Positions 1 through 64,000 of a stretch of DNA of 64,000 nucleotides are shown piece by piece. The notes under the pieces were generated by a model that was not told the origin of the DNA, did no database searches, and saw nothing but the letters and a program-made list of their open reading frames with translations. Each line of letters opens with the position of its first letter. Positions within the stretch are counted from its first letter, which is position 1. The DNA comes from Candidatus Woesearchaeota archaeon (lineage in GTDB: Archaea; Nanobdellota; Nanobdellia; Pacearchaeales; GW2011-AR1). Both the position numbers and the translations under genes were made by a program. The DNA lies in assembly GCA_964355745.1 (NCBI GenBank), contig CAYHEN010000001.1, positions 17 to 64,016 on the forward strand, written 5' to 3'.

Positions 1-609
1 TATCCACTCTGCCCATTCTGTAATTTTTACTCCATAAAGGGTTGGTATCCATTCAACTCTTTCATTAGGAAGGACATCTGTAAATATTCCTAGAGTTATG
101 CTTCCAGAAAGAAGTGTGGCATCTTTGTTGAGGCTATTCCATGTAAATCTCTGTTCAGTATGTGTTCCTGTCTGATTTTGAACACAATCATATTTTTCTA
201 TACTTCCATTAACACTTAATCTTTCTTTACAAACTGTTTCATAATCAGGAACTTCAATATTGTAATATGTTTTATATTTATACCTAAACTCTCTACTAAA
301 TGACTTCATATTATTTTTAACATCATAGAATTCCATATCATTGAAAACATTAGAAATATCAGCATAATTTTCTATTGTAAATTCAGCAACTAATCTGTCT
401 TTTCCTCTTATTACATTGTATATCTGCGGAGTATTCAATCTTATTTTTGCTACCTCAATTGCTCCATTACTGATAGTTACAGTTTTAGTTACAGAATCAT
501 AACTCTTGGTGTTGTCTGTGGGAGCTGCAAGAACAAAATACAATGAAAAACTAATTATTAAAAGTAAAATAATCAATACAGAAAGCTTCGTCTTCCCCTT
601 TTTATCCAT
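1..609 (-). CDS. Secreted/membrane-anchored hypothetical protein, N-terminal part only (runs off window start)
   Basis: Reverse-complement translation from ATG (607-609) gives MDKKGKTKLSVLIILLLIISFSLYFVLAAPTD... This is a basic N-terminus followed by a hydrophobic helix (signal peptide or signal anchor). The frame stays open to position 1. Confidence 0.5.
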   Translation of the reverse strand, partial: MDKKGKTKLSVLIILLLIISFSLYFVLAAPTDNTKSYDSVTKTVTISNGAIEVAKIRLNTPQIYNVIRGKDRLVAEFTIENYADISNVFNDMEFYDVKNNMKSFSREFRYKYKTYYNIEVPDYETVCKERLSVNGSIEKYDCVQNQTGTHTEQRFTWNSLNKDATLLSGSITLGIFTDVLPNERVEWIPTLYGVKITEWAEWI

Positions 610-755
610 TTTATACTATTTTTATACTAAAATTAGTATGTATTTAAACTTTGGGGTTATTTTGTAGATTATTATATTAATTAGAGAATAAAACAATTCA
701 GAAGATTTATGAAAACATTTAATAATTTACTTTTTAATTTTTAGTGAGATAAAAC

Positions 756-2027
756 ATGATAAAATACACTACCTCTGAAGCAGGAGACAAGAAAATAGAA
801 TCAGACATGAAAATTATCTGCAAAGAAATTTTAAATAGAATAACAAATGTGGAGAGCATAATTTTAACAGGCGGGTTTTCAAGAGGAGAGGGGGCTGTAA
901 AAATAGAAAAAGGAAAAATTTTCCCGTATAATGACTACGACATTCAGGTTATCAGCGAAACAAAAATTAGCAAAGAAGACATAGACAAAATCTCTATACA
1001 GATATCAGAAAAATTAGGATATAAAGGGATTGTTAATTTCTATCCATTCAAAAAAGAAAACCAGAAAATGAAAAATAATTTTTATATTGATTTGAAGATA
1101 AACTCTGCAGAAGATTTAAGGAAAATGCTTCCAAGAATAAGAACTTATGAACTCAAGAACAATTCAAGAATTTTATATGGGAAAGACCCGAGATACTCGA
1201 TTCCCAATTACAGTTTAAGGGATATTCCTTTGTCTGAAGGAGCAAAACTCTTACTCGATAGAATGAGCCAGATGATTGAATATTATTCTTTAGATAAAAA
1301 GCACGAGGAAGAGTTCTTGACATATATAATCCAGCAGGCATATGCTGCTTGCTGCACTTCTCTTTTATTGCTGAGCAAGAAGTATGAAATTGGATATGAA
1401 AAATCCATGCATATCTTAAAAGACACCTATAGAAAAGATTTTCCAAAATTGTGTGATAAAATCCCAGATTTAACTGAGAAGATTGAGCAATTTATCAAAT
1501 GGAAATTAAATCCAGAAAAACTTCCAAATAACAATGTTGAAAAAGAATGGTTTATAGCCAAGAAAAACATTCTTGAGGTATCTAAATATTTTTTCAGCAG
1601 ATTTCTGCACAAAAAAATAGAAACAATAGAAGAATTATCCAAAGCGATATCGAATATGAAAAGAGAATTCTATAGTCCGTATATAAAAGTAATGAAAAAA
1701 TTTAAAGTAAGAGGGGTGGATTGGTTTGATAAGAGTATTGGATATCTCCTTGTTCCATTTTGGTTTAGACATCTGTATAATAGAAGATTAAAAAGATTGT
1801 CCATAGAATTTAAGACAAGAAAGTCATCTCCAGATTTAGTAATTTTCTCGTCGCTGATTTATCTAATCAGCACAATAAAAGAAGAAAACAAGATAGACGA
1901 AAGAGAATTATCAAAGGGAAAGGATATCTTGTCGCTTGTTTATCCTGTAAATGGAAAAGATTGGGAGGAAATAACTATCGATTATGCAAATGCTTATATA
2001 GCGTTTTTTCTTCAAAAAATTCGATGA
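756..2027 (+). CDS. Pol-beta-superfamily nucleotidyltransferase domain protein (423 aa)
   Basis: The N-terminus has ILTGGFSRGEG...NDYDIQVI, a G[GS]-x-RGE...DxD nucleotidyltransferase-fold motif. ATG confirmed at 756. The stop overlaps the next gene as ATGA. Confidence 0.55.
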   Translation: MIKYTTSEAGDKKIESDMKIICKEILNRITNVESIILTGGFSRGEGAVKIEKGKIFPYNDYDIQVISETKISKEDIDKISIQISEKLGYKGIVNFYPFKKENQKMKNNFYIDLKINSAEDLRKMLPRIRTYELKNNSRILYGKDPRYSIPNYSLRDIPLSEGAKLLLDRMSQMIEYYSLDKKHEEEFLTYIIQQAYAACCTSLLLLSKKYEIGYEKSMHILKDTYRKDFPKLCDKIPDLTEKIEQFIKWKLNPEKLPNNNVEKEWFIAKKNILEVSKYFFSRFLHKKIETIEELSKAISNMKREFYSPYIKVMKKFKVRGVDWFDKSIGYLLVPFWFRHLYNRRLKRLSIEFKTRKSSPDLVIFSSLIYLISTIKEENKIDERELSKGKDILSLVYPVNGKDWEEITIDYANAYIAFFLQKIR

Positions 2028-3127
2028 AAAAATTGATAATCTGCATTGACGGATTAGGATATGACTTAATTTCAGAAGAAAATACTCCTTTTTTATACAA
2101 TTTTGGGATTAAAAATAATTTAAGTGTTTTAAAAACCTTTTTTGCATTTACTGGTGTGGAATACAGTTTTTTTAGAGCAGATACGCCACAGGAAAATGGA
2201 ATTTGGCTGGAATTTTCAAAATCAGCAGATTCTATATTTAATAATTCTATTTTAAGATTTCTTTCATTTAACAAAAAATTAAGAACTTATCTTGGAGCAA
2301 TTCTCCAATTTTTAAATAAAAGGACTTATATCTCTGCGTTGCACAATATTCCTGCAAACAAACTAAAATATTTTGATTCCAGTGTTAAACAGGGATTGTG
2401 GAAACTGCCTTATTTTCAAAATAAGAACTTTTCTTTTTACAAATGGCCTTTTTTTATTACAAAAAATGAAAAAGAAAAAAGAAAAATAATCTTCAGATAT
2501 GAATCTGATGAAGAAAGACTTGATAGGCTGACCAAAGAGAAAAATAAAGAAATATACTATACCCAACTAATGTCTGTAGATAAAACCCTGCATAAGTTTG
2601 GCAAGAGAAGCATACAGGCAAAAAATTCTTTGTTAAGCATAGACAAAATAATGAGAAGATATGTAAATGAGTTCTTAGAAGAAAACCCTGAAGGAAGAAT
2701 TATTATCTGGGGAGACCACGGATTTGCTGATATTACAGATTACATAAATTTGGAAGATATTTTGCCTAAAAGAAAAGATTATCTCTTTTTCATTGCAGGA
2801 ACTACTGCTTCTTTTTGGTTTAGCAATGAAGAGGCTAAAAAAGAGGTTTTAGAAAGGTTATCTAAAATTAAAGAGATAAAAATACTGGATAAAAAAACTG
2901 CCAAGAAATATAAAATTCCATTCGATAAAAAATATGGGGAGATTGTATTTTATGTAGAAAAGGGAAAATACTTTTTTCCAAATTTTTATCAAAATTCAGA
3001 AGAGGAGCAATTCAAAGCCATGCACGGCTACCCAAACGATGATGAGTTAGATGGTTTTTTAATTACCAATATAAAAAAAAGAGTGAATAAATCTTTAAAA
3101 ATAAATGAGATTAGAAAAATTCTATGA
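2024..3127 (+). CDS. Alkaline-phosphatase-superfamily metalloenzyme (type I phosphodiesterase / nucleotide pyrophosphatase-like)
   Basis: Motifs ICIDGLGYD near the N-terminus and IIIWGDHGF, matching the DG...DHG metal-ligand pattern of the AP superfamily. The track ORF begins with TTG at 1961. I moved the start to ATG 2024 (MKKLIICIDG), which overlaps the upstream stop as ATGA. Confidence 0.5.
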   Translation: MKKLIICIDGLGYDLISEENTPFLYNFGIKNNLSVLKTFFAFTGVEYSFFRADTPQENGIWLEFSKSADSIFNNSILRFLSFNKKLRTYLGAILQFLNKRTYISALHNIPANKLKYFDSSVKQGLWKLPYFQNKNFSFYKWPFFITKNEKEKRKIIFRYESDEERLDRLTKEKNKEIYYTQLMSVDKTLHKFGKRSIQAKNSLLSIDKIMRRYVNEFLEENPEGRIIIWGDHGFADITDYINLEDILPKRKDYLFFIAGTTASFWFSNEEAKKEVLERLSKIKEIKILDKKTAKKYKIPFDKKYGEIVFYVEKGKYFFPNFYQNSEEEQFKAMHGYPNDDELDGFLITNIKKRVNKSLKINEIRKIL

Positions 3128-4578
3128 ATGACATTTGTTTGATTAATCCTCCTTTAGATAAAAAAACAACAAGCAAATTTCCTATGTCTGGAGTTCCTTT
3201 GGGAATTGCGTGTTTAGCAGCTTATCTAAGAGAGAGAAAAATATCCTCACAAGTCATAGATGCTCCTATAAAAGGATGGAATTTTGAAAAAACAGCCATA
3301 GAAGCCATTAAATCCGGAGCAAAGATAATAGGAGTCAGTTGCTTAACAGAAAATAGATATTCCGCCTTAAAAACATTAGAAGAAATTAAAAAAAGAGATC
3401 CTGAAATCATCACAATAATCGGGGGATTGCATGCTACTTTCTTAGACAGATTATTGCTGGAAAATTATAAGTTTATTGACATTGTTGTCAGAGGAGAGGG
3501 AGAAGAAACCTTGTACGAATTAATCAAGGCAATAAAGAACAAAAAATCCATAGATAAAATTTTAGGAATCTCCTTCAGAAAGGGGAAAGAGGTAAAAATT
3601 AATCTTCCCAGATGCTTCATTGAGAGTATAGAAAACCTTCCTCTTCCTGCTTATGATTTATTCCCTATGAAAGAATACCCTCTGCCTCCTGATGTTAAAA
3701 ATGTGAAGCAAACAACTTTAGTAACAACTTCAAGAGGGTGCCCTATGGGATGTAAGTTCTGCGAAACAACTCTGGCTTGGGGAAAAAAAGTAAGAAGTAC
3801 CTCTGCTGAAAAGTTGTTTGAACAGGTTAAACAGTTAAATAAGGAATATGGAATTGATTATATCAGATTTGCCGATGATTTATTCACTCTTAAAAAAGAA
3901 AAAGTTATGAGATTTTGTGAGTTAGTAATCAAAAATAAGCTGCCTATCAAATTCAGGATACAGGCAAGAGTGGATACTGTTGACGAAGAAATGCTAAAAA
4001 TGTTAAAAAAAGCGGGTTGTGATCTGATTGAATATGGAGCAGAAGCAGGCTCTGATAAAGTCTTAAGAGCTATTGGAAAGAATATAACAATTGAGAGAAT
4101 AAAAAGAGCTTCTGCTTTAACAAAAAGGATTGGAATTGAACTAAAATTCTTTTTAATCATAGGTTCTTTGGAAGAAATTCCAGAAGACACCTGGGAAACT
4201 TTCGAATTAATAAAAGAAACAAGACCAGACTGGATAGGCATTAATGCTCTGACGATATATCCTGGAACTTATGTTTATGACATTGCAAAAAAAGAGGGGC
4301 TAATCAGCGACGATTTATGGCTTCATTATATAAATCCCAAAACAGGAAATGCCCCATTATATACAAAGAATTATTCAGACAAAGAAATGATTTTTTTGGC
4401 TCAATTAGGGCATGTTTGGGGTTGCAGGAATTCTGACAAAAAGAAATCTTATTCCTCATTGGAAAAAATACTCGCATTTTTATTAACAGAAAATTTTGCA
4501 AGGCTACTTGTTAAGAATAAAATTACGAGAAAAATTGCTGCTAATGTAGCATGGATTTTTTCTCCTCTTTTGCCATGA
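3124..4578 (+). CDS. B12-binding-domain radical SAM protein (class B type)
   Basis: N-terminal Rossmann-like B12-binding-type domain (IIGVSCLTENR...IIGGLHAT). Then SRGCPMGCKFC, the CxxxCxxC rSAM cluster. ATGA overlap with both neighbours. Confidence 0.8.
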   Translation: MNDICLINPPLDKKTTSKFPMSGVPLGIACLAAYLRERKISSQVIDAPIKGWNFEKTAIEAIKSGAKIIGVSCLTENRYSALKTLEEIKKRDPEIITIIGGLHATFLDRLLLENYKFIDIVVRGEGEETLYELIKAIKNKKSIDKILGISFRKGKEVKINLPRCFIESIENLPLPAYDLFPMKEYPLPPDVKNVKQTTLVTTSRGCPMGCKFCETTLAWGKKVRSTSAEKLFEQVKQLNKEYGIDYIRFADDLFTLKKEKVMRFCELVIKNKLPIKFRIQARVDTVDEEMLKMLKKAGCDLIEYGAEAGSDKVLRAIGKNITIERIKRASALTKRIGIELKFFLIIGSLEEIPEDTWETFELIKETRPDWIGINALTIYPGTYVYDIAKKEGLISDDLWLHYINPKTGNAPLYTKNYSDKEMIFLAQLGHVWGCRNSDKKKSYSSLEKILAFLLTENFARLLVKNKITRKIAANVAWIFSPLLP

Positions 4579-5573
4579 GAATTTTAGTTACAGGAGCCAG
4601 TGGATTTATTGGAAGCCATCTAGCTGAAAGGCTTGTTAAGGAAAAATATGATGTTAGAGTTTTGATTAGAAAAGAAAACCCCAAAAGAAGAAAAGACTCT
4701 TTGGAATTGCTTAAAAAATTAAAAGTAGAAATTATCAAAGGAGATTTGCTGGACAAAGAATCTTTGAAACATGCGATTAAAAATACAGATGTTATTTTTC
4801 ATTTGGCTGCAATAGCAAGACCAATGGCTATTCCTGATGAAGCATATTTTAAAGTAAACGAAGGAGGAACAAGAAATTTATTGGAGGTTTGTAGGGGTAA
4901 GAAAATAAAAAAAATAATCATAATGAGCAGCGTCTCTGCTGTAGGGACGACTAAAAACGGAATAGCAGTAAACGAACAAACAGAATGCAAACCAGTAGAC
5001 GTTTATGGGTGGAGCAAGCTCGCTGAAGAAAATGTTGCTATGGAGTATTTTAACAAGTACAAAATGCCTATTGTTATATTAAGGCCCCCGATGGTTTTTG
5101 GTGAAAGAGATTTTGAAATGCTCAAATTATTCAAAATTATAAGCAAGAGATTTTTTCCGATAAGCAGCAATATTAAGTGCATGGAATTTTTATATGCCGG
5201 AAATTTAGCCGAGGCATGCTTATTAGCAATGAAAAAAGGGAAAAATGGGGAGATATATCATATTTCAAATGGAGAGCATTACAGCATTAATGAAGTAGTC
5301 CATGCGATAGAAAAGGCGGGAAATAAAAAAATTTTTCCTGTGCAATTTCCAAAATTTATTATTATCTTTGGAGGCTATGTCTTGGAAACTCTTGGGAAAA
5401 TTTTCCATTTTCATCCGCCATTTAAACATGATACAATAGATTGGATGACTAAACAACTCTGGTATACTGACATCTCGAAAGCAGAAAGAGAGTTGATGTA
5501 TAAACCAATTTTCTCGCTTCAAGAAAGCATAAAAAAGACAGCAAATTATTATAAAGAGAGGGGTTATTTATAG
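4575..5573 (+). CDS. NAD-dependent epimerase/dehydratase (extended SDR)
   Basis: MRILVTGASGFIGSHL glycine-rich NAD-binding motif and the YGWSK YxxxK catalytic motif. Start trimmed to ATG 4575, which overlaps the upstream stop (ATGA). Track end coordinate kept. Confidence 0.8.
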   Translation: MRILVTGASGFIGSHLAERLVKEKYDVRVLIRKENPKRRKDSLELLKKLKVEIIKGDLLDKESLKHAIKNTDVIFHLAAIARPMAIPDEAYFKVNEGGTRNLLEVCRGKKIKKIIIMSSVSAVGTTKNGIAVNEQTECKPVDVYGWSKLAEENVAMEYFNKYKMPIVILRPPMVFGERDFEMLKLFKIISKRFFPISSNIKCMEFLYAGNLAEACLLAMKKGKNGEIYHISNGEHYSINEVVHAIEKAGNKKIFPVQFPKFIIIFGGYVLETLGKIFHFHPPFKHDTIDWMTKQLWYTDISKAERELMYKPIFSLQESIKKTANYYKERGYL

Positions 5574-5574
5574 A

Positions 5575-7005
5575 ATGAAAATAGTTTTTATAATAAAAAA
5601 ATTGAGTATTTCTGACCCTCTGGGAATTATGTGCCTATCATCTGCCCTCAAAGAAGCAGGGCATGAAACAGATTTGATATGTTTTGCAAAAGAGAATTTA
5701 TTTGAAAAACTGAGACAATTAAAACCTGATGTTGTTGCTTACAGCTTAACTACTGGTATGCATCAGGGATATATCTCTATAAATCAGGAAATTAAAAAAC
5801 ATTTTAAGGTATATTCTGTTTTTGGGGGGCCTCATCCTACTTTCTACCCTGAAATGATTAAAGAGGAAGGCGTAGATGCTGTATGCATAGGGGAAGGAGA
5901 AGAGGCTTTTGTTGAATTTGTAAACAAATTAGAAAAGAAAAAAGATGCAAGCAGGGTAAAAAACTTCTGGGTAAAAAATTCTAAGACAGGAAAGATAATA
6001 AAAAATCCATTAAGAATGTTAACTGAAAATTTGGATAAATTGCCTTTTGCTGACAGAGAATTGATTTACAAAAAAGACTCCTTTTTCGAAGGACTTGAAA
6101 TAAAAAGATTTATGACTGGCAGAGGATGTCCTTTCAAATGCACATATTGTTTTAACAGACAATATAATTCACTATATAAAGACAAAGGAAAAATTATCAG
6201 GCATAGAAGTGTGGATAATGTAATAAAAGAAATTCAGGAAATAAAAAGGAAATATCCTCTCAGAACTATTAAATTTATAGATGATACTTTTAATATAAAT
6301 TCTGTTTGGCTAAAAGAATTCTGTGAAAAATATAAAGAAAAAATAAATTTGCCATTCATATGCAATATACGTGCAGATTTAATAAATCCAGAAATGGTGC
6401 GACAATTAAGAAATGCAAATTGCATAGTCGTTTATATTGGCATTGAAACTGGAAATGAAAAAGTAAGAAGAGAAATATTAGAAAGAAATATGGGCAATGA
6501 ACAGATATTGAATGCATGCAGATTACTTAAAAAAGAAGGAATAAAGATAGTTGCACAGAACATGTTAGGGCTGCCAGGAGAAGATATAAATGGAACTTTT
6601 GAGACGATATTATTTAATTCAAAATGTAAGGTAGATTTTCCGGGATTTTCTATCTTTCAACCATATCCAGATACAGTTCTTACAGATTATGCAATAAGAA
6701 AAGGTTTTTTTGATGGGGATTTTGACAATTCTAATCCAGATTATCTGCGTAAGAGTCCATTAAAGCTTGGAATAAAAGAAAAAAGAGAGTTAGAAAACTT
6801 GAATAAATTTAGCAGCTTATTAGCAAAATTTCCTGTTTTAACTCCGATCATTCGTTTACTAATAAAATTCCCGGAAAATAAGGTATATAATTTAGTTTAT
6901 GCTTTATCTTATGGCATGTCTTTATGGAGTGTTTATTCAACTGCCTTTGGCTCTAATTTAAAACTTATAAAATCTGCTAAGAGGCTTTTAGAATACACTT
7001 TTTAA
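5575..7005 (+). CDS. B12-binding-domain radical SAM protein
   Basis: B12-binding-like N-domain (DVVAYSLTTG...VFGGPHPT...AVCIGEGEE) and GRGCPFKCTYC rSAM motif. Paralogous to 15932-17470 and 39697-41241. Confidence 0.8.
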   Translation: MKIVFIIKKLSISDPLGIMCLSSALKEAGHETDLICFAKENLFEKLRQLKPDVVAYSLTTGMHQGYISINQEIKKHFKVYSVFGGPHPTFYPEMIKEEGVDAVCIGEGEEAFVEFVNKLEKKKDASRVKNFWVKNSKTGKIIKNPLRMLTENLDKLPFADRELIYKKDSFFEGLEIKRFMTGRGCPFKCTYCFNRQYNSLYKDKGKIIRHRSVDNVIKEIQEIKRKYPLRTIKFIDDTFNINSVWLKEFCEKYKEKINLPFICNIRADLINPEMVRQLRNANCIVVYIGIETGNEKVRREILERNMGNEQILNACRLLKKEGIKIVAQNMLGLPGEDINGTFETILFNSKCKVDFPGFSIFQPYPDTVLTDYAIRKGFFDGDFDNSNPDYLRKSPLKLGIKEKRELENLNKFSSLLAKFPVLTPIIRLLIKFPENKVYNLVYALSYGMSLWSVYSTAFGSNLKLIKSAKRLLEYTF

Positions 7006-7010
7006 ATAAA

Positions 7011-7538
7011 ATGGTTGACAAATTATCTGCTACTTATCTTAATAAAAATCCGATAATAAGAATTTTTAGCAGAACAAAAATAAAAATTGCTCTTATAATA
7101 GCGGATTTAAAAAAAGACGATTTAATATTGGATTTTGGATGTGGACAGGGTTGGCTGAAAAATAATCTTAAAGGACAGGGCTATAATATTATAGGATATG
7201 ACATAACTCCAGAGCACAGCGATGTGAAAGATTACACTAAAATAAAACCAGATAAAATATTTGCAATGGATGTTTTTGAGCATATCCCAAAAGAGGAAGT
7301 TAGGAAAACTATTAAAAATTTCAAAAAAATGAACCCTAATTTTGAACTCATAACTTCTATTCCCACAGAAAATTGGATTTCAAGAAAGGCGAGAAAGCTT
7401 CTGGGAAAGAGCGAGAGAGTTAAAGACCACATAACCAACCTGAAAGAGATTAAGGAAATTTTAAAAGAAGAATTGAAATTAGCAAAAAAATTTAATTTCC
7501 TGACAGTTAGCTATATCGCCAAATTTAAGAATATTTAA
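7011..7538 (+). CDS. Class I SAM-dependent methyltransferase
   Basis: ILDFGCGQGW (motif I) and DVFEHIP (post-motif II), as in Methyltransf_11/23. Confidence 0.65.
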   Translation: MVDKLSATYLNKNPIIRIFSRTKIKIALIIADLKKDDLILDFGCGQGWLKNNLKGQGYNIIGYDITPEHSDVKDYTKIKPDKIFAMDVFEHIPKEEVRKTIKNFKKMNPNFELITSIPTENWISRKARKLLGKSERVKDHITNLKEIKEILKEELKLAKKFNFLTVSYIAKFKNI

Positions 7539-9099
7539 TTTCATAAATAACAGCAACTGGCTTTTCCTGTTGGTAATATGCCTGAACAGGCATCATACTA
7601 GAATTATGTCTCTCTGGATAAGAGTACATCCAAGGTTCATGATATTCAAAGGAAGATAACATTAGGTATCTTGGTTTTATTCTTGATAAATTTCTTTGGA
7701 ATGTTGCTTCATCTGCCCCCATCTGGCCTAAGCCATAAGTGGTTCTCTCAGAATAATAAGTTATTTGTGGACGAGATTCAGAGATTATTATGTCTTGCGG
7801 ATTTGAATTTTCTTTCATCCATATTCCTGCCTGCTGTACTTCTAAATAAGAAGTCAGTTTGTTGTCTATCAAACCATTTGACCAAGCATAATTTGAAGGA
7901 GCACTACTAGTAAGGTTTATTATTAAAAGCAGTAAAAGAAAAATCATTGAAAGAGCATATATTACTTTCTTGCTTATTTTTGGATAATGCTTGTTTATTA
8001 GATTTCCTGCTTTTATTATAGGAGTTGCTGCAATTAAGAACAAAAATGGGAGAGTTGAAAGAATGTATCTGTGTTCCACCAATTGAGTTATATAACCTAA
8101 AACCAAGAATGGAACAACAATCCACAGGAAGATAAAAAATTTCTTTTGAACTTCCTCATTCTTGAAAATCTTATCCAATCCAAGAAACATGTCCTGAAAG
8201 AAAATAAATATTCCTATCACAAACAAAACAAGAATAGATTTGGTGAGAATATATGGCAAATCTTTGAAATAATCAAATATTGTTGAAACACTCCTTACAT
8301 TAGGTGTTGTGCTGGAAACTCCTGAAACTCCAAAATAGTGAGAAAGAATATCTGTAAAAATATTTCCATAGTGCGTCCAGTATAAAACAAAGAATGGGAG
8401 AAGAACTGCAAATGCCAAACCAACAGTTATCCAAAGGTGTTTATTCTTAATGAATTTGAATTTCTCCCTTGTAAATATGAAAACAAGGAAAGGAAGAGCA
8501 AACATCGCAAACTGGAATCTTGTTAACAATGAAAGAGCATAAAAAACTCCAAACAGGTATAAAAATTTATTTCCTTCTTTAAGAACATATCCTTTCCAAA
8601 AAAATAACAGAGCAAGCAGAAGAAAAAATGTTGCCGGAATATCTGTTAATATCCTTCCTGTAAAAAATAAAGAAACCCAAGAAAATAATACTCCTAAAGA
8701 CACTAAAATAGCAGTTTTTTTATCAAACATTTTAGAGATTATAAAATAAGAGAGGGCAACTAGAGATGTTGACATCAACATAACCAAAAACCTTACTCCT
8801 ATCTCCCCTAAACCAAATTTAAAAAATACAGCGCCGATTAGCGCCCATAGAAAACCTCTTCTGTAATACCAGATATCCCCTATATTCAATCCAAGCCCCC
8901 ATTCTTTAGCTGTAGAGAAATAATCTCCCTCGTCCCACCAAAGAGGCTGATGTGCAGTTTTTAAGAAAATCAAAAATCTTATTATAAATGCGGCTATTAG
9001 AAGAACAATAAATATTTTATCATAATTATCTTTTATCATAGAAGAAAGTTTTTTCTTTATAGAATTTTTTCTCTTTTCTATGTCTTCTTCCATTAACAA
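7525..9099 (-). CDS. GT-C fold membrane glycosyltransferase (PMT/ArnT-like, GT39/GT83 family)
   Basis: At least 10 predicted TM helices. N-terminal loop motif PLWWDEGDYFSTAKEW, resembling the DE/DD loop of PMT/ArnT-type lipid-linked-sugar transferases. Confidence 0.6.
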   Translation of the reverse strand: MLMEEDIEKRKNSIKKKLSSMIKDNYDKIFIVLLIAAFIIRFLIFLKTAHQPLWWDEGDYFSTAKEWGLGLNIGDIWYYRRGFLWALIGAVFFKFGLGEIGVRFLVMLMSTSLVALSYFIISKMFDKKTAILVSLGVLFSWVSLFFTGRILTDIPATFFLLLALLFFWKGYVLKEGNKFLYLFGVFYALSLLTRFQFAMFALPFLVFIFTREKFKFIKNKHLWITVGLAFAVLLPFFVLYWTHYGNIFTDILSHYFGVSGVSSTTPNVRSVSTIFDYFKDLPYILTKSILVLFVIGIFIFFQDMFLGLDKIFKNEEVQKKFFIFLWIVVPFLVLGYITQLVEHRYILSTLPFLFLIAATPIIKAGNLINKHYPKISKKVIYALSMIFLLLLLIINLTSSAPSNYAWSNGLIDNKLTSYLEVQQAGIWMKENSNPQDIIISESRPQITYYSERTTYGLGQMGADEATFQRNLSRIKPRYLMLSSFEYHEPWMYSYPERHNSSMMPVQAYYQQEKPVAVIYEIKYS

Positions 9100-9117
9100 T
9101 TATTAATTTGTGAGTTT

Positions 9118-9672
9118 TTATTTGTTTTTATTGTTTAAAATATAATGAGCTGCTTCTAACATATCTCTCGCTACAAACTCTGCTTCTTTTACTAGATTTT
9201 TTTCTTCTCGTATCAGAATATGAATTGTTCTGCATCCTGCATTTTTTCCAGTCTGTATATCTCTTAAAGAATCTCCAATCATCCAAGATTCTCTTAAATT
9301 TAGATTAAAATCTCTTGCTGCTTGTTCAAGCATTCCTGTTTTGGGTTTTCTACAATCACAATCAGATTTATATTTTTCTATTGTTCCGTTTGGATGATGC
9401 GGACAGAAGTATTCTGCATTTATGAAAATTTCATGTTCTTTTAATTTTTCATGCATTTCTTTTTTAAATCTAAAATAATCTTCTTCTGTATAATATCCTC
9501 TTGCAATTCCAGACTGATTTGTAATGATTATTAATTTGTATCCTGCTTGTCTCAGCAATTTTAATCCTTCTACAACATTAGGGAGAATTTCCAAATCTTC
9601 TATTTTGTAGACATAACCTTTATCCACATTAATAGTTCCATCTCTGTCCAAAAAAACTGCTTTATTTTCCAT
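9118..9672 (-). CDS. gmhB: D-glycero-D-manno-heptose 1,7-bisphosphate phosphatase GmhB (HAD family)
   Basis: VFLDRDGTIN, IIITNQSGIARGY, YFCPHHP and CDCRKPKTGM all match GmhB signature segments. Confidence 0.8.
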   Translation of the reverse strand: MENKAVFLDRDGTINVDKGYVYKIEDLEILPNVVEGLKLLRQAGYKLIIITNQSGIARGYYTEEDYFRFKKEMHEKLKEHEIFINAEYFCPHHPNGTIEKYKSDCDCRKPKTGMLEQAARDFNLNLRESWMIGDSLRDIQTGKNAGCRTIHILIREEKNLVKEAEFVARDMLEAAHYILNNKNK

Positions 9673-10720
9673 TTTTTAATATTTTTAAGTTTTGATAAAG
9701 GGACAAAAGAAAATTTCTATTGTTTTCTTTTATATAATGCATTTCTCTCGCATTCATTCTATGAAAAGTTTTGCAAAAACGCAAGTAATATGCGGGATTG
9801 CTTTTTTCTGGCTCGAATCCTTTGTTCCAATCCCCTCCTTCCTGAATATCATTTATAACAATTGTAAAATCTTCAATTCTCCTATTTTCCTGTCTTGCTA
9901 AATTTCTTGCCATAGATAAGGATTTTTCAAATATCATTGGAGACATTATTGCAGAACCCACTGAAATATAAATCCCTTCTTCTAATTTATTTACGCTATC
10001 AGCAAATTTCAGGAAATCTATTTCAGCGCATTTTCCTACTGAAGCACCATCGCTTAAGGGATGAGTATAAATTATATCATAACCAAATCCAGGATGGACT
10101 GTAAATGGAATTTTCATAAATACAGAATCCTGCACAGAATATTTTTTATAAGGATGATTAACTGTAATTTTGCAAGAATCTATGCCTTGTTTCATAAGTT
10201 TTTCTTTTAAGTTCTTGTTCTCATAAACTTCTCCAAGAATAGTTATCTCCTCATCATGAATCATTTCGCATACAGCTTCTCCATATCCTTTTCCTTTTTC
10301 TGCTCCTGAAATTAATGCTAAATTGATATATCGCCCTGTCTCTTCCCATAAACCAAATTGCCCTTCTTTGATATATTCTTCAACATCCTCTTCTGTCTTG
10401 CCTTGAAATGCAAACTCCCAGTCGTGAATAGAACCTGCCCCGTTTGTTGCTAGATGAGTAACAAAATCTTCTTCAATCATTCTCCTCAAAATTAAACCTA
10501 ACCCATTTTTTATCAGATGAGCTCCATAAACCATAATCACTTGTTTATCTCTTTTTCTTGCAACAATAATTTCTCTTGCTATTTTATTTATTAATTTAGA
10601 ATTTTGTGAATGGCAAAAAGGTGAATCATCTGGATTTACTGCTATTTCCTCTATAGAAGATTGATTTTTTCTTAATCCCAAGGGAAGAATTTTTAATTTG
10701 GTTCTGTCAAATAATCCCAT
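9662..10720 (-). CDS. Deoxyhypusine-synthase-like (DS family) protein
   Basis: VYGAHLIKNGLGLILRRMIEEDFVTHLATNGAGSIHDWE parallels the DHS core (..GYTSNLISSG...VDVLVTTAGGVEED). IVINDIQEGGDWNK parallels the DHS C-terminal INTAQEFDGSD segment. Recalled alignment, not a search. Confidence 0.5.
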   Translation of the reverse strand: MGLFDRTKLKILPLGLRKNQSSIEEIAVNPDDSPFCHSQNSKLINKIAREIIVARKRDKQVIMVYGAHLIKNGLGLILRRMIEEDFVTHLATNGAGSIHDWEFAFQGKTEEDVEEYIKEGQFGLWEETGRYINLALISGAEKGKGYGEAVCEMIHDEEITILGEVYENKNLKEKLMKQGIDSCKITVNHPYKKYSVQDSVFMKIPFTVHPGFGYDIIYTHPLSDGASVGKCAEIDFLKFADSVNKLEEGIYISVGSAIMSPMIFEKSLSMARNLARQENRRIEDFTIVINDIQEGGDWNKGFEPEKSNPAYYLRFCKTFHRMNAREMHYIKENNRNFLLSLYQNLKILKNGK

Positions 10721-10723
10721 GTT

Positions 10724-12133
10724 TTATTCTTCAGATTTGGAATTTTTTATTTTTTTAATTGTGTCTGTTGTTGACAATTCTGAAAGCCCCTTAGGAAGAT
10801 ATATTTCCCCGTTGTAACTTTCTACAATTCTTCTTTCTTCCTGATTTATCGTATCTATCGTATAATCTCCTGATTTAAGATAGACATGGGGTTGTAATCT
10901 TTTTAGATATTCTGCTGCTTTCCCAAAAGGAAATATTGTTACATAATCCACAAAGCCCATTCCAGATAAAATTTCTGCTCTCTGTTCTTCATTATAAACA
11001 GGCCTCCCAGGACCTTTTAGTTTTCTAACAGATTCATCTGAATCCAAACCAACAATTAAAACATCCCCCCTTTTTCTGGCCTGTTCAAGAGAATATTTAT
11101 GTCCTGCATGAAATAAATCGAAACATCCATTTGTCCAAACAATTCTTCTCTGTTCTCTCTTTAATTCTCTCACTATCTCAGATAATTCATCAAGAGTTTT
11201 TAGTTTTCTTTCTTCTCCAGAAATTGCTTTTTCTAATTCCCATAATTTAACCTGGTAAGTCCCAACCTTACTCACTGAAATTCCTGCTGCATGATTTGCC
11301 AGAATTACTGCCTCTTCAAGAGAAGCTCCTGAAGCTAAAGATAAACAAATTGCTGCATTTGCAGTATCTCCTGCTCCTGCAACATCGTATACCTCTCTTG
11401 AAGATGTAGGTATCTCAACTTCATTATCTGAAAATAATGCCATTCCCTTTTCTCCGCGAGTAATAAGAACATTACAATTCAACATTTTTTGTAAATCTCT
11501 TCCTGCAGAATGAATCTCTCTCTGATTAGACATCTCTAAGGCTTCTTTTTCATTTGGAGTAATTAAAAAAGAATTTTTGTAGAAAGATATATTCTGTGGT
11601 TTAGGATCAACTACAATTTTTTTTCCAAGAGAGTTTAAAAAATCCATCAAATCTCCTGTTATTGTTCCTTTCGCATAATCTGAAATTAATATTAAATCTG
11701 AATTTCCAATTTCTCTTTTCATTGTTTCTAAAGTATCAGGACTAAAAATTTTTAGAGAATTCTCTTCATAATCTATTCTTAAAAGTTGCTGATTTCTACT
11801 CCTCACCCTTATTTTTAAGGTAGTAAGAGCATTCTTATCCAAAAAATATTCTATTCCTCTCTTTCCTAATATTTCTGATAGAACATTTGCATTATTATCT
11901 CTTCCAGCAAACCCAAACAAAGAAACATTTCCTCCAAGTGAGGCAAGATTTGCTGCAGTATTTGCTGCTCCTCCAGGCTCATAAAGTTCCTCTTTAACAT
12001 TAACTATCTGGATTGGCGCTTCAGGGGAGATTCTTGAAACCTCGCCTATAATGGTCTTGTCAAGCATAACATCTCCAATAACAGTTATCTTTCTCTTAGA
12101 AAAGCCCTTTAAGATTTCTAATAACCTTTCCAT
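10724..12133 (-). CDS. hldE: Bifunctional heptose-7-phosphate kinase / heptose-1-phosphate adenylyltransferase HldE (RfaE)
   Basis: N-domain: GDVMLDKTIIGEVSRISPEAPIQIV...GGAANTAANLASLG...DVAGAGDT (PfkB kinase, nearly identical signature to E. coli HldE). C-domain: VWTNGCFDLFHAGH...GLDSDESVRKLKG (cytidylyltransferase-like). Confidence 0.85.
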   Translation of the reverse strand: MERLLEILKGFSKRKITVIGDVMLDKTIIGEVSRISPEAPIQIVNVKEELYEPGGAANTAANLASLGGNVSLFGFAGRDNNANVLSEILGKRGIEYFLDKNALTTLKIRVRSRNQQLLRIDYEENSLKIFSPDTLETMKREIGNSDLILISDYAKGTITGDLMDFLNSLGKKIVVDPKPQNISFYKNSFLITPNEKEALEMSNQREIHSAGRDLQKMLNCNVLITRGEKGMALFSDNEVEIPTSSREVYDVAGAGDTANAAICLSLASGASLEEAVILANHAAGISVSKVGTYQVKLWELEKAISGEERKLKTLDELSEIVRELKREQRRIVWTNGCFDLFHAGHKYSLEQARKRGDVLIVGLDSDESVRKLKGPGRPVYNEEQRAEILSGMGFVDYVTIFPFGKAAEYLKRLQPHVYLKSGDYTIDTINQEERRIVESYNGEIYLPKGLSELSTTDTIKKIKNSKSEE

Positions 12134-12204
12134 TAATTTTTCTACAAAATCCAGTATAAAAAGATTATTATCTAAAGATATATATTTGAGATTATTTTGT
12201 AGTT

Positions 12205-13593
12205 TTAATCAAGGAAAGAGGACAAAGCCTCCTCATATAACCCTTCCACATAATCCAATTGTTCAAGTTCTTCTAAAGAAACCCACCTAAACTCTTCTGC
12301 TTCTTCATTTATCTTTACATCTCCTTTTTTTACATTTACAAGATAACATTTTCCTAATACCCTTTCCCCATTTTCCCAAGAATAAGAATAATCTGAAATC
12401 TTTTTTATTATTTGATTAAGTTCAAGATTAGTTTCTTCTTTTATCTCTCTTCTTAATGCTTCTTCAAGGGTCTCATTGTCTTCTACAACTCCTCCAGGAA
12501 AAGCCCATTTCTTCTTATGAATCCCTTCGTTTCTTTTAACTATCAAAATTTTTTCATTATCTTTTATAATAGCATTAACAACTCTCTTTGTCTTTTGAGA
12601 ATTTTCCAAGGCATTTAAAACTTCATCAGCAGAAATACTCTTTACCAATTCCTTGTCATATTCGTTCATTTTTTCTGGAAAAAAATCATATAATCTTGGG
12701 GAAATTATTTTTTTTAATAATCCATAATCCTCAATTTCATTTGGAGATGTGCAAAAAAATAATCCTATTGTTGGTTTTTTAAGAGCTAAGGAAACATGCA
12801 AAGAAGTACTATCTGAACAAACCATTTTGGTACATAAATTTACTAATGACGCAAATTCTTTCAAAGTATTATTAGGATTATTTCTATAAACTTTAATTCC
12901 TTTTTCTTCTAAGTCCTTGGAGAATTTCTCATGTATATCTATTTCATCCGGCCCCCCAAACAATAATATTTCACATCCTCTTTGTTTAGCCTTCTCAATA
13001 AATTCTTTAATATTTTCTAAATCCCATACTTTAGAAGGCCATCTAGTAGAAGCACCCATATGTATTCCTATTAATTTTTTTGTATTAATGTTATTTTTAT
13101 TTACAAAATCTTCTGCATATTTTATATTCCTTTCAGTTAAATAAAGGGGGTGATGTTGTTTTTTATAAGGAAGTTCTGCTGCTTCAAACATCATTTGCTG
13201 ATAAGTTTTGGTATTTATTTTTTTTAATTTATCATCAAAAAGAGTATTAAGATAATATTCTGCAGGAAAATTAAATGCGGCCGGATATCCCCCTTCTGAA
13301 AAAAATCCATATTTTTCTTTTGCTTTTATCTCCTCTGCTAATTTTGTTGCATCTTCTTCTATATCAAAATTTAATAAAATATCAAATTCTTCTAAAAATT
13401 CTTTTAAATTAAGGGGAATTGTTAAAATTTTGTTTATATAAGGACTCATTTCTAAAATTTCTCTAGATGGGGGTTTTGTAATCCAACTTATCTCAGAATC
13501 AGAATATTTCTCTTTTATCGCTATTAATGAAGGAAGTGTTCTGATTACATCTCCTTTTGCTCCAAGTTTTATTACCAATATCTTCTTTACCAC
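12205..13593 (-). CDS. GT9 heptosyltransferase fused to a C-terminal NUDIX hydrolase domain
   Basis: N-terminus KILVIKLGAKGDVIRTLPSLIAIK matches the GT9 (ADP-heptose:LPS heptosyltransferase) start. C-terminal ~130 aa has the NUDIX box GGVVEDNETLEEALRREIKEETNL. Confidence 0.7.
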   Translation of the reverse strand: MVKKILVIKLGAKGDVIRTLPSLIAIKEKYSDSEISWITKPPSREILEMSPYINKILTIPLNLKEFLEEFDILLNFDIEEDATKLAEEIKAKEKYGFFSEGGYPAAFNFPAEYYLNTLFDDKLKKINTKTYQQMMFEAAELPYKKQHHPLYLTERNIKYAEDFVNKNNINTKKLIGIHMGASTRWPSKVWDLENIKEFIEKAKQRGCEILLFGGPDEIDIHEKFSKDLEEKGIKVYRNNPNNTLKEFASLVNLCTKMVCSDSTSLHVSLALKKPTIGLFFCTSPNEIEDYGLLKKIISPRLYDFFPEKMNEYDKELVKSISADEVLNALENSQKTKRVVNAIIKDNEKILIVKRNEGIHKKKWAFPGGVVEDNETLEEALRREIKEETNLELNQIIKKISDYSYSWENGERVLGKCYLVNVKKGDVKINEEAEEFRWVSLEELEQLDYVEGLYEEALSSFLD

Positions 13594-13655
13594 AGTTAAA
13601 TTTAAAACTAAAAAGCCTATTTAAAATCTATTAAGATAAATTATATAAAAATGAT

Positions 13656-14075
13656 ATGAAAGTTTATATTGCCGGAAAATTAGGAACAGAAAGTGAGAAG
13701 AAACAGCTGGAAGAAATAGCAGAGATATGCAATTCTCTTGATATTAAAACTTTTTTGCCTCATAAAGATATAGGAATTTGCAAGGATGTTAAAGATGTGG
13801 GTGATATATTTAAAGGAGATATAATCGAAGGACTCAGAAATTGTGATTTAGTAATCGCCTTGCTTGATGGACTTCATGTTGGGGCAGGAACTGCTTGGGA
13901 ACTCGGTTATGCTTATGCTAAAGGAATTCCTACTATTGGCGTAAAGACAGACGAAGAAATTGAAGATGCAATTGAATATTTAAGTGCAATTTTAATAGCA
14001 TCAACACCAATTGTTAAATCTTTGAATGAATTAAAGGAAAAATTAAAAGAATTCAAAAATAAAAAATTAATCTAA
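13656..14075 (+). CDS. Nucleoside 2-deoxyribosyltransferase-like (NDT/LOG-like fold) protein
   Basis: MKVYIAGKLG...DLVIALLDGLHVGAGTAWELGYAYAKGIPTIG resembles the Nuc_deoxyrib_tr family. Confidence 0.45.
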   Translation: MKVYIAGKLGTESEKKQLEEIAEICNSLDIKTFLPHKDIGICKDVKDVGDIFKGDIIEGLRNCDLVIALLDGLHVGAGTAWELGYAYAKGIPTIGVKTDEEIEDAIEYLSAILIASTPIVKSLNELKEKLKEFKNKKLI

Positions 14076-14990
14076 TGGGCTAGTTGATTTTATTTCTATT
14101 TCTCTCCAACCATCAGAATACACTTTTTCATCATTCATATCTTTAAACGCTTTATTATAAATTTTATATCTTGCTTTTAAAAGATTTAATGTCCATGAGA
14201 ATTCTTTAAAATTTTTAGGATAAAAGATAGTATGAAAAAAACCATATTTAATTTCATTCCAAAAAGTTTTTGTTCTTGGCATTTCTGGAAATAATTTGCT
14301 GAGATTCTCGTGTCCTTTTATATTTCTTAATTTCTGATTTTCCCAATCTTTTATATTATCTGGATTTTTTACATAAACTTCTACATTAGAAAGATACTTT
14401 ATTTTGTATCCTTTTTGCCAGAATAAATATGGGATTACAGAATCTTCTGAAACATCAAGCGGAAAATCCTGGATTACTCCTTTGCGTATTGCAAATAAAT
14501 ATCCAGAACATTCAAAGAATTTTTTCTCATTAGATAATTTTTCCCTAATCCTATGAATTCCTGAAAGTAATAAATGGGACCAATAACCAAATTGAGTATT
14601 TCTCTTATCAACAGGAATTGGTTTTCCTGTGACACAACCGATTTCTTTGTTTTTGAAAGCAGTTGAAATTTCATTAATCGCATTATCTGAAACATAAACA
14701 TCTCCGTCTGTAAGAATGAATATATCTTCTTTCTTATCTGATTTCAATTTTTTAAACAATAGATTAAGAGCATAACTTTTTCCCTCTCCAGGATCCAGAA
14801 AAAATCCTACTCTTTTATCTTTTATTTCTTTTTTTATAAACTCCCTAACCTCTTCAAATGGATCGCAGATAATTATTCTAAACTCTTCTTGTGTATTTTG
14901 ATTTAAGAAAGCGTTAACTGCTCTTAAAGTGGATTTGGGTTCATTATAAGAGGTTACGATTATATCTATCATTTTATTAAACAGAATCAA
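14067..14990 (-). CDS. Glycosyltransferase family 2
   Basis: MIDIIVTSYNE start, and an ILTDGD DxD motif. GT-A fold. Confidence 0.7.
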   Translation of the reverse strand: MILFNKMIDIIVTSYNEPKSTLRAVNAFLNQNTQEEFRIIICDPFEEVREFIKKEIKDKRVGFFLDPGEGKSYALNLLFKKLKSDKKEDIFILTDGDVYVSDNAINEISTAFKNKEIGCVTGKPIPVDKRNTQFGYWSHLLLSGIHRIREKLSNEKKFFECSGYLFAIRKGVIQDFPLDVSEDSVIPYLFWQKGYKIKYLSNVEVYVKNPDNIKDWENQKLRNIKGHENLSKLFPEMPRTKTFWNEIKYGFFHTIFYPKNFKEFSWTLNLLKARYKIYNKAFKDMNDEKVYSDGWREIEIKSTSPLD

Positions 14991-15171
14991 AGGGGTAATC
15001 TTCTGGACGTATGAGGACTATTTTCTCTTGTTTTGGAGAAAGTGCAACAATTCTTACTTTTCTCATACCATGTTTTCCTATATCAGATATTTCTAGTTCT
15101 TCTATAGTATATTGTTGGCTTGCTAAAATTATTTTGTCTCCCTTTTTTAACTGCCTTGCGGGTTTTTTCAT
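14977..15171 (-). CDS. Truncated aIF5A-like protein (SH3/KOW N-domain only, hypusine-site loop GKHG retained)
   Basis: LKKGDKIILASQQYTIEELEISDIGKHGMRKVRIVA matches the aIF5A N-domain pattern (..vIDGePCrIVEIekSKtGKHGsAKaRIva). The protein stops after 64 aa, so the C-terminal OB domain is absent. Confidence 0.45.
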   Translation of the reverse strand: MKKPARQLKKGDKIILASQQYTIEELEISDIGKHGMRKVRIVALSPKQEKIVLIRPEDYPFDSV

Positions 15172-15221
15172 AAAATAATCCCATAAAACAAATTTATAAA
15201 GATTACCTAAATCAAATAGTT

Positions 15222-15935
15222 ATGAAACATGCTTTAGTATTATGCTCTGGAGGATTGGACAGTGTTGTAACTGCACATTATGTAAAAAAAAGATTAAATT
15301 GCTCAGATGTTAAGATAATTTTTTTTAATTATAATCAAAAGAGCCTTGTTCAGGAAAGAAATTGCTCTAAAAAATGTGCCAAAGAGATTTCTGCAGAATT
15401 TATTGAAATAGATGTAAGATGGCTGGGAAATATTACAAGAAATTTGGGTAATAAGCCAAAAAAAATTACGAGAAAAAAATTAAAAGATAGTTCTGAAGAG
15501 TCTAAGAAGTTATATGTCCCATGCAGGAATATTATCTTTCTTGTTTATTCTCTCGCATTTGCAGAGTCTTTATATATTAAAAGGAAGAAAAAGTATGACT
15601 TATTTGTAGGATTCAAGAACGAAGGAAAAGAAGCATATCCAGATACAACCCCTAAGTTTGTAAATGAAATGAATAGATTAAGCAAAATAGGTTGCTATAA
15701 AGATTTTCAAATTAAAGCCCCATTAATAAAAAAAGACAAAGAAGATATTATAAGACTTGGAGCCCAACTCAGAGTTAATCTAAAAAATACATTCAGCTGT
15801 TATAACAGCATTGGGGGGAAGCATTGTGGTTACTGCTTATCCTGCAGATTAAGGCAGGAGGGGTTTTATTGGGCAGATATAAAAGACCCTACACACTATA
15901 AGGTAAAAATGAAAGATTTTAGAAAATCTAATTAA
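15222..15935 (+). CDS. queC: 7-cyano-7-deazaguanine synthase QueC (PP-loop ATPase)
   Basis: ALVLCSGGLDS PP-loop, and a C-terminal Zn-binding CYNSIGGKHCGYCLSCRLR cluster. Confidence 0.8.
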   Translation: MKHALVLCSGGLDSVVTAHYVKKRLNCSDVKIIFFNYNQKSLVQERNCSKKCAKEISAEFIEIDVRWLGNITRNLGNKPKKITRKKLKDSSEESKKLYVPCRNIIFLVYSLAFAESLYIKRKKKYDLFVGFKNEGKEAYPDTTPKFVNEMNRLSKIGCYKDFQIKAPLIKKDKEDIIRLGAQLRVNLKNTFSCYNSIGGKHCGYCLSCRLRQEGFYWADIKDPTHYKVKMKDFRKSN

Positions 15936-17470
15936 ACTCTGTATCTAATCTTATCATACCATATTTTGAAATTTACAGGGGTGGAATGATAGAGGGGTTT
16001 TAGTATTTTTTCTCTTAATAAATCCATTATCTCAACGAATTTTAAGGCTATTTTAGTCATAAAAGGATTTTTTATATTCTTCTCAACTCTCTTGGAAAAT
16101 AAGAGCCAATTAATTAAAAAAGAAGGCATAAATCCAAATCTTTTTTCTGTAACAGAACCTCTCATTAAATTCAGAATTAAAACAAGATATGCATTTTTCT
16201 CTTTTAATTTAATATGCTTTGCTCTATCCCAGTAATTTAATTTGTAAGCAGCATCTTTTTCTGATTTTATTGTTCCATCTGTAACTGCTCTTCTGTATAA
16301 CTGCGAGCCAGGGAAAAAAACAAGGTTGTTTATAGAAAGATAATAGGGTTTGGGAAGTTTTTGCAAAAGACGGATCAGGCTGATTACATCTTCTTGTTTT
16401 TCATATGGATTGCAAGTAATAACATCGTACATCACTGCTAATTTTTCTTTGTATTTGTTTAATATTTCGGCTGCTTTCAAGACATCATTATCTGTCTGAT
16501 TTCTATGATATATATCTAAATTTGTTCTCTCGCTTCCCTGTATCCCTATAATGATATCTGTGCATCCTGCATCAACTAGTAATTTTATTTTTTCATCAGA
16601 AACTGTATGGGGGTCTGCCAAACATTTGAATCTCATCTTGACATTTTCTTTGTAAAGTCTGCAGAATTTTTTTATGTCTTCTAAAGCCCTTAAAGAAAAG
16701 GTATCATCTCTTATATCAAAATAACCAAGCGTTGTAGGGAATTTTTTTTTCAATTCTAGAATTCCTTTTATGATATATTCTGGAGAATGCCACCTTAAAA
16801 TAGATTTTCTCTTCCCTTCATAGAGCTTGTTGAAAAAGGAATTGCTGCAATAGTCACATCCATAAGGACAGCCTCTTCCTGTTAAAAAAAAGATTTGTCC
16901 TGCTAAATCATACTCTCTGAACTTTCTTATTCTTCCCTTATCAAGAATATAATGATTTTCTATATCATAATCTGGAAGAGGCAGAGAATCTAAGTCATTT
17001 ATAAGATTCCTAACAGGGTTTTTTATTATTTTATCACTTTTTCTTATCCAAAGATTTTTTATTTTTTCGAAGTTTTTTATTTTTTCTACGGCTTTTGCTA
17101 AATCTACTATTGCTTCTTCCCCTTCTCCAACACAAACAATATCTGCAACCTTTATACAATCTTCTGGCGAGATTGTCGCATGAACGCCCCCATATATTAT
17201 TGGAACATCTAAATTTTTTTTCAAAAAAGAAATTATTCTTGAAGCTCTTTGCGATGTTGAAGCGAAAGAGTTTATTCCAATCAATCTGCTATCCTTACAA
17301 AGTCCCAATAACTGAATCAATTCTGAAGAAGTGTAATTCTTTGAGTAATCTTCGCTAAGAGCCATAAAAACAATTTTAACTTCATGCCCTTCTTTTTTTA
17401 AAACACTTGATATTGTTCTTATTCCCTGATCAGAAGGAAAAGTCGAAGTGGATATGAGCGTTATCTTCAT
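15932..17470 (-). CDS. B12-binding-domain radical SAM protein
   Basis: B12-like N-domain plus GRGCPYGCDYCSN. About 50-55% identical over the N-terminal half to 39697-41241 (same motifs: VCVGEGEEAI, GRGCPYGCDYCSN). Confidence 0.8.
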   Translation of the reverse strand: MKITLISTSTFPSDQGIRTISSVLKKEGHEVKIVFMALSEDYSKNYTSSELIQLLGLCKDSRLIGINSFASTSQRASRIISFLKKNLDVPIIYGGVHATISPEDCIKVADIVCVGEGEEAIVDLAKAVEKIKNFEKIKNLWIRKSDKIIKNPVRNLINDLDSLPLPDYDIENHYILDKGRIRKFREYDLAGQIFFLTGRGCPYGCDYCSNSFFNKLYEGKRKSILRWHSPEYIIKGILELKKKFPTTLGYFDIRDDTFSLRALEDIKKFCRLYKENVKMRFKCLADPHTVSDEKIKLLVDAGCTDIIIGIQGSERTNLDIYHRNQTDNDVLKAAEILNKYKEKLAVMYDVITCNPYEKQEDVISLIRLLQKLPKPYYLSINNLVFFPGSQLYRRAVTDGTIKSEKDAAYKLNYWDRAKHIKLKEKNAYLVLILNLMRGSVTEKRFGFMPSFLINWLLFSKRVEKNIKNPFMTKIALKFVEIMDLLREKILKPLYHSTPVNFKIWYDKIRYRV

Positions 17471-17546
17471 AAAAAACCTTAGAGAAAACTATTTTTAAGG
17501 CTTATGTAACTCAATTCAATGTATATTTTGAAAGAATATAGTTTTC

Positions 17547-17556
17547 TTATATAAAT
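17547..17556 (+). promoter_or_regulatory. TATA box (TTATATAAA) upstream of the NTase-GT4 fusion gene, with GAGGGAAG RBS-like element 8 nt before the ATG
   Basis: A/T-rich TATA consensus ~36 nt upstream of ATG 17588. Purine-rich GAGGGAAG at 17573-17580. Confidence 0.3.
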
Positions 17557-17587
17557 GCTTTAAAGACTGAAAAGAGGGAAGTAGATA

Positions 17588-19462
17588 ATGAAAGCATTGA
17601 TATTAGCAGGAGGAAGGGGGAGCAGATTAAACGAATTCACAAAAGACAAAAACAAGAGCATGATTCCTCTTCTTGAAAAGCCTATAATAGAATATAATTT
17701 AGAGCACGCAGTTGAAGCAGAAGTCAGCGAGATTATAATTGTTATAGGATATAAGGGGAAAGAAATTAAGAAATATATCGGAGAGGAATACAGAGGAATT
17801 CCTGTGAGATATGCTACACAAAAAGAACAGAGAGGACTTGTTCATGCAATCGAATGTGCTAAAGAAGCCATTGGAAATTCTGATTTTTTTCTGATGCTGG
17901 CAGATGAGATTATTCCAAAAGCAAGAATAAAAGACATGGTTAAGAAATTCAAGAAAGAAGAATTATTTGCTGTTTGTGGTGTGGTTTATGAAAGCGATAA
18001 ATTAAGCATAGGAAAGACTTATTCTGCAATGACAAATGAAAGAGGAAGAACTTTTAGATTAATAGAAAAACCAAAAGGGGTCATAAATAAAATTAAAGGG
18101 ACAGGACATTGCATTTTGAAAAATGAAATGCTCGGATATATTGATAGAACTCCGATAAATGCTAACAGAGGGGAAAAAGAATTAGTTGATTGGATTCAGG
18201 TTGCTATTGACGATGGAAAAAAAGTCTATGTCTATCCTATAAACAAAAGCGGATATGTAAATATTAATACAAAAGAGGATTATGAATTGGCAAAAGAATT
18301 GATAAGAAAATCAAATCTAAAAGTTTTGATTGTTCACACGCAGATGAAATATCTTGGAGGAGCAGAATTGCTTATTACTGAACTGGCTAATTGGATGACA
18401 AAAAAGGGAATTAAGAATGATATCCTTGCTCTGTCAAAATCAGGAGAAGCTGAGAGGAATCTGATAAATACAAAAATAATCATTCCAAGGCACAATATTA
18501 ACTTACAACCGCCGGGATTCAAAACAACAAAAGAGATAATAGAATTTATCAGAGTTTATAGAAGAGAGTTAAGAAAGATAATAAAAAATTATGATGTAAT
18601 TAATTTTCATAATTTTCCTGTTACATGGACTTTATCTCCAAGAAAAAAGCCCTGCGTTTGGATGTTGAATGAACCTCCAAATTTATGGAGCAAACCAAAA
18701 GCAAATTTTATTTTAAAGATATTAAACAAAATAAGAAACAGAATAGACAAGGAGATTGTTAAAAATTCTATTGACATCATTTGTGTGGCAGATGAGTTCA
18801 ATAAAGAAAGGACAGAAGAGAGGTATAGGAAAAAGGTAAGAATTGTTTATTATGGGGTTAATCATGAATTTTTTTCTAAAGGAAATGCGAATAATGCTAT
18901 AAAAAAATTTAATCTAAAAAACAAGTTTGTTGTTATTCAGTCAGGCATGATAATTGATACTAAAAACCAGTTAGAAAGTGTAAAGATAATAAATAAAATC
19001 AAGGAGAAAATTCCTTCTGTTCTTTTAGTCTTAGCAGGAAAAATTGCAGATGAAGCATACAAAAAGAAAATAGACAACCATATACAAGAAAATAAGCTTG
19101 AAAAAAATATCTTATTTACTGGAAATTTAAACAGAGAAGAATTAAGAGATTTATACAAGGCTTCAGATATCGGATTATTTCCTGTTGGCAGGCAGGGAGG
19201 GGGGCTTGCGCCCTTTGAAATGCTATGTGCAGGAGTGCCAATAATTGTATCAGAAGATATAGGTGCTGCTTCTATAATAAAAAAATTTGATTTAGGGATA
19301 GCAACAAAAGATTATGCAAATTCTTTATTGGAGATTCATAAAAATAAAAAGCAATATAAAAAGCAGGCAAAAATAGCCTCTGAATTTATCCAAAAAAATT
19401 TGGGCTGGAATGTTTTCAGCGATAAAATGATAAAGGCATTTGAAGATGCAATGAGAAGATAA
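17588..19462 (+). CDS. Sugar-1-phosphate nucleotidyltransferase fused to a GT4 glycosyltransferase
   Basis: N-terminus MKALILAGGRGSRL (G1P thymidylyl/uridylyltransferase signature). C-terminus GGGLAPFEMLCAGVPIIVSEDIG (GT4/GT-B EX7E-region-like). Confidence 0.7.
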   Translation: MKALILAGGRGSRLNEFTKDKNKSMIPLLEKPIIEYNLEHAVEAEVSEIIIVIGYKGKEIKKYIGEEYRGIPVRYATQKEQRGLVHAIECAKEAIGNSDFFLMLADEIIPKARIKDMVKKFKKEELFAVCGVVYESDKLSIGKTYSAMTNERGRTFRLIEKPKGVINKIKGTGHCILKNEMLGYIDRTPINANRGEKELVDWIQVAIDDGKKVYVYPINKSGYVNINTKEDYELAKELIRKSNLKVLIVHTQMKYLGGAELLITELANWMTKKGIKNDILALSKSGEAERNLINTKIIIPRHNINLQPPGFKTTKEIIEFIRVYRRELRKIIKNYDVINFHNFPVTWTLSPRKKPCVWMLNEPPNLWSKPKANFILKILNKIRNRIDKEIVKNSIDIICVADEFNKERTEERYRKKVRIVYYGVNHEFFSKGNANNAIKKFNLKNKFVVIQSGMIIDTKNQLESVKIINKIKEKIPSVLLVLAGKIADEAYKKKIDNHIQENKLEKNILFTGNLNREELRDLYKASDIGLFPVGRQGGGLAPFEMLCAGVPIIVSEDIGAASIIKKFDLGIATKDYANSLLEIHKNKKQYKKQAKIASEFIQKNLGWNVFSDKMIKAFEDAMRR

Positions 19463-19464
19463 CT

Positions 19465-20586
19465 TTAATATTTGATATCATAAGCAGGGCATAATGCACA
19501 TTCCTTAGGACATTTATTTTCTCTTATCATTTTTCTCATTTGGACATATCTCGGAGAATACCAAATTTCCCTGAATGGCTTTTCCAAAACATTTCCAAGA
19601 GACAATTTTTTCTGCCAGTCTCTTGCATTGGCTTCATTCTGAGCACAGCAGGGAGTTATATGTCCTGTTACAAAAATAAAAGGCATTATGTATTCCTTAC
19701 ACCTATTTATAGGGGGTTTTTTTATTAAACCTTCTGCCTCTTGCTTTGCAGACATATTTACAGTTATAGGTATTTTGTATTTCTCTGCTTTCCTCTTAAT
19801 TCTCTCTACATAATTTTCGTCTATTTTAACAGCATATTTTTTAGCTTCTTTGAAATCATGCAACATAGGAGTAACAAGAATCTCTCCAATCTCTGTATTC
19901 AGAGAATGAACAAAATCCAGAAAATCAAAAATCTCCTCTTTTGATTCGCTTGTTATGATATAATGAAAATTTAGTATAGGAAATCTCTTTTTCATTTTTT
20001 TCTTGATGTTGACAAAGGTTTTAATGTTCTTTTTAATTTTTTCGTAATCGCTTCCAACACAAACCCTCTCAAAAGAGCTCTTTGAGGCGCCGTAAGTTGA
20101 AACAAACTGAAAATCAGGACCTATTTCAATAAGTTCTTTTATCTGATTATCGTCCTTGAAATGTGCAAAATGGTCCATTACTTCTACTATTGTCCCTTTT
20201 GACTTAGCATAGGTAAGCATTTTATGAAAATCTTTATTCAAATAAGAGGAACCTATTCCTGTCAAGCCTAGCCATTTTGGTTTTCCGAAATCATCAAATA
20301 TTTTCTTGAATTGCTGAAGATTCATATTTTTAGACGGTTCTTTCCAAAAAGTATGCTCGCAGCACAGACAACGGAAATTGCAGATAGTAGTAGGCTCTAT
20401 TTCCAAAAATGGAGGGAATAAATCAATTCCTAATTTCGGAAATAATTTGTTTAGCAAAAATGCTGCTGTTTTTCTGTTCCACCACAATGGATAGATCCAA
20501 AACATATTGTAAATCTCTCTAAATTTTCCAGCAATAACAAAATTAGAAAAGAGTTTAATCTTATGACTCATAGACATTGTTGGCAT
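19465..20586 (-). CDS. Radical SAM protein with SPASM/twitch-like C-terminal Cys cluster
   Basis: EPTTICNFRCLCC (CxxxCxxC). C-terminal CCAQNE...CPKECALCPAY auxiliary-cluster motif. Confidence 0.65.
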   Translation of the reverse strand: MPTMSMSHKIKLFSNFVIAGKFREIYNMFWIYPLWWNRKTAAFLLNKLFPKLGIDLFPPFLEIEPTTICNFRCLCCEHTFWKEPSKNMNLQQFKKIFDDFGKPKWLGLTGIGSSYLNKDFHKMLTYAKSKGTIVEVMDHFAHFKDDNQIKELIEIGPDFQFVSTYGASKSSFERVCVGSDYEKIKKNIKTFVNIKKKMKKRFPILNFHYIITSESKEEIFDFLDFVHSLNTEIGEILVTPMLHDFKEAKKYAVKIDENYVERIKRKAEKYKIPITVNMSAKQEAEGLIKKPPINRCKEYIMPFIFVTGHITPCCAQNEANARDWQKKLSLGNVLEKPFREIWYSPRYVQMRKMIRENKCPKECALCPAYDIKY

Positions 20587-20692
20587 TTCAGAAAAAAAGG
20601 ATATTCATTTATAAAGATTGTTGATGAATACTAAATAGAAGATATATCTTTGATACATAAATCTATTTAAATATAATTTATGCTTTTTATTT

Positions 20693-21736
20693 ATGCCAAA
20701 AGTTCTTGTAACAGGGGGATGTGGATTTTTAGGCAGCCATATCTGCGAAATGTATATAAAAAAAGGCTGGGAAGTAATTGCTTATGATAATTTAACAAAG
20801 CATGAGTTTGCAAGGAACCCTTATATGAAGCCAGAAGCAAGATACCACAATCAAAAGTTATTGGAAAAAATAGGAATAAGGGTCGCTGTTGAAGACATAA
20901 GAAACAAAGAAGCATTAATGAAACATACAGAAGGATGTGATTATATATGTCATACTGCTAGCCAGCCAACAATGACTCTTAGCTTGGAAGAGCCTGAACT
21001 GGATTTTTCAACAAATCTTATTGGAACATTTAATGTATTGGAAGCTGCAAGAAGATTCAAAATTCCTGTTGCTTCATGCAATTCTGTGCATTGCTATGGT
21101 CCTGATAAAATTAATTCTGAACTAAGTGAGAGAGAAACAAGGTATGTCAGAGAGCCAGTTGCAATAGATGAGAATGAACCCTTATTGCAGGGAGTTGTAA
21201 CTCCTCTTCACGCTTCAAAATCCTCTGCTGAGAATTATGTGAGGTGTTATATTGATACCTTCAAGATTAAGGCTGCAAGTTTTAGACTCACAGGAATTTA
21301 TGGAGAGAACCAGTTTGGAGGAGAAGACCATGGATGGGTTGCGAATTTTGCAATCAGGAACCATCTTGAAATGCCATTAACTATTTTTGGAACAGGAAAA
21401 CAGGTTAGAGATATTTTGTATGCAACAGACGTTGCAGAAGCATTTGATGCATTTCACAGAAATCAAAAACCCGGAATCTACAATATTGGGGGTGGAGGAA
21501 AGACTATGGTTTCTCTACTTGAATGCATCAGTTTAATAGACAAAATCTCTAGAAAAAAGTCTGATATAAGATTTGACAAAGACAGATTTGGAGATTTGAG
21601 ATATTATGTTTCTGATATAAGCAAGGCAAAAAAAGAACTGGATTGGAACCCAAAAGTTCTTCCTGAAGAAGGCGTCAGTAAATTGATAGGATGGATAAAG
21701 GGTAATGAAGATTTATTCATAAGAAGTTTATCTTAA
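20693..21736 (+). CDS. NAD-dependent epimerase/dehydratase (extended SDR)
   Basis: VLVTGGCGFLGSH NAD-binding motif. CYGPDK YxxxK motif. Confidence 0.75.
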   Translation: MPKVLVTGGCGFLGSHICEMYIKKGWEVIAYDNLTKHEFARNPYMKPEARYHNQKLLEKIGIRVAVEDIRNKEALMKHTEGCDYICHTASQPTMTLSLEEPELDFSTNLIGTFNVLEAARRFKIPVASCNSVHCYGPDKINSELSERETRYVREPVAIDENEPLLQGVVTPLHASKSSAENYVRCYIDTFKIKAASFRLTGIYGENQFGGEDHGWVANFAIRNHLEMPLTIFGTGKQVRDILYATDVAEAFDAFHRNQKPGIYNIGGGGKTMVSLLECISLIDKISRKKSDIRFDKDRFGDLRYYVSDISKAKKELDWNPKVLPEEGVSKLIGWIKGNEDLFIRSLS

Positions 21737-21769
21737 TTAAATTTATAAGAGCTATATTTATTTTATTTT

Positions 21770-23131
21770 ATGGCAAAAATAGTATTAGTAAACGCAGGGA
21801 CAAAGTATGAATACGGAGTTCATGAACCTTTGAATTTATTGGTTTTAGCGGCATATGTTAAAAAATTTGGACACGAAGCTTTTATTGCAGACCAGATAGC
21901 AGGAGAAAATATTTTTAAAAAAATTAAAAAAATAAGGCCGGATTTTGTCGGCATAACTGCCACAACAGCAGTTATAAGCGATGCCTATAAAATAGCTGAC
22001 TGGTGTAAGAAAAAGGGATTTAAAACAATATTAGGAGGAGTGCATGTTACTGTTTTGTCAGAAGAAGGATTGAAACATGCAGATTATGTTGTTAAGAACG
22101 AAGGAGAAGATGCCCTAATAAAAATTTTAGAAGGAAAAGCAGAGAAAGGAATAGTAACTGGAAACACGATAATAAATCTGGATACTCTCCCCGAACTTGA
22201 CAGAGATTTGATAAATATTAAACACTATCAAAAAGGCAAAGACAGGAGTCCTGGAACACATTTGCATTTTGTTCCTCCAAACACAAAATTAAATTCTATT
22301 CTCGCAACAAGAGGATGTCCATATAACTGCATTTTCTGCCATAACAGTTGGAGAGGGTTGCCTGTAAGAATGAATTCTGCAAAAAGAATAATTGAAGAGA
22401 TGAAAGAACTTGAAAACAAATATGCAACAGAAGCTGTTTTTTTTATGGATGATGATTTTTTATGTAATAAATCACGAACAAAAGAGTTTTGTGAATTGTA
22501 CAAAGAAGAAGAGCTTAAGATAATTTGGGGATGTCAGGCGAGGGTTACTTCTCGGGGATTAGAATTATTAAAAGAACTAAAAGAAGCAAATTGTAAGCAA
22601 ATTACTTTTGGACTTGAGTCTGGGAACCAAAGAGTGTTGAGCCTTTTAAAAAATGACACTACAACAGTCAAACAAAATAAAGAAGCAATAAAAAAGGTGA
22701 AAGAAGCAGGAATCTTGGCTTGTGGCAGTTTTATGATTGGAAATCCTAGTGAGACAGAAGAGGAAATTTCGGAAACTAGGCAATTCATTTTAGAAAATGA
22801 TTTAGATGGGTTTGGTTTAAGCATAACAACACCATTTCCAGGAACAAAATTGTGGAAGATGTGTGAAGAAAGGGGGATTATCCCAAAAGAAATAGATTGG
22901 AAAAATTTTAATTTGAATAAACTGACCTTTGCACTTAGTGATATCTCTCCCCAGAGGATGGAAGAAATTCACAAAGAGTTTCTTAATCTGGTATTAGAAA
23001 GAAATCCTGGAATGGCTCCAAAAAATGTTTTAAGAGTTGCCATAAAACATCCAAGTAAAGCCCTGAAAAGACTGATAAAAGACCCGAAATCAATAAGGAT
23101 ATTGCTAAAGAGAATTATCAAAAGAAAATGA
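21770..23131 (+). CDS. B12-binding-domain radical SAM protein
   Basis: N-domain DFVGITATTAV...ILGGVHVT, then TRGCPYNCIFCHN. Confidence 0.8.
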   Translation: MAKIVLVNAGTKYEYGVHEPLNLLVLAAYVKKFGHEAFIADQIAGENIFKKIKKIRPDFVGITATTAVISDAYKIADWCKKKGFKTILGGVHVTVLSEEGLKHADYVVKNEGEDALIKILEGKAEKGIVTGNTIINLDTLPELDRDLINIKHYQKGKDRSPGTHLHFVPPNTKLNSILATRGCPYNCIFCHNSWRGLPVRMNSAKRIIEEMKELENKYATEAVFFMDDDFLCNKSRTKEFCELYKEEELKIIWGCQARVTSRGLELLKELKEANCKQITFGLESGNQRVLSLLKNDTTTVKQNKEAIKKVKEAGILACGSFMIGNPSETEEEISETRQFILENDLDGFGLSITTPFPGTKLWKMCEERGIIPKEIDWKNFNLNKLTFALSDISPQRMEEIHKEFLNLVLERNPGMAPKNVLRVAIKHPSKALKRLIKDPKSIRILLKRIIKRK

Positions 23132-24312
23132 AAAAGATTAAAGTCATTATGATTGCCCATTGCTCGCATTCTTATTTTCTTGGAGAAGGAGAAAAAGATT
23201 TGAAAAAGCTTTTTTTAAATGATTGGTATGTAAAAACAGCAAAACAATTAAATAAATTTTACTCAGAAATTGAGGTTGAATGCTGGGCGCCTGAAAAGCT
23301 TAACAATGAAATAGAAGAAATAGTTCTGGAAGAAGTAAAATTCAAGTTTTTCCCGGTTAACTTTTCTCCTATCTATGCTTTAGATTTGTCTATGCCAATG
23401 TTAAAGGAATTAAAAAAAGAAATAAAGAAAAGCGAAGCAGAAGATTATAAATTGATAATTCATATTCATGAAATTCACAATCTTCATGGATTATTGATAG
23501 CCACTCTGTTTAAAAAGCAGAAAATCATAGTACAGCACCACGGAGGAAGTTGGCCTTTAAAGCATTTAAAGCAAACAAAAAGATACAAACTATTTTTCCC
23601 TCTTTTTATTTTAGCGCAAATATGGGAAAATTCAGTTTTGCATAATGTTAGTTGTTTTTATGCTTTAAGTGAAGATGAAATGAATTACCTAAAAAGAGTT
23701 GCTCCTAATTCAAAAATAAAATTTCAAACAATGGGGATTGATGATGAATACTTCAAGAAAGTCGATAAAAAAACAGCAAGAAAAAAATTAGGGTTGCCTT
23801 TGAACAAAAAAATTTTAATTTACATTGGGAGAATCAATGACATTAAAGGAATCGGTTTTTTATTAGAAGCCATGAATAAGTTAAAAAAAGAAGATATTTT
23901 GTTAAAAATAATTGGATTTGGTCCTCAGGAAGACAAATTCAAAAAATATGTTCAAGAGAACGATTTAAAAAATGTAGAATTTTTGGGTGGTGTTTTTGGA
24001 GAGAAAAAGTTATTGTATTTAAGCGCTGTTGATGTTTTTGTTCTTCCTTCATCAAAAGAAGGGGCTCCTGTTACAGTTATGGAAGCCCTCGCAAGAAATT
24101 TGCCTGTTGTGATTACCAATGTAGGGGGAACAGGTTTAATGGTCAAAAATAAAAGAGAAGGAATAATAATCTCCCCAAAAAAAACCGAGGAGATTGTTGA
24201 AGGAATTAAAGAAGTATTGAAATGGAAAGAAAAAGACATAAGAAAGTATGCAGAAATTTATAAATGGAAAAAAATAATTAAAGGAACAGTTAAGGATTAC
24301 TACACGAATTAA
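23128..24312 (+). CDS. Glycosyltransferase family 4 (GT-B)
   Basis: VFVLPSSKEGAPVTVMEALARNLPVVITNVGG, the GT4 E-x7-E region. ATGA overlap with the upstream gene. Confidence 0.7.
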   Translation: MKKIKVIMIAHCSHSYFLGEGEKDLKKLFLNDWYVKTAKQLNKFYSEIEVECWAPEKLNNEIEEIVLEEVKFKFFPVNFSPIYALDLSMPMLKELKKEIKKSEAEDYKLIIHIHEIHNLHGLLIATLFKKQKIIVQHHGGSWPLKHLKQTKRYKLFFPLFILAQIWENSVLHNVSCFYALSEDEMNYLKRVAPNSKIKFQTMGIDDEYFKKVDKKTARKKLGLPLNKKILIYIGRINDIKGIGFLLEAMNKLKKEDILLKIIGFGPQEDKFKKYVQENDLKNVEFLGGVFGEKKLLYLSAVDVFVLPSSKEGAPVTVMEALARNLPVVITNVGGTGLMVKNKREGIIISPKKTEEIVEGIKEVLKWKEKDIRKYAEIYKWKKIIKGTVKDYYTN

Positions 24313-24383
24313 AATGCTAATACAAAGAATAATATTCTATTTGAAAACCAAGAGTTCGATTAGGTCTAAAATGTAAATAATAA

Positions 24384-24884
24384 TTGCAAAAAATGAAAAA
24401 ACTTAATTTTGGGTGCGGAGATTTGATATGGGAAGGATATGATAACTTTGACATACAAAAAGACCCAAGATTAACTAAAAATTTTGATTTTAATAAATTT
24501 CCTTATCCTATAAAAGATAATACTTATGATTATGTATGGAGTAGAAGCGTATTGGAACATTTAAACGAGCCAGATAAGGTATTAAAAGAATTATGGAGAA
24601 TATGCAAGAAAAACGCTATTATAGAAATAATAGTTCCTTATTACAATAATAAATCTGCATTTTCAGATATGCAGCATAAACATTTTTTCTCTGATGCAAC
24701 ATTCAAGGTATTTGTAGATGAGGGAGCGGTTATAAATAAAAAAGGATATTATAAGATAGAATGTTTAGAACTAGTTCCTACAATTATTGGGAAATTCTTT
24801 CCTAAAAAATTAAGAGAAAAACTTTCTTTGTTTCTTGGAGGGGTAATCTCCTATGTTCATGTGAAGTTAAAGGTAAACAAATAA
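24384..24884 (+). CDS. Class I SAM-dependent methyltransferase
   Basis: LNFGCGD (motif I) and SRSVLEHLNEP (Methyltransf_11-like). Confidence 0.55.
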   Translation: MQKMKKLNFGCGDLIWEGYDNFDIQKDPRLTKNFDFNKFPYPIKDNTYDYVWSRSVLEHLNEPDKVLKELWRICKKNAIIEIIVPYYNNKSAFSDMQHKHFFSDATFKVFVDEGAVINKKGYYKIECLELVPTIIGKFFPKKLREKLSLFLGGVISYVHVKLKVNK

Positions 24885-25646
24885 TCATTTCTTTTTGCAT
24901 ATTGCAGTATAATTGATTGTTCCATACAACCCCAACATTGCAGGAATCTTGATTGTGAGTTTCTTTTCTCTTTTCTTCATCTTTTTCATCTCTTCAAGAC
25001 TATCGCAAGAACCAATGTCTCTTCCTATCTCTTCATAAGTTGTTGAAAAATCTTTAGAGAGAAGATGTTTCAAGTCTTTTATTAGGAACATGAAAGGATG
25101 ATGAATGTTGAATATATTTCCTGTCAAAGATTTTTTTATTGTTCCATAGATATTTGCAATTCTGATAAAATTTTTCTGATAGAACAAATTTTCAAAGTGA
25201 AAGATTCCCTTACCTTTTAACACTCTTTTTATTTCAGACAGGGCTTTTTCTGGCTGCTCTACATGGTCTAGCACATTTGCTAAAATTATTACATCAAAAT
25301 AATTATCTTTAAATGGCAATTTCTCTGTTCTTCCTTCTATAAATAAAATTGAATCATAATTCAAACCAAATTTCTTTTTGTAAAAATCTGCCAAGGGATC
25401 AATGGCATATCTTTTTCCTATAGAAATATAATTGATAACATCTTCTGGGCCGCAGCCTATCTGCAAAATCTTGGAATTTTTGTTTAATTTAAGGAATTTT
25501 TTCCATTCGTCCTCTAAAATTTTTGCCTTTTTTTCATGTCTTTCTGCTTCTTCTTTCAAAAGAGTATCTTTTGTGAAGCCTTCCCAGTATTCTCTCTCTG
25601 AATCTTGTGCAATTTCCCAACGTTTAGAGCCAACTGTATTGTTCAT
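24885..25646 (-). CDS. Class I SAM-dependent methyltransferase
   Basis: ILQIGCGPED and DVIILANVLDHVEQP motifs. Confidence 0.6.
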   Translation of the reverse strand: MNNTVGSKRWEIAQDSEREYWEGFTKDTLLKEEAERHEKKAKILEDEWKKFLKLNKNSKILQIGCGPEDVINYISIGKRYAIDPLADFYKKKFGLNYDSILFIEGRTEKLPFKDNYFDVIILANVLDHVEQPEKALSEIKRVLKGKGIFHFENLFYQKNFIRIANIYGTIKKSLTGNIFNIHHPFMFLIKDLKHLLSKDFSTTYEEIGRDIGSCDSLEEMKKMKKREKKLTIKIPAMLGLYGTINYTAICKKK

Positions 25647-25651
25647 TTTAT

Positions 25652-26722
25652 TTAATTTAAGATTTTTTCAGTATACTCCTTTTTCCAGATATCATCATCA
25701 TAATTTTCCATTACAAATTTCCTTGATTTGTCTGAAAGTTCCTTTCTCTCTAAATTTGAAAGATTAAAAAAGTCTTTAATGGCTTGATTCATTTTTTCCT
25801 TGTTTATTTTAACCTTAATTGCATATTCTATTGACTTAACAGGCAAAATATCTGAAATTATTACAGGAGTGGCGCAAGCCATTGCTTCTCTTGGAACTAC
25901 CGGCAAACCCTCAATTCTCGTTGGAAAAAAACATAAATCAGCTGCATTGTAATAATTCACCAGTTCTTTGTTAGGCTTTGGAGGCAAGAGAATAAGATTT
26001 GGGAAATTAATATGCTTAAAACTATTGTCTACTATGTTTCCTATAATGATAAATTTTTTGTCTGGATTTTTCTCTATAACATAAGAGAGTATGTCAGAAC
26101 CTTTTAAGAATCCTATTCTTCCTACATAGATTATTACTCTATCCTCTTTTTTTAATCCTAATTTTTTTCTGATTTTATTCTTATCTTTTGGGTAAAATCT
26201 CTTTGTTGAGAGAGTTGGAGGAAGATAGAAAACTTTTTTCCTTGAAAGAGACAAGTATTTCTTAACTAAATTTACCAAATCTTTTGATGGGAGGATTATT
26301 TTTTTAGGAAAGGGTGAAAAAAGATATGAAAAAAACACTTCAAAAATCCCAATTAACCTCGTGTAAAGAGGACCTACTTTAAATCCTTCTACAGGATTTC
26401 CCAAATTAAAGTATAGAAAATGAGTTTTTGAAAAGAGAGTTGAAAATAAAAGAACAAACTCTTCATAAGGCAATAAACCTAAACTAATCAACCTCTGAAT
26501 TTTATTTTTTCTGCAAAATCTTCTCAATGCAACAAAAGAACCTATTTTAGAGCAGTCAGTATTCACAACCCTTATTCTGTCAAATTTGTAGGAATTTTTG
26601 TGATGTTTGGTTGTAAACAAAAAAACTTCTGTATCTGTTGGAAGAGCTTTTTCCAGATATTTAAGCATGACTTCTCTGTTTGCTGAGTAACTAAAAGTAA
26701 AAATGCAGAGTTTTTTTATCAT
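25652..26722 (-). CDS. Glycosyltransferase family 4 (GT-B)
   Basis: ADLCFFPTRIEGLPVVPREAMACATPVIISD. GT4 C-terminal domain. Confidence 0.7.
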   Translation of the reverse strand: MIKKLCIFTFSYSANREVMLKYLEKALPTDTEVFLFTTKHHKNSYKFDRIRVVNTDCSKIGSFVALRRFCRKNKIQRLISLGLLPYEEFVLLFSTLFSKTHFLYFNLGNPVEGFKVGPLYTRLIGIFEVFFSYLFSPFPKKIILPSKDLVNLVKKYLSLSRKKVFYLPPTLSTKRFYPKDKNKIRKKLGLKKEDRVIIYVGRIGFLKGSDILSYVIEKNPDKKFIIIGNIVDNSFKHINFPNLILLPPKPNKELVNYYNAADLCFFPTRIEGLPVVPREAMACATPVIISDILPVKSIEYAIKVKINKEKMNQAIKDFFNLSNLERKELSDKSRKFVMENYDDDIWKKEYTEKILN

Positions 26723-26795
26723 TATTTCTTGATAAATAGAACATATATAAAGATTATGAAGAAATGTTTATATACGCGTTGTTAGGAAAGAATAT

Positions 26796-27860
26796 ATGGC
26801 CTATAAAATAATGAGATTGACAAAATATTATGATGCCCTCAGAACAAACACTCCTTTCTTTAAAACTTCAAGCAAACAAAAAGCAAGAATTCTGTTTAAC
26901 ATATTAAAATTCTTTATAGACAAAGGAAAATTTGTCATAAGAAACAGGCCAGTAGTGGCTCAGATAGAACCAAATTCTACCTGCAATTTGAAATGCGAAA
27001 TGTGCATCAGAGAGAAGATAGGAGTTCCTATAGGAACTATGAATTTTGAAGATTTTAAAAAGATTTTAGAAAAGTTAGATTGTCTATTTAAAATCCATTT
27101 GTCTGGGCAAGGAGAGCCATTCTTAAACAAGGATTTTTTTAAAATGGTAGAATATGCAAATCAAAGAGGAATTTTAGTGAATACGAATACTAATGCCACT
27201 CTTTTAGATGAGGAAGCGATAAGAAAAATCTGTGATGTGGACATGGGAGAAATCGGAATTTCAATAGAATCTCCTGAAGAAAAAACATATGAAAAAATAA
27301 GGAAGGGTGCAAAGTTTGAAGAACTCATGAGAAATATAAAAAATCTGACTAAAAAAATAAAAGAAGAAAATAAAAAAACAATTGTAAGTTTTGCAATAAC
27401 AATATTAAAAGAAAATGTTGATGATATCCCTAAATTTGTAAAGTTAGCAGAAAGAGTCGGAATTAAAAAGATAGTTTTTCAGACAATGCAAAACAAGGAA
27501 GATTATCTCTCTAAATACAGTGCAAAGACAAGAAAGCAGGGGGTTTTTGATCTGGCAGGAAAGATAGAGGAAAAGATGGGAGAAGCTGTAGAAATAGCAA
27601 AAGAAAAAGGAATAATCTTAATTTTTGACGAAGGAAAAAGCAGTACAGGATGCGTTTGGCCATGGAGGAGCATCTATATCAGTTGGAATGGATTTGTTAC
27701 TGCCTGTTGCAAAATACTGGATTACAGAACCCCTTATCTTGGAAATATCCTCAAAGAAGATTTGTGGAAAGTGTGGAATGGAGACGAATATCAAAAATTC
27801 AGAAGATTGCTAAAAGACAGAAAAGCTCCTCTTCCTTGCAGAGGATGCAGCATGGTTTAA
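26796..27860 (+). CDS. Radical SAM / SPASM domain protein
   Basis: EPNSTCNLKCEMC (CxxxCxxC). C-terminal SPASM-like CVWPW...ACCKILD...CRGC. Confidence 0.7.
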   Translation: MAYKIMRLTKYYDALRTNTPFFKTSSKQKARILFNILKFFIDKGKFVIRNRPVVAQIEPNSTCNLKCEMCIREKIGVPIGTMNFEDFKKILEKLDCLFKIHLSGQGEPFLNKDFFKMVEYANQRGILVNTNTNATLLDEEAIRKICDVDMGEIGISIESPEEKTYEKIRKGAKFEELMRNIKNLTKKIKEENKKTIVSFAITILKENVDDIPKFVKLAERVGIKKIVFQTMQNKEDYLSKYSAKTRKQGVFDLAGKIEEKMGEAVEIAKEKGIILIFDEGKSSTGCVWPWRSIYISWNGFVTACCKILDYRTPYLGNILKEDLWKVWNGDEYQKFRRLLKDRKAPLPCRGCSMV

Positions 27861-28480
27861 TCTTTTGATTTTAAAACATACAAAACATCTCTTACAAACG
27901 CCTGGGGAAATAAATAAGCAAGAAATTTCTTCATTGATTGTGGGATTAATCTTGGCTTTACCGGAAGGAGATAAATTCTTGTTAAAATTTCAAAGCCATT
28001 ATTTTTTAGAAATTTTTCTCCTGACTTTATGGGAAAATAGTGCAAATGTCCATAAGGAGCAAATGGATTTTCTGTAAGATGTCTATTTAATAAAAACCTT
28101 ATTTTGTTTAGAATGTGATAATCATTTGGCAGACTAACAATAATCTTCCCATCTTTTTTTAATCTCTTTTTAGAATCAAGGAGAAGTTTTTGAGGATTTA
28201 CAATATGTTCTAGCACATCAAGGAGAAGAATGAAGTCAAATTTTTCATTTTTGAATGGGAGTTCATTTTTGTTCAAATCTGCTTGTTTTGCCTTTATGCC
28301 TTTTTTTACTAGTTCTGAAATCAGTTCCTCATCAATATCTATACCATAATAAAATGGGTTTTTTAGAAAATCTTTTATCTTCCCATTGTTGCATCCTATA
28401 TCTAAAATTTTTGAATTTTCTTGAATGAATTTTGAGACTTGGGTAAATTTTTCCTTGACAAAAGATTCATGGCTATTCAT
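27857..28480 (-). CDS. Class I SAM-dependent methyltransferase
   Basis: ILDIGCNNG and FDFILLLDVLEHIVNP. Confidence 0.65.
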   Translation of the reverse strand: MNSHESFVKEKFTQVSKFIQENSKILDIGCNNGKIKDFLKNPFYYGIDIDEELISELVKKGIKAKQADLNKNELPFKNEKFDFILLLDVLEHIVNPQKLLLDSKKRLKKDGKIIVSLPNDYHILNKIRFLLNRHLTENPFAPYGHLHYFPIKSGEKFLKNNGFEILTRIYLLPVKPRLIPQSMKKFLAYLFPQAFVRDVLYVLKSKD

Positions 28481-28554
28481 CGGTTAAATAAATTGCATCT
28501 GCTTAAAAACTTTTATATAATTAAATTTTTATACCCTTACCTTTTGGTAGAAAC

Positions 28555-29325
28555 ATGATATATCTCACAGGAGATGTCCATTCCAGAATAAAAGAAAACT
28601 GGGAACAGAAAATATCTGGAAATGAATTAGATGCTGCAAAGAGATATTTAGAAATTTTGAAAAGAAATAAATTATCCTCAACCTTATTTATCAATGGGAA
28701 ATGCTTGGATGAAAGCCCTGAAAAAGTTAAAGAATTGTTAAAGTATGATGTTGAAATAGGGGGGCACACTTATGATAATTTTGGCAATTTTGGAATAATA
28801 AAAAGTTACATCAACAGAAAACTTTTTGGATGTGTTTATGGCTCAAAAAGATTCCAAAAAAAGGACATAAAAAAAACTAAGAAAGCATTTGAGAATTTTG
28901 GATTAGAAATGAAAAGCTGGAGAACACATGCATTTAACTCAAATAGAACAACATTCAGGATATTAAAGGAAAATAACATAAAGTATGTTTCTGATTTGAT
29001 TGGAGACATAAAACCTCACGGAGAGAAAATTATTCATGTCCCTATAAACATCCCTGTTGACGTTGTCACAATCGCCTATGGAGAAACAAAGCCAGAAAAC
29101 AGAAATCCTTTTGCTTCTTGCACTAAAGGAAGAATTAAAGCAGAAGAATGGTTTGAAATCATTAAAAAAAGAATTGTTGATAATGAGAAAAATAAGATAG
29201 ATAGTGTTCTCTTGATTCACCCAATAACAATGAAGGTATTAGATGATTTTGAATTATTTGAAAAAATAGCTAAATTCTTGTTTAAATATAAATCTGGAAA
29301 AATTGAAGAATTTAAACTTAATTAA
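28555..29325 (+). CDS. Divergent polysaccharide deacetylase-like (CE4/NodB-like) protein
   Basis: LTGDVHS (TFDDG-like), GGHTYDN, WRTHAF and IIHVPIN loosely fit NodB motifs 1, 2, 3 and 5. Weak. Confidence 0.4.
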   Translation: MIYLTGDVHSRIKENWEQKISGNELDAAKRYLEILKRNKLSSTLFINGKCLDESPEKVKELLKYDVEIGGHTYDNFGNFGIIKSYINRKLFGCVYGSKRFQKKDIKKTKKAFENFGLEMKSWRTHAFNSNRTTFRILKENNIKYVSDLIGDIKPHGEKIIHVPINIPVDVVTIAYGETKPENRNPFASCTKGRIKAEEWFEIIKKRIVDNEKNKIDSVLLIHPITMKVLDDFELFEKIAKFLFKYKSGKIEEFKLN

Positions 29326-30259
29326 TATCTTTAATCTCAACACTAGTATGCCCTAGTTCTTGATTTGAGTTTGATTTTGATTTTACATCACAAGGATTAC
29401 AATTTCCATATTTATCACAGGATTTAAAAATATCCTGTATTTCAAATTCCGGATTTAAAATATTCCCTACTGCATTTTCTTGATTATATAAATCTCTGTG
29501 ACATCTAAAAACATCCCCATTTGGGCCAATGATAAGTTCTGATGTTTTACACACACAGAATTTTGTTTTGTCTTGAAATAAAGAATCTGGATATTTTGTA
29601 TAATTTCCTCTTTTCATAACAAAGGAACTTCCAAAATCGTCTTTTCCCTCATATTTCCCTATAAAAGATTTTACTCTGAAGCTTAATCCATTATTTCTGC
29701 ATTCTATACCCATCTGTTCTATTGCTCTTCCCTGCTCGTCACTTGGGTAATTCACAACCTCTATTCCTGCATTAAAACCTGCATTTTTTAATCTTAAAAT
29801 ATTTTTCATAAGTTCTTTTCCATCTCCCATTTGTTCGGGGTGATAAGAAACCCGTATAGAGGGGTATTTAGGATTACCACTTATCCTTTTAGAATCAATT
29901 TCAGAAATAAACTTATCCAATAACCCCTGCGTCCAATAAAGATTTGTTAAAATATTAATTCCAAGTTCGGGTTTAATATTTTTTATAATATAAAGAAAAT
30001 CTGGGTGTATTGTAGGCTCCCCTCCGCTAAAAGTTAATGGAACATTCAGAGAGATTATCCTATTTAAACCTCTTATCCATTCTTCCCCAGAGATTTCTTT
30101 AGAAAGACGGGAAAAGTTTTTATCATTAGCATTGATACAATAACTGCAATTTAGAGTGCACCTAAAAGTGGGGAAAATTGCTATGTATTTATAGGTTTCA
30201 GGAATAATTATTGGTTTCATTTTAAGAAAACAACTATATAAGTTAAAAAGCTTTTCCAT
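29318..30259 (-). CDS. Radical SAM protein with C-terminal SPASM/twitch-like Cys cluster
   Basis: FPTFRCTLNCSYC (CxxxCxxC). C-terminal CVCKTSE...RCHRD...CDKYGNCNPC. Confidence 0.65.
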   Translation of the reverse strand: MEKLFNLYSCFLKMKPIIIPETYKYIAIFPTFRCTLNCSYCINANDKNFSRLSKEISGEEWIRGLNRIISLNVPLTFSGGEPTIHPDFLYIIKNIKPELGINILTNLYWTQGLLDKFISEIDSKRISGNPKYPSIRVSYHPEQMGDGKELMKNILRLKNAGFNAGIEVVNYPSDEQGRAIEQMGIECRNNGLSFRVKSFIGKYEGKDDFGSSFVMKRGNYTKYPDSLFQDKTKFCVCKTSELIIGPNGDVFRCHRDLYNQENAVGNILNPEFEIQDIFKSCDKYGNCNPCDVKSKSNSNQELGHTSVEIKDIN

Positions 30260-30352
30260 CTTTTAATATAATAAAAAATGGTTCTTTTTCCAGATTATAG
30301 CTTATACACTAATAATATGAATATTTAAAAACAGACATAATAGAAGTGATTT

Positions 30353-31411
30353 ATGTCAAAAGATTTAGAAAATCTATCAGATGAAGACAGAACCTTCTTA
30401 GATAAAGCAAGTCAATTTCTTTCCTTAGATAAATACGGAGATTTTTTATTAAGGTGGGCAAGAGCTATTGAAGCTTATGGAACCCCAAGAGATTTTGTGT
30501 ATTCAACATATTATGAACAGACTAATGTTAATCTTGATGGTAAACTATATCCAATGCAGTATTTTATTTCTGAAAATAATGCACAGAGAGGAGCATTAAT
30601 GAATAAACAAAAGGCAGAAGCTGAGGCAAGAAAAACAAGGGGTGAAAAACCAAGATGGCCAAATGATGGAAATATTGCTTGTTTTCTTTGTGATAATATT
30701 GGGCAGGCAATAAGTAGAAGTGATAATATTGTTTATGATTTGGGAATTCATCTCATATTACCAAACAAATATCCCTCTCAATTCGGTCACTCTCTTTTTG
30801 TTCCAAAAGAGCATGATGATGAAACAAAAAGAGTAACACCCCAACAAATTCCAGAAGAGAGAGCAACATTATATGCCCCTGAAGAGGGGAAAACTCGAGG
30901 AAATATTCTTACAAGAGATTATCTGGATGCTGTGATTGAGTCTTGTGATAAATATCATTTATTTGGTGTTAGAAATCATGTACTTGATGGAATGAGTATT
31001 CCGGGTCACGACCACTTCCACATTTTCCCTCAAGACTTGCCTATATCTTCATTAGTTAGCTATGTTACTAAAGCAAAAAGAAAAACAGAATTTGGTCCAA
31101 CAATTTATTTATTAGAAAATACTCCCTTTGATACATTACTTATTCAAAGAGAAAATAGAAGAGATGTAACTTCTGTTGCTATTTCCCTCCTTGAAAAAAT
31201 GGAAAGAGACAATCAAGTATTTACTCTTACTTATAATAGAGGACAACTTTTTGTTAGCCCAAGGAACAGAGAACAAGTAAATAATAAAAGAATCCAAATT
31301 GGAGCAGGAGTTCCAACTCATTTTTCTGATACAAAAGGGGAAGAATTTTTACAAAGATTAGATAAATTTGTTCCGAAAAGAGGAGAATATAGCTGGGAAA
31401 AATACATGTGA
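30353..31411 (+). CDS. HIT-superfamily / GalT-like nucleotidyltransferase-phosphorylase
   Basis: Histidine-triad motif GHDHFHIFPQ in the C-terminal half. Length and two-lobed layout resemble the GalT/Ap4A-phosphorylase branch. Confidence 0.45.
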   Translation: MSKDLENLSDEDRTFLDKASQFLSLDKYGDFLLRWARAIEAYGTPRDFVYSTYYEQTNVNLDGKLYPMQYFISENNAQRGALMNKQKAEAEARKTRGEKPRWPNDGNIACFLCDNIGQAISRSDNIVYDLGIHLILPNKYPSQFGHSLFVPKEHDDETKRVTPQQIPEERATLYAPEEGKTRGNILTRDYLDAVIESCDKYHLFGVRNHVLDGMSIPGHDHFHIFPQDLPISSLVSYVTKAKRKTEFGPTIYLLENTPFDTLLIQRENRRDVTSVAISLLEKMERDNQVFTLTYNRGQLFVSPRNREQVNNKRIQIGAGVPTHFSDTKGEEFLQRLDKFVPKRGEYSWEKYM

Positions 31412-31417
31412 AATAAA

Positions 31418-32095
31418 ATGCCTACATTAGATTATACACCAATAGATTATAATTCCTGGAATTTTGGTGGACAAGGAAAAAATATACTTGATTCATTAAA
31501 AAAATCTGAAAGAGATATCTGGGGCGCTGCACTTCCTTTTCAAGATAAGAGAGAGGATATTGGGCATGCGGAAACTGTAACTTATTTTGCATTAAAAATT
31601 TTAGAGTCTATACCTGCAGATAGGAGAATAGTTATCCCTGCTGCGATTTTACATGACACTGGATGGAGCCAGCTTTCTTCTGAAGAAATCGCAAAATTTT
31701 ATTTGCCTAACTGGAAAGAATTTGAGCCACAACTGAGGAGAAAACATCAAGAAGAGGGAGTTAAAACCGCAAGAGAAGTTTTGGGGGTGTTGTATAAAAA
31801 AGAACTAATTCCTTCAATACTAGAGATAATTTCTCAACATGATACAAGGCAGGGATTTCTTAATACAGAAGATGGTGTTGTGAGAGATGCTGACAAACTT
31901 TGGATATTCACTGCTCCTTGTTGTGAATTAGCAGTAAGAAAAGAGCGTAATTTTGGAAAGTCGATTTATAATCAACTCAATGAATGGTTAAGTAGTGAAA
32001 GTTTTTTTTATTCTCCAATTTCGAAGAGTATTGCAAGAAAAGAATTTGAAAATAGTTTAAGCTATCTTCATGAAAAAAATATTTCATTAGAGTAA
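31418..32095 (+). CDS. HD-domain phosphohydrolase
   Basis: H...HD motif: IGHAETV ... ILHDTGW ... DADKL. Confidence 0.6.
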   Translation: MPTLDYTPIDYNSWNFGGQGKNILDSLKKSERDIWGAALPFQDKREDIGHAETVTYFALKILESIPADRRIVIPAAILHDTGWSQLSSEEIAKFYLPNWKEFEPQLRRKHQEEGVKTAREVLGVLYKKELIPSILEIISQHDTRQGFLNTEDGVVRDADKLWIFTAPCCELAVRKERNFGKSIYNQLNEWLSSESFFYSPISKSIARKEFENSLSYLHEKNISLE

Positions 32096-32136
32096 AATTT
32101 GATTAAATTTTTAAATATTAACATGCTTTACAGGAT

Positions 32137-32646
32137 ATGATAAACATCAACCCAGAGAATTATAAATCTGATAATATATTATCAGAAGAAGAACTTATAA
32201 AAAAATTAGAAGAATTGAGAAGAAATGGAAAAAAGATTGGTTTGTGCTCGGGGAGTTTTGATTTGCTTCATCCAGGACATATTACACATTTAACCTCTGC
32301 AAAGAAGATGTGCGATATACTTGTCGTGGCTGTTGCCAGAGATCATTTTAATTCCAAAAAGAAAGGGAAGAACAGACCAGTTTATTCTCATAATATTCGT
32401 GCATTTATGATAAGTAAACTAAGACCTGTTGATTTTGTTATTTTAGATGATGGCACACTTGATACTCTCAATTTAGTAAAGCCAGATATTTACATAAAGG
32501 GAATAGATTACTCAAGTGAGAAAAATCCAGATATTGAACAACAAAAAGGGATAATTAATAATATTGGTGGAAAGATATGCTATACTAAAGATGAAAAGCT
32601 TTCAACTACAGATATAATAAAATATATAAAAGAAGAAGTGGAATAA
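32137..32646 (+). CDS. Cytidylyltransferase-like protein (TagD / RfaE-domain-II type)
   Basis: GLCSGSFDLLHPGHITHL is the (H/T)xGH nucleotidyltransferase signature. Small size is like glycerol-3-phosphate cytidylyltransferase. Confidence 0.65.
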   Translation: MININPENYKSDNILSEEELIKKLEELRRNGKKIGLCSGSFDLLHPGHITHLTSAKKMCDILVVAVARDHFNSKKKGKNRPVYSHNIRAFMISKLRPVDFVILDDGTLDTLNLVKPDIYIKGIDYSSEKNPDIEQQKGIINNIGGKICYTKDEKLSTTDIIKYIKEEVE

Positions 32647-32659
32647 AAAATTAAACAAT

Positions 32660-34303
32660 CTAAATAAAATTAATATGCATTGGAAACTTGCCTTCTGGTT
32701 GTTTATATTCTATTTCTCCTTTTTTCAGTTTGTCAAGAAATTCGTTAACTTTATGTTGCAGGCATAAAGTTCCACACATGGTTTTTGCATCGAACTTTTC
32801 AGAGGCAATAAGATTCATAACTTCCCAGTATTTATCACTCTGCCAAATTTCTTTAAATGATTTTTCGCATATATTGCCAATGTGATATTTTTTATATTTG
32901 TCATTAAATAACATACCACAGGGGGCAACTAAACCAGAGCCAGAAAGCTGAATTATAAATGGTGGCCCATAGCATTGAGAATAATCTCTTTTTCCCCCGC
33001 TTAAAATCTTTGACCATTTTGCTTTTACAGAGTATGTATCTGTGGAATAGGATTCTGCTTCTTTTATCATTTCTATTAAATCTTTCTCAAAATATTTATC
33101 ATATTTCACACCCAAATTTCCTTCTTCATCATCACTGCAGTGTTTTATCACGAGATAGTCCACACCAAGTTCTTTCCCTAACTTTGCTAATGGCAAGATT
33201 TGATCCTTAAATTCAGGCATTAATACCATCTGCATTCCTATTGTCACATTAAAATTATTTTGTTTTTTTATTTGCACAGCTTCTTTTATTATATCAATAA
33301 CTTCATAGAAATCTTCTTCTTTACAGCCCATTATCTCTGCGTATCTCCTTGGTTCTCCTGCAGAAAAGTTAAATCTCAAATAAGTAAGACATGGAAGAAT
33401 ATCCTTGAGTCTGTCTTTTCTTAATAGCCTACCGTTTGTTCCAAGAGCCATATCTAACCCTAAACTTTTACCATATATAATCGCATCATATAGATAAGCT
33501 GAACATGTACTTTCACCATCGCTCACAAAACTTATTGCTTTAACTCCTATCTCTGCTGCATCTTTTAGAAATCTCCTTATAACGTCTAAAGTCATTCTTT
33601 TCTCATCATTCTCCTGCAATTGCCCGTAACAGTAGACGCATTTATAATTACATCTTCTTGTTAGAGCGCAATCTATTGTTATAGGAGCAATTCTCTCTCC
33701 TCTCAACCAGGCTTCAATTCTTTCTTTATGCCATGCTAGTTTTGTCCCATCTAAAATAAGTTTTTCTTGGTTATCTTCAAACTCTTCGGAATACAAATCC
33801 TTCCTTTCTATTACCATTACTGGTTTCTCAAATTTTCTAGCTTCTTCATATGCCCTTTTTATTTCTTCAACATTATTTGCTTCATAAACTGGAAAATGCA
33901 CTATTCTTTTGAAGATTTCTGTAAAATCTTGCATATGCTGTAAACCAGGATAAAGTGGTTTTGTTGCTCCAACTATTGCTCTTATGATTATTGGAGCCTT
34001 AAATTGCCCTTTAGACATTACTTCCATTTTATCTAAATGGTTTACTAATGCATCTAAGGCTATAAGCATGAAATCATGCCTCTCATAAAATAAAACCGGT
34101 TTAAATCCTTCTAAAGCAAGTCCGATTGCTAAACCAGCCATTAAGTTTTCTGCAACAGGAGTTTCTACACATTTTGATACATCAATATCTTTCAATGTCC
34201 CATAAGATTTTGAGCCATGAATTAGATTATAACCCAAAAAAATAACTTTATCATCTTCTGCTAATATTTCCATTTCTCTTTTTATTGCATCTTGATATTT
34301 CAT
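32660..34303 (-). CDS. Fusion: TPP-enzyme pyrimidine-binding (Transket_pyr / E1-beta N-domain) + radical SAM + SPASM domain
   Basis: Residues ~1-175: VETPVAENLMAGLAIGLALEGFKPVLFY...IIRAIVG...PVYEANNVEEI, the E1-beta/transketolase PYR domain. Then LTRRCNYKCVYCYG (CxxxCxxC). C-terminal CYGPPF...APCGM...CGTLCLQH SPASM cluster. Confidence 0.65.
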   Translation of the reverse strand: MKYQDAIKREMEILAEDDKVIFLGYNLIHGSKSYGTLKDIDVSKCVETPVAENLMAGLAIGLALEGFKPVLFYERHDFMLIALDALVNHLDKMEVMSKGQFKAPIIIRAIVGATKPLYPGLQHMQDFTEIFKRIVHFPVYEANNVEEIKRAYEEARKFEKPVMVIERKDLYSEEFEDNQEKLILDGTKLAWHKERIEAWLRGERIAPITIDCALTRRCNYKCVYCYGQLQENDEKRMTLDVIRRFLKDAAEIGVKAISFVSDGESTCSAYLYDAIIYGKSLGLDMALGTNGRLLRKDRLKDILPCLTYLRFNFSAGEPRRYAEIMGCKEEDFYEVIDIIKEAVQIKKQNNFNVTIGMQMVLMPEFKDQILPLAKLGKELGVDYLVIKHCSDDEEGNLGVKYDKYFEKDLIEMIKEAESYSTDTYSVKAKWSKILSGGKRDYSQCYGPPFIIQLSGSGLVAPCGMLFNDKYKKYHIGNICEKSFKEIWQSDKYWEVMNLIASEKFDAKTMCGTLCLQHKVNEFLDKLKKGEIEYKQPEGKFPMHINFI

Positions 34304-34950
34304 CAGAAAGATAAGCCTCCTGCTTTTTTCCCACCAAAATCAACCCACTTATCGGTTCCAACATGAGGGTAGGTTGCATTGTATTTATATCTTCTAACAC
34401 ATTTTGGCCAAGACATTTCTGATTTTCCATATCTCTCTTTTTTTGGAGTATCAACAGAACGATTATTGTCTTCTATTATAAAAATACAGGGCAAGTTCCA
34501 GCCGTCAACATATCTTACTGCTTCATAAAAATGCCCTTCATCTTCTGCCCCATCTCCTATAAAACACCATACCCTATTGTTACTGTCCTTCTTCTTTAGA
34601 CCTAATGCAATGCCAGCAGCAATTGCGGGGCAGCCGGCAACAATAGATGAAGTAAAAAAATTCAATTTTTTGTCAAATACATGCATACTGTCTCCTCTTA
34701 GAATCATTTCTTTTAATTTTTCTTTTGAACCACCAGCAAGAAGATAGTGATAATGATTCCTATGAGTGGATAAGATATAATCTCCCGGCTGAATTTCCTT
34801 GAAGATTTCCATTAATTCATCTTCATTCCCCCCAGAAAAGTGGACTGGATATGGAATTTTGGCATCTTCCCATAATTTAATTATTTCGCTTTCAAAATCA
34901 ATTAACTCCTGTTTTGTTATTTTTATTTCCATTTTAAATAAAATTGTCAT
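34303..34950 (-). CDS. TPP-binding (PP-domain) subunit of a split E1-alpha/transketolase-like enzyme
   Basis: STHRNHYHYLLAGG ... WCFIGDGAEDEGHFYEAV ... IIEDNNRSV, the GDG(X)n-N TPP-binding motif of E1-alpha/transketolase N-terminal subunits. 1-nt overlap (TGATG) with the downstream Transket_pyr-rSAM gene. Confidence 0.65.
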   Translation of the reverse strand: MTILFKMEIKITKQELIDFESEIIKLWEDAKIPYPVHFSGGNEDELMEIFKEIQPGDYILSTHRNHYHYLLAGGSKEKLKEMILRGDSMHVFDKKLNFFTSSIVAGCPAIAAGIALGLKKKDSNNRVWCFIGDGAEDEGHFYEAVRYVDGWNLPCIFIIEDNNRSVDTPKKERYGKSEMSWPKCVRRYKYNATYPHVGTDKWVDFGGKKAGGLSF

Positions 34951-35986
34951 GGGGGTGCGGATTCTTTAATCTAAAAAGATAATTGTTTACAGGATCTAAT
35001 CTACATCCTTTTCTGCATACATCAATTCCTCTTTGTTTTATTTTTTCAATAATCTTTTTTCTCTGTTCACTTTCCCAAATTTCAGAAAAACTTTTTTCAT
35101 TTAGATTTCCATAGGTAAATTCAGGAGTGTTATAAAACAAGTTGCAGGGAATAACATTTCCTCTTGCATCTATTAATGCAAAAAAGGGCAGCCCATAACA
35201 TTCCCTGTAATCTCTTCCTTCTTCTATCCTTTTCATTGTCTGTTTCCTGAACTGCACCTGAAATTTTTCATCTTCTAATTTTTTTAACTCTTCCTCAATC
35301 CATTCTAGCTTTGAGTAATCCACTGAATAATTATTCTTACTTGAGGGATGATGAGAATAAGGCTTAATCTGTATGTTATCTGCTCCTGTCTCTTTTACCA
35401 ATTTAACTGCTCTTACTGCTTCATTAATATTTTCCGAAATCAATAGAAACTGAACCCCTATGGTTGTTTTCAATCCTTTTTCATTTCGTATTTTTACTGC
35501 TTCTTTTATATTGCTTATTACTTTGTCAAAATCTTCTTTTCTTGTTCCGTGAATTTTGGAATAACTTTCTCCTATTCCTGCATCAAGGCTAAATCTAATC
35601 CAAGATAAATGATGGAGACATCTTTCAGCCTTTTCTTTATCAAATAAGACTCCATTTGTAGTTATCGAAATATCCAAGCCATATTCTTTTGCTTTTTCTA
35701 TAAATTCACATATGTCCTTATGCAAAAGAGATTCACCCTCACCAGCAAACATAATTGATTTAACCCCATGATCCGCCATATCTTTTAATGCTGAAAGCAT
35801 AATTTCTCTGTTTATATCAGCACCGCCATGTTCTAACCAATCAAGTGCGCAAAAGATGCATCTGTGATTACACTTATTAGTAGTCCCTATTTCAACATAA
35901 ATAGGATAACAATCTCCCGCCTCATTCCATTCAAAAACTCTTTGGGGGTGAAAAGCGAGTTTGTGGCTGTCTGTCTCTATTTTCAT
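34934..35986 (-). CDS. Radical SAM / SPASM domain protein
   Basis: GTTNKCNHRCIFC. C-terminal CYGLPFFALIDARGNVIPCN...CRKGCR SPASM cluster. Confidence 0.7.
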   Translation of the reverse strand: MKIETDSHKLAFHPQRVFEWNEAGDCYPIYVEIGTTNKCNHRCIFCALDWLEHGGADINREIMLSALKDMADHGVKSIMFAGEGESLLHKDICEFIEKAKEYGLDISITTNGVLFDKEKAERCLHHLSWIRFSLDAGIGESYSKIHGTRKEDFDKVISNIKEAVKIRNEKGLKTTIGVQFLLISENINEAVRAVKLVKETGADNIQIKPYSHHPSSKNNYSVDYSKLEWIEEELKKLEDEKFQVQFRKQTMKRIEEGRDYRECYGLPFFALIDARGNVIPCNLFYNTPEFTYGNLNEKSFSEIWESEQRKKIIEKIKQRGIDVCRKGCRLDPVNNYLFRLKNPHPHDNFI

Positions 35987-36002
35987 TCTTTATACTTTTA
36001 AT

Positions 36003-37253
36003 TTAGTTGCTCTTAAATTCTTCTATGATATTATTAACATATTCAATTATTTCCTTTCTTCTTCTTTCCCCATAGGGATATGGAATTTCAAAATAAGGTG
36101 TAGGATTTTTCATATATTCCGCCCAATAATCTTTTTTGTAGAAGCCTTCCTTCAATAAACTTTGATAATAATCTGTATTTGGCTCTGGAAAAAGAATATT
36201 AAAATAAGGATATTTTATTCCAAGCTTCCTAATCATTTCAGGAAGTTCTGCAAGATACTTTTCATCATCTGTTGGTGCTCCTAATATAAAGTAGCCTAAG
36301 ATATCAATATTATTTTTATTCATTACTTCACAAAAACTTTTTATTTCTGCTAAAGAATTATTCTTTCTAAAAAATTCCAATGTTTTTTCATTAAGCGATT
36401 CTATCCCGACATGTATTCTTTTAAAATTATGCGCTGCAAGTTTTGGAGCTAAATCAAAGTCCATTCTTACCTGCCCCCTGCCGCTTAATTCAACAGAAAA
36501 ATTTTGCCGGTCCATCTCATCTAATATTTCTTGAACGTGATTCTTATTGATATTAAAATTGTCGTCTAAGATATGAACACTTCTGCAACCAACAGAATAA
36601 AGATGTTTCATCTCCTCAACTATTGTTTTCGGATTTTTGAACTGGACTTTTTTTGTTTGAACATTGCAGAAATTACAGTTATTCGGACACCCGATACTGG
36701 AGAACATAGGCAGTCTATTCGGAGCTTTGAATAAAACAGAAATTTTAGGAAAATAGTCTTCGATATTTATTAAAGTTCTATCTGGGAATTTTATATCATT
36801 TATTTGTGTATTGCATTGGATTACACCTTTAGGCAGTTCTTTTACAGCTTTAGCAAACTCCAGCTCTGCTAAAGGTCCGATAAAAACAGCATCAGCTCCT
36901 TTTTGGAGTACCTTTTCAGAATAATACAACGTATGCGGTCCTCCAACCACCTTATATGGGGCAGAAGTTCTTCTTAAAATTTCAGTCATTGCATAAACTC
37001 TTCTAGTAACAACAGAAAGTCCGAGTATGTCTGGTTTTTCAGACTCTATTTTTTCTATAGTTTGGTCAATTGTCCATCCTTCACTCGAAGGATCTAAAAT
37101 AACTATCTCATAGTCATCTGATAAATTTGTAGCCAAAGAAAGAATTCCTAAAGGAACATTTTTATTGCCTTTTGGCATAAAAAATTTGGGGGTTGTCCAA
37201 TCTACAAACTCTCCCTCTGCAGGCATTGTAGTTAATAAAATCTTTTTGGACAT
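36003..37253 (-). CDS. B12-binding-domain radical SAM protein
   Basis: N-domain PDILGLSVVT...VVGGPHTL, then SSIGCPNNCNFCNV. Confidence 0.8.
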   Translation of the reverse strand: MSKKILLTTMPAEGEFVDWTTPKFFMPKGNKNVPLGILSLATNLSDDYEIVILDPSSEGWTIDQTIEKIESEKPDILGLSVVTRRVYAMTEILRRTSAPYKVVGGPHTLYYSEKVLQKGADAVFIGPLAELEFAKAVKELPKGVIQCNTQINDIKFPDRTLINIEDYFPKISVLFKAPNRLPMFSSIGCPNNCNFCNVQTKKVQFKNPKTIVEEMKHLYSVGCRSVHILDDNFNINKNHVQEILDEMDRQNFSVELSGRGQVRMDFDLAPKLAAHNFKRIHVGIESLNEKTLEFFRKNNSLAEIKSFCEVMNKNNIDILGYFILGAPTDDEKYLAELPEMIRKLGIKYPYFNILFPEPNTDYYQSLLKEGFYKKDYWAEYMKNPTPYFEIPYPYGERRRKEIIEYVNNIIEEFKSN

Positions 37254-37255
37254 TT

Positions 37256-38203
37256 TTAATAAAAATTTTGAATTTTTTTAATTTCCTCCAAAATTTTTTC
37301 TGTATTAATATCTAAAATGCATGGTTTTTCTTTTTTGCATTCTGGTTTAAAACAAGGCATGCATTCTGGAACTGGGTCGGGTAGAATTGCTTTCCCTTGT
37401 CCATAAAAATATACTTCTTTATGAGGAGTTGGCCCAAATAAAGCAAGAATTTTTTTATTTAATGCTATTGCCAAATGCATACCTAAACTATCATTACTGA
37501 TAACTAATTTCCCTGAGTTTATCCAATCCATATAATCATGCAGATTTGTTAATATTTCATTTGGTTGTTTATCCTGTCTGCTCACTTTTAATCCTTCTTC
37601 AATTAGCTTTTCTTCAATTCTGTTCCACCTCTCAGCAGACCAAGCTTTATTCGGCCATTTCTGGCCCGCAAGAGTATTTAAACAAACATCATACTGTTCC
37701 ATTGTTCTAGGTTTATATCCTAAAACATATTTTTCCCCATTCCATTTCTTTCCAACCATCTCAAACAGAAGTTCTTGGGCTGTCTTTTCATTTTTTTGTT
37801 TCAAAATAGAATCAGAGCTTACAGCCAAAACTTCAAAAGCTCTATCATGTGCTTCTGCTTCTCCAGTGAAGGTATTAAACCGAAATCCAAATTTTTTCCA
37901 TGCTTTTATCTTGTCAGCTAATGCGCAAATCCCAGGAACTTTTTCTAAGTTTATTACACTATCGAACTCTTCTGATTCTAGTTGCAAAATTGTATTTACA
38001 TCGTAAGGCAATAATCTTTTTATAAAAGGATTATTTTCCAACAAAGGATAAGCGGATTCATCAGTTACCCATGTTACATTATCTTCTTTATATAAATGTA
38101 AAAGGGGTGTTGTCCTTAGTACATCTCCAAAACTAACTTTTCTAGAATGATTTCTCTCGAGAAATTCAGAATATCCTGCTTTTATTATTAAAACCTTTTC
38201 CAT
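37256..38203 (-). CDS. GT9 family heptosyltransferase
   Basis: MEKVLIIKAGYSE...FGDVLRTTPLLHLYKE (GT9 N-terminal signature) and GPTPHKE near the C-terminus. Confidence 0.7.
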   Translation of the reverse strand: MEKVLIIKAGYSEFLERNHSRKVSFGDVLRTTPLLHLYKEDNVTWVTDESAYPLLENNPFIKRLLPYDVNTILQLESEEFDSVINLEKVPGICALADKIKAWKKFGFRFNTFTGEAEAHDRAFEVLAVSSDSILKQKNEKTAQELLFEMVGKKWNGEKYVLGYKPRTMEQYDVCLNTLAGQKWPNKAWSAERWNRIEEKLIEEGLKVSRQDKQPNEILTNLHDYMDWINSGKLVISNDSLGMHLAIALNKKILALFGPTPHKEVYFYGQGKAILPDPVPECMPCFKPECKKEKPCILDINTEKILEEIKKIQNFY

Positions 38204-38278
38204 TTTACTTTCTTTTTATTTAAGATTATAAAGAAGGATAATGATTTATAAATCTTATTATACTTTAGTTAGATTTTC

Positions 38279-39490
38279 TTAAGAGTTTTCTTTATTAAAG
38301 TCTACTACTTTATTAATAAAATTCTCCAATCTCACAAAATTCTTTTCCATGCTTAATTCATTCCTGGCAATAACTATATTTTTTTGAATTTTTTCCCAGC
38401 TTATTTTTTGCAGTCTCTTTTTCAAATTTTTTAGATTCTTATCGTTAAAAGACATTGAAAGATTATAATGTTTCATTAATTTATCCACAAAGACAAGTTG
38501 TTTGTTATAAATAAAAGGAATCCCTGCTTCTAAATAACTGGCTAGTTTATTTCCTGTTGCAAAAAGAGGTTCTATGGTTGTTCCGTCAACTAAATTTGAT
38601 GCCCAAAATCCAAAATCATACTTTGAAATCTCTGGGACTATTTCTTTAGGTCCAAGAGGCTTATGTATATGAAAAAATTTATTATTCATTATCTCATCAA
38701 ATACACGCGAGATATACTCTCCTTCATTTTTCTCAGAAAGATGCTTAAAAGTCACATAAGCATGTATATGAATTCCTTGATTTAGGATTATTTTAAACAG
38801 GTTTGTAAGTCTAGAATCTGATGGAAAACCTCCAATATACACCATATGAAAAAAATTGTCCTTTTTTGAAAGTTTATCTTTGTTGATAGGAACTGTAAAT
38901 TCCTTGGAACAATATGGAAGAAAATTTAATTGAAAAGGAACGATTTTCAAATTTTTATGAATTCTATTATCAAGGTATTTAAGCTCGTCTGGAGCGCCCT
39001 TATGCGTTATTCCATTGGCATTTTCAAAACAATATCTTTCTGCTTCTATTTCAAATTTTTTGGTTGTTTTTAATGCCTTTTCTTTGGAATTGTATAAATG
39101 AGAGATAATATCATAAGGAAAATAAATAAAAGGATATTTCTTAAAAATATATTTATGCACTAATTTTAATTGCCAATTGTTTCCAGAAACACCTATTACT
39201 ACATAGGGTTTTAAAATTTTCATGGAAATTATAAATTTGATAAGACTTGGAATTTTTTTTATAAAATAAAAAAGAGATTTTAGATTTGGTTTAAAAAACT
39301 GAAAATTTGAACATATTATTTTATCAAATGCTTTTGAATAGAAATTGAAATCAAATCTGTCTTTCTCAGACACTGTTATTAAAACAGTCTCGTAGTTTTT
39401 TTCCTTGAATATTTTTGCTATCTTATATATCATCTCAAAAGGATGAGACGCACAATAAAATACAATTTGTTTTTTATCTTTCATTTTCAC
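38279..39490 (-). CDS. Hypothetical protein (403 aa), island-specific
   Basis: Long ORF with typical codon usage, co-oriented with GT9. No motif I can name. Confidence 0.4.
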   Translation of the reverse strand: MKMKDKKQIVFYCASHPFEMIYKIAKIFKEKNYETVLITVSEKDRFDFNFYSKAFDKIICSNFQFFKPNLKSLFYFIKKIPSLIKFIISMKILKPYVVIGVSGNNWQLKLVHKYIFKKYPFIYFPYDIISHLYNSKEKALKTTKKFEIEAERYCFENANGITHKGAPDELKYLDNRIHKNLKIVPFQLNFLPYCSKEFTVPINKDKLSKKDNFFHMVYIGGFPSDSRLTNLFKIILNQGIHIHAYVTFKHLSEKNEGEYISRVFDEIMNNKFFHIHKPLGPKEIVPEISKYDFGFWASNLVDGTTIEPLFATGNKLASYLEAGIPFIYNKQLVFVDKLMKHYNLSMSFNDKNLKNLKKRLQKISWEKIQKNIVIARNELSMEKNFVRLENFINKVVDFNKENS

Positions 39491-39696
39491 TTTAAGTTCT
39501 AATTAATTTTTTCTTGAATCACCCTCTTCATCTAAAAATTTAGAATAACCAGTTTTTATAATTAAAATTTTTTCTCTCTGGTTCATAAAGAAAAAATGAG
39601 GCTTAAGGTTTAAAAAGATTATTATCCAAAAGATTGTCAATTCTTTGAGAGGAGTTTGGAGTTAAGTTTATAAATGATTATGGCATCATAAAAAAA

Positions 39697-41241
39697 ATGA
39701 AAATAGTTTTAATTTCTACATTAACAGGTCCTTCAAACCTAGGGCTAGCAATCCTCTCTTCAGTCTTAAAAAAAGCAGGGTATGATGTAACTATGGTATT
39801 TATGGCAACAAATAAACTAACCAAAAACTCATATAATAAAAAAGAATTAAAACAATTAGAATTAATCTGTGAAGGCTGTGATTTAGTTGGGATTAGTTCA
39901 TTTACTGCAACATCCAAAAGAACAATTCAGATAATCGATTTTTTGAAGGGGAAAGTTCCAAATATGGTTTGGGGAGGAGTTCATGCCACTCTTTATCCAG
40001 AAGACTGTATTAAATATTGTGATATTGTATGTGTTGGTGAAGGAGAAGAAGCAATTTTAGATTTGGCAAAGGCAATTGAAAAAAACAAGCCAATTGATAA
40101 TATTAAAAATTTATGGATTAAAAAGGATAATAAAATAATAAGAAATCCAATTAGAAATATGATTAATGATTTGGATAAGATTCCTTTCCCAGATTTTGAG
40201 ATTGAAAAGCAATTTGTTCTAAAAAATGGGAAATTAAAGGGATTTGAAGAAAAAGATTTCGGCGGGCTGATAATATTTATGGCTGGTAGAGGTTGCCCTT
40301 ATGGATGTGACTATTGCAGCAATAATGTATTCAATAGGATATATGAGGGGAAAAGAGAATGCATAGTAAGAAAACACAGTATTGATTATGTTATTGATGT
40401 ATTGGCTTATATAAAGAACAAATTTCCAAATGTTAAAAATTTAGAGATTTCCGATGATTCATTTTCTCTCAGACCAATCAAAGAAATAAAAGAATTTGGT
40501 GAGAAATACAAAAAGAGAGTTGGTTTAAAATTCTATTGTTTAATTGACGCAAGAACTCTCACAGAAGAAAAAGCCAAGTTATTAGTTGATGCTGGATGCC
40601 AGATGGTTACAATAGGGATTCAAAGTTCAGAGAGGGTTAATAGACAAGTTTATCACAGGTATATAACAGATGAAGATGTACTTAGGAGTTCTAAAATATT
40701 AAAAAGTGTAAGTAAAAATTTAGCAACTACTTATGATATTATAACCTGTAATCCTTATGAAAAGCCGGAAGATATAATCGCTTTAATTAATCTTTTGAGA
40801 AAAATACCAAAGCCTTATCGTCTTTCAGTTAGTGCTCTTCTTTATTTTCCAGGAACCAATATAACTAATCGTGCCTTAAAAGACAAATTAATAACTGAAA
40901 AAGACTTATTCCAAGAAGATACTCCTGACAGGATGGGATTTCTTTTGAAGAGAAAAAAGAATCTGTACCTTAATTTAATTTCTACTTTAATGGGTGGGCT
41001 TGCTATAGACAATAAAGTAGGGTTAATTAATGATTCTTGGTTTGATTATCTTCTTGATGAAAAAAGGATTGAGAAGAATTTAAAAAATCCTTTTTTTGTT
41101 ATTTTGTTTATAAGATTCTTTAGAGTTCGTGATTTTGTTAGAAATAATATAGTAAAGAAAATTATTCCAGAATCATTTAAAAGAAGATATATAGAAATCA
41201 GGCTTAAAAATAAAATTCTATACAATCCAGTTCAAAACTAA
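39697..41241 (+). CDS. B12-binding-domain radical SAM protein (paralog of 15932-17470)
   Basis: GRGCPYGCDYCSN, VCVGEGEEAILDLAKAIEK. High similarity to the minus-strand paralog. Confidence 0.8.
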   Translation: MKIVLISTLTGPSNLGLAILSSVLKKAGYDVTMVFMATNKLTKNSYNKKELKQLELICEGCDLVGISSFTATSKRTIQIIDFLKGKVPNMVWGGVHATLYPEDCIKYCDIVCVGEGEEAILDLAKAIEKNKPIDNIKNLWIKKDNKIIRNPIRNMINDLDKIPFPDFEIEKQFVLKNGKLKGFEEKDFGGLIIFMAGRGCPYGCDYCSNNVFNRIYEGKRECIVRKHSIDYVIDVLAYIKNKFPNVKNLEISDDSFSLRPIKEIKEFGEKYKKRVGLKFYCLIDARTLTEEKAKLLVDAGCQMVTIGIQSSERVNRQVYHRYITDEDVLRSSKILKSVSKNLATTYDIITCNPYEKPEDIIALINLLRKIPKPYRLSVSALLYFPGTNITNRALKDKLITEKDLFQEDTPDRMGFLLKRKKNLYLNLISTLMGGLAIDNKVGLINDSWFDYLLDEKRIEKNLKNPFFVILFIRFFRVRDFVRNNIVKKIIPESFKRRYIEIRLKNKILYNPVQN

Positions 41242-41304
41242 GTCTCAAAGAGAAAAAGGGTGAAAGAAAATGTCTATTACGCAATTTCTATCTTCATTCT
41301 TAAT

Positions 41305-42840
41305 TTAGGTTCTAGTTATCTTTCTTTTAAATATCCTTAATATTTCAAAATCATTTCTGTCTAAACTCTTTGTTACAAGAATTAATAAAATATACAATAG
41401 AATAAAAAAAGAACCGAGCAAAATTATTGAGATTAAATTAATAGAAAAAAATTGTCTAACATAAAGGAGTATTATAGAAGGAATTGCTACTGAAATTAAT
41501 ATCCGAATCATTTTCCTCCTTATAGGAACTATATTAATGTAATATTTAACCTGAAAGAAAAGAATTATATTAAGGAGGATGTAACTTATTGTTGTAGAAA
41601 ATGCTGCTCCATTAATTCCATATTTTGGAATAAGCAAGATATTTAATACGAAATTAAAAACAGAGAGGATTATTATATCTATTAAAGATATTTTAGATTT
41701 TCCAATAACCAATATCAGATTTTCTGAGATTTGTGTCATAGAACAGAACAAAAAACCCACTGATAAAATCTTAAGAGCCTGTTCTGCTGCCATATACTGT
41801 TCACCAAAGAGAATATTGATAAATGCACCAGAAAATAAAAACATAAGGGAAAAGAAAGGAAGGTTTATGATTAATATCCATTTTTGAATTTGCTTGCTCA
41901 ATTCTCTCATGACTTCAATCTTTTTTTCAGAAAATTCTCTAATAACCATTGGAAAGAGAATCTGCAAGAATAAAGAGGGTACAAAAACCATTAAAGAAGC
42001 GATTGGAAAGGCGGCATTATAAATACCTACATCAGAAGAACCCTTAAAGAATCCTATAACTGAAGAATCCGTATATGCAAAAAGATCGAATAGGATGTTT
42101 GAAAAAATGAGAGGTATAGAATATAAGAAAAATTTACTTTTTATCTGTTTTTTTATTTTTTCTTTTAGAATATAACTTTTAAAAATTTCTGGAAGTTTAT
42201 ATCTGCAGTAGAGATAAGCCACAAAGAAAACTGTTAAGATGCCTATCAGGTAAGAAAGGGCTACTGAATTAGCTTTTACCCCAAAGAAAATGAGCAAGAG
42301 AAGAGAAACTAATTTAATTAAGGTCTGGAAAAATTCTGATATAAAAGAATGTACTTTTATTTTTTCAAATCCCCTTATTAAACAAAGAAAAACAGAACCA
42401 ATCATGTAAAAAGGCATTGCAATGCTTAATATTTTGAGAAAAATGATTAGATTTGGCTCATGGAAGAGATTAATAGAAATAAATTCTGAGGAAAAAAATA
42501 GAATTAAACTAAAGAAAATGCTTGATAGAGTTAATATTAAAACAGAAAATCTAAAAATGTACCTAATATTATTGATTTTTTTTGTACCCCTGTAAAAAGG
42601 AATAAATCTCAAAAGCCCTTCAAAAAATCCAAAAGAAGAGATAGATACAGCAAATAAGAAAACTATAGAAGCAAGGGAGAAAGTACCATAAACTGCAGGT
42701 CCAAAATTTCTAGCAATAACTATCCTGTAAAAGTAAAAGAGAACCTTAGAAAACAGAACTGTAACAAAGATAAAAACAGAAGTCTTTGCAATTATCTTTA
42801 AAGAATCGTCTATATCTTCATCTTTTGATTTTTTATTCAT
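41305..42840 (-). CDS. Wzx-type oligosaccharide flippase (MOP superfamily)
   Basis: 511 aa, about 12-14 hydrophobic helices, polysaccharide-biosynthesis-protein topology. Sits inside the GT cluster. Confidence 0.65.
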   Translation of the reverse strand: MNKKSKDEDIDDSLKIIAKTSVFIFVTVLFSKVLFYFYRIVIARNFGPAVYGTFSLASIVFLFAVSISSFGFFEGLLRFIPFYRGTKKINNIRYIFRFSVLILTLSSIFFSLILFFSSEFISINLFHEPNLIIFLKILSIAMPFYMIGSVFLCLIRGFEKIKVHSFISEFFQTLIKLVSLLLLIFFGVKANSVALSYLIGILTVFFVAYLYCRYKLPEIFKSYILKEKIKKQIKSKFFLYSIPLIFSNILFDLFAYTDSSVIGFFKGSSDVGIYNAAFPIASLMVFVPSLFLQILFPMVIREFSEKKIEVMRELSKQIQKWILIINLPFFSLMFLFSGAFINILFGEQYMAAEQALKILSVGFLFCSMTQISENLILVIGKSKISLIDIIILSVFNFVLNILLIPKYGINGAAFSTTISYILLNIILFFQVKYYINIVPIRRKMIRILISVAIPSIILLYVRQFFSINLISIILLGSFFILLYILLILVTKSLDRNDFEILRIFKRKITRT

Positions 42841-42870
42841 TAGATAATTATAGGGGATATCTTTTTAAAT

Positions 42871-43950
42871 TTAGCCCGAATATTTTAATTCATCTATAAT
42901 CTTACTTAATTTTTCAAAAAGAGGGGTTGGATTCATTTTTCTCTTAAATAAACTCTTTAAAAAATTCATGTCATAAATATAAATTTGACCGCCATATTCT
43001 CCTCCTAAAACTCTTTTCCGAGCAAAATTATCCTCTAAATCAGAAGAATTAGATTCCAAAATAGGTTTCGGTTTTCCTTTAAACAGAATTTGATTTGGAA
43101 AACTAGAACTGTCTATATAAAAATGACTATAAAGAATCATGTAATAAGCAGCTAAACATCTAAGAAAATTGTCGTCTTTTAGCCTTTTTTTTAAAATGTT
43201 AAATCTGTTTACTTCAGAAAGATTTCTTAATATCATAAAATGTGTAAGAAAATCATAAAGATTGTATGCCTTTTTCATTAAGAAATTTTTTAAAAATCTC
43301 TCATTGCCATATTTTTCTATATATTGATTAAAAACAGGATAATTTTTTAAAAAGGGGTAAACAAACCTTCTTATATGAGTAGTATCTGGACCGAGATAAT
43401 TTTCTTTGTCAAAGGAAAAATCATAATTAACTAAAAGAACCAAATCCTCTCTATATCCAAAAAAACATTCATCGCCCATAAAGAAAGGTTTAGTCATTTC
43501 AAACCAAGGAGCCCATATTTTGTATTTGAATATATTCCCTTTAGGTAAGGAGTATAATATTTCAAGAATTTTCTCTTTTTCAGAAAATAATTTTTCTAAA
43601 AATTTAGGTTCTATGTATACATCTGTGCGAGTTTTTAATACAAATTTGTCTTTAGATACCTTGTTTAATCCAGCCTCTAGAGATTTCATCTGACACCATA
43701 CGTTTCCATCTCCCCTATCTATTGGCTCTTCGCTTTCCACTACTAAAACTTTTTTACTTTTCAGAAAAGAAGAGAGTTCTGGAGTTTTTTGGACTTCTCC
43801 TTTCCATGTTGATAGGATGATTTTAGCTACGAGCCATTTCTTACGCAACGAAGTTAAATCTTCAATGGTCTTTTTGAATGAATCTAATTCTCTTATCAGC
43901 CCACAAAAAACCACATCTACTGGTTTAACTTTTTTATTTTTTAGGGTCAT
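42871..43950 (-). CDS. Hypothetical protein (359 aa), island-specific
   Basis: Long ORF. No recognisable motif. Confidence 0.4.
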   Translation of the reverse strand: MTLKNKKVKPVDVVFCGLIRELDSFKKTIEDLTSLRKKWLVAKIILSTWKGEVQKTPELSSFLKSKKVLVVESEEPIDRGDGNVWCQMKSLEAGLNKVSKDKFVLKTRTDVYIEPKFLEKLFSEKEKILEILYSLPKGNIFKYKIWAPWFEMTKPFFMGDECFFGYREDLVLLVNYDFSFDKENYLGPDTTHIRRFVYPFLKNYPVFNQYIEKYGNERFLKNFLMKKAYNLYDFLTHFMILRNLSEVNRFNILKKRLKDDNFLRCLAAYYMILYSHFYIDSSSFPNQILFKGKPKPILESNSSDLEDNFARKRVLGGEYGGQIYIYDMNFLKSLFKRKMNPTPLFEKLSKIIDELKYSG

Positions 43951-44057
43951 TTTTTATATCTGTTGATAATTATTTATAAATTTATGGATATAAAAATTTA
44001 TAAAAAAGGATTTTCAATAAAATACATCGAAAATTAAATTTTTTTATAGTCAATAAT

Positions 44058-45668
44058 ATGAAAAATTACGAAATACTGATGATTGTACCCAGATATGAAT
44101 CAACTAATAAAAAGAGGTATAATTACTTTTTTCCAATTGGTTTAGGGTATATTGTGGCAGTTTTAAAAAAGGCAGGGTATTCTGTAGATTGTTTAAATCT
44201 AAATCACGAAAAAGGAGCTTCAGAAGAAATAATAAAAAATTATTTAGATAAAAAAGAATATAACTTTGTTTGTACGGGGAATAATGCTTTAGGTTATAAA
44301 ATTACGAGAAAGATAATTAATTCTGCTAGGGCACACAAATCAAATCCAAAGATAATCCTTGGAGGACCTCTTATAACCAGTGAACCAGATTTGATATTTA
44401 AGGACCTTCGTCCTGATTTTGGGGTTATCGGAGAGGGAGAGGGAACTATTGTAGAAATTTTAGAATATTTAAAAAAAAATAAGCCATTGAAAGAAGTTAG
44501 AGGGTTAATGTATTGGGAAGATGATAAAGCCATATTAACTGAAAAAAGAGTATCATTAAATATTGATTCTATCCCTTTTCCTGATTTTGACGCTTTGGGG
44601 TTTAAAGAATATTTAGATAATTCTGCCCCAAATTATTCTTATATGCATAGTGTCTTTGATAATCCTAGAACTTACTATATTGTTGGTAGTCGTTCATGCC
44701 CCTTCCAATGCACTTTCTGCTGGCATTATGATAATAAATACAGACAAAGGTCAATTGATAATATAATGAAAGAATTAGAAGAAAGAGTAAAAAGATACAG
44801 AATTAATAGGATTTATATATTAGACGAATGTTTCTCAATAGATAAAAAGAGATTGGTTGAATTCTGTAAAAGAATTTCTAAATTAAAGAAAGAAATCTCT
44901 TGGGAATTAAGATGGATTAATTCCTCAAAAGTAAGCGATGTTGATGAAGATATTTTAAGAATGTTGAAAGAATCTGGCTGCGATATTATAAGTTATGGGT
45001 TTGAAAGTTATAGTCTGATAATTCTTAAAGGCATGAAGAAAATGATTACTCCAGAACAAATTGACAACGCTATTAAAAAAACCTATAACGCGAAAATTGC
45101 GATACAGGGTAATTTTATTTTTGGTGATATTGCAGAGACTAAAGAAACAGCATACGAAACTCTCAATTATTGGAAGGAAAATTGCGAGGGGCAACCGTAT
45201 CTAGCATTCATAATGCCATTTCCAAACAGTGAGATATACAGGTCTTGTTTAGAAAGAGGAATAATAAAAGATAAGTTAGAATTTATAAAAAATTTGGAGG
45301 GAGAATTCATAATGAAAATGACAGATAAGATGACAGATGAAGAATTCAACCAACTAAAAGAAGACATACTAAAAGCACTTGCTAAGTATAATAGAATAGT
45401 AAAACCGATATCAATCAAAAAGATAAAAGGTAAAAGATATGAATTGGAAGTAAAATGCCCTTATTGTAATCAAATAATAGAGTATAGGAATTTTTTAATT
45501 AAAAGTAAACTTTATTATCTTCTTTATGTAATGTGTAAAGATTGTTCTAAAAAATTTCATATAGGAAATAGTTTAACCGTATTTTTATATAAAAATTATG
45601 ATAAAGCAAAAAAGTTAAGAACCATGAAAGATAAAGTAGCAGGTTATATCAGGAAGATGAAACAATAA
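44058..45668 (+). CDS. B12-binding-domain radical SAM protein with C-terminal C4 zinc-ribbon
   Basis: GSRSCPFQCTFCWH, N-domain FVCTGNNALG...ILGGPLIT. C-terminus CPYCNQ...CKDCSKKF. Confidence 0.8.
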   Translation: MKNYEILMIVPRYESTNKKRYNYFFPIGLGYIVAVLKKAGYSVDCLNLNHEKGASEEIIKNYLDKKEYNFVCTGNNALGYKITRKIINSARAHKSNPKIILGGPLITSEPDLIFKDLRPDFGVIGEGEGTIVEILEYLKKNKPLKEVRGLMYWEDDKAILTEKRVSLNIDSIPFPDFDALGFKEYLDNSAPNYSYMHSVFDNPRTYYIVGSRSCPFQCTFCWHYDNKYRQRSIDNIMKELEERVKRYRINRIYILDECFSIDKKRLVEFCKRISKLKKEISWELRWINSSKVSDVDEDILRMLKESGCDIISYGFESYSLIILKGMKKMITPEQIDNAIKKTYNAKIAIQGNFIFGDIAETKETAYETLNYWKENCEGQPYLAFIMPFPNSEIYRSCLERGIIKDKLEFIKNLEGEFIMKMTDKMTDEEFNQLKEDILKALAKYNRIVKPISIKKIKGKRYELEVKCPYCNQIIEYRNFLIKSKLYYLLYVMCKDCSKKFHIGNSLTVFLYKNYDKAKKLRTMKDKVAGYIRKMKQ

Positions 45669-45669
45669 A

Positions 45670-46425
45670 ATGAATATTATAGTCCCTCTTGCAGGCAAAG
45701 ATAAGAATTTTGAGAATAGAGGAATGATAAAACCTTTAACAAAAATCAGAGGCAAGGAAATAATAAAATGGATTTCTGAATCAAGACCTTTCCCTTACGA
45801 AAATGCGATCTTCGTTGTTTTAAGAGAACATCAGGAACAATATAGCATAATAGATGAATTAAAAAGGCTATTTGGAGAGAGGATAAAGATTGTTATTGCT
45901 GAACAAATGACAGAAGGTTCTCCTCAATCCATTCTCCTTGCAAAGCCTTTAATTGACAACAACGAAGAGCTTTTAATTGATTTGGGAGATCAGTATCTTG
46001 ACTTAACAGAGTTTGAGCAAGTTATGCATAAAGAATTTATGAAATCAGATGAAAAAAGATATGATGGAATCATTCCTACTTTCAAGGCTTATTATTGGAA
46101 TCAAGGATATATGATTATCGGAGAAGATGGTTTTGTGAGAAAAATCTCTGAAAAGGATCCTGTTCCAATTTCTAACGATTCCACTGCTTGTATTTCTTAT
46201 TTCAAGAAGGGCTCTCACTTTGTGAAATATGCTCAACAAATGATTGCTAAAAAAAGAACAGCAGTAAATGGGGTTTACCTGCCGAGTTTGACTTACAACG
46301 AAATGATTGAAGATGGAAAGAAGATCGTTACTTGTCCATGCGAGATGATTGTTAATCTTGGGAAGATAGAGGGTGTTGATGTATTTGAACAAATAAACAG
46401 GCCTTTGAAATGGAAACAGAAATAA
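45670..46425 (+). CDS. Nucleotidyltransferase (NTP_transferase / GT-A-like, LicC/sugar-phosphate type)
   Basis: MNIIVPLAGKDKNF ... LIDLGDQY. Paralogous to 47890-48663. Confidence 0.55.
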   Translation: MNIIVPLAGKDKNFENRGMIKPLTKIRGKEIIKWISESRPFPYENAIFVVLREHQEQYSIIDELKRLFGERIKIVIAEQMTEGSPQSILLAKPLIDNNEELLIDLGDQYLDLTEFEQVMHKEFMKSDEKRYDGIIPTFKAYYWNQGYMIIGEDGFVRKISEKDPVPISNDSTACISYFKKGSHFVKYAQQMIAKKRTAVNGVYLPSLTYNEMIEDGKKIVTCPCEMIVNLGKIEGVDVFEQINRPLKWKQK

Positions 46426-47153
46426 TCTTACATAGAGGATATAAAGGAAAACATTTAGAAAACAGCAGAGTTGCTTTTGAAAATGCTATAAGAGAATGTA
46501 TGTCTTTTGAGACAGATATAAGAGTCAGCAAAGACGGAAAATGTTTTCTAATTCATGATGAATACTTGGAAAGGCTTCTTGGCATTTCAGGAAGAGTACA
46601 AGATTACAATGCTGAAAGATTAAGAAACATGAAATATATTGGAGATTCTTCTTCTTTGGTTTTGTTTGACGAATTAATAAATTTAATTAAAAAAAATAAA
46701 GAAAATTCTGGTAAAATTTTTATTCATATCAAACAATTAAACGATATTCCTTATGTTATGCACTCTTTAGATGGAAATTTAAAAGAAAAATTAAGATTTT
46801 TTGCCTGTGATGATATTACTAAAGGATTAGTAAACTTAATCAGAGAAAATTATCCAGGATATATTGTAGGATTGCATGTTGCTGAAGATTCTCCTTATAA
46901 AAATGAAGAACATTTTAAGAAGGCAGATTTTATCTGGACCGATGAAATTAAAAAGAAAAGCATAAATTCTCGATTAGTTAGACTTGCTAATAGCACAGAA
47001 AAGCCAATATATGTTATCTCGCCAGAATTAATCCCTGAATCTGTATTTAATAAAGACATTCAAAAAAGGTGGAGAGAGTTTGTTGCAATGAATGTAAACG
47101 GAATCTGTACAGACAAACCAATTGAACTTATGAATTTCTTAAGGAAGAACTAA
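46410..47153 (+). CDS. Glycerophosphodiester phosphodiesterase family protein
   Basis: ILHRGYKG..ENSRVAFENAI..ETDIRVSKDGKCFLIHD is the GDPD signature HR..ENT..E.D...DG..V..HD. Confidence 0.65.
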   Translation: METEIILHRGYKGKHLENSRVAFENAIRECMSFETDIRVSKDGKCFLIHDEYLERLLGISGRVQDYNAERLRNMKYIGDSSSLVLFDELINLIKKNKENSGKIFIHIKQLNDIPYVMHSLDGNLKEKLRFFACDDITKGLVNLIRENYPGYIVGLHVAEDSPYKNEEHFKKADFIWTDEIKKKSINSRLVRLANSTEKPIYVISPELIPESVFNKDIQKRWREFVAMNVNGICTDKPIELMNFLRKN

Positions 47154-47893
47154 TTCTTTTTTTTAAAGAATATTAAATCACAAGCAGAAGGACATCCTTC
47201 AATATATCCTAACTCTCTTTGTACGAATCCGATAAAGCCATATTTCTCTAATAAAGGAATGAGATTCCCTAACTTCATCTGCTTTTTATGAAAGTCTTTA
47301 AAGAACCATTCAATTTGCAGAACATCTACTTCTTTTAATCTGTTACCAAATCCTCTGAGAACATTGGTTTCTGCTCCTTCCACGTCAATTTTGACGAAAC
47401 AAGGTCTTTCTATTGAGATTTTTAGTTTATCAAACCTTTTCTGTTGTAATCTTACTTCAGAAAGTTTGTCTTTAGCCCCAATGTATTTTGTATAATTTGT
47501 AAGAGGTTTTAGAAAAGAACTTGCGCCTGTATTCTCTCTATTCACATAAAACATGCTTTCTCCTTCCTTGTCCCATAACCCAAAATTAAAGGCAGTTACA
47601 TTTTTTATTTCCTTGATTATATTGTAAAATTTTATTTGGGGTTCAAATGCATATATTTTGGCCTTAGGGAAGATGTATTTTGCCGCTTTTATAAACAAAC
47701 CTTCATTAGCTCCGATATCAATTATTGTTTTAACTTCTCCAATTAAATCTTGGGTAGTAAGACAAGTATAACAGTGATTAGAATTTATTCCTTTAAATTT
47801 TCCCGTTAAAACTCGAGGATATTCTATAATTCTCTCAACTGTTCTGCTTAATCTCTTCAATTTTGAATTCATTTTAAAAGAATTCGGTGTCAT
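47150..47893 (-). CDS. FkbM-family methyltransferase
   Basis: IIDIGANEGLFIKAA ... AFEPQ resembles FkbM motifs. Confidence 0.6.
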   Translation of the reverse strand: MTPNSFKMNSKLKRLSRTVERIIEYPRVLTGKFKGINSNHCYTCLTTQDLIGEVKTIIDIGANEGLFIKAAKYIFPKAKIYAFEPQIKFYNIIKEIKNVTAFNFGLWDKEGESMFYVNRENTGASSFLKPLTNYTKYIGAKDKLSEVRLQQKRFDKLKISIERPCFVKIDVEGAETNVLRGFGNRLKEVDVLQIEWFFKDFHKKQMKLGNLIPLLEKYGFIGFVQRELGYIEGCPSACDLIFFKKKN

Positions 47894-48663
47894 TTAAATT
47901 TTTTATTATTTCTTGATTCAAAAAAATCCAAAACCTTGTTTTTATTCTCAAAAAATTCTTCGGGAGCCCCTAACTGAAACATTTCGGCTATAGGATAATG
48001 AAGGATAGTCTTAAAATCCTGAATAAACTGATTGTAGACAGGAGCAGTATAAAATTCATTGTTTACTCTTATATTCTTTGCAATCATCCTTTCTGCATAC
48101 TTCACAAAGTCAGAGCCTTTCGCAAAATAATAAATTCCAACTGAACCATGGTTGCTTATCACTGATTTTTCTGCTGTTTCAATTATCTGCCCTTTTGAAT
48201 TTACCCTTGAAAAGCTATAATTTGGTCTGTCAGTATGAATATTCACGATTGCACCATCTGCCTTGTTTCTTTCTACAAACTCAAAGAAATGCTCTGGATT
48301 CCAGTTGATTATCTGGTCACAATCCTTTACAATCATCGAATTATCATCGTTAAAATAGTCCTTAGCCAGCAGAACAGTGCAAACAGCTCCCTGAGTTATT
48401 TCATTTATCTTTACTATTTTTGCGTTTGGCTCTATCTCTAAAAGTTTTTTGTCTAGCTGAAATTCATCACAATGATCTTGCCTTACAATAAAAATAAATT
48501 GTGCCTGAGGAACTTTCATAATGTCAATTATATGCTTAATAACCAAATCATCTCCTATCTTTAACAGGGGTTTTGGAGTCATATATCCTGCTTCAATAAA
48601 TCTCTGTCCTCTCCCTGCCATGGGAATAACAATATTTATTTTTTTCATTTCACATACCCCCAC
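47890..48663 (-). CDS. Nucleotidyltransferase (NTP_transferase family)
   Basis: MKKINIVIPMAGRGQRF ... TPKPLLKI. Confidence 0.6.
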   Translation of the reverse strand: MGVCEMKKINIVIPMAGRGQRFIEAGYMTPKPLLKIGDDLVIKHIIDIMKVPQAQFIFIVRQDHCDEFQLDKKLLEIEPNAKIVKINEITQGAVCTVLLAKDYFNDDNSMIVKDCDQIINWNPEHFFEFVERNKADGAIVNIHTDRPNYSFSRVNSKGQIIETAEKSVISNHGSVGIYYFAKGSDFVKYAERMIAKNIRVNNEFYTAPVYNQFIQDFKTILHYPIAEMFQLGAPEEFFENKNKVLDFFESRNNKKFK

Positions 48664-49889
48664 TTCTCAATTGCCAAATTTAATTCTATTTTATTTTTCA
48701 TAAATTTCTGAATATCTGCGCCTTGCTGATAACATTCAAATGCCTGTCGCATTGCTCTTGCTCCTGCTTCTGTTCCAAGAGGATGTCCCTGCATTGCTCC
48801 TCCTACATTCATCATTAAATCAGTCCCAAAATTGCCTATTGTTGTATTAACCAATCCAGGATGACTTCCGCATGATAAAGAAGGAACAGTCGGGTTGTAA
48901 GTATTTCCTTCTCTTAAAGATTCCATCACTCTTGACAGATCCTCTTTTGTATCAGAAAGATACCCCCCCCACATCCCTGCATGTATAAAATCAGAACCCA
49001 TCATTCTTGCTAATTTGCAAAGAACATTCCAGTCGATGCTGAAGTCATGTTTTTTATTTGTTATAACTTTGTCTCCGCTCTTCTGAAAGAAAATCGCACT
49101 TTTCAAATCCAAGTCTCTAAGAGTCCTATATGCTGAAAGTCCTGCCCAAAAATTTAAATGCAGTGCTTTTGCTCCATTTTCTGAAGCGAATTTTGCTCTT
49201 TCTAACAAATAAGGATAATCAGAATTTATACATGGAGCATAAAATATTTCTCTTTTCTGCTTTGCTGAAAATTCATTAACTATATCTGAAACTCTTTTTA
49301 CTCTCTCTTTAAACCTACAAAAATAAGGATTTCCCAAGATTTCATCTTCTTTAATAAAATCAACTCCTCCTGCTAACATTTCTTTAATCATCTCTTCTAA
49401 TTGAGAGACTGTAATCCCTGTTTTGGGTTTAACTATCCCCCCAAGCAGCGGCCTATCAACTGCTCCTGCTCTTCTTTTGATATCTTTTATCCCAAATTTT
49501 GGACCTTTGTACTCTTCTAAAAATTTCTTAGGAAAGCCGATATCAATAAGTCTGCAGGATTTAATTTCATCTATATCCATTTGCCCCCCCATAAGCGTGC
49601 ATAGTAATTGAGTTATCCCATCTTCATAAATATCAAAATTAATTAAAGGATAAGCAATCTGAACAATTCCGTTTGAAGGAGCAATTTCATTTACATTGAT
49701 AATTTTTGCTAAATTATTCTTGAATATTTCCGGAGAATCTCTCTGGGTTCTAATTTCTGGATTTCCGATTGACTGTCCTATTGCAATATCTTTTGTAGCC
49801 TTTGTTAGATCTTTGCTCCTAATTGAATACGTTGCAATAATATTTTCTTCTCCATCCACCTTAGATTGAAAGATATATTCGTCAATCAT
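48645..49889 (-). CDS. RuBisCO large-subunit family protein, probably a RuBisCO-like protein (RLP)
   Basis: GGIVKPKTGI matches the KPK(L)G motif. GGVDFIKEDE matches GGLDFTKDDE (carbamylated-Lys motif). FIHAGMWGGYLSD aligns to HIHSGTVVGKLEG. VGGAMQGHPLGTEAGARAMRQA aligns to [21 protein letters not shown]. In my alignment the positions of H294/R295 and K334 are not conserved. Confidence 0.7.
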   Translation of the reverse strand: MIDEYIFQSKVDGEENIIATYSIRSKDLTKATKDIAIGQSIGNPEIRTQRDSPEIFKNNLAKIINVNEIAPSNGIVQIAYPLINFDIYEDGITQLLCTLMGGQMDIDEIKSCRLIDIGFPKKFLEEYKGPKFGIKDIKRRAGAVDRPLLGGIVKPKTGITVSQLEEMIKEMLAGGVDFIKEDEILGNPYFCRFKERVKRVSDIVNEFSAKQKREIFYAPCINSDYPYLLERAKFASENGAKALHLNFWAGLSAYRTLRDLDLKSAIFFQKSGDKVITNKKHDFSIDWNVLCKLARMMGSDFIHAGMWGGYLSDTKEDLSRVMESLREGNTYNPTVPSLSCGSHPGLVNTTIGNFGTDLMMNVGGAMQGHPLGTEAGARAMRQAFECYQQGADIQKFMKNKIELNLAIEKWGYVK

Positions 49890-50008
49890 ACCTGAAACTG
49901 CGATTAAGAATTTATAAATATATATGCAATAATAAAGAATATTTCATATTTTTGAAGCATATTTCATAACAAAGAAATCTTTATAAAAAAGAAATTGTAG
50001 ACTTGTAA

Positions 50009-51811
50009 GTGGAAGAAAGAAATGTAGAATTATTTGTTCCTGGCAGATTATGTTTGTTTGGGGAGCATTCTGATTGGGCAGGAGGACATAGGGTACAAAA
50101 TTCCAAAATTGGAAAAGGATATACTATTGTTGTTCCTACAAACCAAGGGACATATGCAAGAGTAAAAAAAATTGATGAATCTCTTTTTAGATTAAAGACT
50201 GCCTTAAATGAAAAAAATATAGAAATCCCATTAAAAAAAGAAGAGTTATTAAAAATCGCAGAAGATGGAGGCTTTTTTAGTTATATTGCCGGAGTTATTT
50301 ATGAAATCATAGAGAGTTACGAGCAATGCACAAAACACGGAATTGAAATAGATAATTACAAAACTGATCTTCCTATTAAAAGCGGACTCTCAAGTTCAGC
50401 ATCAATATGTGTTCTTGTAGTAGAAGCGTTTAATAAAATATACGGACTTGGATGCACTAAAAGAAGAATTATGGAATTGGCTTATTTGGGGGAAATAACA
50501 ACTCCTTCTAGATGTGGAAGAATGGACCAAGCCTGTGCCTATAAAAAACCAGTATTGATGATTTTTGATGGGAATAGAGTTAATGTAGAAGAATTAAATA
50601 TCCAAAAAGAGCTCTATCTTTTAATTGTGGATTTAAAAAAGGGGAAAAATACAGTCAAAATTCTTGCAAATTTAAATGAAGGTTTTCCTTGGCCAAGAGA
50701 TGAAAGAGAAAAACAAAAGCATGAGTATTTAGGGCCAATTAATAAACAAATTGTTCTGAGTGCTAAAAAATTTATTGAGGGGGGAGATGCCATAAAAACA
50801 GGGGTAATGATGACTTTGGCTCAGAATTTTTTTGATTCCTATCTAAAAGAATTTTGTCCAGAGGAACTTGAAGCCCTTGTATTGCATTCTGTTTTAGAGA
50901 TGCCAGAGATTCAAAAATTTATTTATGGAGGAAAAGGAGTTGGGAGTGGTGGTGATGGTAGTGCGCAAATTATCTGCAAGTCTAAAGAAGATAGGGAAGA
51001 GGTTAAAAAAATATTAGAATCTAAGAGTTTTGGATGTTTAGATTTAGATTTAATTCCATCTGAAAGATACATAGATAAAAAAATCAAGGCTATAATTCCT
51101 GCAGGAGGCTTTGGTGAAAGATTATACCCTTTAACTGAAGAAAAACCTAAATCTCTACTGGAAATTAAAGGAAGAGCTTTAATCGATTATACAATTGATA
51201 AAATTAATGAAATAAAAAATATTAGTGAAATAATTATAGTCACAAACAATCTTTTTTATAAACAATTTTTAGAATGGAAAAAAAGAAGAAAAGAGAATAT
51301 AAAAATTATAAATAATGGTATAAATTCAAGCCAAGAACTTTCAAGCGGATTGGGAAACCTTTCAATTGCAATTAATAATGGAGATGTAAATGAGGATATC
51401 TTAGTAATTGGTGGAGACAATTTCTTTGAATGTTCCCTAAATGAGATTTATAATATTTTTAAAAAAGAAGAAAAAGAATTGGCTATATTTCATCATGTTC
51501 AAGACATAGAAAGAGCAAAGAGTTTGGGGGTTGCTCAAATTAAAGACAACATACTCGTAGATTTCAAAGAAAAACCAGAAAATCCAAAATCTACTATATG
51601 CTCCACTAGTGCTTATTTTTATAAAAAAGAAACATTAAACCTGATAAATGATTTTGCGCAGATGCGTATACATGGCCATTTGGGAACTTTATTAGAACAT
51701 CTTTACAAAATTTCCCCTGTCTATGCCCATGTTATAAAAGAAAAATGGATAGACATAAATGATAAAAATGCATTGAAGTTAGCAGACCCAATAACTTATA
51801 GAGATTTATAG
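50009..51811 (+). CDS. Fusion: GHMP sugar kinase + sugar-1-phosphate nucleotidyltransferase
   Basis: N-terminus VPGRLCLFGEHSDWAGG (galactokinase-like signature) and LPIKSGLSSSAS (GHMP motif). C-terminus IKAIIPAGGFGERLYPLTEEKPKSLLEI (NTP_transferase). Confidence 0.65.
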   Translation: MEERNVELFVPGRLCLFGEHSDWAGGHRVQNSKIGKGYTIVVPTNQGTYARVKKIDESLFRLKTALNEKNIEIPLKKEELLKIAEDGGFFSYIAGVIYEIIESYEQCTKHGIEIDNYKTDLPIKSGLSSSASICVLVVEAFNKIYGLGCTKRRIMELAYLGEITTPSRCGRMDQACAYKKPVLMIFDGNRVNVEELNIQKELYLLIVDLKKGKNTVKILANLNEGFPWPRDEREKQKHEYLGPINKQIVLSAKKFIEGGDAIKTGVMMTLAQNFFDSYLKEFCPEELEALVLHSVLEMPEIQKFIYGGKGVGSGGDGSAQIICKSKEDREEVKKILESKSFGCLDLDLIPSERYIDKKIKAIIPAGGFGERLYPLTEEKPKSLLEIKGRALIDYTIDKINEIKNISEIIIVTNNLFYKQFLEWKKRRKENIKIINNGINSSQELSSGLGNLSIAINNGDVNEDILVIGGDNFFECSLNEIYNIFKKEEKELAIFHHVQDIERAKSLGVAQIKDNILVDFKEKPENPKSTICSTSAYFYKKETLNLINDFAQMRIHGHLGTLLEHLYKISPVYAHVIKEKWIDINDKNALKLADPITYRDL

Positions 51812-51815
51812 AAAG

Positions 51816-52613
51816 TTATCTTAACAATTTCTTTTTATTGAGGAGGTATTGTTCAATTCCACCTATACAATGGTCTGCTGCTAATCCTCCCTTTACTCCC
51901 CCTTCTTTTAAGAATTTGGAAAGAGAATCTGTATCTGTTGGCAAAAACCATAAATCAGAATGTTCTTTATTTTCTGGGTTTAATCTCAGTTTTGTATGGG
52001 GAACTCTCAAGGGAATATAAATATAAGTAGTTAAATCTGTGTTGCTTCCTCTGGACAATCCAAGAAATCTTGCGTCTTGAATATCAAATGCACTTTCTGG
52101 ACAAAGCAAATCATACGCTCCCTCTTCATGGCATTCAGAATATGCAACACTAAATGGGTTTTTAGGAGGTAAATTCTTTTCATTGTCAAAGAATCCTGAG
52201 CCAAAAAAGCAAAGTCCTCTTTGATCAGAGATTCCTCCTCTTACTGCAATCGGTATAAAACCGTCAGTTGTTTCTTGGATTGAATTAACTGTTATTGGTG
52301 ATGGGTAGAAAGAATCTGGCATTCCCTTTGTCTCTCTTAGAATATTGTGCCAAACATATTTTGTTGGACTTACCCATAGATGTAAATTTTTATCGGAATC
52401 AAAAGTGTATCCCTCATATCTCCATGCACCTTCACGAAGGGGACGTTTACCTCCACTTTTTTTGTTCCATTTTTCTTCTATTTCTCTTTCAAGGCTGGGG
52501 GGTAATACAAAAGTAGATTCTCTTTCTCCCATTAAAACCTGATTACATCCGAGAAATGGAGGTTCTGGTTCTAAAAAGAAAGTTAGATTTTTACCATATT
52601 CTGATCTTCTCAT
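51816..52613 (-). CDS. Hypothetical protein
   Basis: 265-aa ORF. No confident motif. Confidence 0.4.
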   Translation of the reverse strand: MRRSEYGKNLTFFLEPEPPFLGCNQVLMGERESTFVLPPSLEREIEEKWNKKSGGKRPLREGAWRYEGYTFDSDKNLHLWVSPTKYVWHNILRETKGMPDSFYPSPITVNSIQETTDGFIPIAVRGGISDQRGLCFFGSGFFDNEKNLPPKNPFSVAYSECHEEGAYDLLCPESAFDIQDARFLGLSRGSNTDLTTYIYIPLRVPHTKLRLNPENKEHSDLWFLPTDTDSLSKFLKEGGVKGGLAADHCIGGIEQYLLNKKKLLR

Positions 52614-52698
52614 TAAGGAAATCTTGTTTTCTTAGTTTAAAAGGTTTTATATCCCTTTTTGTATATAATTTTATAAAAGGTTTTTTCTTGTAAAATCT

Positions 52699-53679
52699 GT
52701 GAAAAATCCAAAAGTATCTATAATTATTCCTTCGAGAAGCGTGGATTCTTTGACTGAAAAATGCATTCAAGAGTGTTTAAACTTGGATTATGACAACTTC
52801 GAAATTATATTGTCTGTGGCAGTTAAAAACAAAAGTTTCAAAGACAAGAGAGTTAAAATAATTGAAGTCGGAGAGGTTAAACCATCTATAAAAAGAAATA
52901 TGGCGATGAAGAAAGCAAATGGAGAATTTTTGGCATTTATTGACTCTGATGCATATCCAAGAAAGGATTGGCTGAAAAATGCAATTAGATATTTTGACGA
53001 TGAAAAAATAGGAATTGTTGGTGGTCCAAATTTAACCCCTCCAGAAGGAAATTTTGCTGAAAGAGTTTCTGGTTATGTTCTTTCTAATTTTTGGGCAAGC
53101 GGATTTGCTTATTTAAGATACAGGATAACCGAAAATCAGTTCGTTAAAATGATGCCTTCGTGTAATTATATCTCTCGGAAAAAAATTTCTCCAGAGTATG
53201 ATTCTGGATTTCTGACTGCAGAGGATTCTAAATTCTGTTTTGAAATTAAAAAAAGGGGGTATAAAATATTTTATGCTGGGAATGTCGTGGTATATCATCA
53301 TAGAAGAGATACAATGAAGAAACATATTAAACAAATGTTTATTTATGGCAGGGATATGAGTTGGTTAATTAAGGAAGAATTTTCTCTTGATAAATTATAT
53401 TTCTCTCTGTTGAGTCTTTTTAGCTTAGGATTTGTCGCAGGGATTATTTTGTCTATTTTCTCTCTAACAGTTAGAATATTTTTTTTATATTTAGTTTTTA
53501 TTTATGCATTGATTATCTTATTTACTAGTATTCATGAAAATATAAAAACAACTTTTTGGGTTAGCATAATTACAATACTAACACATTTTTCCTATGGGTT
53601 TGGTTTTTTATATGCGGCACTATTCAAAAATTCGAAAGAAAAGGCAGTTTATCCTACACTAAAATCAAATAGCGTCTAA
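52699..53679 (+). CDS. Glycosyltransferase family 2 with C-terminal TM helices
   Basis: VSIIIPSRS and FIDSDAY (DxD). C-terminus hydrophobic. Confidence 0.7.
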   Translation: MKNPKVSIIIPSRSVDSLTEKCIQECLNLDYDNFEIILSVAVKNKSFKDKRVKIIEVGEVKPSIKRNMAMKKANGEFLAFIDSDAYPRKDWLKNAIRYFDDEKIGIVGGPNLTPPEGNFAERVSGYVLSNFWASGFAYLRYRITENQFVKMMPSCNYISRKKISPEYDSGFLTAEDSKFCFEIKKRGYKIFYAGNVVVYHHRRDTMKKHIKQMFIYGRDMSWLIKEEFSLDKLYFSLLSLFSLGFVAGIILSIFSLTVRIFFLYLVFIYALIILFTSIHENIKTTFWVSIITILTHFSYGFGFLYAALFKNSKEKAVYPTLKSNSV

Positions 53680-54132
53680 GTTAGTCAATTTTTTAAAAAT
53701 AAAAAGATTATAAATAACAGAAAGTTTGCTGAATCTCTGTTCAAACATTATTTCTGTGATGAAATCAACAAATAAATGAAAGAGGAACCCAATAAAAATA
53801 AAATTAAAAATTGGATATAAATAAAACCCAAGAAAAAGAAGAATGATTAAACTTTCTACTCCGTGGAGAAAGTAAAATCCAAGATAAATCTTCTTTTTCT
53901 GCTCCTTGCTCATAGAATAAAGCTTTCTTATATTTTTTATATACCATTTATAAGCTGTAAAAGGATTCAAATCATTTTTCTTAAAAATATAATAAATGTA
54001 ATGGTCTATGTCTATAACAACTGAGGACAGGAGAATAATCGTTAAACCAAAAATGGAAATTATTGGAGAAAAAAAGAAATATAAAATAGCCACAAAAACA
54101 ATTCCCAAAATAAAGTGAATTTGTGGTAGCAT
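53665..54132 (-). CDS. Small polytopic membrane protein
   Basis: Four hydrophobic helices and a DIDHY motif. Unknown family. Confidence 0.4.
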   Translation of the reverse strand: MLPQIHFILGIVFVAILYFFFSPIISIFGLTIILLSSVVIDIDHYIYYIFKKNDLNPFTAYKWYIKNIRKLYSMSKEQKKKIYLGFYFLHGVESLIILLFLGFYLYPIFNFIFIGFLFHLFVDFITEIMFEQRFSKLSVIYNLFIFKKLTNLDAI

Positions 54133-54133
54133 C

Positions 54134-55660
54134 TTATTCCTGAATCATATTTACAATGTCTGCAAATGCAGGTCTTGTGATTAAAACTCCTAAGGTAATT
54201 CCTATCAACGTCATAATCGCAAATCCCTTTAACAAACCCGCTCCTGCCCATAAAAGAGGCAATAATGAAACTACTACTGTAAAATATGCTCCTAAAATTA
54301 TTGTAAATGCCCGTTTTATTCTCTGTTTAACGCTTAAAACTTCTTTTGTTTTTGCTTCATCCAATACAACAATTTGGTCATCTACTCCTGTCCCTATTGC
54401 GGCAAGGATTCCTGCTATTCCCGCCAAATCTAAATCCTGTCTTAAAAGTGCTGCTATTCCCAAAGTAATTATTATTTCAGAAGTACAGATGAGCAAAGGA
54501 GGGATTGCTAATCTGAATTTTTTGTATTTTATGAATATTATAATCGCTACAGAAAGCAATGCTATAACTCCTGCAAGAAGTATGTATTTCGTAAAGTTAG
54601 TTCCAAGCGTAGGAGAGATTGTCTGAAGCTTAACAATTTCTAACTTGAAAGGCAGACTTCCTGTGATTAAAATTGTCTGAAGATTTTTCATTTGTGCTTC
54701 TGCATCTTTTACTGCATCTAATTGTGTTTCTCCAAAACCACTTCCAGTAATCTGAATTTGTGTTGTTACTCTTCCCTTCAAGTTCTCACTTATCAGCAGA
54801 CTATCAACTAAATTATCATCTAAATACAAATCTAATTTTTTAGAAAGGTAATTTCCCTGAGAAGTTAAATTAACACTTATGTTGCTTGTTATTGCTGCGT
54901 GTCTCTCTGCAGCGGTTTGGCTTAAATAAACAGTAAATCTAAACTCGCAAAAATACCCTCCTTGTGGATTCTGATTACAAGAATAAACTCCTGAATCCTG
55001 TCCTCCTCTCGCCACATCAGAGATATCTTTTTCTCCTCCAATAAAAACAGTTTCATTTCCTATTTTGGCTTCAAATTTTCCCTGCTGAGAGATTAAATTT
55101 TCTAAATCTTTTGGAGTTGCTCCTGCAATTTCTACTAACATAAAATAATCTCCATACAAATCCCTGATTGGCCTTACAGTAATGTCAGAAATTCCGTAAA
55201 CATTAAACCTATTGCTAATTACATTTACTAAATCATTAATCTCGTTAGAACTTAGTTTATGATTTTCTGCTCTTACTAATGCTCTCGAACCCCCTGATAA
55301 ATCCAGTCCTGTTTTCAAATTGGTTTTTGGAAGACTGGAAACAGTTATCCCTAACGAATCATTTGAATAGATGACATATTCTCCACTTGTTGTAGTTATC
55401 GTTGTCTTTATTTTTTCATTGGAAATAAATTTCTCCTGTATAATCTTGGAATAATCCTCGATACTGCTTATTGCTTTTCCATCTATAGAAGTAATTACTT
55501 GTTTGGCTCTTACTCCTTGTTCAAAGACAGAGGAGTTTTGTTCAACACTGGTTATTTCAACTCCTTTTTGCATAAAATTCGGAGTAATAAAAATAGAAAT
55601 CAAGGCTAAAGCTAAAAAAATCAGCCAAAGCCAGATTCTAAAGGTGAATTTAATTTTCAT
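54134..55660 (-). CDS. secD: Protein-export membrane protein SecD
   Basis: N-terminal TM, large extracytoplasmic domain, then a C-terminal 5-TM bundle with LIGITLGVLITRPAF. Follows secF, which is the archaeal gene order. Confidence 0.7.
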   Translation of the reverse strand: MKIKFTFRIWLWLIFLALALISIFITPNFMQKGVEITSVEQNSSVFEQGVRAKQVITSIDGKAISSIEDYSKIIQEKFISNEKIKTTITTTSGEYVIYSNDSLGITVSSLPKTNLKTGLDLSGGSRALVRAENHKLSSNEINDLVNVISNRFNVYGISDITVRPIRDLYGDYFMLVEIAGATPKDLENLISQQGKFEAKIGNETVFIGGEKDISDVARGGQDSGVYSCNQNPQGGYFCEFRFTVYLSQTAAERHAAITSNISVNLTSQGNYLSKKLDLYLDDNLVDSLLISENLKGRVTTQIQITGSGFGETQLDAVKDAEAQMKNLQTILITGSLPFKLEIVKLQTISPTLGTNFTKYILLAGVIALLSVAIIIFIKYKKFRLAIPPLLICTSEIIITLGIAALLRQDLDLAGIAGILAAIGTGVDDQIVVLDEAKTKEVLSVKQRIKRAFTIILGAYFTVVVSLLPLLWAGAGLLKGFAIMTLIGITLGVLITRPAFADIVNMIQE

Positions 55661-56696
55661 GTTTGTTCTTCAACACATACCATTTAATTATTGAAACATT
55701 AGTAAGCCATGTATTAATCAAATCAAACATTAAACCAATAAGCATAATTGTAAAAATCTGAGAGAGTATAGAAGAGAATGAACCAATAACAATTAATACA
55801 ATTAAAACAGAAAAGATAGATGTGAGAGTCATTGTGATTCCTGTCTTGAATGAATCAAACAATTTTCTGTTTAGACTTCCTCCCTCTCTTTTTATCGCTT
55901 TTATTGTAAGCAAAATATCTGTATCTACACTGTATCCGATAAGCATCAAGAATGCAACAATTCCTGCACTTGAAATTGAAATTCCCAAAAGGTTAACTAA
56001 AACTAAAGTCATGAATATGTCTGCAAAAGCAGAAAAAATTACAGCCATTGAGGGGATGCTGTATTTTATATAAAAGAAAAGATTTACTAAAAAGATTGTC
56101 CCTGAAAAAATAAATGCTTGATTGATTGAAATTACATGTATTGCAAAAAAGAGGAAAGGAGTTAATAAAGACAAAAATACTAACAAAGTCTTAATCTTTG
56201 TGTTCTTTGAGAAGATAAAGAAAACGACTGTCCCCATAAAGGTGAATGCAAATAAAATTGCCAGTATTAATTGTGAATAAAACCCTTCACTCAAAGTAGA
56301 GCCAGTAAATTCAAAACTGCTGTTCTCGTCATTTAATTCATACCCAAGATAGCCTTCAAGAACTTCTCTTGTCTGTGAGTCATTGCTTCTTGTTTCTACT
56401 ATCACTGCAATCTGTTTTTGAGTTATCAAATCAGAAATTTCTCGAATCTGAACTCCTTCAAGTTTGCTTGAAATTGCATTTCTTAAATCTGCTAAGTCGA
56501 TATTTTCATCATTGATAGTTACAGAAGTTCCTCCTGTCAGAGAAACGTCCTTATTAATAAAATCATGGTGTTGCGAATAAAAAAATCCCATATAAACAAA
56601 ACTTGATACGATTAAAATTAGGGGAATTAAGAGCAAAATCTTATAATTCTTGTCATGAAACTTTGTGAATTTTTCTTTAAATTTTTCTTTTTCCAT
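55650..56696 (-). CDS. secF: Protein-export membrane protein SecF
   Basis: Single N-terminal TM, periplasmic domain (VSLTGGTSVTI), and a C-terminal TM bundle. Overlaps secD by 11 nt. Confidence 0.65.
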   Translation of the reverse strand: MEKEKFKEKFTKFHDKNYKILLLIPLILIVSSFVYMGFFYSQHHDFINKDVSLTGGTSVTINDENIDLADLRNAISSKLEGVQIREISDLITQKQIAVIVETRSNDSQTREVLEGYLGYELNDENSSFEFTGSTLSEGFYSQLILAILFAFTFMGTVVFFIFSKNTKIKTLLVFLSLLTPFLFFAIHVISINQAFIFSGTIFLVNLFFYIKYSIPSMAVIFSAFADIFMTLVLVNLLGISISSAGIVAFLMLIGYSVDTDILLTIKAIKREGGSLNRKLFDSFKTGITMTLTSIFSVLIVLIVIGSFSSILSQIFTIMLIGLMFDLINTWLTNVSIIKWYVLKNKHEN

Positions 56697-56697
56697 T

Positions 56698-57096
56698 TTA
56701 GTGATAAGTTACTTCTAATTTAATTCTATCTGGGTCTTCAAAATATACAGCATAATAATTCTCTCCATATTCGGGGTATTGTTTAGGGCTGTTGTAAAGA
56801 ACTGTTTCTTTTTTGTTTGACAAAAACCTATTAAAAAATTCATCAACTTCTTGCTTAGAATTAACTTTAAATGCTATATGGTTTAAACCTGTGCTTTTTC
56901 TATGAAATTTTTTATCTTTAAAATTAGATTCTGTTTCAACTACCCAGAATGAAAAATCATCATTTATCCAACTTATTATACTCTCTTCTTCCATAAATTT
57001 TTTCCAGTCAAGAATTTTAAACATTTCCGAATAGAATTTCTTAGATTTTTCAAAATCAGAAACATTAACTTGTATGTGAATTATTTTTCCTTTCAT
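56698..57096 (-). CDS. VOC / glyoxalase-family protein
   Basis: HIQVNVSDFEKSKKFY...LNHIAFKV...EVDEFF resembles the glyoxalase/bleomycin-resistance fold. The track ORF extends to 57153 only by translating antisense tRNA-Gly, so I trimmed the start to ATG 57094-57096. Confidence 0.5.
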   Translation of the reverse strand: MKGKIIHIQVNVSDFEKSKKFYSEMFKILDWKKFMEEESIISWINDDFSFWVVETESNFKDKKFHRKSTGLNHIAFKVNSKQEVDEFFNRFLSNKKETVLYNSPKQYPEYGENYYAVYFEDPDRIKLEVTYH

Positions 57097-57104
57097 GTTA
57101 AAAA

Positions 57105-57177
57105 TGCGCCGACCGGGAATCGAACCCGGACCCTCAGCTTGGAAGGCTGACATTCTACCTTTAAACCATCAGCGCGC
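57105..57177 (-). tRNA. tRNA-Gly (anticodon TCC)
   Basis: Reverse complement GCGCGCTGATGGTTTAAAGGTAGAATGTCAGCCTTCCAAGCTGAGGGTCCGGGTTCGATTCCCGGTCGGCGCA. 7-bp acceptor stem, loop CTTCCAA, GGTTCGATTCC T-arm. CCA not encoded. Confidence 0.8.
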
Positions 57178-57241
57178 TGATAGTATAATAAAGCAGGGCA
57201 TTTTAAATATTATTATTTGGAGAAAGAAGTTTATTACTTAA

Positions 57242-57330
57242 CGCGCCTGGAAGGATTTGAACCTTCGACTTCGTCCTTTCCCAAGAATTGTAGGGGGGAC
57301 GCACTCTAATCCAAGCTGAGTTACAGGCGC
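57242..57330 (-). tRNA. tRNA-Arg (anticodon CCT), with a 13-nt intron
   Basis: Reverse complement GCGCCTGTAACTCAGCTTGGATTAGAGTGCGTCC-CCCCTA[CAATTCTTGGGAA]A-GGACGAAGTCGAAGGTTCAAATCCTTCCAGGCGCG. Acceptor and T-arm are perfect. 20 nt sit between the anticodon-stem halves. A canonical 37/38 intron gives mature loop CCCCTAA. C33 is unusual. Confidence 0.55.
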
Positions 57331-57369
57331 ATGGAATACCTTTTTAAATAACAACTTGGTTTAAAAAAC

Positions 57370-57642
57370 ATGTTGGTTAAAGCATTAGGAGTATTAGATT
57401 TTGTTGGGGGGTTAATTCTTATGTTTAGTTCAGGGGCAAAGATTCCTATATCTGTTTTAATAGTTTTGTCCATAATCTTTCTAATTAAAGCAGGAATTGG
57501 ATTGCTGAAAGAATTCGCAAGCTGGATAGATTTAATCGCGGGAATTGTCTTTATTCTTATGATATTTTTCCCTGTTTATTGGATTGTTTGTTTCATATCA
57601 GGAATTCTATTAATTCAGAAGGGGGTAGTTAGTTTTCTATAA
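57370..57642 (+). CDS. Small membrane protein (90 aa, 3 TM)
   Basis: Hydrophobic ORF between tRNA genes. ATG confirmed. No homology recognised. Confidence 0.35.
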   Translation: MLVKALGVLDFVGGLILMFSSGAKIPISVLIVLSIIFLIKAGIGLLKEFASWIDLIAGIVFILMIFFPVYWIVCFISGILLIQKGVVSFL

Positions 57643-57812
57643 TGCGGGAAATTATTTCATACTGATTATCTTTTCATATAACTCTTTCCAGGAGTAAACT
57701 CTCTCCGCGATATTTGATTCATTCACATTTTTACTCTTAATTCCATCAAAAAGATATCTATATCAAATCCAACTTTTAACGTCCAAGTTTTCATTTTAAA
57801 TTCCAAATAAAA

Positions 57813-57896
57813 TGCGGGAGATAGGATTTGAACCTACGCAGGCACTAAGCCACGAGAGCCTTAATCTCGCCCATTTGACCACTCTGGCACTCCCGC
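57813..57896 (-). tRNA. tRNA-Leu (type II, long variable arm), anticodon ambiguous
   Basis: Reverse complement GCGGGAGTGCCAGAGTGGTCAAATGGGCGAGATTAAGGCTCTCGTGGCTTAGTGCCTGCGTAGGTTCAAATCCTATCTCCCGCA. The best anticodon stem CGAGA/TCTCG gives loop TTAAGGC, which reads AAG. A 1-nt shifted fold reads TAA. Confidence 0.7.
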
Positions 57897-57988
57897 AGAG
57901 CATGTTCGCGAAACTTCAATATCGCCCTTGATTTTGAGCGAGCGTGCGAACAATACTTAAAATACAATTAATTTTCTATATAAAAAGC

Positions 57989-57998
57989 TTTATAAATA
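57989..57998 (+). promoter_or_regulatory. TATA box (TTTATAAATA) about 25 nt upstream of the 5S rRNA 5' end
   Basis: Archaeal TATA-box consensus at the canonical distance from the mature 5S end. Confidence 0.35.
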
Positions 57999-58017
57999 AC
58001 ACCTCTTCTATAAAATT

Positions 58018-58133
58018 GAAGACGGCCATAATAGGTTGGAAACACCTGTTCCCTTTCCGAACACAGAAGTTAAGCTTCCTATGTTGACTGTGTTAGTGCC
58101 CGACAAGGCGCCAAGCAATCAAGCTGTCTTCTT
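58018..58133 (+). rRNA. rrf: 5S ribosomal RNA
   Basis: GAAGACGGCCATAATAGG...CCCTTTCCGAACACAGAAGTTAAGC...AAGCTGTCTTC. Conserved 5S segments, and a 9-bp helix I closing the ends (GAAGACGGC / GCTGTCTTC). T-run follows. Confidence 0.75.
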
Positions 58134-58370
58134 TGAATCTTGATAAGAATTACTTAACGTTTTCCCTTTTTCATATAAAGAAATCTCTAACAGAGCATCA
58201 TCAACTATTTCAGGAGAGAGATATTGCCTTCCAAGTTTATTGGTTCTAGTTTTATCATACGTCTCAACAATCCTTCTTGCTCGCCAATATTCCCCATCTT
58301 CAAAAAAAAATCTCTCGACTCTTCCGACAAATGTCTTAACTTTTCCAACAAAAACATCCAAGCTTTTCAC
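58119..58370 (-). CDS. Possible small protein (~83 aa, GTG start), PRC-barrel-like?
   Basis: The track ORF 58119-58496 overlaps the 5S 3' end and rnp4. Only the C-terminal 83 codons (VKSLDVFVGKVKTFVGRVERFFFEDGEYWRARRIV...) look protein-like. In-frame GTG at 58368-58370 sits 25 nt from the TATA at 58391-58400. Confidence 0.3.
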   Translation of the reverse strand: MKSLDVFVGKVKTFVGRVERFFFEDGEYWRARRIVETYDKTRTNKLGRQYLSPEIVDDALLEISLYEKGKTLSNSYQDSKKTA

Positions 58371-58390
58371 AAATAATAATATATCCAGAA

Positions 58391-58400
58391 CTTTATAAAG
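58391..58400. promoter_or_regulatory. Near-palindromic TATA box (CTTTATAAAG) positioned for divergent leaderless transcription
   Basis: 25 nt upstream of rnp4 ATG (58421) on + and 25 nt upstream of GTG (58370) on -. Confidence 0.3.
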
Positions 58401-58420
58401 ATTTGTTGCTTTTAATGGAT

Positions 58421-58672
58421 ATGAAAAAGATTTCAAAGACAGAAGCTGAAGAAAAGATAAAAAAATTCTTTGAGAATATTGAAAATAAATCTCCAAGAGA
58501 TATTAAAAAAATGAAAAAATTAGCAATGAGTCATAATCTTCAGTTAAAAGGATTAAGAAAAAAATTCTGCAAGAAATGTTTCAGTCCAGATTTGAAAATA
58601 AGGGGTATAAAAAAGAAAATAAAAACAGTTGAGTGTAAAAGTTGTGGAAATTTAATGAGATGGGGAATTTAA
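58421..58672 (+). CDS. rnp4: RNase P protein subunit Rpp21/Rpr2 (Zn-ribbon)
   Basis: KIKKFFENIE...RDIKKMKKLAMSHNL...KKFCKKCFSPDL...VECKSCGN. Rpr2 family layout, a basic helix then a CxxC...CxxC ribbon. The track ORF starts at TTG 58403. ATG at 58421 fits a leaderless start. Confidence 0.6.
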   Translation: MKKISKTEAEEKIKKFFENIENKSPRDIKKMKKLAMSHNLQLKGLRKKFCKKCFSPDLKIRGIKKKIKTVECKSCGNLMRWGI

Positions 58673-58675
58673 AGA

Positions 58676-58873
58676 TTAAGATTTTTTGAATTTTCCAACA
58701 AGTTCAATCAAATCTGTTTGCCCTAAAAACATACTTCTGCAACAGGCTCTTTCCAAACCAAGCTCATCCATTACTTTTTTGGGATTTTCTCCACTAGAAG
58801 TTCTTTTCTTGTACTCTCCCCAAAGGTGTCCTATTGGCTTTCCGCAACTGAAACAACGAACTGGAATTATCAT
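58676..58873 (-). CDS. rpoN: DNA-directed RNA polymerase subunit N (Rpo10)
   Basis: MIIPVRCFSCGKPIGHLW..Y...CCRSMFL is the canonical RpoN/Rpb10 sequence. Confidence 0.8.
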   Translation of the reverse strand: MIIPVRCFSCGKPIGHLWGEYKKRTSSGENPKKVMDELGLERACCRSMFLGQTDLIELVGKFKKS

Positions 58874-58962
58874 AATATTATGCCTTATTTTTGGTTTATA
58901 AAACTTTGTAAGTAGATCAATTACACAAGATTTAAATAAATCCCAACACGGTTGGAGACAGG

Positions 58963-59162
58963 ATGAAAAACGACAATATAATTGAATTAAAAAATGTTTG
59001 CAGATATTATCAATTAGGAAATGTGAAAATAAAAGCCCTTTGTGATGTAGATTTACAGATTAAAAGAGGAGATTTTCTTTCTTAATCGGTACACTTTCGG
59101 GGGTGCTTCCTGCAATGCAGGCAGCAAAATTAAATCCTGCTGATGCACTCAGATATGAGTGA
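58963..59162 (+). pseudogene. Deletion remnant of a MacB/LolD-type ABC transporter (ATPase N-terminus joined to FtsX-permease C-terminus)
   Basis: ATG 58963: MKNDNIIELKNVCRYYQLGNVKIKALCDVDLQIKRGDFLS then TAA, the start of an ABC ATPase up to just before the Walker A. From 59085 in another frame: IGTLSGVLPAMQAAKLNPADALRYE then TGA, the conserved FtsX permease C-terminus. About 600 codons missing between. Confidence 0.5.
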
Positions 59163-59223
59163 GTAGAGAATAAAAATATTTAAAAACTAACTTTATTTTT
59201 CAAGATGACTAAAAGGTGAAAAA

Positions 59224-59445
59224 ATGAGGAAATGTATTTTTTGTGGGAAAGAGAAAGTCCATGAAGATGCAGTAATGGATTTCTGCGATGATTGTGGGAT
59301 AAGGGTTTGGGGCCCTAAGATGTTTGCCACAATAAAGGCTAATTATACTAAAGCGAGAGATGAAGATGATTTGATTCATATGGACACTAGTTCTACTTTG
59401 AAGACATTAAGAGGAGATTCTCAAAGGGCCAGGAAAATTACATAA
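59224..59445 (+). CDS. Small zinc-ribbon protein
   Basis: CIFCGK...CDDCG C4 ribbon. 73 aa. Confidence 0.4.
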   Translation: MRKCIFCGKEKVHEDAVMDFCDDCGIRVWGPKMFATIKANYTKARDEDDLIHMDTSSTLKTLRGDSQRARKIT

Positions 59446-59483
59446 TAAGATAGTTTTTTAAATGAAATATTTCTGAATAATTT

Positions 59484-59747
59484 ATGGTAAACAAAAAGCC
59501 TATTAGGACTCGAGGAAAATTACAGCTTAGTAGGTACTTTCAGGAACTAAATGAAGGAGATTTTGTAGCCGTATCTAGAGAGCAATCTCTTCCCATAAAT
59601 TTCCCAAAAAGGTTTCAGGGGCTTACAGGACAAGTTGAAGGTAAGAGAGGAAGTGTTTATATTGTAAAAATCAAGGATGGAAACCAGGAAAAGAGAATTT
59701 TAATCGCACCAATACATTTAAAAAAAATAAAACAAATTAAGAAGTAA
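59484..59747 (+). CDS. rpl21e: 50S ribosomal protein L21e
   Basis: KPIRTRGKLQLSRYFQEL...GDFVAV...GKRGSVYIV is the L21e signature. Confidence 0.8.
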   Translation: MVNKKPIRTRGKLQLSRYFQELNEGDFVAVSREQSLPINFPKRFQGLTGQVEGKRGSVYIVKIKDGNQEKRILIAPIHLKKIKQIKK

Positions 59748-59840
59748 AATGAGCAAACACGAAATCCAATTCGCAATCTCGCTGATATGGATTATACGCG
59801 AAATTGCTCACCACAAATACAAAATAGGAGATTTTGCATA

Positions 59841-60146
59841 ATGATAAAAAATAGCGAACCATTGAGCATGGCTGAAGTTATTGAATACGTCAGGAAAGGC
59901 GAGGAAAGTGAAACAGAAATAATTGGATTCATAAAAAAATTTAACAAATTAAAGGCTAAAGAAGCCATACAATTAAAACAAGAAATAGAATCTTTAAATA
60001 TTATAAAGGTAAGAGCAGAATATCTGGTAAAGATAATAGACTTGTTGCCTGAGAATTCAGAAGAATTAAACAAAATTTTTGTGGATGTCAGCTTGGATGA
60101 AGATGAAACAAAAAAAATACTTGATACAGTTAAAAAATTTAAATGA
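59841..60146 (+). CDS. rpoF: DNA-directed RNA polymerase subunit F (Rpo4), by synteny
   Basis: About 100-aa acidic helical protein between rpl21e and the DUF655 gene, the conserved archaeal L21e-RpoF-DUF655 order. Start trimmed to ATG 59841 (MIKNSEPLSMAEV). Confidence 0.5.
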   Translation: MIKNSEPLSMAEVIEYVRKGEESETEIIGFIKKFNKLKAKEAIQLKQEIESLNIIKVRAEYLVKIIDLLPENSEELNKIFVDVSLDEDETKKILDTVKKFK

Positions 60147-60688
60147 TGAAAATGGAAAAAGAAGAAAATGCAATTATATTAGATTATCTACCGAATGGGT
60201 ATCCTCTAGAAAGAAAAATGATCCCTGTAGCCCAAGCTATAGGGAAAAGAAATTTGATATTGTTAGAATTAGTTCCTAGAAGAGGGATCTCCTTGGAAGT
60301 TGGGGAAGAAGTCTATATCGGAGAAGGAAAACGGGACAAGATATATTACATTCTTGGAAGATTGCACAGGGAAAGATTAACCGAATCTGCAAAAAATCAA
60401 TTGCAGGAATTTATAGAAAAAATAGTTAAGGAAAGGGAAAAGGAATTTGTTGAGTTTTTCAACAAATCAGAAGCAATAAATAAAAGGCTTCATCAGGTTG
60501 AACTGCTTCCTGGATTTGGAAAGAGACATATGCACGAAATATTAAATCAAAGGAAAGAAAAAGATTTTGTGTCTTTTGAAGACATGAAGAAAAGAATACA
60601 AAATCTCCCTGATCCTGAAAAAGCAATACAAAAAAGAATATTAACTGAGTTAATAAATATTGAAAGACACAATTTATTTGTGAAATAA
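60143..60688 (+). CDS. DUF655-family RNA-binding protein (HhH), conserved archaeal neighbour of rpoF
   Basis: ILDYLPNGYP ... AIGKRNLILLELVPRRG ... LLPGFGKRHMHEIL (HhH). ATGA overlap with rpoF. Confidence 0.65.
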   Translation: MMKMEKEENAIILDYLPNGYPLERKMIPVAQAIGKRNLILLELVPRRGISLEVGEEVYIGEGKRDKIYYILGRLHRERLTESAKNQLQEFIEKIVKEREKEFVEFFNKSEAINKRLHQVELLPGFGKRHMHEILNQRKEKDFVSFEDMKKRIQNLPDPEKAIQKRILTELINIERHNLFVK

Positions 60689-60693
60689 ACCAA

Positions 60694-61191
60694 ATGGAAC
60701 AAGCACAAAGACACAAACCAGAAGAGGAAAAATATGAAGAGAAGTTAATTAGAATTCTATCAAAAGACATTGAGGGGGGCTTGAAAACCTATGTTGGGTT
60801 GACAAAAATTAAAGGGATATCCTGGAGTTTGGCGAATGCAATCTGCAAGTCACTAAAACTCGATAAAAACAGAAAAATCGGTTCTTTAAGCAAGGAAGAA
60901 ATAGAAAAAATAAATGGTTTCATAAAAAATCCGAAAATACCGGCTTATTTGTTAAACAGAAAAGTTGATTATGAAACAGGAGAAAACAAACACCTTATTG
61001 GAAGTGATTTGGAATTGCAAAAAGAAATGGATATTGGAAGATTGAAAAAAATCAAGAGCTATAAGGGATATAGACATGCTATGGGCTTGCCTTTGAGAGG
61101 ACAAAGAACAAAAAGCCATTTCAGAAAGAACAAAAAGAGGGGAGTCGGAATTAAAAAGAAAACTGTGCTTAAAAAGCAGGAAGGAAAATAA
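60694..61191 (+). CDS. rps13: 30S ribosomal protein S13
   Basis: KGISWSLANAI ... YKGYRHAMGLPLRGQRTKSHFR. Confidence 0.85.
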   Translation: MEQAQRHKPEEEKYEEKLIRILSKDIEGGLKTYVGLTKIKGISWSLANAICKSLKLDKNRKIGSLSKEEIEKINGFIKNPKIPAYLLNRKVDYETGENKHLIGSDLELQKEMDIGRLKKIKSYKGYRHAMGLPLRGQRTKSHFRKNKKRGVGIKKKTVLKKQEGK

Positions 61192-61686
61192 ATGAAAAGA
61201 AAACACAAAACCTATTCAAGACCAAAAAGACCTTTTGATAAAGCAAGAATACAGGAAGAGGGGGAGATAAAAAAGGAATTTGGGTTGAAGAATAAAAGAG
61301 AGATATGGAAAGCAGATGCAAGAATAAAATCAATAAGAGAAAAAGCAAAGAAGTTGATTTCTGCTGACGAATCTGAAAAAAGAGCCTTTTTTGAAAGATT
61401 AAAGAAAATGGGGTTCAAAGTAGATTCTATCAGTGATGTTCTTTCCCTGGACAAGAGAGATTATTTGAAAAGAAGGTTACAAACTGTTCTTGTAAATAAG
61501 AGGATGGCTCATACTCTAAAGGGGGCAAGGCAATTGATAACCCATAAAAAAGTTTTAGTTGGAGAGAACAATATAAATTCCCCGTCTTATATAGTCCAGA
61601 TTGACCTAGAAAACAAGATTACAATCAAACCAAGCAAAGAAAAAAAGAAGGTTGTTAAAGAAGCGATAGGAGTAGAAAATGAGTGA
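61192..61686 (+). CDS. rps4: 30S ribosomal protein S4
   Basis: YSRPKRPFDKARI ... LDKRDYLKRRLQTVLV ... ARQLITHKKVLV (S4 domain). Confidence 0.85.
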   Translation: MKRKHKTYSRPKRPFDKARIQEEGEIKKEFGLKNKREIWKADARIKSIREKAKKLISADESEKRAFFERLKKMGFKVDSISDVLSLDKRDYLKRRLQTVLVNKRMAHTLKGARQLITHKKVLVGENNINSPSYIVQIDLENKITIKPSKEKKKVVKEAIGVENE

Positions 61687-62164
61687 ACAAGAAATGATTG
61701 AAGAAGTTAGACAAAAGGCAGAGCCTTTAGCCAATTCATCTCTTACGAGCCAAATTAAGGAAGAAAAAAAGCCAAGAGAAAAACACGGAAAAGAAATAGA
61801 AGCTGTTGTAAATATTTATACTTCTTTCAATAACACAATCGCTCATGTTACAGACATGTCCGGAAGAACAATTGCAAAGGTAAGCGGAGGGCAGGTAACG
61901 AAACATGGAAGATTAAAAGCAAATCCAACTATTGCTATATTTATCGCAAAGAGAATTGCAGAAACCTTGAATGATTTGGGAATAAAATTTCTTTATGTAA
62001 GAATAAGAGCAAAGACGAGAAGTCCTGCGCCTGGACCAGGAGCAAATGCGATAATCAAGAGTCTGACAAGAGAAGGCTTTAAGATACTGAATATATTAGA
62101 TACTACAAGATATCCGCGTGGAGGACCTAAGAAGAAGGGCGGAAGAAGGGGCAGGAGGCCATAG
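61679..62164 (+). CDS. rps11: 30S ribosomal protein S11
   Basis: GIAHVTDMSGRTIAKVSGG ... PGPGANAIIKSL ... TRYPRGGPKKKGGRRGRRP. Confidence 0.85.
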   Translation: MSEQEMIEEVRQKAEPLANSSLTSQIKEEKKPREKHGKEIEAVVNIYTSFNNTIAHVTDMSGRTIAKVSGGQVTKHGRLKANPTIAIFIAKRIAETLNDLGIKFLYVRIRAKTRSPAPGPGANAIIKSLTREGFKILNILDTTRYPRGGPKKKGGRRGRRP

Positions 62165-62225
62165 AGTTCCAAGAGAAAAGAGACCTTAAACATAAATTTA
62201 AAAATCAAATTTGTAAGATAATAAA

Positions 62226-62948
62226 ATGAAAATAATAGATAAGAAAGACCATCAGATAACTTTCAGTACAGAGTTAGACGAAAGTTTGGCTAATGCAATA
62301 AGAAGATATGTGGATCAGATTTCTATTCTTGCTGTTGATGAAGTCGAAATCTCAAAGAATGATTCTCCATTATACGACGAGACAATTGCCCACAGAATTG
62401 GACTTGTTCCTTTAAAAATGGATAAGACAATCAGTGAAAAGAGTGTTGAGCCCATAACTCTAATCGCGAAAAAAGACGGGATAATTTATTCTGAAGAGAT
62501 GAAGGGGAAAGTAAAGCCAGTCTATGATAAAATCCCTATAACTATTTTGAAGAAAGGACAGGAATTAGAAATACTCGCTACTGCGAGAGTAGGAAAAGGA
62601 AGCAGACATTCTAAATTCTCTCCCGGATTGATGTTTTACAGAAATTTAATAAAAGTAAAAGTAGACAAAGATTGTCCAAAGGAAATTATCAACAGTTGTC
62701 CTTTGGGAGTTTTTGGATTAGAAGATGGAAAGGTTGCAGTTATCGATGAAAACAAATGCGATATGTGTGAAATGTGTGTTGATATGGCAAGAAAAATGGG
62801 TAAAAACTCTATTGAATTAACACCAACAGGAGAATTAGTTATTACAATAGAATCTTTCGGGCAAATAGATGAAAAAGAAATTTTCAAGAGAGCAATCGAA
62901 ATATTACAGGATGATTTGAAAGAAGTTTCTAAAAAGATTTCTAAATAA
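62226..62948 (+). CDS. rpoD: DNA-directed RNA polymerase subunit D (Rpo3)
   Basis: ANAIRRY ... HRIGLVPL ... CPLGVF ... CDMCEMCVDMA (archaeal RpoD 4Fe-4S-like Cys motif). Confidence 0.85.
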   Translation: MKIIDKKDHQITFSTELDESLANAIRRYVDQISILAVDEVEISKNDSPLYDETIAHRIGLVPLKMDKTISEKSVEPITLIAKKDGIIYSEEMKGKVKPVYDKIPITILKKGQELEILATARVGKGSRHSKFSPGLMFYRNLIKVKVDKDCPKEIINSCPLGVFGLEDGKVAVIDENKCDMCEMCVDMARKMGKNSIELTPTGELVITIESFGQIDEKEIFKRAIEILQDDLKEVSKKISK

Positions 62949-62991
62949 GAATTATAAAGATTTTTATATAATTGATTTGTCCTATTTTTAA

Positions 62992-63075
62992 GCGGGAATG
63001 CCGGAGCGGTCAAACGGGACAGACTCAAAATCTGTTGGCTCAGTGCCTACATAGGTTCGAATCCTATTTCCCGCA
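62992..63075 (+). tRNA. tRNA-Leu (anticodon CAA), type II
   Basis: GCGGGAATGCCGGAGCGGTCAAACGGGACAGACTCAAAATCTGTTGGCTCAGTGCCTACATAGGTTCGAATCCTATTTCCCGCA. 7-bp acceptor, loop CTCAAAA, long variable arm, TTCGAAT T-loop. Confidence 0.8.
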
Positions 63076-63084
63076 TAAATTAAC

Positions 63085-63420
63085 ATGACAAAAACAGTTG
63101 AAACTATCACTGCAAAAATATATTTAGGATTAAGGGAAGGATATACAAGCAATATCCATAGTATTGATGAACTTAAAACTTTTTTACAAGAGTATATCAA
63201 TAGAGTTGGATTATGTGTAACAGTAACTCCAACAACTTTTCTTTATAAAGACGGAAAAGAAGAGGGGGTTATAATTGGATTAATAAATTATCCGAGATTT
63301 CCAACAACTAAAGAAAAATTAAAAAATACTACAGCAGAAATTGCACAACTCTGTAAAAATAAATATAAACAGAACAGGGTATCTATAGAATATCAAGAAG
63401 AAACAGTCATGATAGAATAA
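63085..63420 (+). CDS. Hypothetical protein (111 aa) inserted between rpoD and rpl18e
   Basis: ORF with local codon usage. No recognisable motif. Confidence 0.4.
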   Translation: MTKTVETITAKIYLGLREGYTSNIHSIDELKTFLQEYINRVGLCVTVTPTTFLYKDGKEEGVIIGLINYPRFPTTKEKLKNTTAEIAQLCKNKYKQNRVSIEYQEETVMIE

Positions 63421-63463
63421 AGAAACTAAACTTTTATAAACCATAATTCTCTTAAATTTTTAC

Positions 63464-63513
63464 CTGCGAGTTAACGCGCATAGCGGGTGAATACATATTC
63501 ACTATTTCTCGCA
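63464..63513 (+). promoter_or_regulatory. Compound hairpin in the rpl18e 5' leader (CTGCGAG...GTGAATA-ca-TATTCAC...CTCGCA), with TATA-like TTTATAAA about 25 nt upstream
   Basis: Inner perfect 7-bp inverted repeat (63487-63502) nested in an outer 6-bp pair (63465-63470 / 63508-63513). TTTATAAA at ~63434-63441. Confidence 0.3.
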
Positions 63514-63521
63514 AAAACCAA

Positions 63522-63890
63522 ATGAAAAGCAAAACATCAATAGAAAAACAATTAGAAAAGAAAACAAATCCACAATTAGTTAAAACTATAATTGAAGCCA
63601 AGAAAAAAAAGAACTGGCTTGAAGTTGCTGCAGTTCTTTCAAGTCCAAGAGCGAAAAGAATAAACATGAATCTTGACAAAATAAATGAAGAGGCTAAAGA
63701 TGGGGAGATTGTTGTTGTTGCTGGAAAGGTTTTATCCCAAGGACAGCTAAACAAAAAGATTAAAATAGTTGCTCTAAGTTTTTCTGAAATGGCAAAGGAA
63801 AAAATATCAAAAGCAAAAGGAGAAGCCATGACAATATTGGAAGAAATTAAAAAAAATCCTGAGGCAAAAAATGTGAGGTTTTTGAAATGA
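63522..63890 (+). CDS. rpl18e: 50S ribosomal protein L18e
   Basis: LSSPRAKR ... GEIVVVAGKVLSQG ... KIKIVALSFSEMAKEKI is the L18e pattern. Confidence 0.75.
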   Translation: MKSKTSIEKQLEKKTNPQLVKTIIEAKKKKNWLEVAAVLSSPRAKRINMNLDKINEEAKDGEIVVVAGKVLSQGQLNKKIKIVALSFSEMAKEKISKAKGEAMTILEEIKKNPEAKNVRFLK

Positions 63891-64000
63891 AAGTCATAGA
63901 CGGAAAAGATGCAATCTTAGGAAGGTTAGCAAGTTATGCTGCAAAAGAAGCGCTTAAAGGAGAAGATATTGCAATTATAAATTGCGAGCAGATAATGATA
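63888..64000 (+). CDS. rpl13: 50S ribosomal protein L13, N-terminal fragment (continues past window end)
   Basis: MKVIDGKDAILGRLASYAAKEALKGEDIAIINCEQ is the L13 N-terminus. Follows L18e as in the archaeal cluster. Confidence 0.7.

Follow-up and report, generated by a model that had tools for sequence, protein, structure and literature searches.

The window analysed here is a stretch of 64,000 nucleotides from a Candidatus Woesearchaeota archaeon (contig CAYHEN010000001.1). Two adjoining open reading frames were confirmed on its minus strand. The first, at 34303-34950, encodes a short E1-alpha-like ThDP-binding (PP-domain) subunit of 215 aa. The second, at 32660-34303, has a 547-aa product composed of an E1-beta-like Pyr (aminopyrimidine-binding) domain, a disordered linker and a radical SAM (rSAM) domain with a SPASM/twitch part. 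The alpha stop and the start of the fusion gene overlap by 1 nt (ttcTG[A]TGaaa), as already noticed in a sequence-only reading of this DNA, and the fusion ATG has a GGAGG 12 nt in front of it. A second possible alpha start is the ATG at 34932. With Rfam at gathering thresholds no TPP riboswitch, SAM riboswitch or other element was found near the operon, and no curated NCBIfam model attains its cut-off on the alpha and beta proteins or on the two radical SAM proteins R1 and R2 described below.

The ThDP-binding domains

In the alpha subunit (34303..34950, minus strand) Pfam E1_dh matches residues 16-173 with 74.3 bits, above the gathering cut-off, the match spanning only profile positions 6-172 of 300. 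The NCBIfam model of PDH E1-alpha matches partially (1.6e-26), and a sequence search of the PDB retrieves E1-alpha at 1.4e-11. The predicted GDGAxxEG...N motif is present as GDGAEDEG...EDNN at residues 132-163. Its residues G132-D-G-A...E160-D-N162-N163 represent the GDG-X(24-27)-NN ThDP/Mg2+ motif and align with that of human PDH E1-alpha, and G132, D133, G134, E160, D161 and N162 show no variation across 36 homologues. The subunit falls short of a full-length 2-oxoacid dehydrogenase E1 in that the C-terminal half of E1-alpha (phosphorylation-loop / active-site loop region) is missing.

The Pyr domain occupies residues 1-172 of the fusion protein (33788..34303, minus strand). As expected for an N-terminus of the Transket_pyr/E1-beta kind, it is matched by Pfam Transket_pyr (residues 4-171, 36.6 bits, GA 27), partially by the NCBIfam PDH E1-beta model (1.5e-22; 79.9 bits where 321 are required) and by E1-beta in a PDB sequence search (2e-14). 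The Glu of its PVAEN motif aligns with the Glu of PISEM in human E1-beta, the aminopyrimidine-activating catalytic residue, and every fused protein in the alignment retains the AEN motif; the same alignment contains no conserved Cys in the beta domain. Pfam gave no Transketolase_C match on the 547-aa protein, in which linker and rSAM domain come after the Pyr domain. Orthologues of the Pyr domain are found as stand-alone proteins of 164-217 aa. The earlier idea that the rSAM domain had replaced Transketolase_C gives way to a Pyr-only protein (about 174 aa in relatives) that was fused with the next gene.

The structure models are confident for the alpha subunit and for the domains of the fusion protein. 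The linker (residues 173-182, 33758..33787, minus strand) is disordered with pLDDT <50, and the relative orientation of Pyr and rSAM domains in the AF2 fusion model is not confident (pTM 0.64, linker pLDDT ~44). Structural matches of both halves include 2-oxoacid dehydrogenase E1 and the split-gene transketolase of Carboxydothermus hydrogenoformans (PDB 6yak/6yaj). In the latter and in heterotetrameric E1, PP and Pyr domains likewise sit on separate chains that need to pair for ThDP binding, whereas the window pair is without Transketolase_C and the C-terminal half of E1-alpha and is therefore unlikely to dock E2 or reduce lipoamide. Judged by their motifs, the alpha PP domain and the Pyr domain of the fusion carry everything needed for binding and activating ThDP and together make up a minimal E1-type ThDP enzyme, in line with the split E1/transketolase-type pair proposed before.

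The radical SAM domain R2

Residues 183-547 and the stop codon (32660..33757, minus strand) encode R2, a radical SAM core with a C-terminal twitch/SPASM-like domain. Pfam Radical_SAM matches residues 214-367 (63.2 bits, GA 29.5) and Pfam SPASM residues 449-511 (33.9 bits, GA 21.5). The CX3CX2C cluster motif (C218/C222/C225, 33629-33652) together with a partial TIM-barrel core places R2 in the radical SAM superfamily. After the core only the four auxiliary cysteines C444, C462, C510 and C514 (32762-32974) are invariant, with C267 and C389 as additional invariant Cys. From the seven-Cys SPASM motif CX9-15GX4C...CX2CX5CX3C...C R2 retains as invariant only CX12GX4C (C444...G457-x4-C462) and CX3C (C510, C514), while C478 varies. 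Because just four post-core Cys are invariant, the SPASM part is probably a one-cluster, twitch-like domain, and R2 a radical SAM enzyme with one probable auxiliary cluster. The description of the protein as a Pyr domain fused to an rSAM-SPASM enzyme stands for the fusion, which recurs in independent assemblies, and needs correcting for the SPASM cluster.

R2 is 69-76% identical between phyla, also across domains, while the neighbouring genes diverge. Its nearest two structural neighbours are DesII and BlsE, radical SAM enzymes for a TDP-sugar and for cytosyl-glucuronate, both acting on sugar nucleosides/nucleotides. At the sequence level R2 does not belong to families of the DesII/BlsE type: identity is just 15-16%, the BlsE NCBIfam model reaches 21 of the required 400 bits, and R2, unlike these enzymes, has the four-Cys auxiliary site and invariant motifs of its own (SDGESTCS, HCSDDE and a C-terminal H-x-N-F-I tail).

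Neighbouring genes and the glycan island

The sequence-only reading had placed a second SPASM rSAM, a B12-rSAM and a GT9 after the pair; Pfam bears out these identities, and all three are, with respect to transcription, upstream of the pair. R1 (34934..35986, minus strand, 350 aa, assigned by Pfam) is an rSAM protein with a twitch/SPASM-like domain and paralogous to R2, the full-length alignment with the R2 domain giving 33% identity (E 3e-57). The conserved core cassette begins with this gene, the stop codon of which overlaps or directly adjoins the start of alpha. The B12-binding radical SAM enzyme (36003..37253, minus strand, 416 aa, Pfam B12-binding and Radical_SAM) has orthologues of 53-65% identity in loci L006, L009, L023 and L077. 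It is preceded by a glycosyltransferase of the GT9 (heptosyltransferase) family (37256..38203, minus strand, 315 aa, Pfam Glyco_transf_9 57.1 bits). GT9 adjoins R1 in L001, L005, L025, L037, L062, L074, L076, L077 and L083 and stands in for GT2 in the DPANN-type cassettes. The minus-strand gene string is headed by a conserved 403-aa protein without Pfam match (38279..39490), which has homologues at 38-41% identity in the DPANN-type loci L001/L014 and in L077.

Beyond the fusion gene a third small rSAM protein with a weak SPASM match is encoded (29318..30259, minus strand, 313 aa, Pfam). It goes with GT9-type cassettes, and homologues lie within 6 kb of R2 in 11 of 59 loci (e.g. L001, L005, L012, L076). 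Convergent on the fusion gene is an RfaE-domain-II-like nucleotidyltransferase (32137..32646, plus strand, 169 aa; TIGR02199 at 117 bits, under the cut-off of 181.5). Thirteen bacterial cassettes contain a stand-alone CTP_transf_like gene. Its product, about 160 aa long, has 68-78% identity with the L047 reference, and the 169-aa protein of the window shares about 37% with one of these proteins.

At a distance of some 20 kb from the cassette the window encodes an HldE-like kinase/adenylyltransferase (10724-12133, minus strand; HldE model 407 bits over the full length, below the cut-off of 521) and GmhB (9118-9672, minus strand; 187 bits, above the cut-off of 149.6). Between them lies a GSU2086-family protein (9662-10720, minus strand; 318 bits, above the cut-off of 250); in Geobacter GSU2086 is located between hldE and gmhA (PMC5585712). 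A membrane glycosyltransferase of the PMT_2 type (GT-C, ArnT/PMT-like; 7525..9099, minus strand; Pfam PMT_2 42.8 bits) is a candidate for the final transferase of the island, and in L041 a PMT_2 protein directly follows R2. The window further contains two GT9 genes in all and a Wzx-like flippase; in bacterial loci a GmhA-like SIS gene and a kinase/nucleotidyltransferase gene are found upstream. By its gene content the context of the cassette is an ADP-heptose and surface-glycan island, and the ThDP genes share their position inside a nucleotide-sugar/glycan cluster with the ThDP enzymes of sugar C2-branching.

A cassette conserved across archaea and bacteria

Sequence comparison identifies the window genes as the DPANN-archaeal form of a cassette with the order R1 - ThDP-alpha - ThDP-beta - [GT2 or GT9] - R2. 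Homologues of R2 are encoded in 520 species-representative genomes of Archaea and many bacterial phyla, and all 80 cassette genomes read are MAGs or single-cell genomes. Co-occurrence was counted in the 59 loci having at least 3.5 kb upstream. A ThDP alpha/beta pair is found within 5 kb of R2 in 52 of these (in L054 the pair is at 6.4 kb), R1 within 6 kb in 51 and GT2 within 6 kb in 48. A single-chain ALS-family ThDP enzyme (TPP_enzyme_N/M/C) takes the place of the pair in L077, where it fills precisely the position between R1 and R2 and overlaps by 4 nt, and in L019, where it is in the cluster. Within about 8 kb on either side of R2, four of the 59 loci lack a ThDP gene (L043, L073, L056, L058), L043 and L073 showing the order R1-GT2-R2; such genomes may do without the ThDP step or carry its gene at another site.

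The slot is accordingly filled by four non-orthologous types, namely full E1 alpha/beta, a transketolase/DXS-like split enzyme, the mini-E1 of the window and the single-chain ALS-family enzyme, which indicates a role as generic C2 (acyl-anion) donor. As Transketolase_N scores above 2-oxoacid decarboxylase in one of the types, the donor could be a ketose instead of pyruvate. In most loci the ThDP genes are located between R1 and R2, away from the SIS/kinase genes. An SDR epimerase/dehydratase, present in 24 of 80 loci, could provide a keto-sugar without R1. Full-text searches found no literature on the cassette or the Pyr-rSAM architecture, and analogues only (PMC4802897, PMC3715490).

Frequency and origin of the fusion

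Besides the window, 11 further clusters (JGI, Logan, ENA, NCBI) are fused between beta and R2, and one triple fusion joins alpha, beta and R2. The beta+R2 fusions are those of the window, L004, L005 and P0002-P0011, and the triple fusion is P0012. The fused protein of the window (P0001) is present in identical form on two contigs in NCBI, MGnify, ENA and Logan. Other fusions join GT2 to R2 (L049, P0028) or E1beta to GT2 (L059, L067), and none was seen for R1. As Rosetta-stone fusions these combinations link the components of the cassette. The linkers vary in length and sequence yet stay in frame.

The linker site corresponds to the stop/start overlap of unfused relatives, which in the close relatives L001/L014 measures 4 nt, and in a DNA alignment of the window with unfused L001 and fused L004/L005 the junctions are distinguished by small indels. 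According to this alignment the fusion arose when the overlapping stop/start of the adjacent genes was lost. The R2 domain of the window is nearest to the stand-alone proteins P0013/P0014 in an NJ tree without support values, which makes repeated conversion between fused and unfused states, by fusion or fission, an indication and not proof. Approximately 12 fused clusters stand against about 460 beta-family clusters, a rough ratio because the beta-domain search left out the fused proteins, its own query cluster included; all 120 clusters that it did list are stand-alone. On these sequence comparisons most copies of the widespread cassette are unfused, and the Pyr-rSAM fusion is an infrequent and evolutionarily labile form of it, not a unique architecture.

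Relation to known systems

AviB1/AviB2 of avilamycin and Plm8/Plm9 of paulomycin are, like the window pair, two-subunit E1-type ThDP enzymes in a nucleotide-sugar cluster without E2/E3, and pairs of this type have been proposed or shown to transfer a pyruvate-derived two-carbon chain onto a keto-sugar (PMC4802897). The comparison covers domain type and gene setting. The window subunits are by contrast bare PP (215 aa) and Pyr (~172 aa) domains, of which beta can be fused to rSAM; two radical SAM enzymes partner them in place of the 4,6-dehydratase route, a heptose is presumed as the sugar, and the hosts of the cassette are uncultured anaerobes and DPANN archaea. For YerE (yersiniose, ALS/POX family) the same reaction is proposed, between hydroxyethyl-ThDP from pyruvate and a keto-sugar nucleotide. 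The single-chain enzymes of L077 and L019 share the ALS family with YerE, whereas the window enzyme is of a different ThDP lineage (E1/transketolase type, split). To our knowledge PFOR is the only well-known natural case of a ThDP site and [4Fe-4S] clusters in one polypeptide or complex, as in the window fusion. The fusion differs from it in domain families and arrangement, has no ferredoxin-like domain and has its ThDP domain flexibly tethered to a radical SAM enzyme.

Proposed function

The cassette probably makes an unusual cell-surface sugar. By analogy, we lean towards the reading that it modifies a nucleotide-activated sugar, most probably the ADP-heptose made by HldE/GmhB, for a cell-surface glycan by means of a pyruvate-type C2 carboligase and two radical SAM enzymes. 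R1 would work in the dehydrogenase mode of DesII/BtrN, abstracting a ring hydrogen and turning one of the carbinol groups in the NDP-heptose into a ketone. The ThDP enzyme would decarboxylate pyruvate to hydroxyethyl-ThDP and, in the manner of YerE, AviB1/B2 and Plm8/9, attach the two carbons at the keto position, giving a branched nine-carbon sugar; E1 alpha/beta-like pairs and YerE add such a pyruvate-derived branch to keto-sugars (PMC4802897). R2, kept beside the ThDP site through translational coupling or the flexible tether, would then subject the branched product to another round of radical chemistry (an epimerisation, a deoxygenation or a rearrangement), with the invariant C267 and C389 as possible H-atom donors, and GT9 or GT2 plus the GT-C enzyme would place the sugar on the envelope. 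A connection to sugar C2-branching enzymes had been suggested from the sequence; the exchange of E1, TK/DXS-like and ALS-family enzymes in one slot and the DesII/BlsE-like fold strengthen this analogy. Against the reading as a whole weigh the four loci without a nearby ThDP gene, the ThDP type that scores better as Transketolase_N, the SDR enzyme of 24 loci as another source of a keto-sugar, the distance of HldE/GmhB from the cassette and the unconfident placement of Pyr relative to rSAM.

If this holds true, a five-gene module in hundreds of uncultured lineages, among them DPANN archaea, Patescibacteria, Omnitrophota, Nitrospirota, anammox Planctomycetota and Desulfobacterota, would make an unseen higher-carbon or branched surface heptose by an unprecedented enzyme combination, a ThDP carboligase bracketed by two DesII/BlsE-like radical SAM enzymes. 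Radical-SAM enzymologists would gain a very large, exceptionally conserved family with a testable substrate hypothesis, and a ThDP enzyme pared down by nature to PP (215 aa) and Pyr (~172 aa) would be of interest for biocatalysis. As an envelope modification the product may matter to the episymbiotic lifestyle of DPANN/CPR organisms.

A bolder variant, which we regard as unlikely, makes R2 and the ThDP enzyme one composite catalyst. In it the ThDP-bound C2 enamine, or else a radical derived from it by one-electron oxidation (the auxiliary cluster serving as electron relay), would directly trap the sugar radical generated through 5'-deoxyadenosyl abstraction, and a carbon that is not activated would acquire a new C-C bond. 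Such an integrated multienzyme machine would account for the conservation of R2 (69-76%) and for the recurrent beta-R2, alpha-beta-R2, beta-GT2 and GT2-R2 fusions; we know of radical acyl-transfer by ThDP only from engineered or photo-driven systems.

Alternative explanations

The ThDP module might instead supply reductant in the manner of PFOR: pyruvate would be decarboxylated oxidatively and its low-potential electrons relayed by the auxiliary Fe-S cluster to that of the radical SAM core, rendering R2 self-reducing; the sugar would gain no C2 unit and at most be acetylated via acetyl-ThDP. We consider this quite unlikely. Enzymes of the E1, transketolase and ALS types work as two-electron carbanion catalysts with no Fe-S cluster near ThDP, and the beta domain is without conserved Cys. 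The covalent joining of the Pyr domain to an Fe-S protein would suit the idea, but fusion is the minority state, the flexible, disordered linker does not point to a fixed electron-transfer path, and R1, a paralogue equally dependent on reductant, was never found fused. Also compatible with it are the PFOR/OFOR chains among the distant structural matches of both ThDP domains, the reduced redox metabolism of DPANN and CPR organisms and the swappable ThDP types, which fit a generic electron donor as well.

Maturation of peptides or cofactors is the commonest role in the SPASM subfamily, and R1 and R2 could accordingly yield a modified peptide or small cofactor as cassette product. This is very unlikely in view of matches to such families that are all far under their cut-offs (e.g. 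89.8 bits against 380) and of the top two structural neighbours of R2, which act on sugar nucleosides. Moreover every locus is flanked by nucleotide-sugar and glycosyltransferase genes, GT2 is itself fused to R2 or E1-beta, and in an undirected reading no precursor-peptide gene was noticed.

Highly improbable is a minimal transketolase/decarboxylase that makes or trims a precursor, such as sedoheptulose 7-phosphate (S7P) for GmhA, with no direct rSAM partnership and with the fusion as an accident of tight gene packing. S7P is required for heptose synthesis, Transketolase_N is the best match of one cassette type, and fused and unfused states interconvert easily. Nevertheless the ThDP genes mostly lie between R1 and R2 and not beside SIS/kinase genes, and the full E1 alpha/beta and ALS-family occupants of the slot are not transketolases; gene position and displacement by these enzymes disfavour a transketolase for S7P. 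Several independent fusion types joining beta, GT2 and R2, with linkers of differing length kept in frame, likewise speak against an accident.

That the fused ORF arose artificially in assembly or sequencing, through an indel that deleted the stop of a separate Pyr gene, is scarcely credible: unfused L001/L014 with their 4-nt overlap and the closeness of the R2 domain to stand-alone P0013/P0014 would agree with it, but the identical P0001 on two contigs in four resources and the 11 independent fused clusters with differing in-frame linkers plus the triple fusion lead us to reject it, as well as the earlier concern that an error had affected normally separate genes. The cassette and its interpretation would be unaffected even if the window copy were unfused. 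The natural beta-R2 and alpha-beta-R2 fusions are ready constructs for expression and structure work.

Gene pair and its domains

Both genes described in the sequence-only reading are present in the ORF list, as a 215-aa E1-alpha-like ThDP-binding subunit (34303-34950, minus strand; alpha) and a 547-aa protein (32660-34303, minus strand; the fusion). As that reading had it, they overlap by 1 nt, the stop codon of alpha sharing its last base with the ATG of the fusion (ttcTG[A]TGaaa); with a GGAGG 12 nt 5' of this ATG, translational coupling is plausible. The gene of the neighboring paralogous radical SAM (rSAM) protein R1 (34934-35986, minus strand, 350 aa) runs 17 nt into alpha as annotated; an alternative alpha ATG is found at 34932, and R1 ends 1 nt before it. 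The claimed N-terminal Transket_pyr (Pyr) domain and its fusion to an rSAM protein were confirmed by Pfam matches above the gathering cut-offs: Transket_pyr at residues 4-171, Radical_SAM at 214-367 and SPASM at 449-511. Alpha matches the first half of E1_dh only (profile positions 6-172 of 300, above the gathering cut-off). NCBIfam and PDB sequence searches gave E1-beta and E1-alpha of pyruvate dehydrogenase as closest relatives. The glutamate of the Pyr domain and the ThDP/Mg2+ motif (GDG...NN) both align with them, and the AlphaFold2 models of fusion and alpha are confident. Alpha and the Pyr domain, on two chains, make up a minimal ThDP enzyme whose cofactor motifs are intact; these motifs place it in the E1/transketolase lineage, and it would work like other members. 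In contrast to 2-oxoacid dehydrogenase E1, the pair has neither the E1-alpha C-terminal half nor the Transketolase_C domain, both defining features of that enzyme.

The rSAM part (R2) shows extraordinarily high conservation when fused homologues are aligned with stand-alone ones. Invariant are C218/C222/C225 (CX3CX2C), C444/C462/C510/C514 (CX12GX4C...CX3C) and two further cysteines, C267 and C389, a non-cluster pair that is absent from R1. The proposed SPASM cluster stood only in part: the Pfam match is there, but R2 lacks the full seven-Cys motif, so that a single, twitch-like auxiliary cluster is likeliest. R2 is an rSAM enzyme that is neither a canonical SPASM protein nor, at the sequence level, part of the BlsE or DesII families. 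R1 is paralogous to the R2 domain over its full length (33% identity, E 3e-57). Both end in a C-terminal H-x-N-F-I-COOH tail (32660-32680 in R2, 34934-34954 in R1), present in 85/85 R2 ORFs and 54/55 R1 ORFs, the remaining one carrying a YDNFI variant. The tail is modeled with low confidence and may serve in docking or as a plug of the active site.

Distribution of the fusion

When about 5.8 billion proteins were searched for homologues of the fusion, 5955 matches were obtained. The 120 listed include, besides the protein's own cluster, 11 further Pyr-rSAM clusters (546-577 aa, 69-79% identical, with varied linker lengths and from several data sources) as well as an 802-aa E1-alpha + Pyr + rSAM triple fusion (P0012). 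In the other 107 of the 120 listed the Pyr domain is missing; most of them consist of the rSAM protein alone (about 367 aa, with 71-86% identity in the rSAM part), and one is a GT2+rSAM fusion. Their sources, where named, are Nanoarchaeota, Patescibacteria, Omnitrophota and Auribacterota. For the short alpha there are more than 1000 homologous clusters (204-249 aa in the 120 listed) and for the Pyr-only beta about 460, the best 120 of which are all stand-alone (164-217 aa). In a neighbor-joining tree of the rSAM domain, calculated without support values, fused and stand-alone forms are interleaved, the window protein standing beside two stand-alone proteins (P0013, P0014), and at the DNA level the junction differs from that of an unfused locus with a 4-nt overlap (L001) solely by small indels. 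The fusion is thus easily formed from overlapping stop and start codons and is not an ancient architecture; it represents a minority form within a widespread cassette. A sequencing or assembly artefact is in practice excluded by the independent clusters, the several data sources and the varied linkers.

The cassette across genomes

Scanning one genome per GTDB species, we found R2 homologues in 520 genomes. The 80 best of these loci were compared, all of them from MAGs or single-cell genomes, including Nitrospirota, Omnitrophota, Planctomycetota (among them Ca. Brocadia and Ca. Scalindua), Desulfobacterota, Elusimicrobiota, Patescibacteria, Nano-/Pacearchaeota and others. Gene by gene, the core order is R1 - ThDP-alpha - ThDP-beta - GT2 (~255 aa) - R2; DPANN-type cassettes carry GT9 instead of GT2. 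Between loci R2 is 69-76% identical, while R1, alpha and beta go down to 27-60%. Co-occurrence was counted in those 59 loci whose upstream sequence spans 3.5 kb or more: R1 lies within 6 kb of R2 in 51, GT2 within 6 kb in 48, and an alpha/beta pair within 5 kb in 52. These pairs are full-length E1 alpha/beta (28), a Transketolase_N-type protein (~276 aa) with a Pyr-only protein (~163 aa) (19), or the mini type of the window (5). At L054 the pair is 6.4 kb away, and at L043, L056, L058 and L073 no ThDP gene was found within the flanks covered. Two loci, L077 (6238-8016) and L019 (3021-4832), have a single-chain TPP_enzyme_N/M/C protein of the ALS/POX family, to which YerE belongs, in place of the pair; in L077, a Pacearchaeota MAG, this 592-aa enzyme is encoded precisely between R1 and R2, its gene sharing 4 nt with that of R2. 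The position of the thiamine enzyme is filled by four non-orthologous enzyme types. The components are further tied together by GT2+R2 fusions (L049, 154-1833; protein P0028) and fusions of full E1-beta with GT2 (L059, 6244-7986; L067, 6172-7998).

Many bacterial loci carry before the core a GSU2086-family protein, a small RfaE-II-like nucleotidyltransferase, a nucleotidyltransferase+PfkB kinase and a GmhA-like SIS isomerase. Partial matches to AglJ, PpgS and ArnC liken the GT2 to polyprenyl-phosphate glycosyltransferases, and at L041 a PMT_2/GT-C protein directly follows R2. On contigs binned as Phycisphaerae (L012, L023) there are mini alpha/beta cassettes of the DPANN type, with about 72% identity to that of the window; either the cassette was transferred between domains or the contigs were mis-binned.

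Glycan island of the window

Around the gene pair, about 40 kb of the window (7.5-46 kb) make up a glycan island with PMT_2, GmhB (above the NCBIfam cut-off), an HldE-like gene, one GT2, several GT4s, an SDR epimerase/dehydratase, methyltransferases, a deacetylase and a Wzx-like flippase. Its radical-enzyme content is unusually rich for a glycosylation locus in a small-genome archaeon: six SPASM-type rSAM genes (R1, R2 and four further) and five B12-binding rSAM genes (15932-17470, 21770-23131, 36003-37253, 39697-41241, 44058-45668). Between GmhB and HldE a GSU2086-family protein is encoded (9662-10720; NCBIfam NF052581, above cut-off), with a weak ArgZ-like/deoxyhypusine-synthase-like Rossmann match. 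The family occurs in 12 loci (e.g. L041:488-1441), in Geobacter sulfurreducens GSU2086 is flanked by hldE and gmhA (PMC5585712), and the family seems to be a conserved, uncharacterised component of heptose operons. Two further fusions join a GT9 heptosyltransferase-family domain to a NUDIX hydrolase (12205-13593, 462 aa) and a sugar-1-phosphate nucleotidyltransferase (NTP_transferase) to a GT4 glycosyltransferase (17588-19462, 624 aa); at L001 and L002 a stand-alone NUDIX gene follows R2. A 352-aa protein (30353-31411) without Pfam or NCBIfam match has a HIT/GalT-like GHDHFHIFP histidine motif and may be a nucleotide-sugar phosphorylase or transferase; an HD-domain protein (31418-32095) stands between it and the small nucleotidyltransferase of the window. 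The context of the pair is heptose activation and glycosyl transfer.

Proposed role

While we are highly confident of the cassette and the fusion as described, we favor by a modest degree the reading that a nucleotide-activated heptose is the substrate of a ThDP carboligase and two radical enzymes. The main argument for a generic acyl-anion (C2-donor) role of the ThDP enzyme is the displacement of one type by another, E1, DXS/transketolase-like or ALS-family, at the same position. R1 would oxidize a ring carbinol of an NDP-heptose to the ketone, chemistry established for DesII and BtrN. The ThDP enzyme would add a pyruvate-derived C2 unit to this ketone, for which YerE, AviB1/B2 and Plm8/9 are precedents (PMC4802897). 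The branched sugar would then undergo a second radical step, catalysed by R2, and be installed by GT9 or GT2 together with a GT-C enzyme. This specific order of steps is tentative and rather doubtful.

With a Pyr domain fused to an Fe-S protein, a PFOR-like role, in which ThDP-dependent pyruvate oxidation feeds electrons to the rSAM cluster, is attractive, but it is not supported: no Fe-S ligand lies near the ThDP domains, the linker is flexible and R1 is never fused. That the pair is a transketolase supplying a precursor is disfavored by where its genes lie and by the enzymes, E1 and ALS-type, that replace it elsewhere. Peptide or cofactor maturation is disfavored by gene context and by family scores far below threshold. 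Neither the cassette nor the Transket_pyr-rSAM architecture was found described in literature searches or NCBIfam, and we therefore rate the cassette as an undescribed, widespread combination of known kinds, sugar C2-branching ThDP enzymes and sugar-nucleotide rSAM enzymes.

Flanks and host

The flanking genes (SecDF, DUF655, an RNA polymerase Rpb3-like subunit, form-III-like RuBisCO, a lone 5S rRNA and tRNAs) and the G+C content of 30% identify the host as a DPANN-type archaeon; the window is syntenic with L001. Just beyond the island, the 414-aa RuBisCO large-subunit homologue (48645-49889) is probably form III-like, a form common in DPANN and CPR organisms, and adjoins a GHMP-kinase + NTP_transferase fusion (50009-51811). 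The 5S rRNA (58018-58132) lies away from other rRNA genes, and an 89-nt tRNA (57242-57330), matched by Rfam with 48.7 bits and not called by ARAGORN, is possibly an intron-containing archaeal tRNA.

Follow-up and report, generated by a model that had tools for sequence, protein, structure and literature searches.

A RuBisCO-like protein paired with a sugar-phosphate nucleotidyltransferase in an archaeal glycan island and a putative role in surface-sugar activation

A gene for a RuBisCO-like protein (RLP) is surrounded by a glycan island in the 64-kb window (the whole stretch of DPANN archaeal DNA that was analyzed), which raises the question of what a RuBisCO homolog would do among genes for surface sugars. 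To our knowledge, RLPs have so far been tied to sulfur/methionine salvage and rare-sugar breakdown, and our literature search found no paper in which an RLP is connected with a nucleotidyltransferase, with LicD, or with the making of glycans; the suggestion, made from the sequence alone before the present analysis, that this would be a new RLP context is supported. A 2026 paper on rubisco diversity covers bona fide forms only, and a paper on riboswitches in which RLP and Pelagibacter are named has no bearing on the question.

Fold and active site

The RLP gene was present exactly where the sequence-only reading had placed it (Table 1), and its translation contains all four RuBisCO large-subunit motifs named there, VKPKTG (residues 153 to 158), GGVDFIKEDE (residues 174 to 183), FIHAGMWGGYLSD (residues 301 to 313), and VGGAMQGHPLGTEAGARAMRQA (residues 362 to 383). 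The protein matches the Pfam families RuBisCO_large (PF00016; E value, 1.8e-49; 169 bits against a cut-off of 30.1) and RuBisCO_large_N (PF02788; E value, 1.7e-10; 41.6 bits against a cut-off of 20.7), and a search of the PDB matched solved form III RuBisCOs at an E value of 1e-53, strengths that put homology to RuBisCO far beyond chance. It comprises an N-terminal α/β domain and a C-terminal TIM barrel, and its AlphaFold (AF2) model (pLDDT, 90.3) superimposes on the form III structures 3A12 and 2D69 with TM scores of 0.90 to 0.93, the nearest fold found. Form III enzymes (Thermococcus kodakarensis 1GEH/3A12, Pyrococcus horikoshii 2CWX, 8DHT) are also nearest in sequence, with identities of 29 to 32% and E values of 1e-50 to 1e-53.

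Active-site residues were mapped with a HMMER alignment to 8DHT and with MAFFT alignments. The RLP and form III RuBisCO have in common the carbamate lysine, the Mg ligands, K175, K177, H327, S379, and the P1 glycines; the residues kept are K175, K177, K201, D203, E204, H327, S379, G381, G403, and G404. The Mg/carbamate core of the RLP is formed by K180, D182, and E183, and K154 is the equivalent of K175; all four are invariant across 128 family members. Unlike in form III RuBisCO, eight carboxylase or substrate residues are replaced, with G38 (followed by Q39) in place of E60, N43 of T65, P44 of W66, G102 of N123, Q269 of H294, K270 of R295, D273 of H298, and Y310 of K334. The set of carboxylase and RuBP-binding residues that marks form III is incomplete, and residues essential for carboxylation are missing (K334Y, H294Q, N123G, and others), as in form IV (RLP) in the broad sense. 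A by-eye alignment had earlier read H294/R295 as Q/S and K334 as Y; H294Q and K334Y are confirmed, whereas position 295 is K270, and the serine is the next residue (271), so that this call was off by one. Judged from the matches, the model, and these alignments, the window protein is predicted to have the full RuBisCO large-subunit fold, yet to be no carboxylase.

A separate clade of RuBisCO-like proteins

In a neighbor-joining tree with 200 bootstraps, the RLP and its relatives were monophyletic in 200/200 replicates and joined the bona fide form I/II/III RuBisCOs in just 6. With eight residues lost, scores below all curated NCBIfam cut-offs, and a clade of its own, the type IV assignment that the sequence-only reading preferred is upheld, and the window RLP is placed by sequence in a large uncharacterized RLP clade. 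The clade signature is G38-Q39..N43-P44 / G102-Q103-x-D105 / K154-P-K156 / K180-E-D-E183 / Q269-K-S-G-D273 / H303 / Y310 / S339-C-G341 / G363-G364, and the window RLP bears every residue of it (GQSxGNP, GGQxD, KPK, KEDE, QKSGD, H, Y, SCG, GG). Signature positions are conserved in at least 97% of 128 sequences apart from Q103, K270, D273, and H303, for which the figure is 94 to 96% (Q103 is H in 7 sequences, and K270 is S or R in 4). That the residue pattern is near-invariant among the 128 members, at identities down to 37%, argues for a conserved catalytic function. C340 was considered as an essential catalytic residue and dropped, because Gly occupies this position in a clade of natural RLP fusions described below.

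Members of the clade come from DPANN archaea, SAR11, Legionella, Verrucomicrobia, Planctomycetes, and 261 metagenomic viral contigs. The RLP found no tblastn match in GenBank phage records (n = 50,697), so its viral occurrence is a matter of metagenomic contigs; their viral label is the IMG/VR classification, and they carry PhoH, ThyA, and similar genes. All matches in PLSDB plasmids were below 30% identity and served solely as reference RLPs and RuBisCOs.

The most frequent sister group (93/200 bootstraps, a placement that is not settled) comprises OiaX/OiaC of D-apiose catabolism and RLPs linked to four-carbon acid-sugar kinases. These proteins act on phosphorylated acid- and keto-sugars and share 25 to 28% identity with the window RLP, but they keep H294, R295, and K334, have lost K177, and lie in catabolic operons with kinases. 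The window protein itself scores far below the model of the 3-oxo-isoapionate-4-P decarboxylase OiaX (NF042437; 145.6 against 700), with 25% identity to Agrobacterium OiaX. Highly divergent RLPs have also been described as “Form IV-like” from large phage contigs and Beckwithbacteria (Jaffe et al. 2019, PMC6389311) and as an ocean-sampling “IV-GOS” group (named in PMC10173188, with GOS branches in PMC1821046). IMG/VR contigs and SAR11 likewise hold many members of the present clade; the likeness drawn here is one of habitat (phage contigs and ocean metagenomes), and those papers report no nucleotidyltransferase or glycan association.

The nucleotidyltransferase cassette

Table 1. Coordinates of the RLP and of the window features discussed in the text
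Feature	Position	Strand	Description	Evidence
RuBisCO-like protein (RLP)	48645..49889	-	414 aa, ATG start	Pfam, PDB matches, AlphaFold model
Sugar-phosphate nucleotidyltransferase (NTase)	47890..48648	-	252 aa from ATG 48648	GxGxR motif kept
FkbM-family methyltransferase	47150..47893	-	third gene of RLP-NTase operon	Pfam Methyltransf_21 7.5e-14, TIGR01444 2.8e-22
Cytosolic GDPD-family phosphodiesterase	46410..47153	+		Pfam GDPD 5.1e-17; HR, E-x-D, HD motifs present
NTase paralog	45670..46425	+	251 aa	alignment; PDB match to 4EVW only, 1.9e-7
B12-binding radical SAM enzyme	44058..45668	+	heads NTase-paralog/GDPD operon	precomputed Pfam B12-binding and Radical_SAM
Candidate TATA box, TTTATAAA	49911..49918	-	~26 nt upstream of RLP ATG	read from sequence
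GHMP-kinase::NTP_transferase fusion	50009-51811	+	window neighbor of RLP	
GT2-like ORF	52699-53679		326 aa	tblastn
SecD/SecF-like pair	54134-56696			annotated homologs

The gene downstream of the RLP encodes a sugar-phosphate nucleotidyltransferase (NTase), and an ATGA is shared between its start and the stop of the RLP gene; its longest ORF is 47890-48663(-), with a GTG start at 48663. Against the PDB, the NTase family profile matched first the uncharacterized 4EVW (1.3e-35) and then ManC/RmlA/GlmU-type enzymes (e-12 to e-8), with IspD at 3e-5 and LicC at 2.5e-4. Among 104 RLP loci from DPANN, SAR11, Legionella, Verrucomicrobia, Planctomycetes, Elusimicrobia, Actinobacteria, and viral contigs, 102 have a 4EVW-type NTase within 5 kb of the RLP. 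The two proteins also occur as a recurrent natural RLP::NTase fusion (cluster P0121, 128 members); among the members listed, at least 11 of 15 are full length (667 to 671 aa), from Tara, JGI/IMG, MGnify, and ENA sources. A natural NTase::cupin fusion exists as well.

The sequence-only reading had named two NTases and a GHMP-kinase::NTase fusion as the neighbors of the RLP, and all are found (47890-48663(-), 45670-46425(+), and the fusion listed in Table 1). Its proposal that the RLP is tied to nucleotide activation is strengthened by the proximity in 102 of the loci, the ATGA overlap, the RLP::NTase fusion, and the mutual exclusivity with a HAD::NTase cassette described below. The GHMP-kinase::NTase fusion, in contrast, is not the conserved partner: other genomes do not have it next to the RLP, which rules it out and leaves the small downstream NTase in that place.

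The third most conserved member of the cassette is a GDPD-family phosphodiesterase, whose gene is convergent with the RLP operon in the window. SAR11 and viruses carry a 150-aa minimized version (mini-GDPD) that has no match in Pfam but is homologous to GDPD by hhalign (probability, 97.7%), and one or the other is present in 87/104 RLP loci (84%). The GDPD gene overlaps by 16 nt the gene of an NTase paralog, in which G-K-D-x-N takes the place of the GxGxR NTP-binding signature; by its sequence, the paralog may be a noncatalytic or repurposed subunit. It co-occurs with the RLP in DPANN, a Verrucomicrobia locus (L012), a Planctomycetales locus (L022), and SAR11 type-1 loci. No cupin and no DUF7796 homolog were found in the window; the DPANN version of the cassette, the window included, is without a cupin and has the paralog lacking GxGxR instead. 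A relation of the WavE-like 359-aa protein of the window to DUF7796 was not demonstrable, and the DUF7796 profile had no match in the PDB. By hhalign, family c51 (222 aa; upstream of the RLP in locus L041 and nearby in L028) was related neither to the NTase families nor to those of GDPD.

Glycan genes recur around the RLP elsewhere. GtrB-like GT2 and other glycosyltransferases (GTs) are frequent near RLP loci, four Legionellaceae loci have LicD (PF04991, 3e-43) adjoining the RLP and NTase genes, a phosphonate-decoration cluster adjoins an RLP::NTase fusion locus, and epimerases, GTs, NeuB, and DegT abound in viral RLP neighborhoods.

A parallel viral cassette carries a β-phosphoglucomutase (β-PGM)-like HAD domain fused to close homologs of the same NTase. 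Its loci share the mini-GDPD (50/61) and DUF7796 (38/61) with the RLP cassette, and the RLP was found in none of the 61. By analogy, this pattern suggests that the RLP, together with the cupin, stands in for the phospho-sugar-supplying step of the HAD::NTase cassette; the analogy would change if the HAD domain were a phosphatase rather than a mutase. In routes of the GDP-mannose type, a cupin phosphomannose isomerase is followed by a HAD or α-PGM-type mutase and then by an NTase. The cassette follows this logic in combining a small cupin, an enzyme that supplies a phospho-sugar, and a ManC/RmlA-like NTase. The HAD::NTase variant matches the scheme closely, whereas the RLP cassette has the RLP in place of the HAD step and, in addition, a GDPD-type phosphodiesterase and DUF7796.

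Proposed role and alternatives

The RLP probably rearranges a keto-sugar phosphate into the substrate of the NTase, within a mobile nucleotide-sugar cassette that supplies a donor for surface glycans. This reading draws on the fold, the loss of carboxylase residues, the identity of the clade, synteny, the fusions, the glycan context, and the mutual exclusivity with the β-PGM-like HAD domain; we infer from it that the RLP acts before the NTase, as an isomerase or epimerase, and that the product serves as a donor. Keeping the carbamylated-Lys/Mg2+ core, K154, and the P1 phosphate cradle, the RLP would most likely enolize a phosphorylated keto-sugar and then reprotonate it, either as an epimerase or as a carbonyl-migrating isomerase. 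The translationally coupled NTase would turn the product into an NDP-sugar or an NDP-linked phospho-sugar, and transferases of the island would use this donor to decorate surface glycans, the candidates being GTs in the window, LicD in Legionella, and DUF7796/WavE-like proteins elsewhere. More speculatively, the GDPD could reopen sugar cyclic phosphates formed from a labile NDP-sugar.

Several features sit less easily with such a scheme. Synteny and fusion leave the order of the RLP and NTase steps unfixed, a simple route from isomerase to NTase offers no evident place for the GDPD-type partner, and the NTase paralog without GxGxR in the DPANN version is not explained by it; in some lineages, the proximity of LicD is a hint that a phospho-alcohol, and not a glycosyl group, is transferred.

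A bolder elaboration, which we regard as rather doubtful, would make the RLP (with the small cupin where present) a phosphomutase-independent route to sugar-1-phosphates. Starting from a universal pentulose or hexulose phosphate, the RLP would shift the carbonyl onto the carbon beside the phosphate, opposite in direction to the reaction of the Rhodospirillum RLP; isomerization of the ketose-1-P to an aldose-1-P would give a rare (chain-inverted) sugar-1-phosphate for activation by the NTase; and the GDPD-like enzyme would recycle the 1,2-cyclic phosphate shed by a labile NDP-furanose. Viruses and streamlined cells would then spread the cassette and gain an otherwise inaccessible surface sugar. 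The IV-DeepYkr RLP of Rhodospirillum rubrum, a 5-methylthio-D-ribulose-1-P 1,3-isomerase (Imker 2008 and Erb 2012, cited in PMC6302742), is a precedent for moving a carbonyl along a pentulose phosphate (ketose-1-P/ketose-5-P), the type of step proposed here; it is likened here by its reaction, and unlike the window RLP it works in an MTA-to-isoprenoid shunt without an NTase.

The two proteins could also act in the opposite order, the NTase charging a common keto-sugar phosphate and the RLP then epimerizing or isomerizing the nucleotide-linked keto-sugar. Fusion and synteny fit this order equally well, the routes to CDP-xylulose and CDP-6-fructose are precedents in which an NTase charges a keto-sugar phosphate, and the distal (P2) phosphate site of the RLP is altered (R295K, H298D) and could fit a larger substituent. 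However, the known active sites of the RuBisCO superfamily enclose small sugar (bis)phosphates, no member is known to take a nucleotide-linked substrate, and the alternative HAD cassette uses a β-PGM-family domain, which acts on sugar mono- or bisphosphates upstream of NTases; this order seems unlikely, if worth keeping in mind. A similarly low probability is given to a cassette that makes a CDP-type donor of a phospho-alcohol or polyol phosphate, as for teichoic-acid-like polymers, with the RLP producing an unusual phospho-compound and LicD/GDPD-type enzymes carrying out phosphodiester chemistry. The LicD neighbors in Legionellaceae, the high frequency of GDPD-type enzymes, and the adjoining phosphonate-decoration cluster speak for it; against it, LicD is confined to one lineage, GTs (GtrB-like GT2 and others) are common neighbors, and the NTase profile is far nearer to sugar-1-phosphate NTases than to IspD or LicC.

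It is improbable that the RLP works like the MtnW enolase, or like the 5-methylthioribulose-1-P isomerase of Rhodospirillum, and salvages the S-adenosylmethionine by-products MTA or 5'-deoxyadenosine. MtnW (IV-YkrW, 2,3-diketo-5-methylthiopentyl-1-phosphate enolase) is likewise a noncarboxylating RuBisCO homolog that enolizes a 1-phospho keto compound with the same Mg/carbamate core, at a similar identity to the RLP (~29.5%) and with TM scores of 0.84 to 0.87; its models are the second-best curated matches (215 bits), K175, the proposed base for the C1 proton in MtnW, is kept in the RLP, and the more than 12 radical SAM genes of the window yield 5'-deoxyadenosine. Nevertheless, the scores for NF007095/TIGR03332 lie under their cut-offs (215.6 against 409 and 182.4 against 513.6). 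The MtnW reference has K177V, R295P, H327L, and K334S and keeps H294, whereas the RLP keeps K177, H327, and a basic residue at 295 and loses H294. The clades are separate, with MtnW an unsettled sister in 63/200 bootstraps. The MtnW reference belongs to methionine salvage and adjoins the MtnX phosphatase; the partner of the RLP is an NTase, among glycan genes, rather than a phosphatase or dioxygenase, and mtnA, mtnB, mtnX, mtnK, and mtnP are not among the annotated neighbors in the window and related loci, where many neighbors are unannotated.

A divergent form III RuBisCO of AMP or nucleotide salvage, located in the glycan island by chance, was the other option of the sequence-only reading; despite the top sequence and structure matches, which are to form III enzymes, and the frequency of form III RuBisCO in DPANN archaea (PMC6389311), it is refuted to the point of being highly improbable by the eight replaced residues and the phylogeny, along with a TIGR03326 score of 245 against a cut-off of 497 and the occurrence of the same protein with an NTase in SAR11, Legionella, and viral contigs. 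Neither deoA nor e2b2 was found in the window: no Glycos_transf_3 or IF-2B domain was seen in 37 window ORFs by Pfam scan or in 39697-41241, 41305-42840, and 44058-45668 by precomputed Pfam assignments, which covers all size-compatible ORFs of the window except the GT2-like ORF and the SecD/SecF-like pair.

If the preferred reading, with the RLP supplying the substrate of the NTase, is right, the RuBisCO fold would gain a new functional class, a biosynthetic RLP that makes an activated-sugar precursor for surface glycans, and a function would be given to a large orphan clade, possibly the one glimpsed in ocean surveys of 2007 and phage genomes of 2019. Carriers of the cassette include SAR11 (the most abundant marine bacteria), DPANN archaea, Legionella, and contigs classified as jumbo phages or giant viruses; given this breadth, its product may be a widespread determinant of surface recognition between phage and host and between symbiont and host. 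The conserved partners, natural fusions, and RLP/HAD swap make the question directly testable, and some carriers (Legionella, Nonomuraea) are culturable.

Other genes of the window locus are less widely shared. The B12-binding radical SAM gene is peripheral and conserved in close relatives only (syntenic in L001, L046, and L002). The FkbM gene overlaps the NTase stop by ATGA and, in close relatives among the DPANN, keeps its place next to the RLP and NTase genes; in viral loci, an FkbM-like family, assigned by sequence reading, is present in 11/80, and Pfam Methyltransf_21 matches 2 of 150 viral-neighborhood ORFs. The box upstream of the RLP start (Table 1) is a candidate archaeal TATA box of a leaderless RLP-NTase-FkbM transcript.

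Identity and active site of the RuBisCO-like protein

The minus-strand ORF that the sequence-only reading had singled out for its RuBisCO motifs encodes a protein of 414 aa, and all four of the quoted motifs are present in the translation. This RuBisCO-like protein (RLP) matches Pfam RuBisCO_large at 1.8e-49, RuBisCO_large_N at 1.7e-10, and solved form III RuBisCOs at 1e-53 to 1e-50; its AlphaFold model (19 homologues as input; mean pLDDT 90.3) gives TM values of 0.90 to 0.93 against the Thermococcus and Pyrococcus form III structures. Residues were mapped by HMMER alignment to 8DHT and by MAFFT alignments to form I, II, and III references. K175, K177, the carbamate Lys201, D203, E204, H327, S379, G381, and G403/G404 are kept. 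Eight positions are replaced (RLP numbering in parentheses): E60 (G38, with Q39 next to it), T65 (N43), W66 (P44), N123 (G102), H294 (Q269), R295 (K270), H298 (D273), and K334 (Y310). The tyrosine read by eye at K334 agrees with this mapping; for H294/R295, read as Q/S, the Q is right and the S was off by one, Q/K being the mapped pair.

RLP also scores far under the cut-off of every curated NCBIfam model (rubisco_III, 245 versus 497; MtnW, 216 versus 409; OiaX, 146 versus 700). In a neighbor-joining (NJ) distance tree built with a small reference set (forms I to III, MtnW, OiaX, and two other RLPs), the RLP family is monophyletic in 200/200 bootstraps, its sister being split between OiaX-type proteins (93/200) and MtnW (63/200). 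The replaced residues, the low scores, and the separate clade bear out the proposed type IV assignment, and RLP is predicted not to be a carboxylase. The alternative of a divergent form III RuBisCO is contradicted by the loss of carboxylase residues and by grouping of the family with bona fide RuBisCOs in only 6/200 bootstraps. Neither AMP phosphorylase nor ribose-1,5-bisphosphate isomerase was found in 40 Pfam-annotated ORFs of the 64-kb window, comprising 37 scanned ORFs and three with precomputed Pfam annotation (39697-41241, 41305-42840, and 44058-45668); the size-compatible ORFs outside this check are 52699-53679 (GT2-like by tblastn) and a SecD/SecF-like pair (54134-56696).

To our knowledge, all characterised superfamily members begin with proton abstraction alpha to a ketone polarised by Mg2+, which in RuBisCO, MtnW, the Rhodospirillum isomerase, and OiaC/OiaX is held by carbamylated Lys201, D203, and E204. 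The RLP clade keeps the Mg/carbamate machinery, K175, the P1 phosphate cradle, and, at the distal anion site, a basic residue and H327; it has lost K334, N123, E60, and H294, which we take to be the residues positioning CO2 and hydrating the carboxyketone. Because the enolisation core is kept and the latter residues are lost, we propose that RLP may be an epimerase or carbonyl-migrating isomerase of a phosphorylated keto-sugar, with Y310 and D273/D105 as candidates for the second acid/base.

Extent of the RLP clade

Two ENA contigs named Hain_H43_01um and one NCBI/ENA contig carry a protein identical to the window RLP. The nearest named relatives belong to Pacearchaeota, Woesearchaeota, and Nanoarchaeia MAGs, which makes the host a DPANN archaeon, most likely from groundwater. 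At a GC content of 0.34, the surroundings of the gene do not stand out from the window (0.27 to 0.34). With E<=1e-10 as the limit, a word-indexed search retrieved 2,400 relatives; identity among the best hits falls from 90% in DPANN to about 55% in Candidatus Pelagibacter and Tara sequences. When 1.84 billion representatives were scanned exhaustively with HMMER, 149 proteins passed E<=1e-30, of which, on a rough reading of the identity column, no more than the first few dozen belong to the RLP family. The signature GQSxGNP/GGQxD/KPK/KEDE/QKSGD/H/Y/SCG/GG is essentially invariant among 128 sequences. With one genome per species, the family occupies 42 loci, spread over DPANN archaea, many SAR11 single-cell genomes and one complete Pelagibacter chromosome, Verrucomicrobia, Planctomycetales, Patescibacteria, Elusimicrobia, Nonomuraea rosea, Azospirillum oleiclasticum, Turneriella, three Legionella species plus Tatlockia, and Francisellaceae.

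In IMG/VR, 261 contigs carry a relative at 43 to 49% identity, including 100- to 500-kb contigs and giant-virus MAGs; their viral status follows the database classification, a few phage-type neighbours, and terminase evidence published for similar contigs (PMC6389311). No family member was found in the GenBank phage genomes searched. Two MAG contigs labelled Sphingobacteriales and Balneola (L042 and L043) encode PhoH, a PD-(D/E)XK nuclease, and many small ORFs, with the RLP-nucleotidyltransferase pair flanked by GT25 and GT8 genes, and resemble phage or prophage sequence that ended up in bacterial bins; in their RLPs, positions 295 and 298 are R and I, respectively. One 487-aa protein (P0258) has an unassigned N-terminal domain of about 320 aa fused before a truncated RLP of the clade, a possible further Rosetta-stone partner.

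Conserved partners and an RLP-free cassette

Partner genes were counted with HMMs from alignments made here, run on 104 loci whose flanks both extend for 2.5 kb or more. Within 5 kb of RLP, a homologous small nucleotidyltransferase (NTase) is found in 102/104 loci, a GDPD-type phosphodiesterase in 87, a small metal cupin (108 aa) in 49, a DUF7796-like protein in 43, a second NTase paralog without GxGxR in 16, and LicD in 4, all Legionellaceae. The conserved RLP partner is the small downstream NTase. In the window, the RLP stop and NTase start share an ATGA, a second ATGA joins the NTase stop to the start of the FkbM methyltransferase gene, and a TTTATAAA box precedes the RLP ATG by about 26 nt, an arrangement that fits one three-gene RLP-NTase-FkbM transcript, probably leaderless. 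A natural RLP::NTase fusion (667 to 671 aa) stands for a cluster of 128 sequences; of the 15 members listed, at least 11 are full length, their sources being Tara, JGI/IMG, MGnify, and ENA. An NTase::cupin fusion occurs on a giant-virus MAG contig.

Against the PDB, the NTase profile matches 4EVW at 1.3e-35, an uncharacterised structural-genomics "nucleoside-diphosphate-sugar pyrophosphorylase", followed by mannose-1-P, glucose-1-P, and GlcNAc-1-P NTases (e-12 to e-8); IspD (3e-5) and LicC (2.5e-4) are far weaker, a ranking that favours a substrate of the sugar-1-phosphate type. The window paralog at 45670-46425 has G-K-D-x-N where GxGxR is expected and may lack catalytic activity, as regulatory subunits do in some NTases. 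DPANN loci have the GDPD-type enzyme at full length, and other loci have a version minimised to 150 aa (mini-GDPD); the two are homologous (hhalign probability, 97.7%), and the HR, E-x-D, and HD motifs are present in both. In the cupin, H-x-H...E is conserved, and there is a weak resemblance to small Cupin_2 and "mannose-6-P isomerase" entries.

The link to neighbouring nucleotide-activating enzymes drawn in the sequence-only reading holds for the NTase and fails for the GHMP-kinase::NTase fusion, which was not found beside RLP in the other genomes compared and was therefore rejected as its partner. Alone, that fusion looks like a complete sugar-1-kinase/pyrophosphorylase salvage unit.

About a quarter of the closest NTase homologues (43 to 50% identity) carry a fused N-terminal HAD domain, whose best curated matches, both under cut-off, are the beta-phosphoglucomutase (beta-PGM) families TIGR02009 and TIGR01990; relatives of this fusion occupy at least 592 stretches on IMG/VR contigs. 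Among 61 well-flanked HAD::NTase loci, the same mini-GDPD occurs in 50, DUF7796 in 38, the cupin in 5, and RLP in none, which indicates that RLP (usually with the cupin) and the beta-PGM-like HAD are mutually exclusive, swapped parts of an otherwise identical module. This viral cassette, very common and apparently undescribed, is an RLP-free twin of the RLP cassette. In a Nitrosopumilus genome, HAD, GDPD-like, and NTase are encoded by separate genes that follow the same layout. One cassette with HAD::NTase, mini-GDPD, and DUF7796 (L139:6654-11400) also encodes GMP reductase and GT1; 61 further IMG/VR loci are L142 to L224. Given the mutual exclusivity, the most economical reading is that RLP and HAD both provide the phospho-sugar activated by the NTase, HAD by moving or removing a phosphate and RLP by enolisation chemistry on a different precursor. 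The NTase would act after RLP, with transfer to the glycan following, an order that the genomics leaves free; more speculatively, the GDPD-type enzyme could reopen the 1,2-cyclic sugar phosphates released from a labile NDP-sugar.

Glycan context

The RLP context is glycan biosynthesis in all places examined. As had been claimed, the window gene is embedded in a glycan island, which exceeds 50 kb and contains GT1/2/4/9 and PMT-type transferases, a flippase, epimerases, an HldE-like heptose enzyme, and methyltransferases. In four Legionellaceae loci the LicD phosphotransferase lies divergent beside RLP-NTase, and other bacterial RLP loci contain GT2 and, by the look of the sequence, GtrB-type transferases. 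Among 150 ORFs around 12 viral RLP copies, the commonest Pfam families are Epimerase, GDP_Man_Dehyd, GT1/GT2, CTP_transf_3, NeuB, DegT, MptE-like, sulfotransferase, and FkbM; PhoH and thymidylate synthase also occur.

Published groups that may correspond to our clade, compared with it by description rather than by sequence, include unusual RLP branches in GOS data (PMC1821046), some 80 "Form IV-like" RLPs without assigned function from phage contigs and Beckwithbacteria (PMC6389311), and the "IV-GOS" subgroup, a name taken from a review (PMC10173188). An association of RLPs with an NTase, LicD, or glycans is mentioned neither in these papers nor in a 2026 survey of the diversity and genomic context of rubisco (PMC13454268), and nothing linking them was found in the searchable literature. 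On that literature, this RLP clade, with its own active-site signature, lies in a new, biosynthetic nucleotide-sugar context, in keeping with the novelty first suggested for this neighbourhood.

Features of the window
Position	Strand	Feature
3124-4578		B12-binding radical SAM
5575-7005		B12-binding radical SAM
10724-12133	-	HldE-like PfkB::cytidylyltransferase
12205-13593	-	GT9 heptosyltransferase::NUDIX fusion
15222-15935	+	QueC homologue, mid-island
15932-17470		B12-binding radical SAM
17588-19462	+	NTP_transferase::GT4 fusion
19465-20586		SPASM/other radical SAM
21770-23131		B12-binding radical SAM
26796-27860		SPASM/other radical SAM
29318-30259		SPASM/other radical SAM
32660-34303	-	Transketolase-pyrimidine-binding::Radical_SAM::SPASM fusion
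34303-34950	-	Small E1_dh/DXP-synthase-N-like TPP protein
34934-35986		SPASM/other radical SAM
36003-37253		B12-binding radical SAM
39697-41241		B12-binding radical SAM
42871-43950	-	359 aa; weak WavE match alone (7.6e-5)
44058-45668		B12-binding radical SAM
45670-46425		NTase paralog
47890-48648	-	NTase
48645-49889	-	RLP
50009-51811	+	GalK-like GHMP kinase::NTP_transferase, 600 aa, divergent from RLP
51816-52613	-	265 aa; no match in Pfam or NCBIfam searches

The island is extraordinarily rich in radical SAM genes, with more than a dozen, of which seven or more are B12-binding and four or more are of other types; sugars in this DPANN archaeon may thus undergo extensive C-methylation or other radical-based modification. 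By its predicted domains, the pair at 32660-34950, in which the fusion directly follows the TPP protein, is a split TPP enzyme joined to a radical SAM domain, and we know of no enzyme with this architecture. The WavE-like protein is syntenic with RLP in three other loci (L001, L005, and L008). A marine contig with the RLP::NTase fusion (L137:2707-5381) also encodes a phosphonate-decoration set of PEP mutase, split phosphonopyruvate decarboxylase, Fe-ADH, an NTP_transf_3 protein, and sulfatase-family proteins, so that two surface-decoration pathways travel together.
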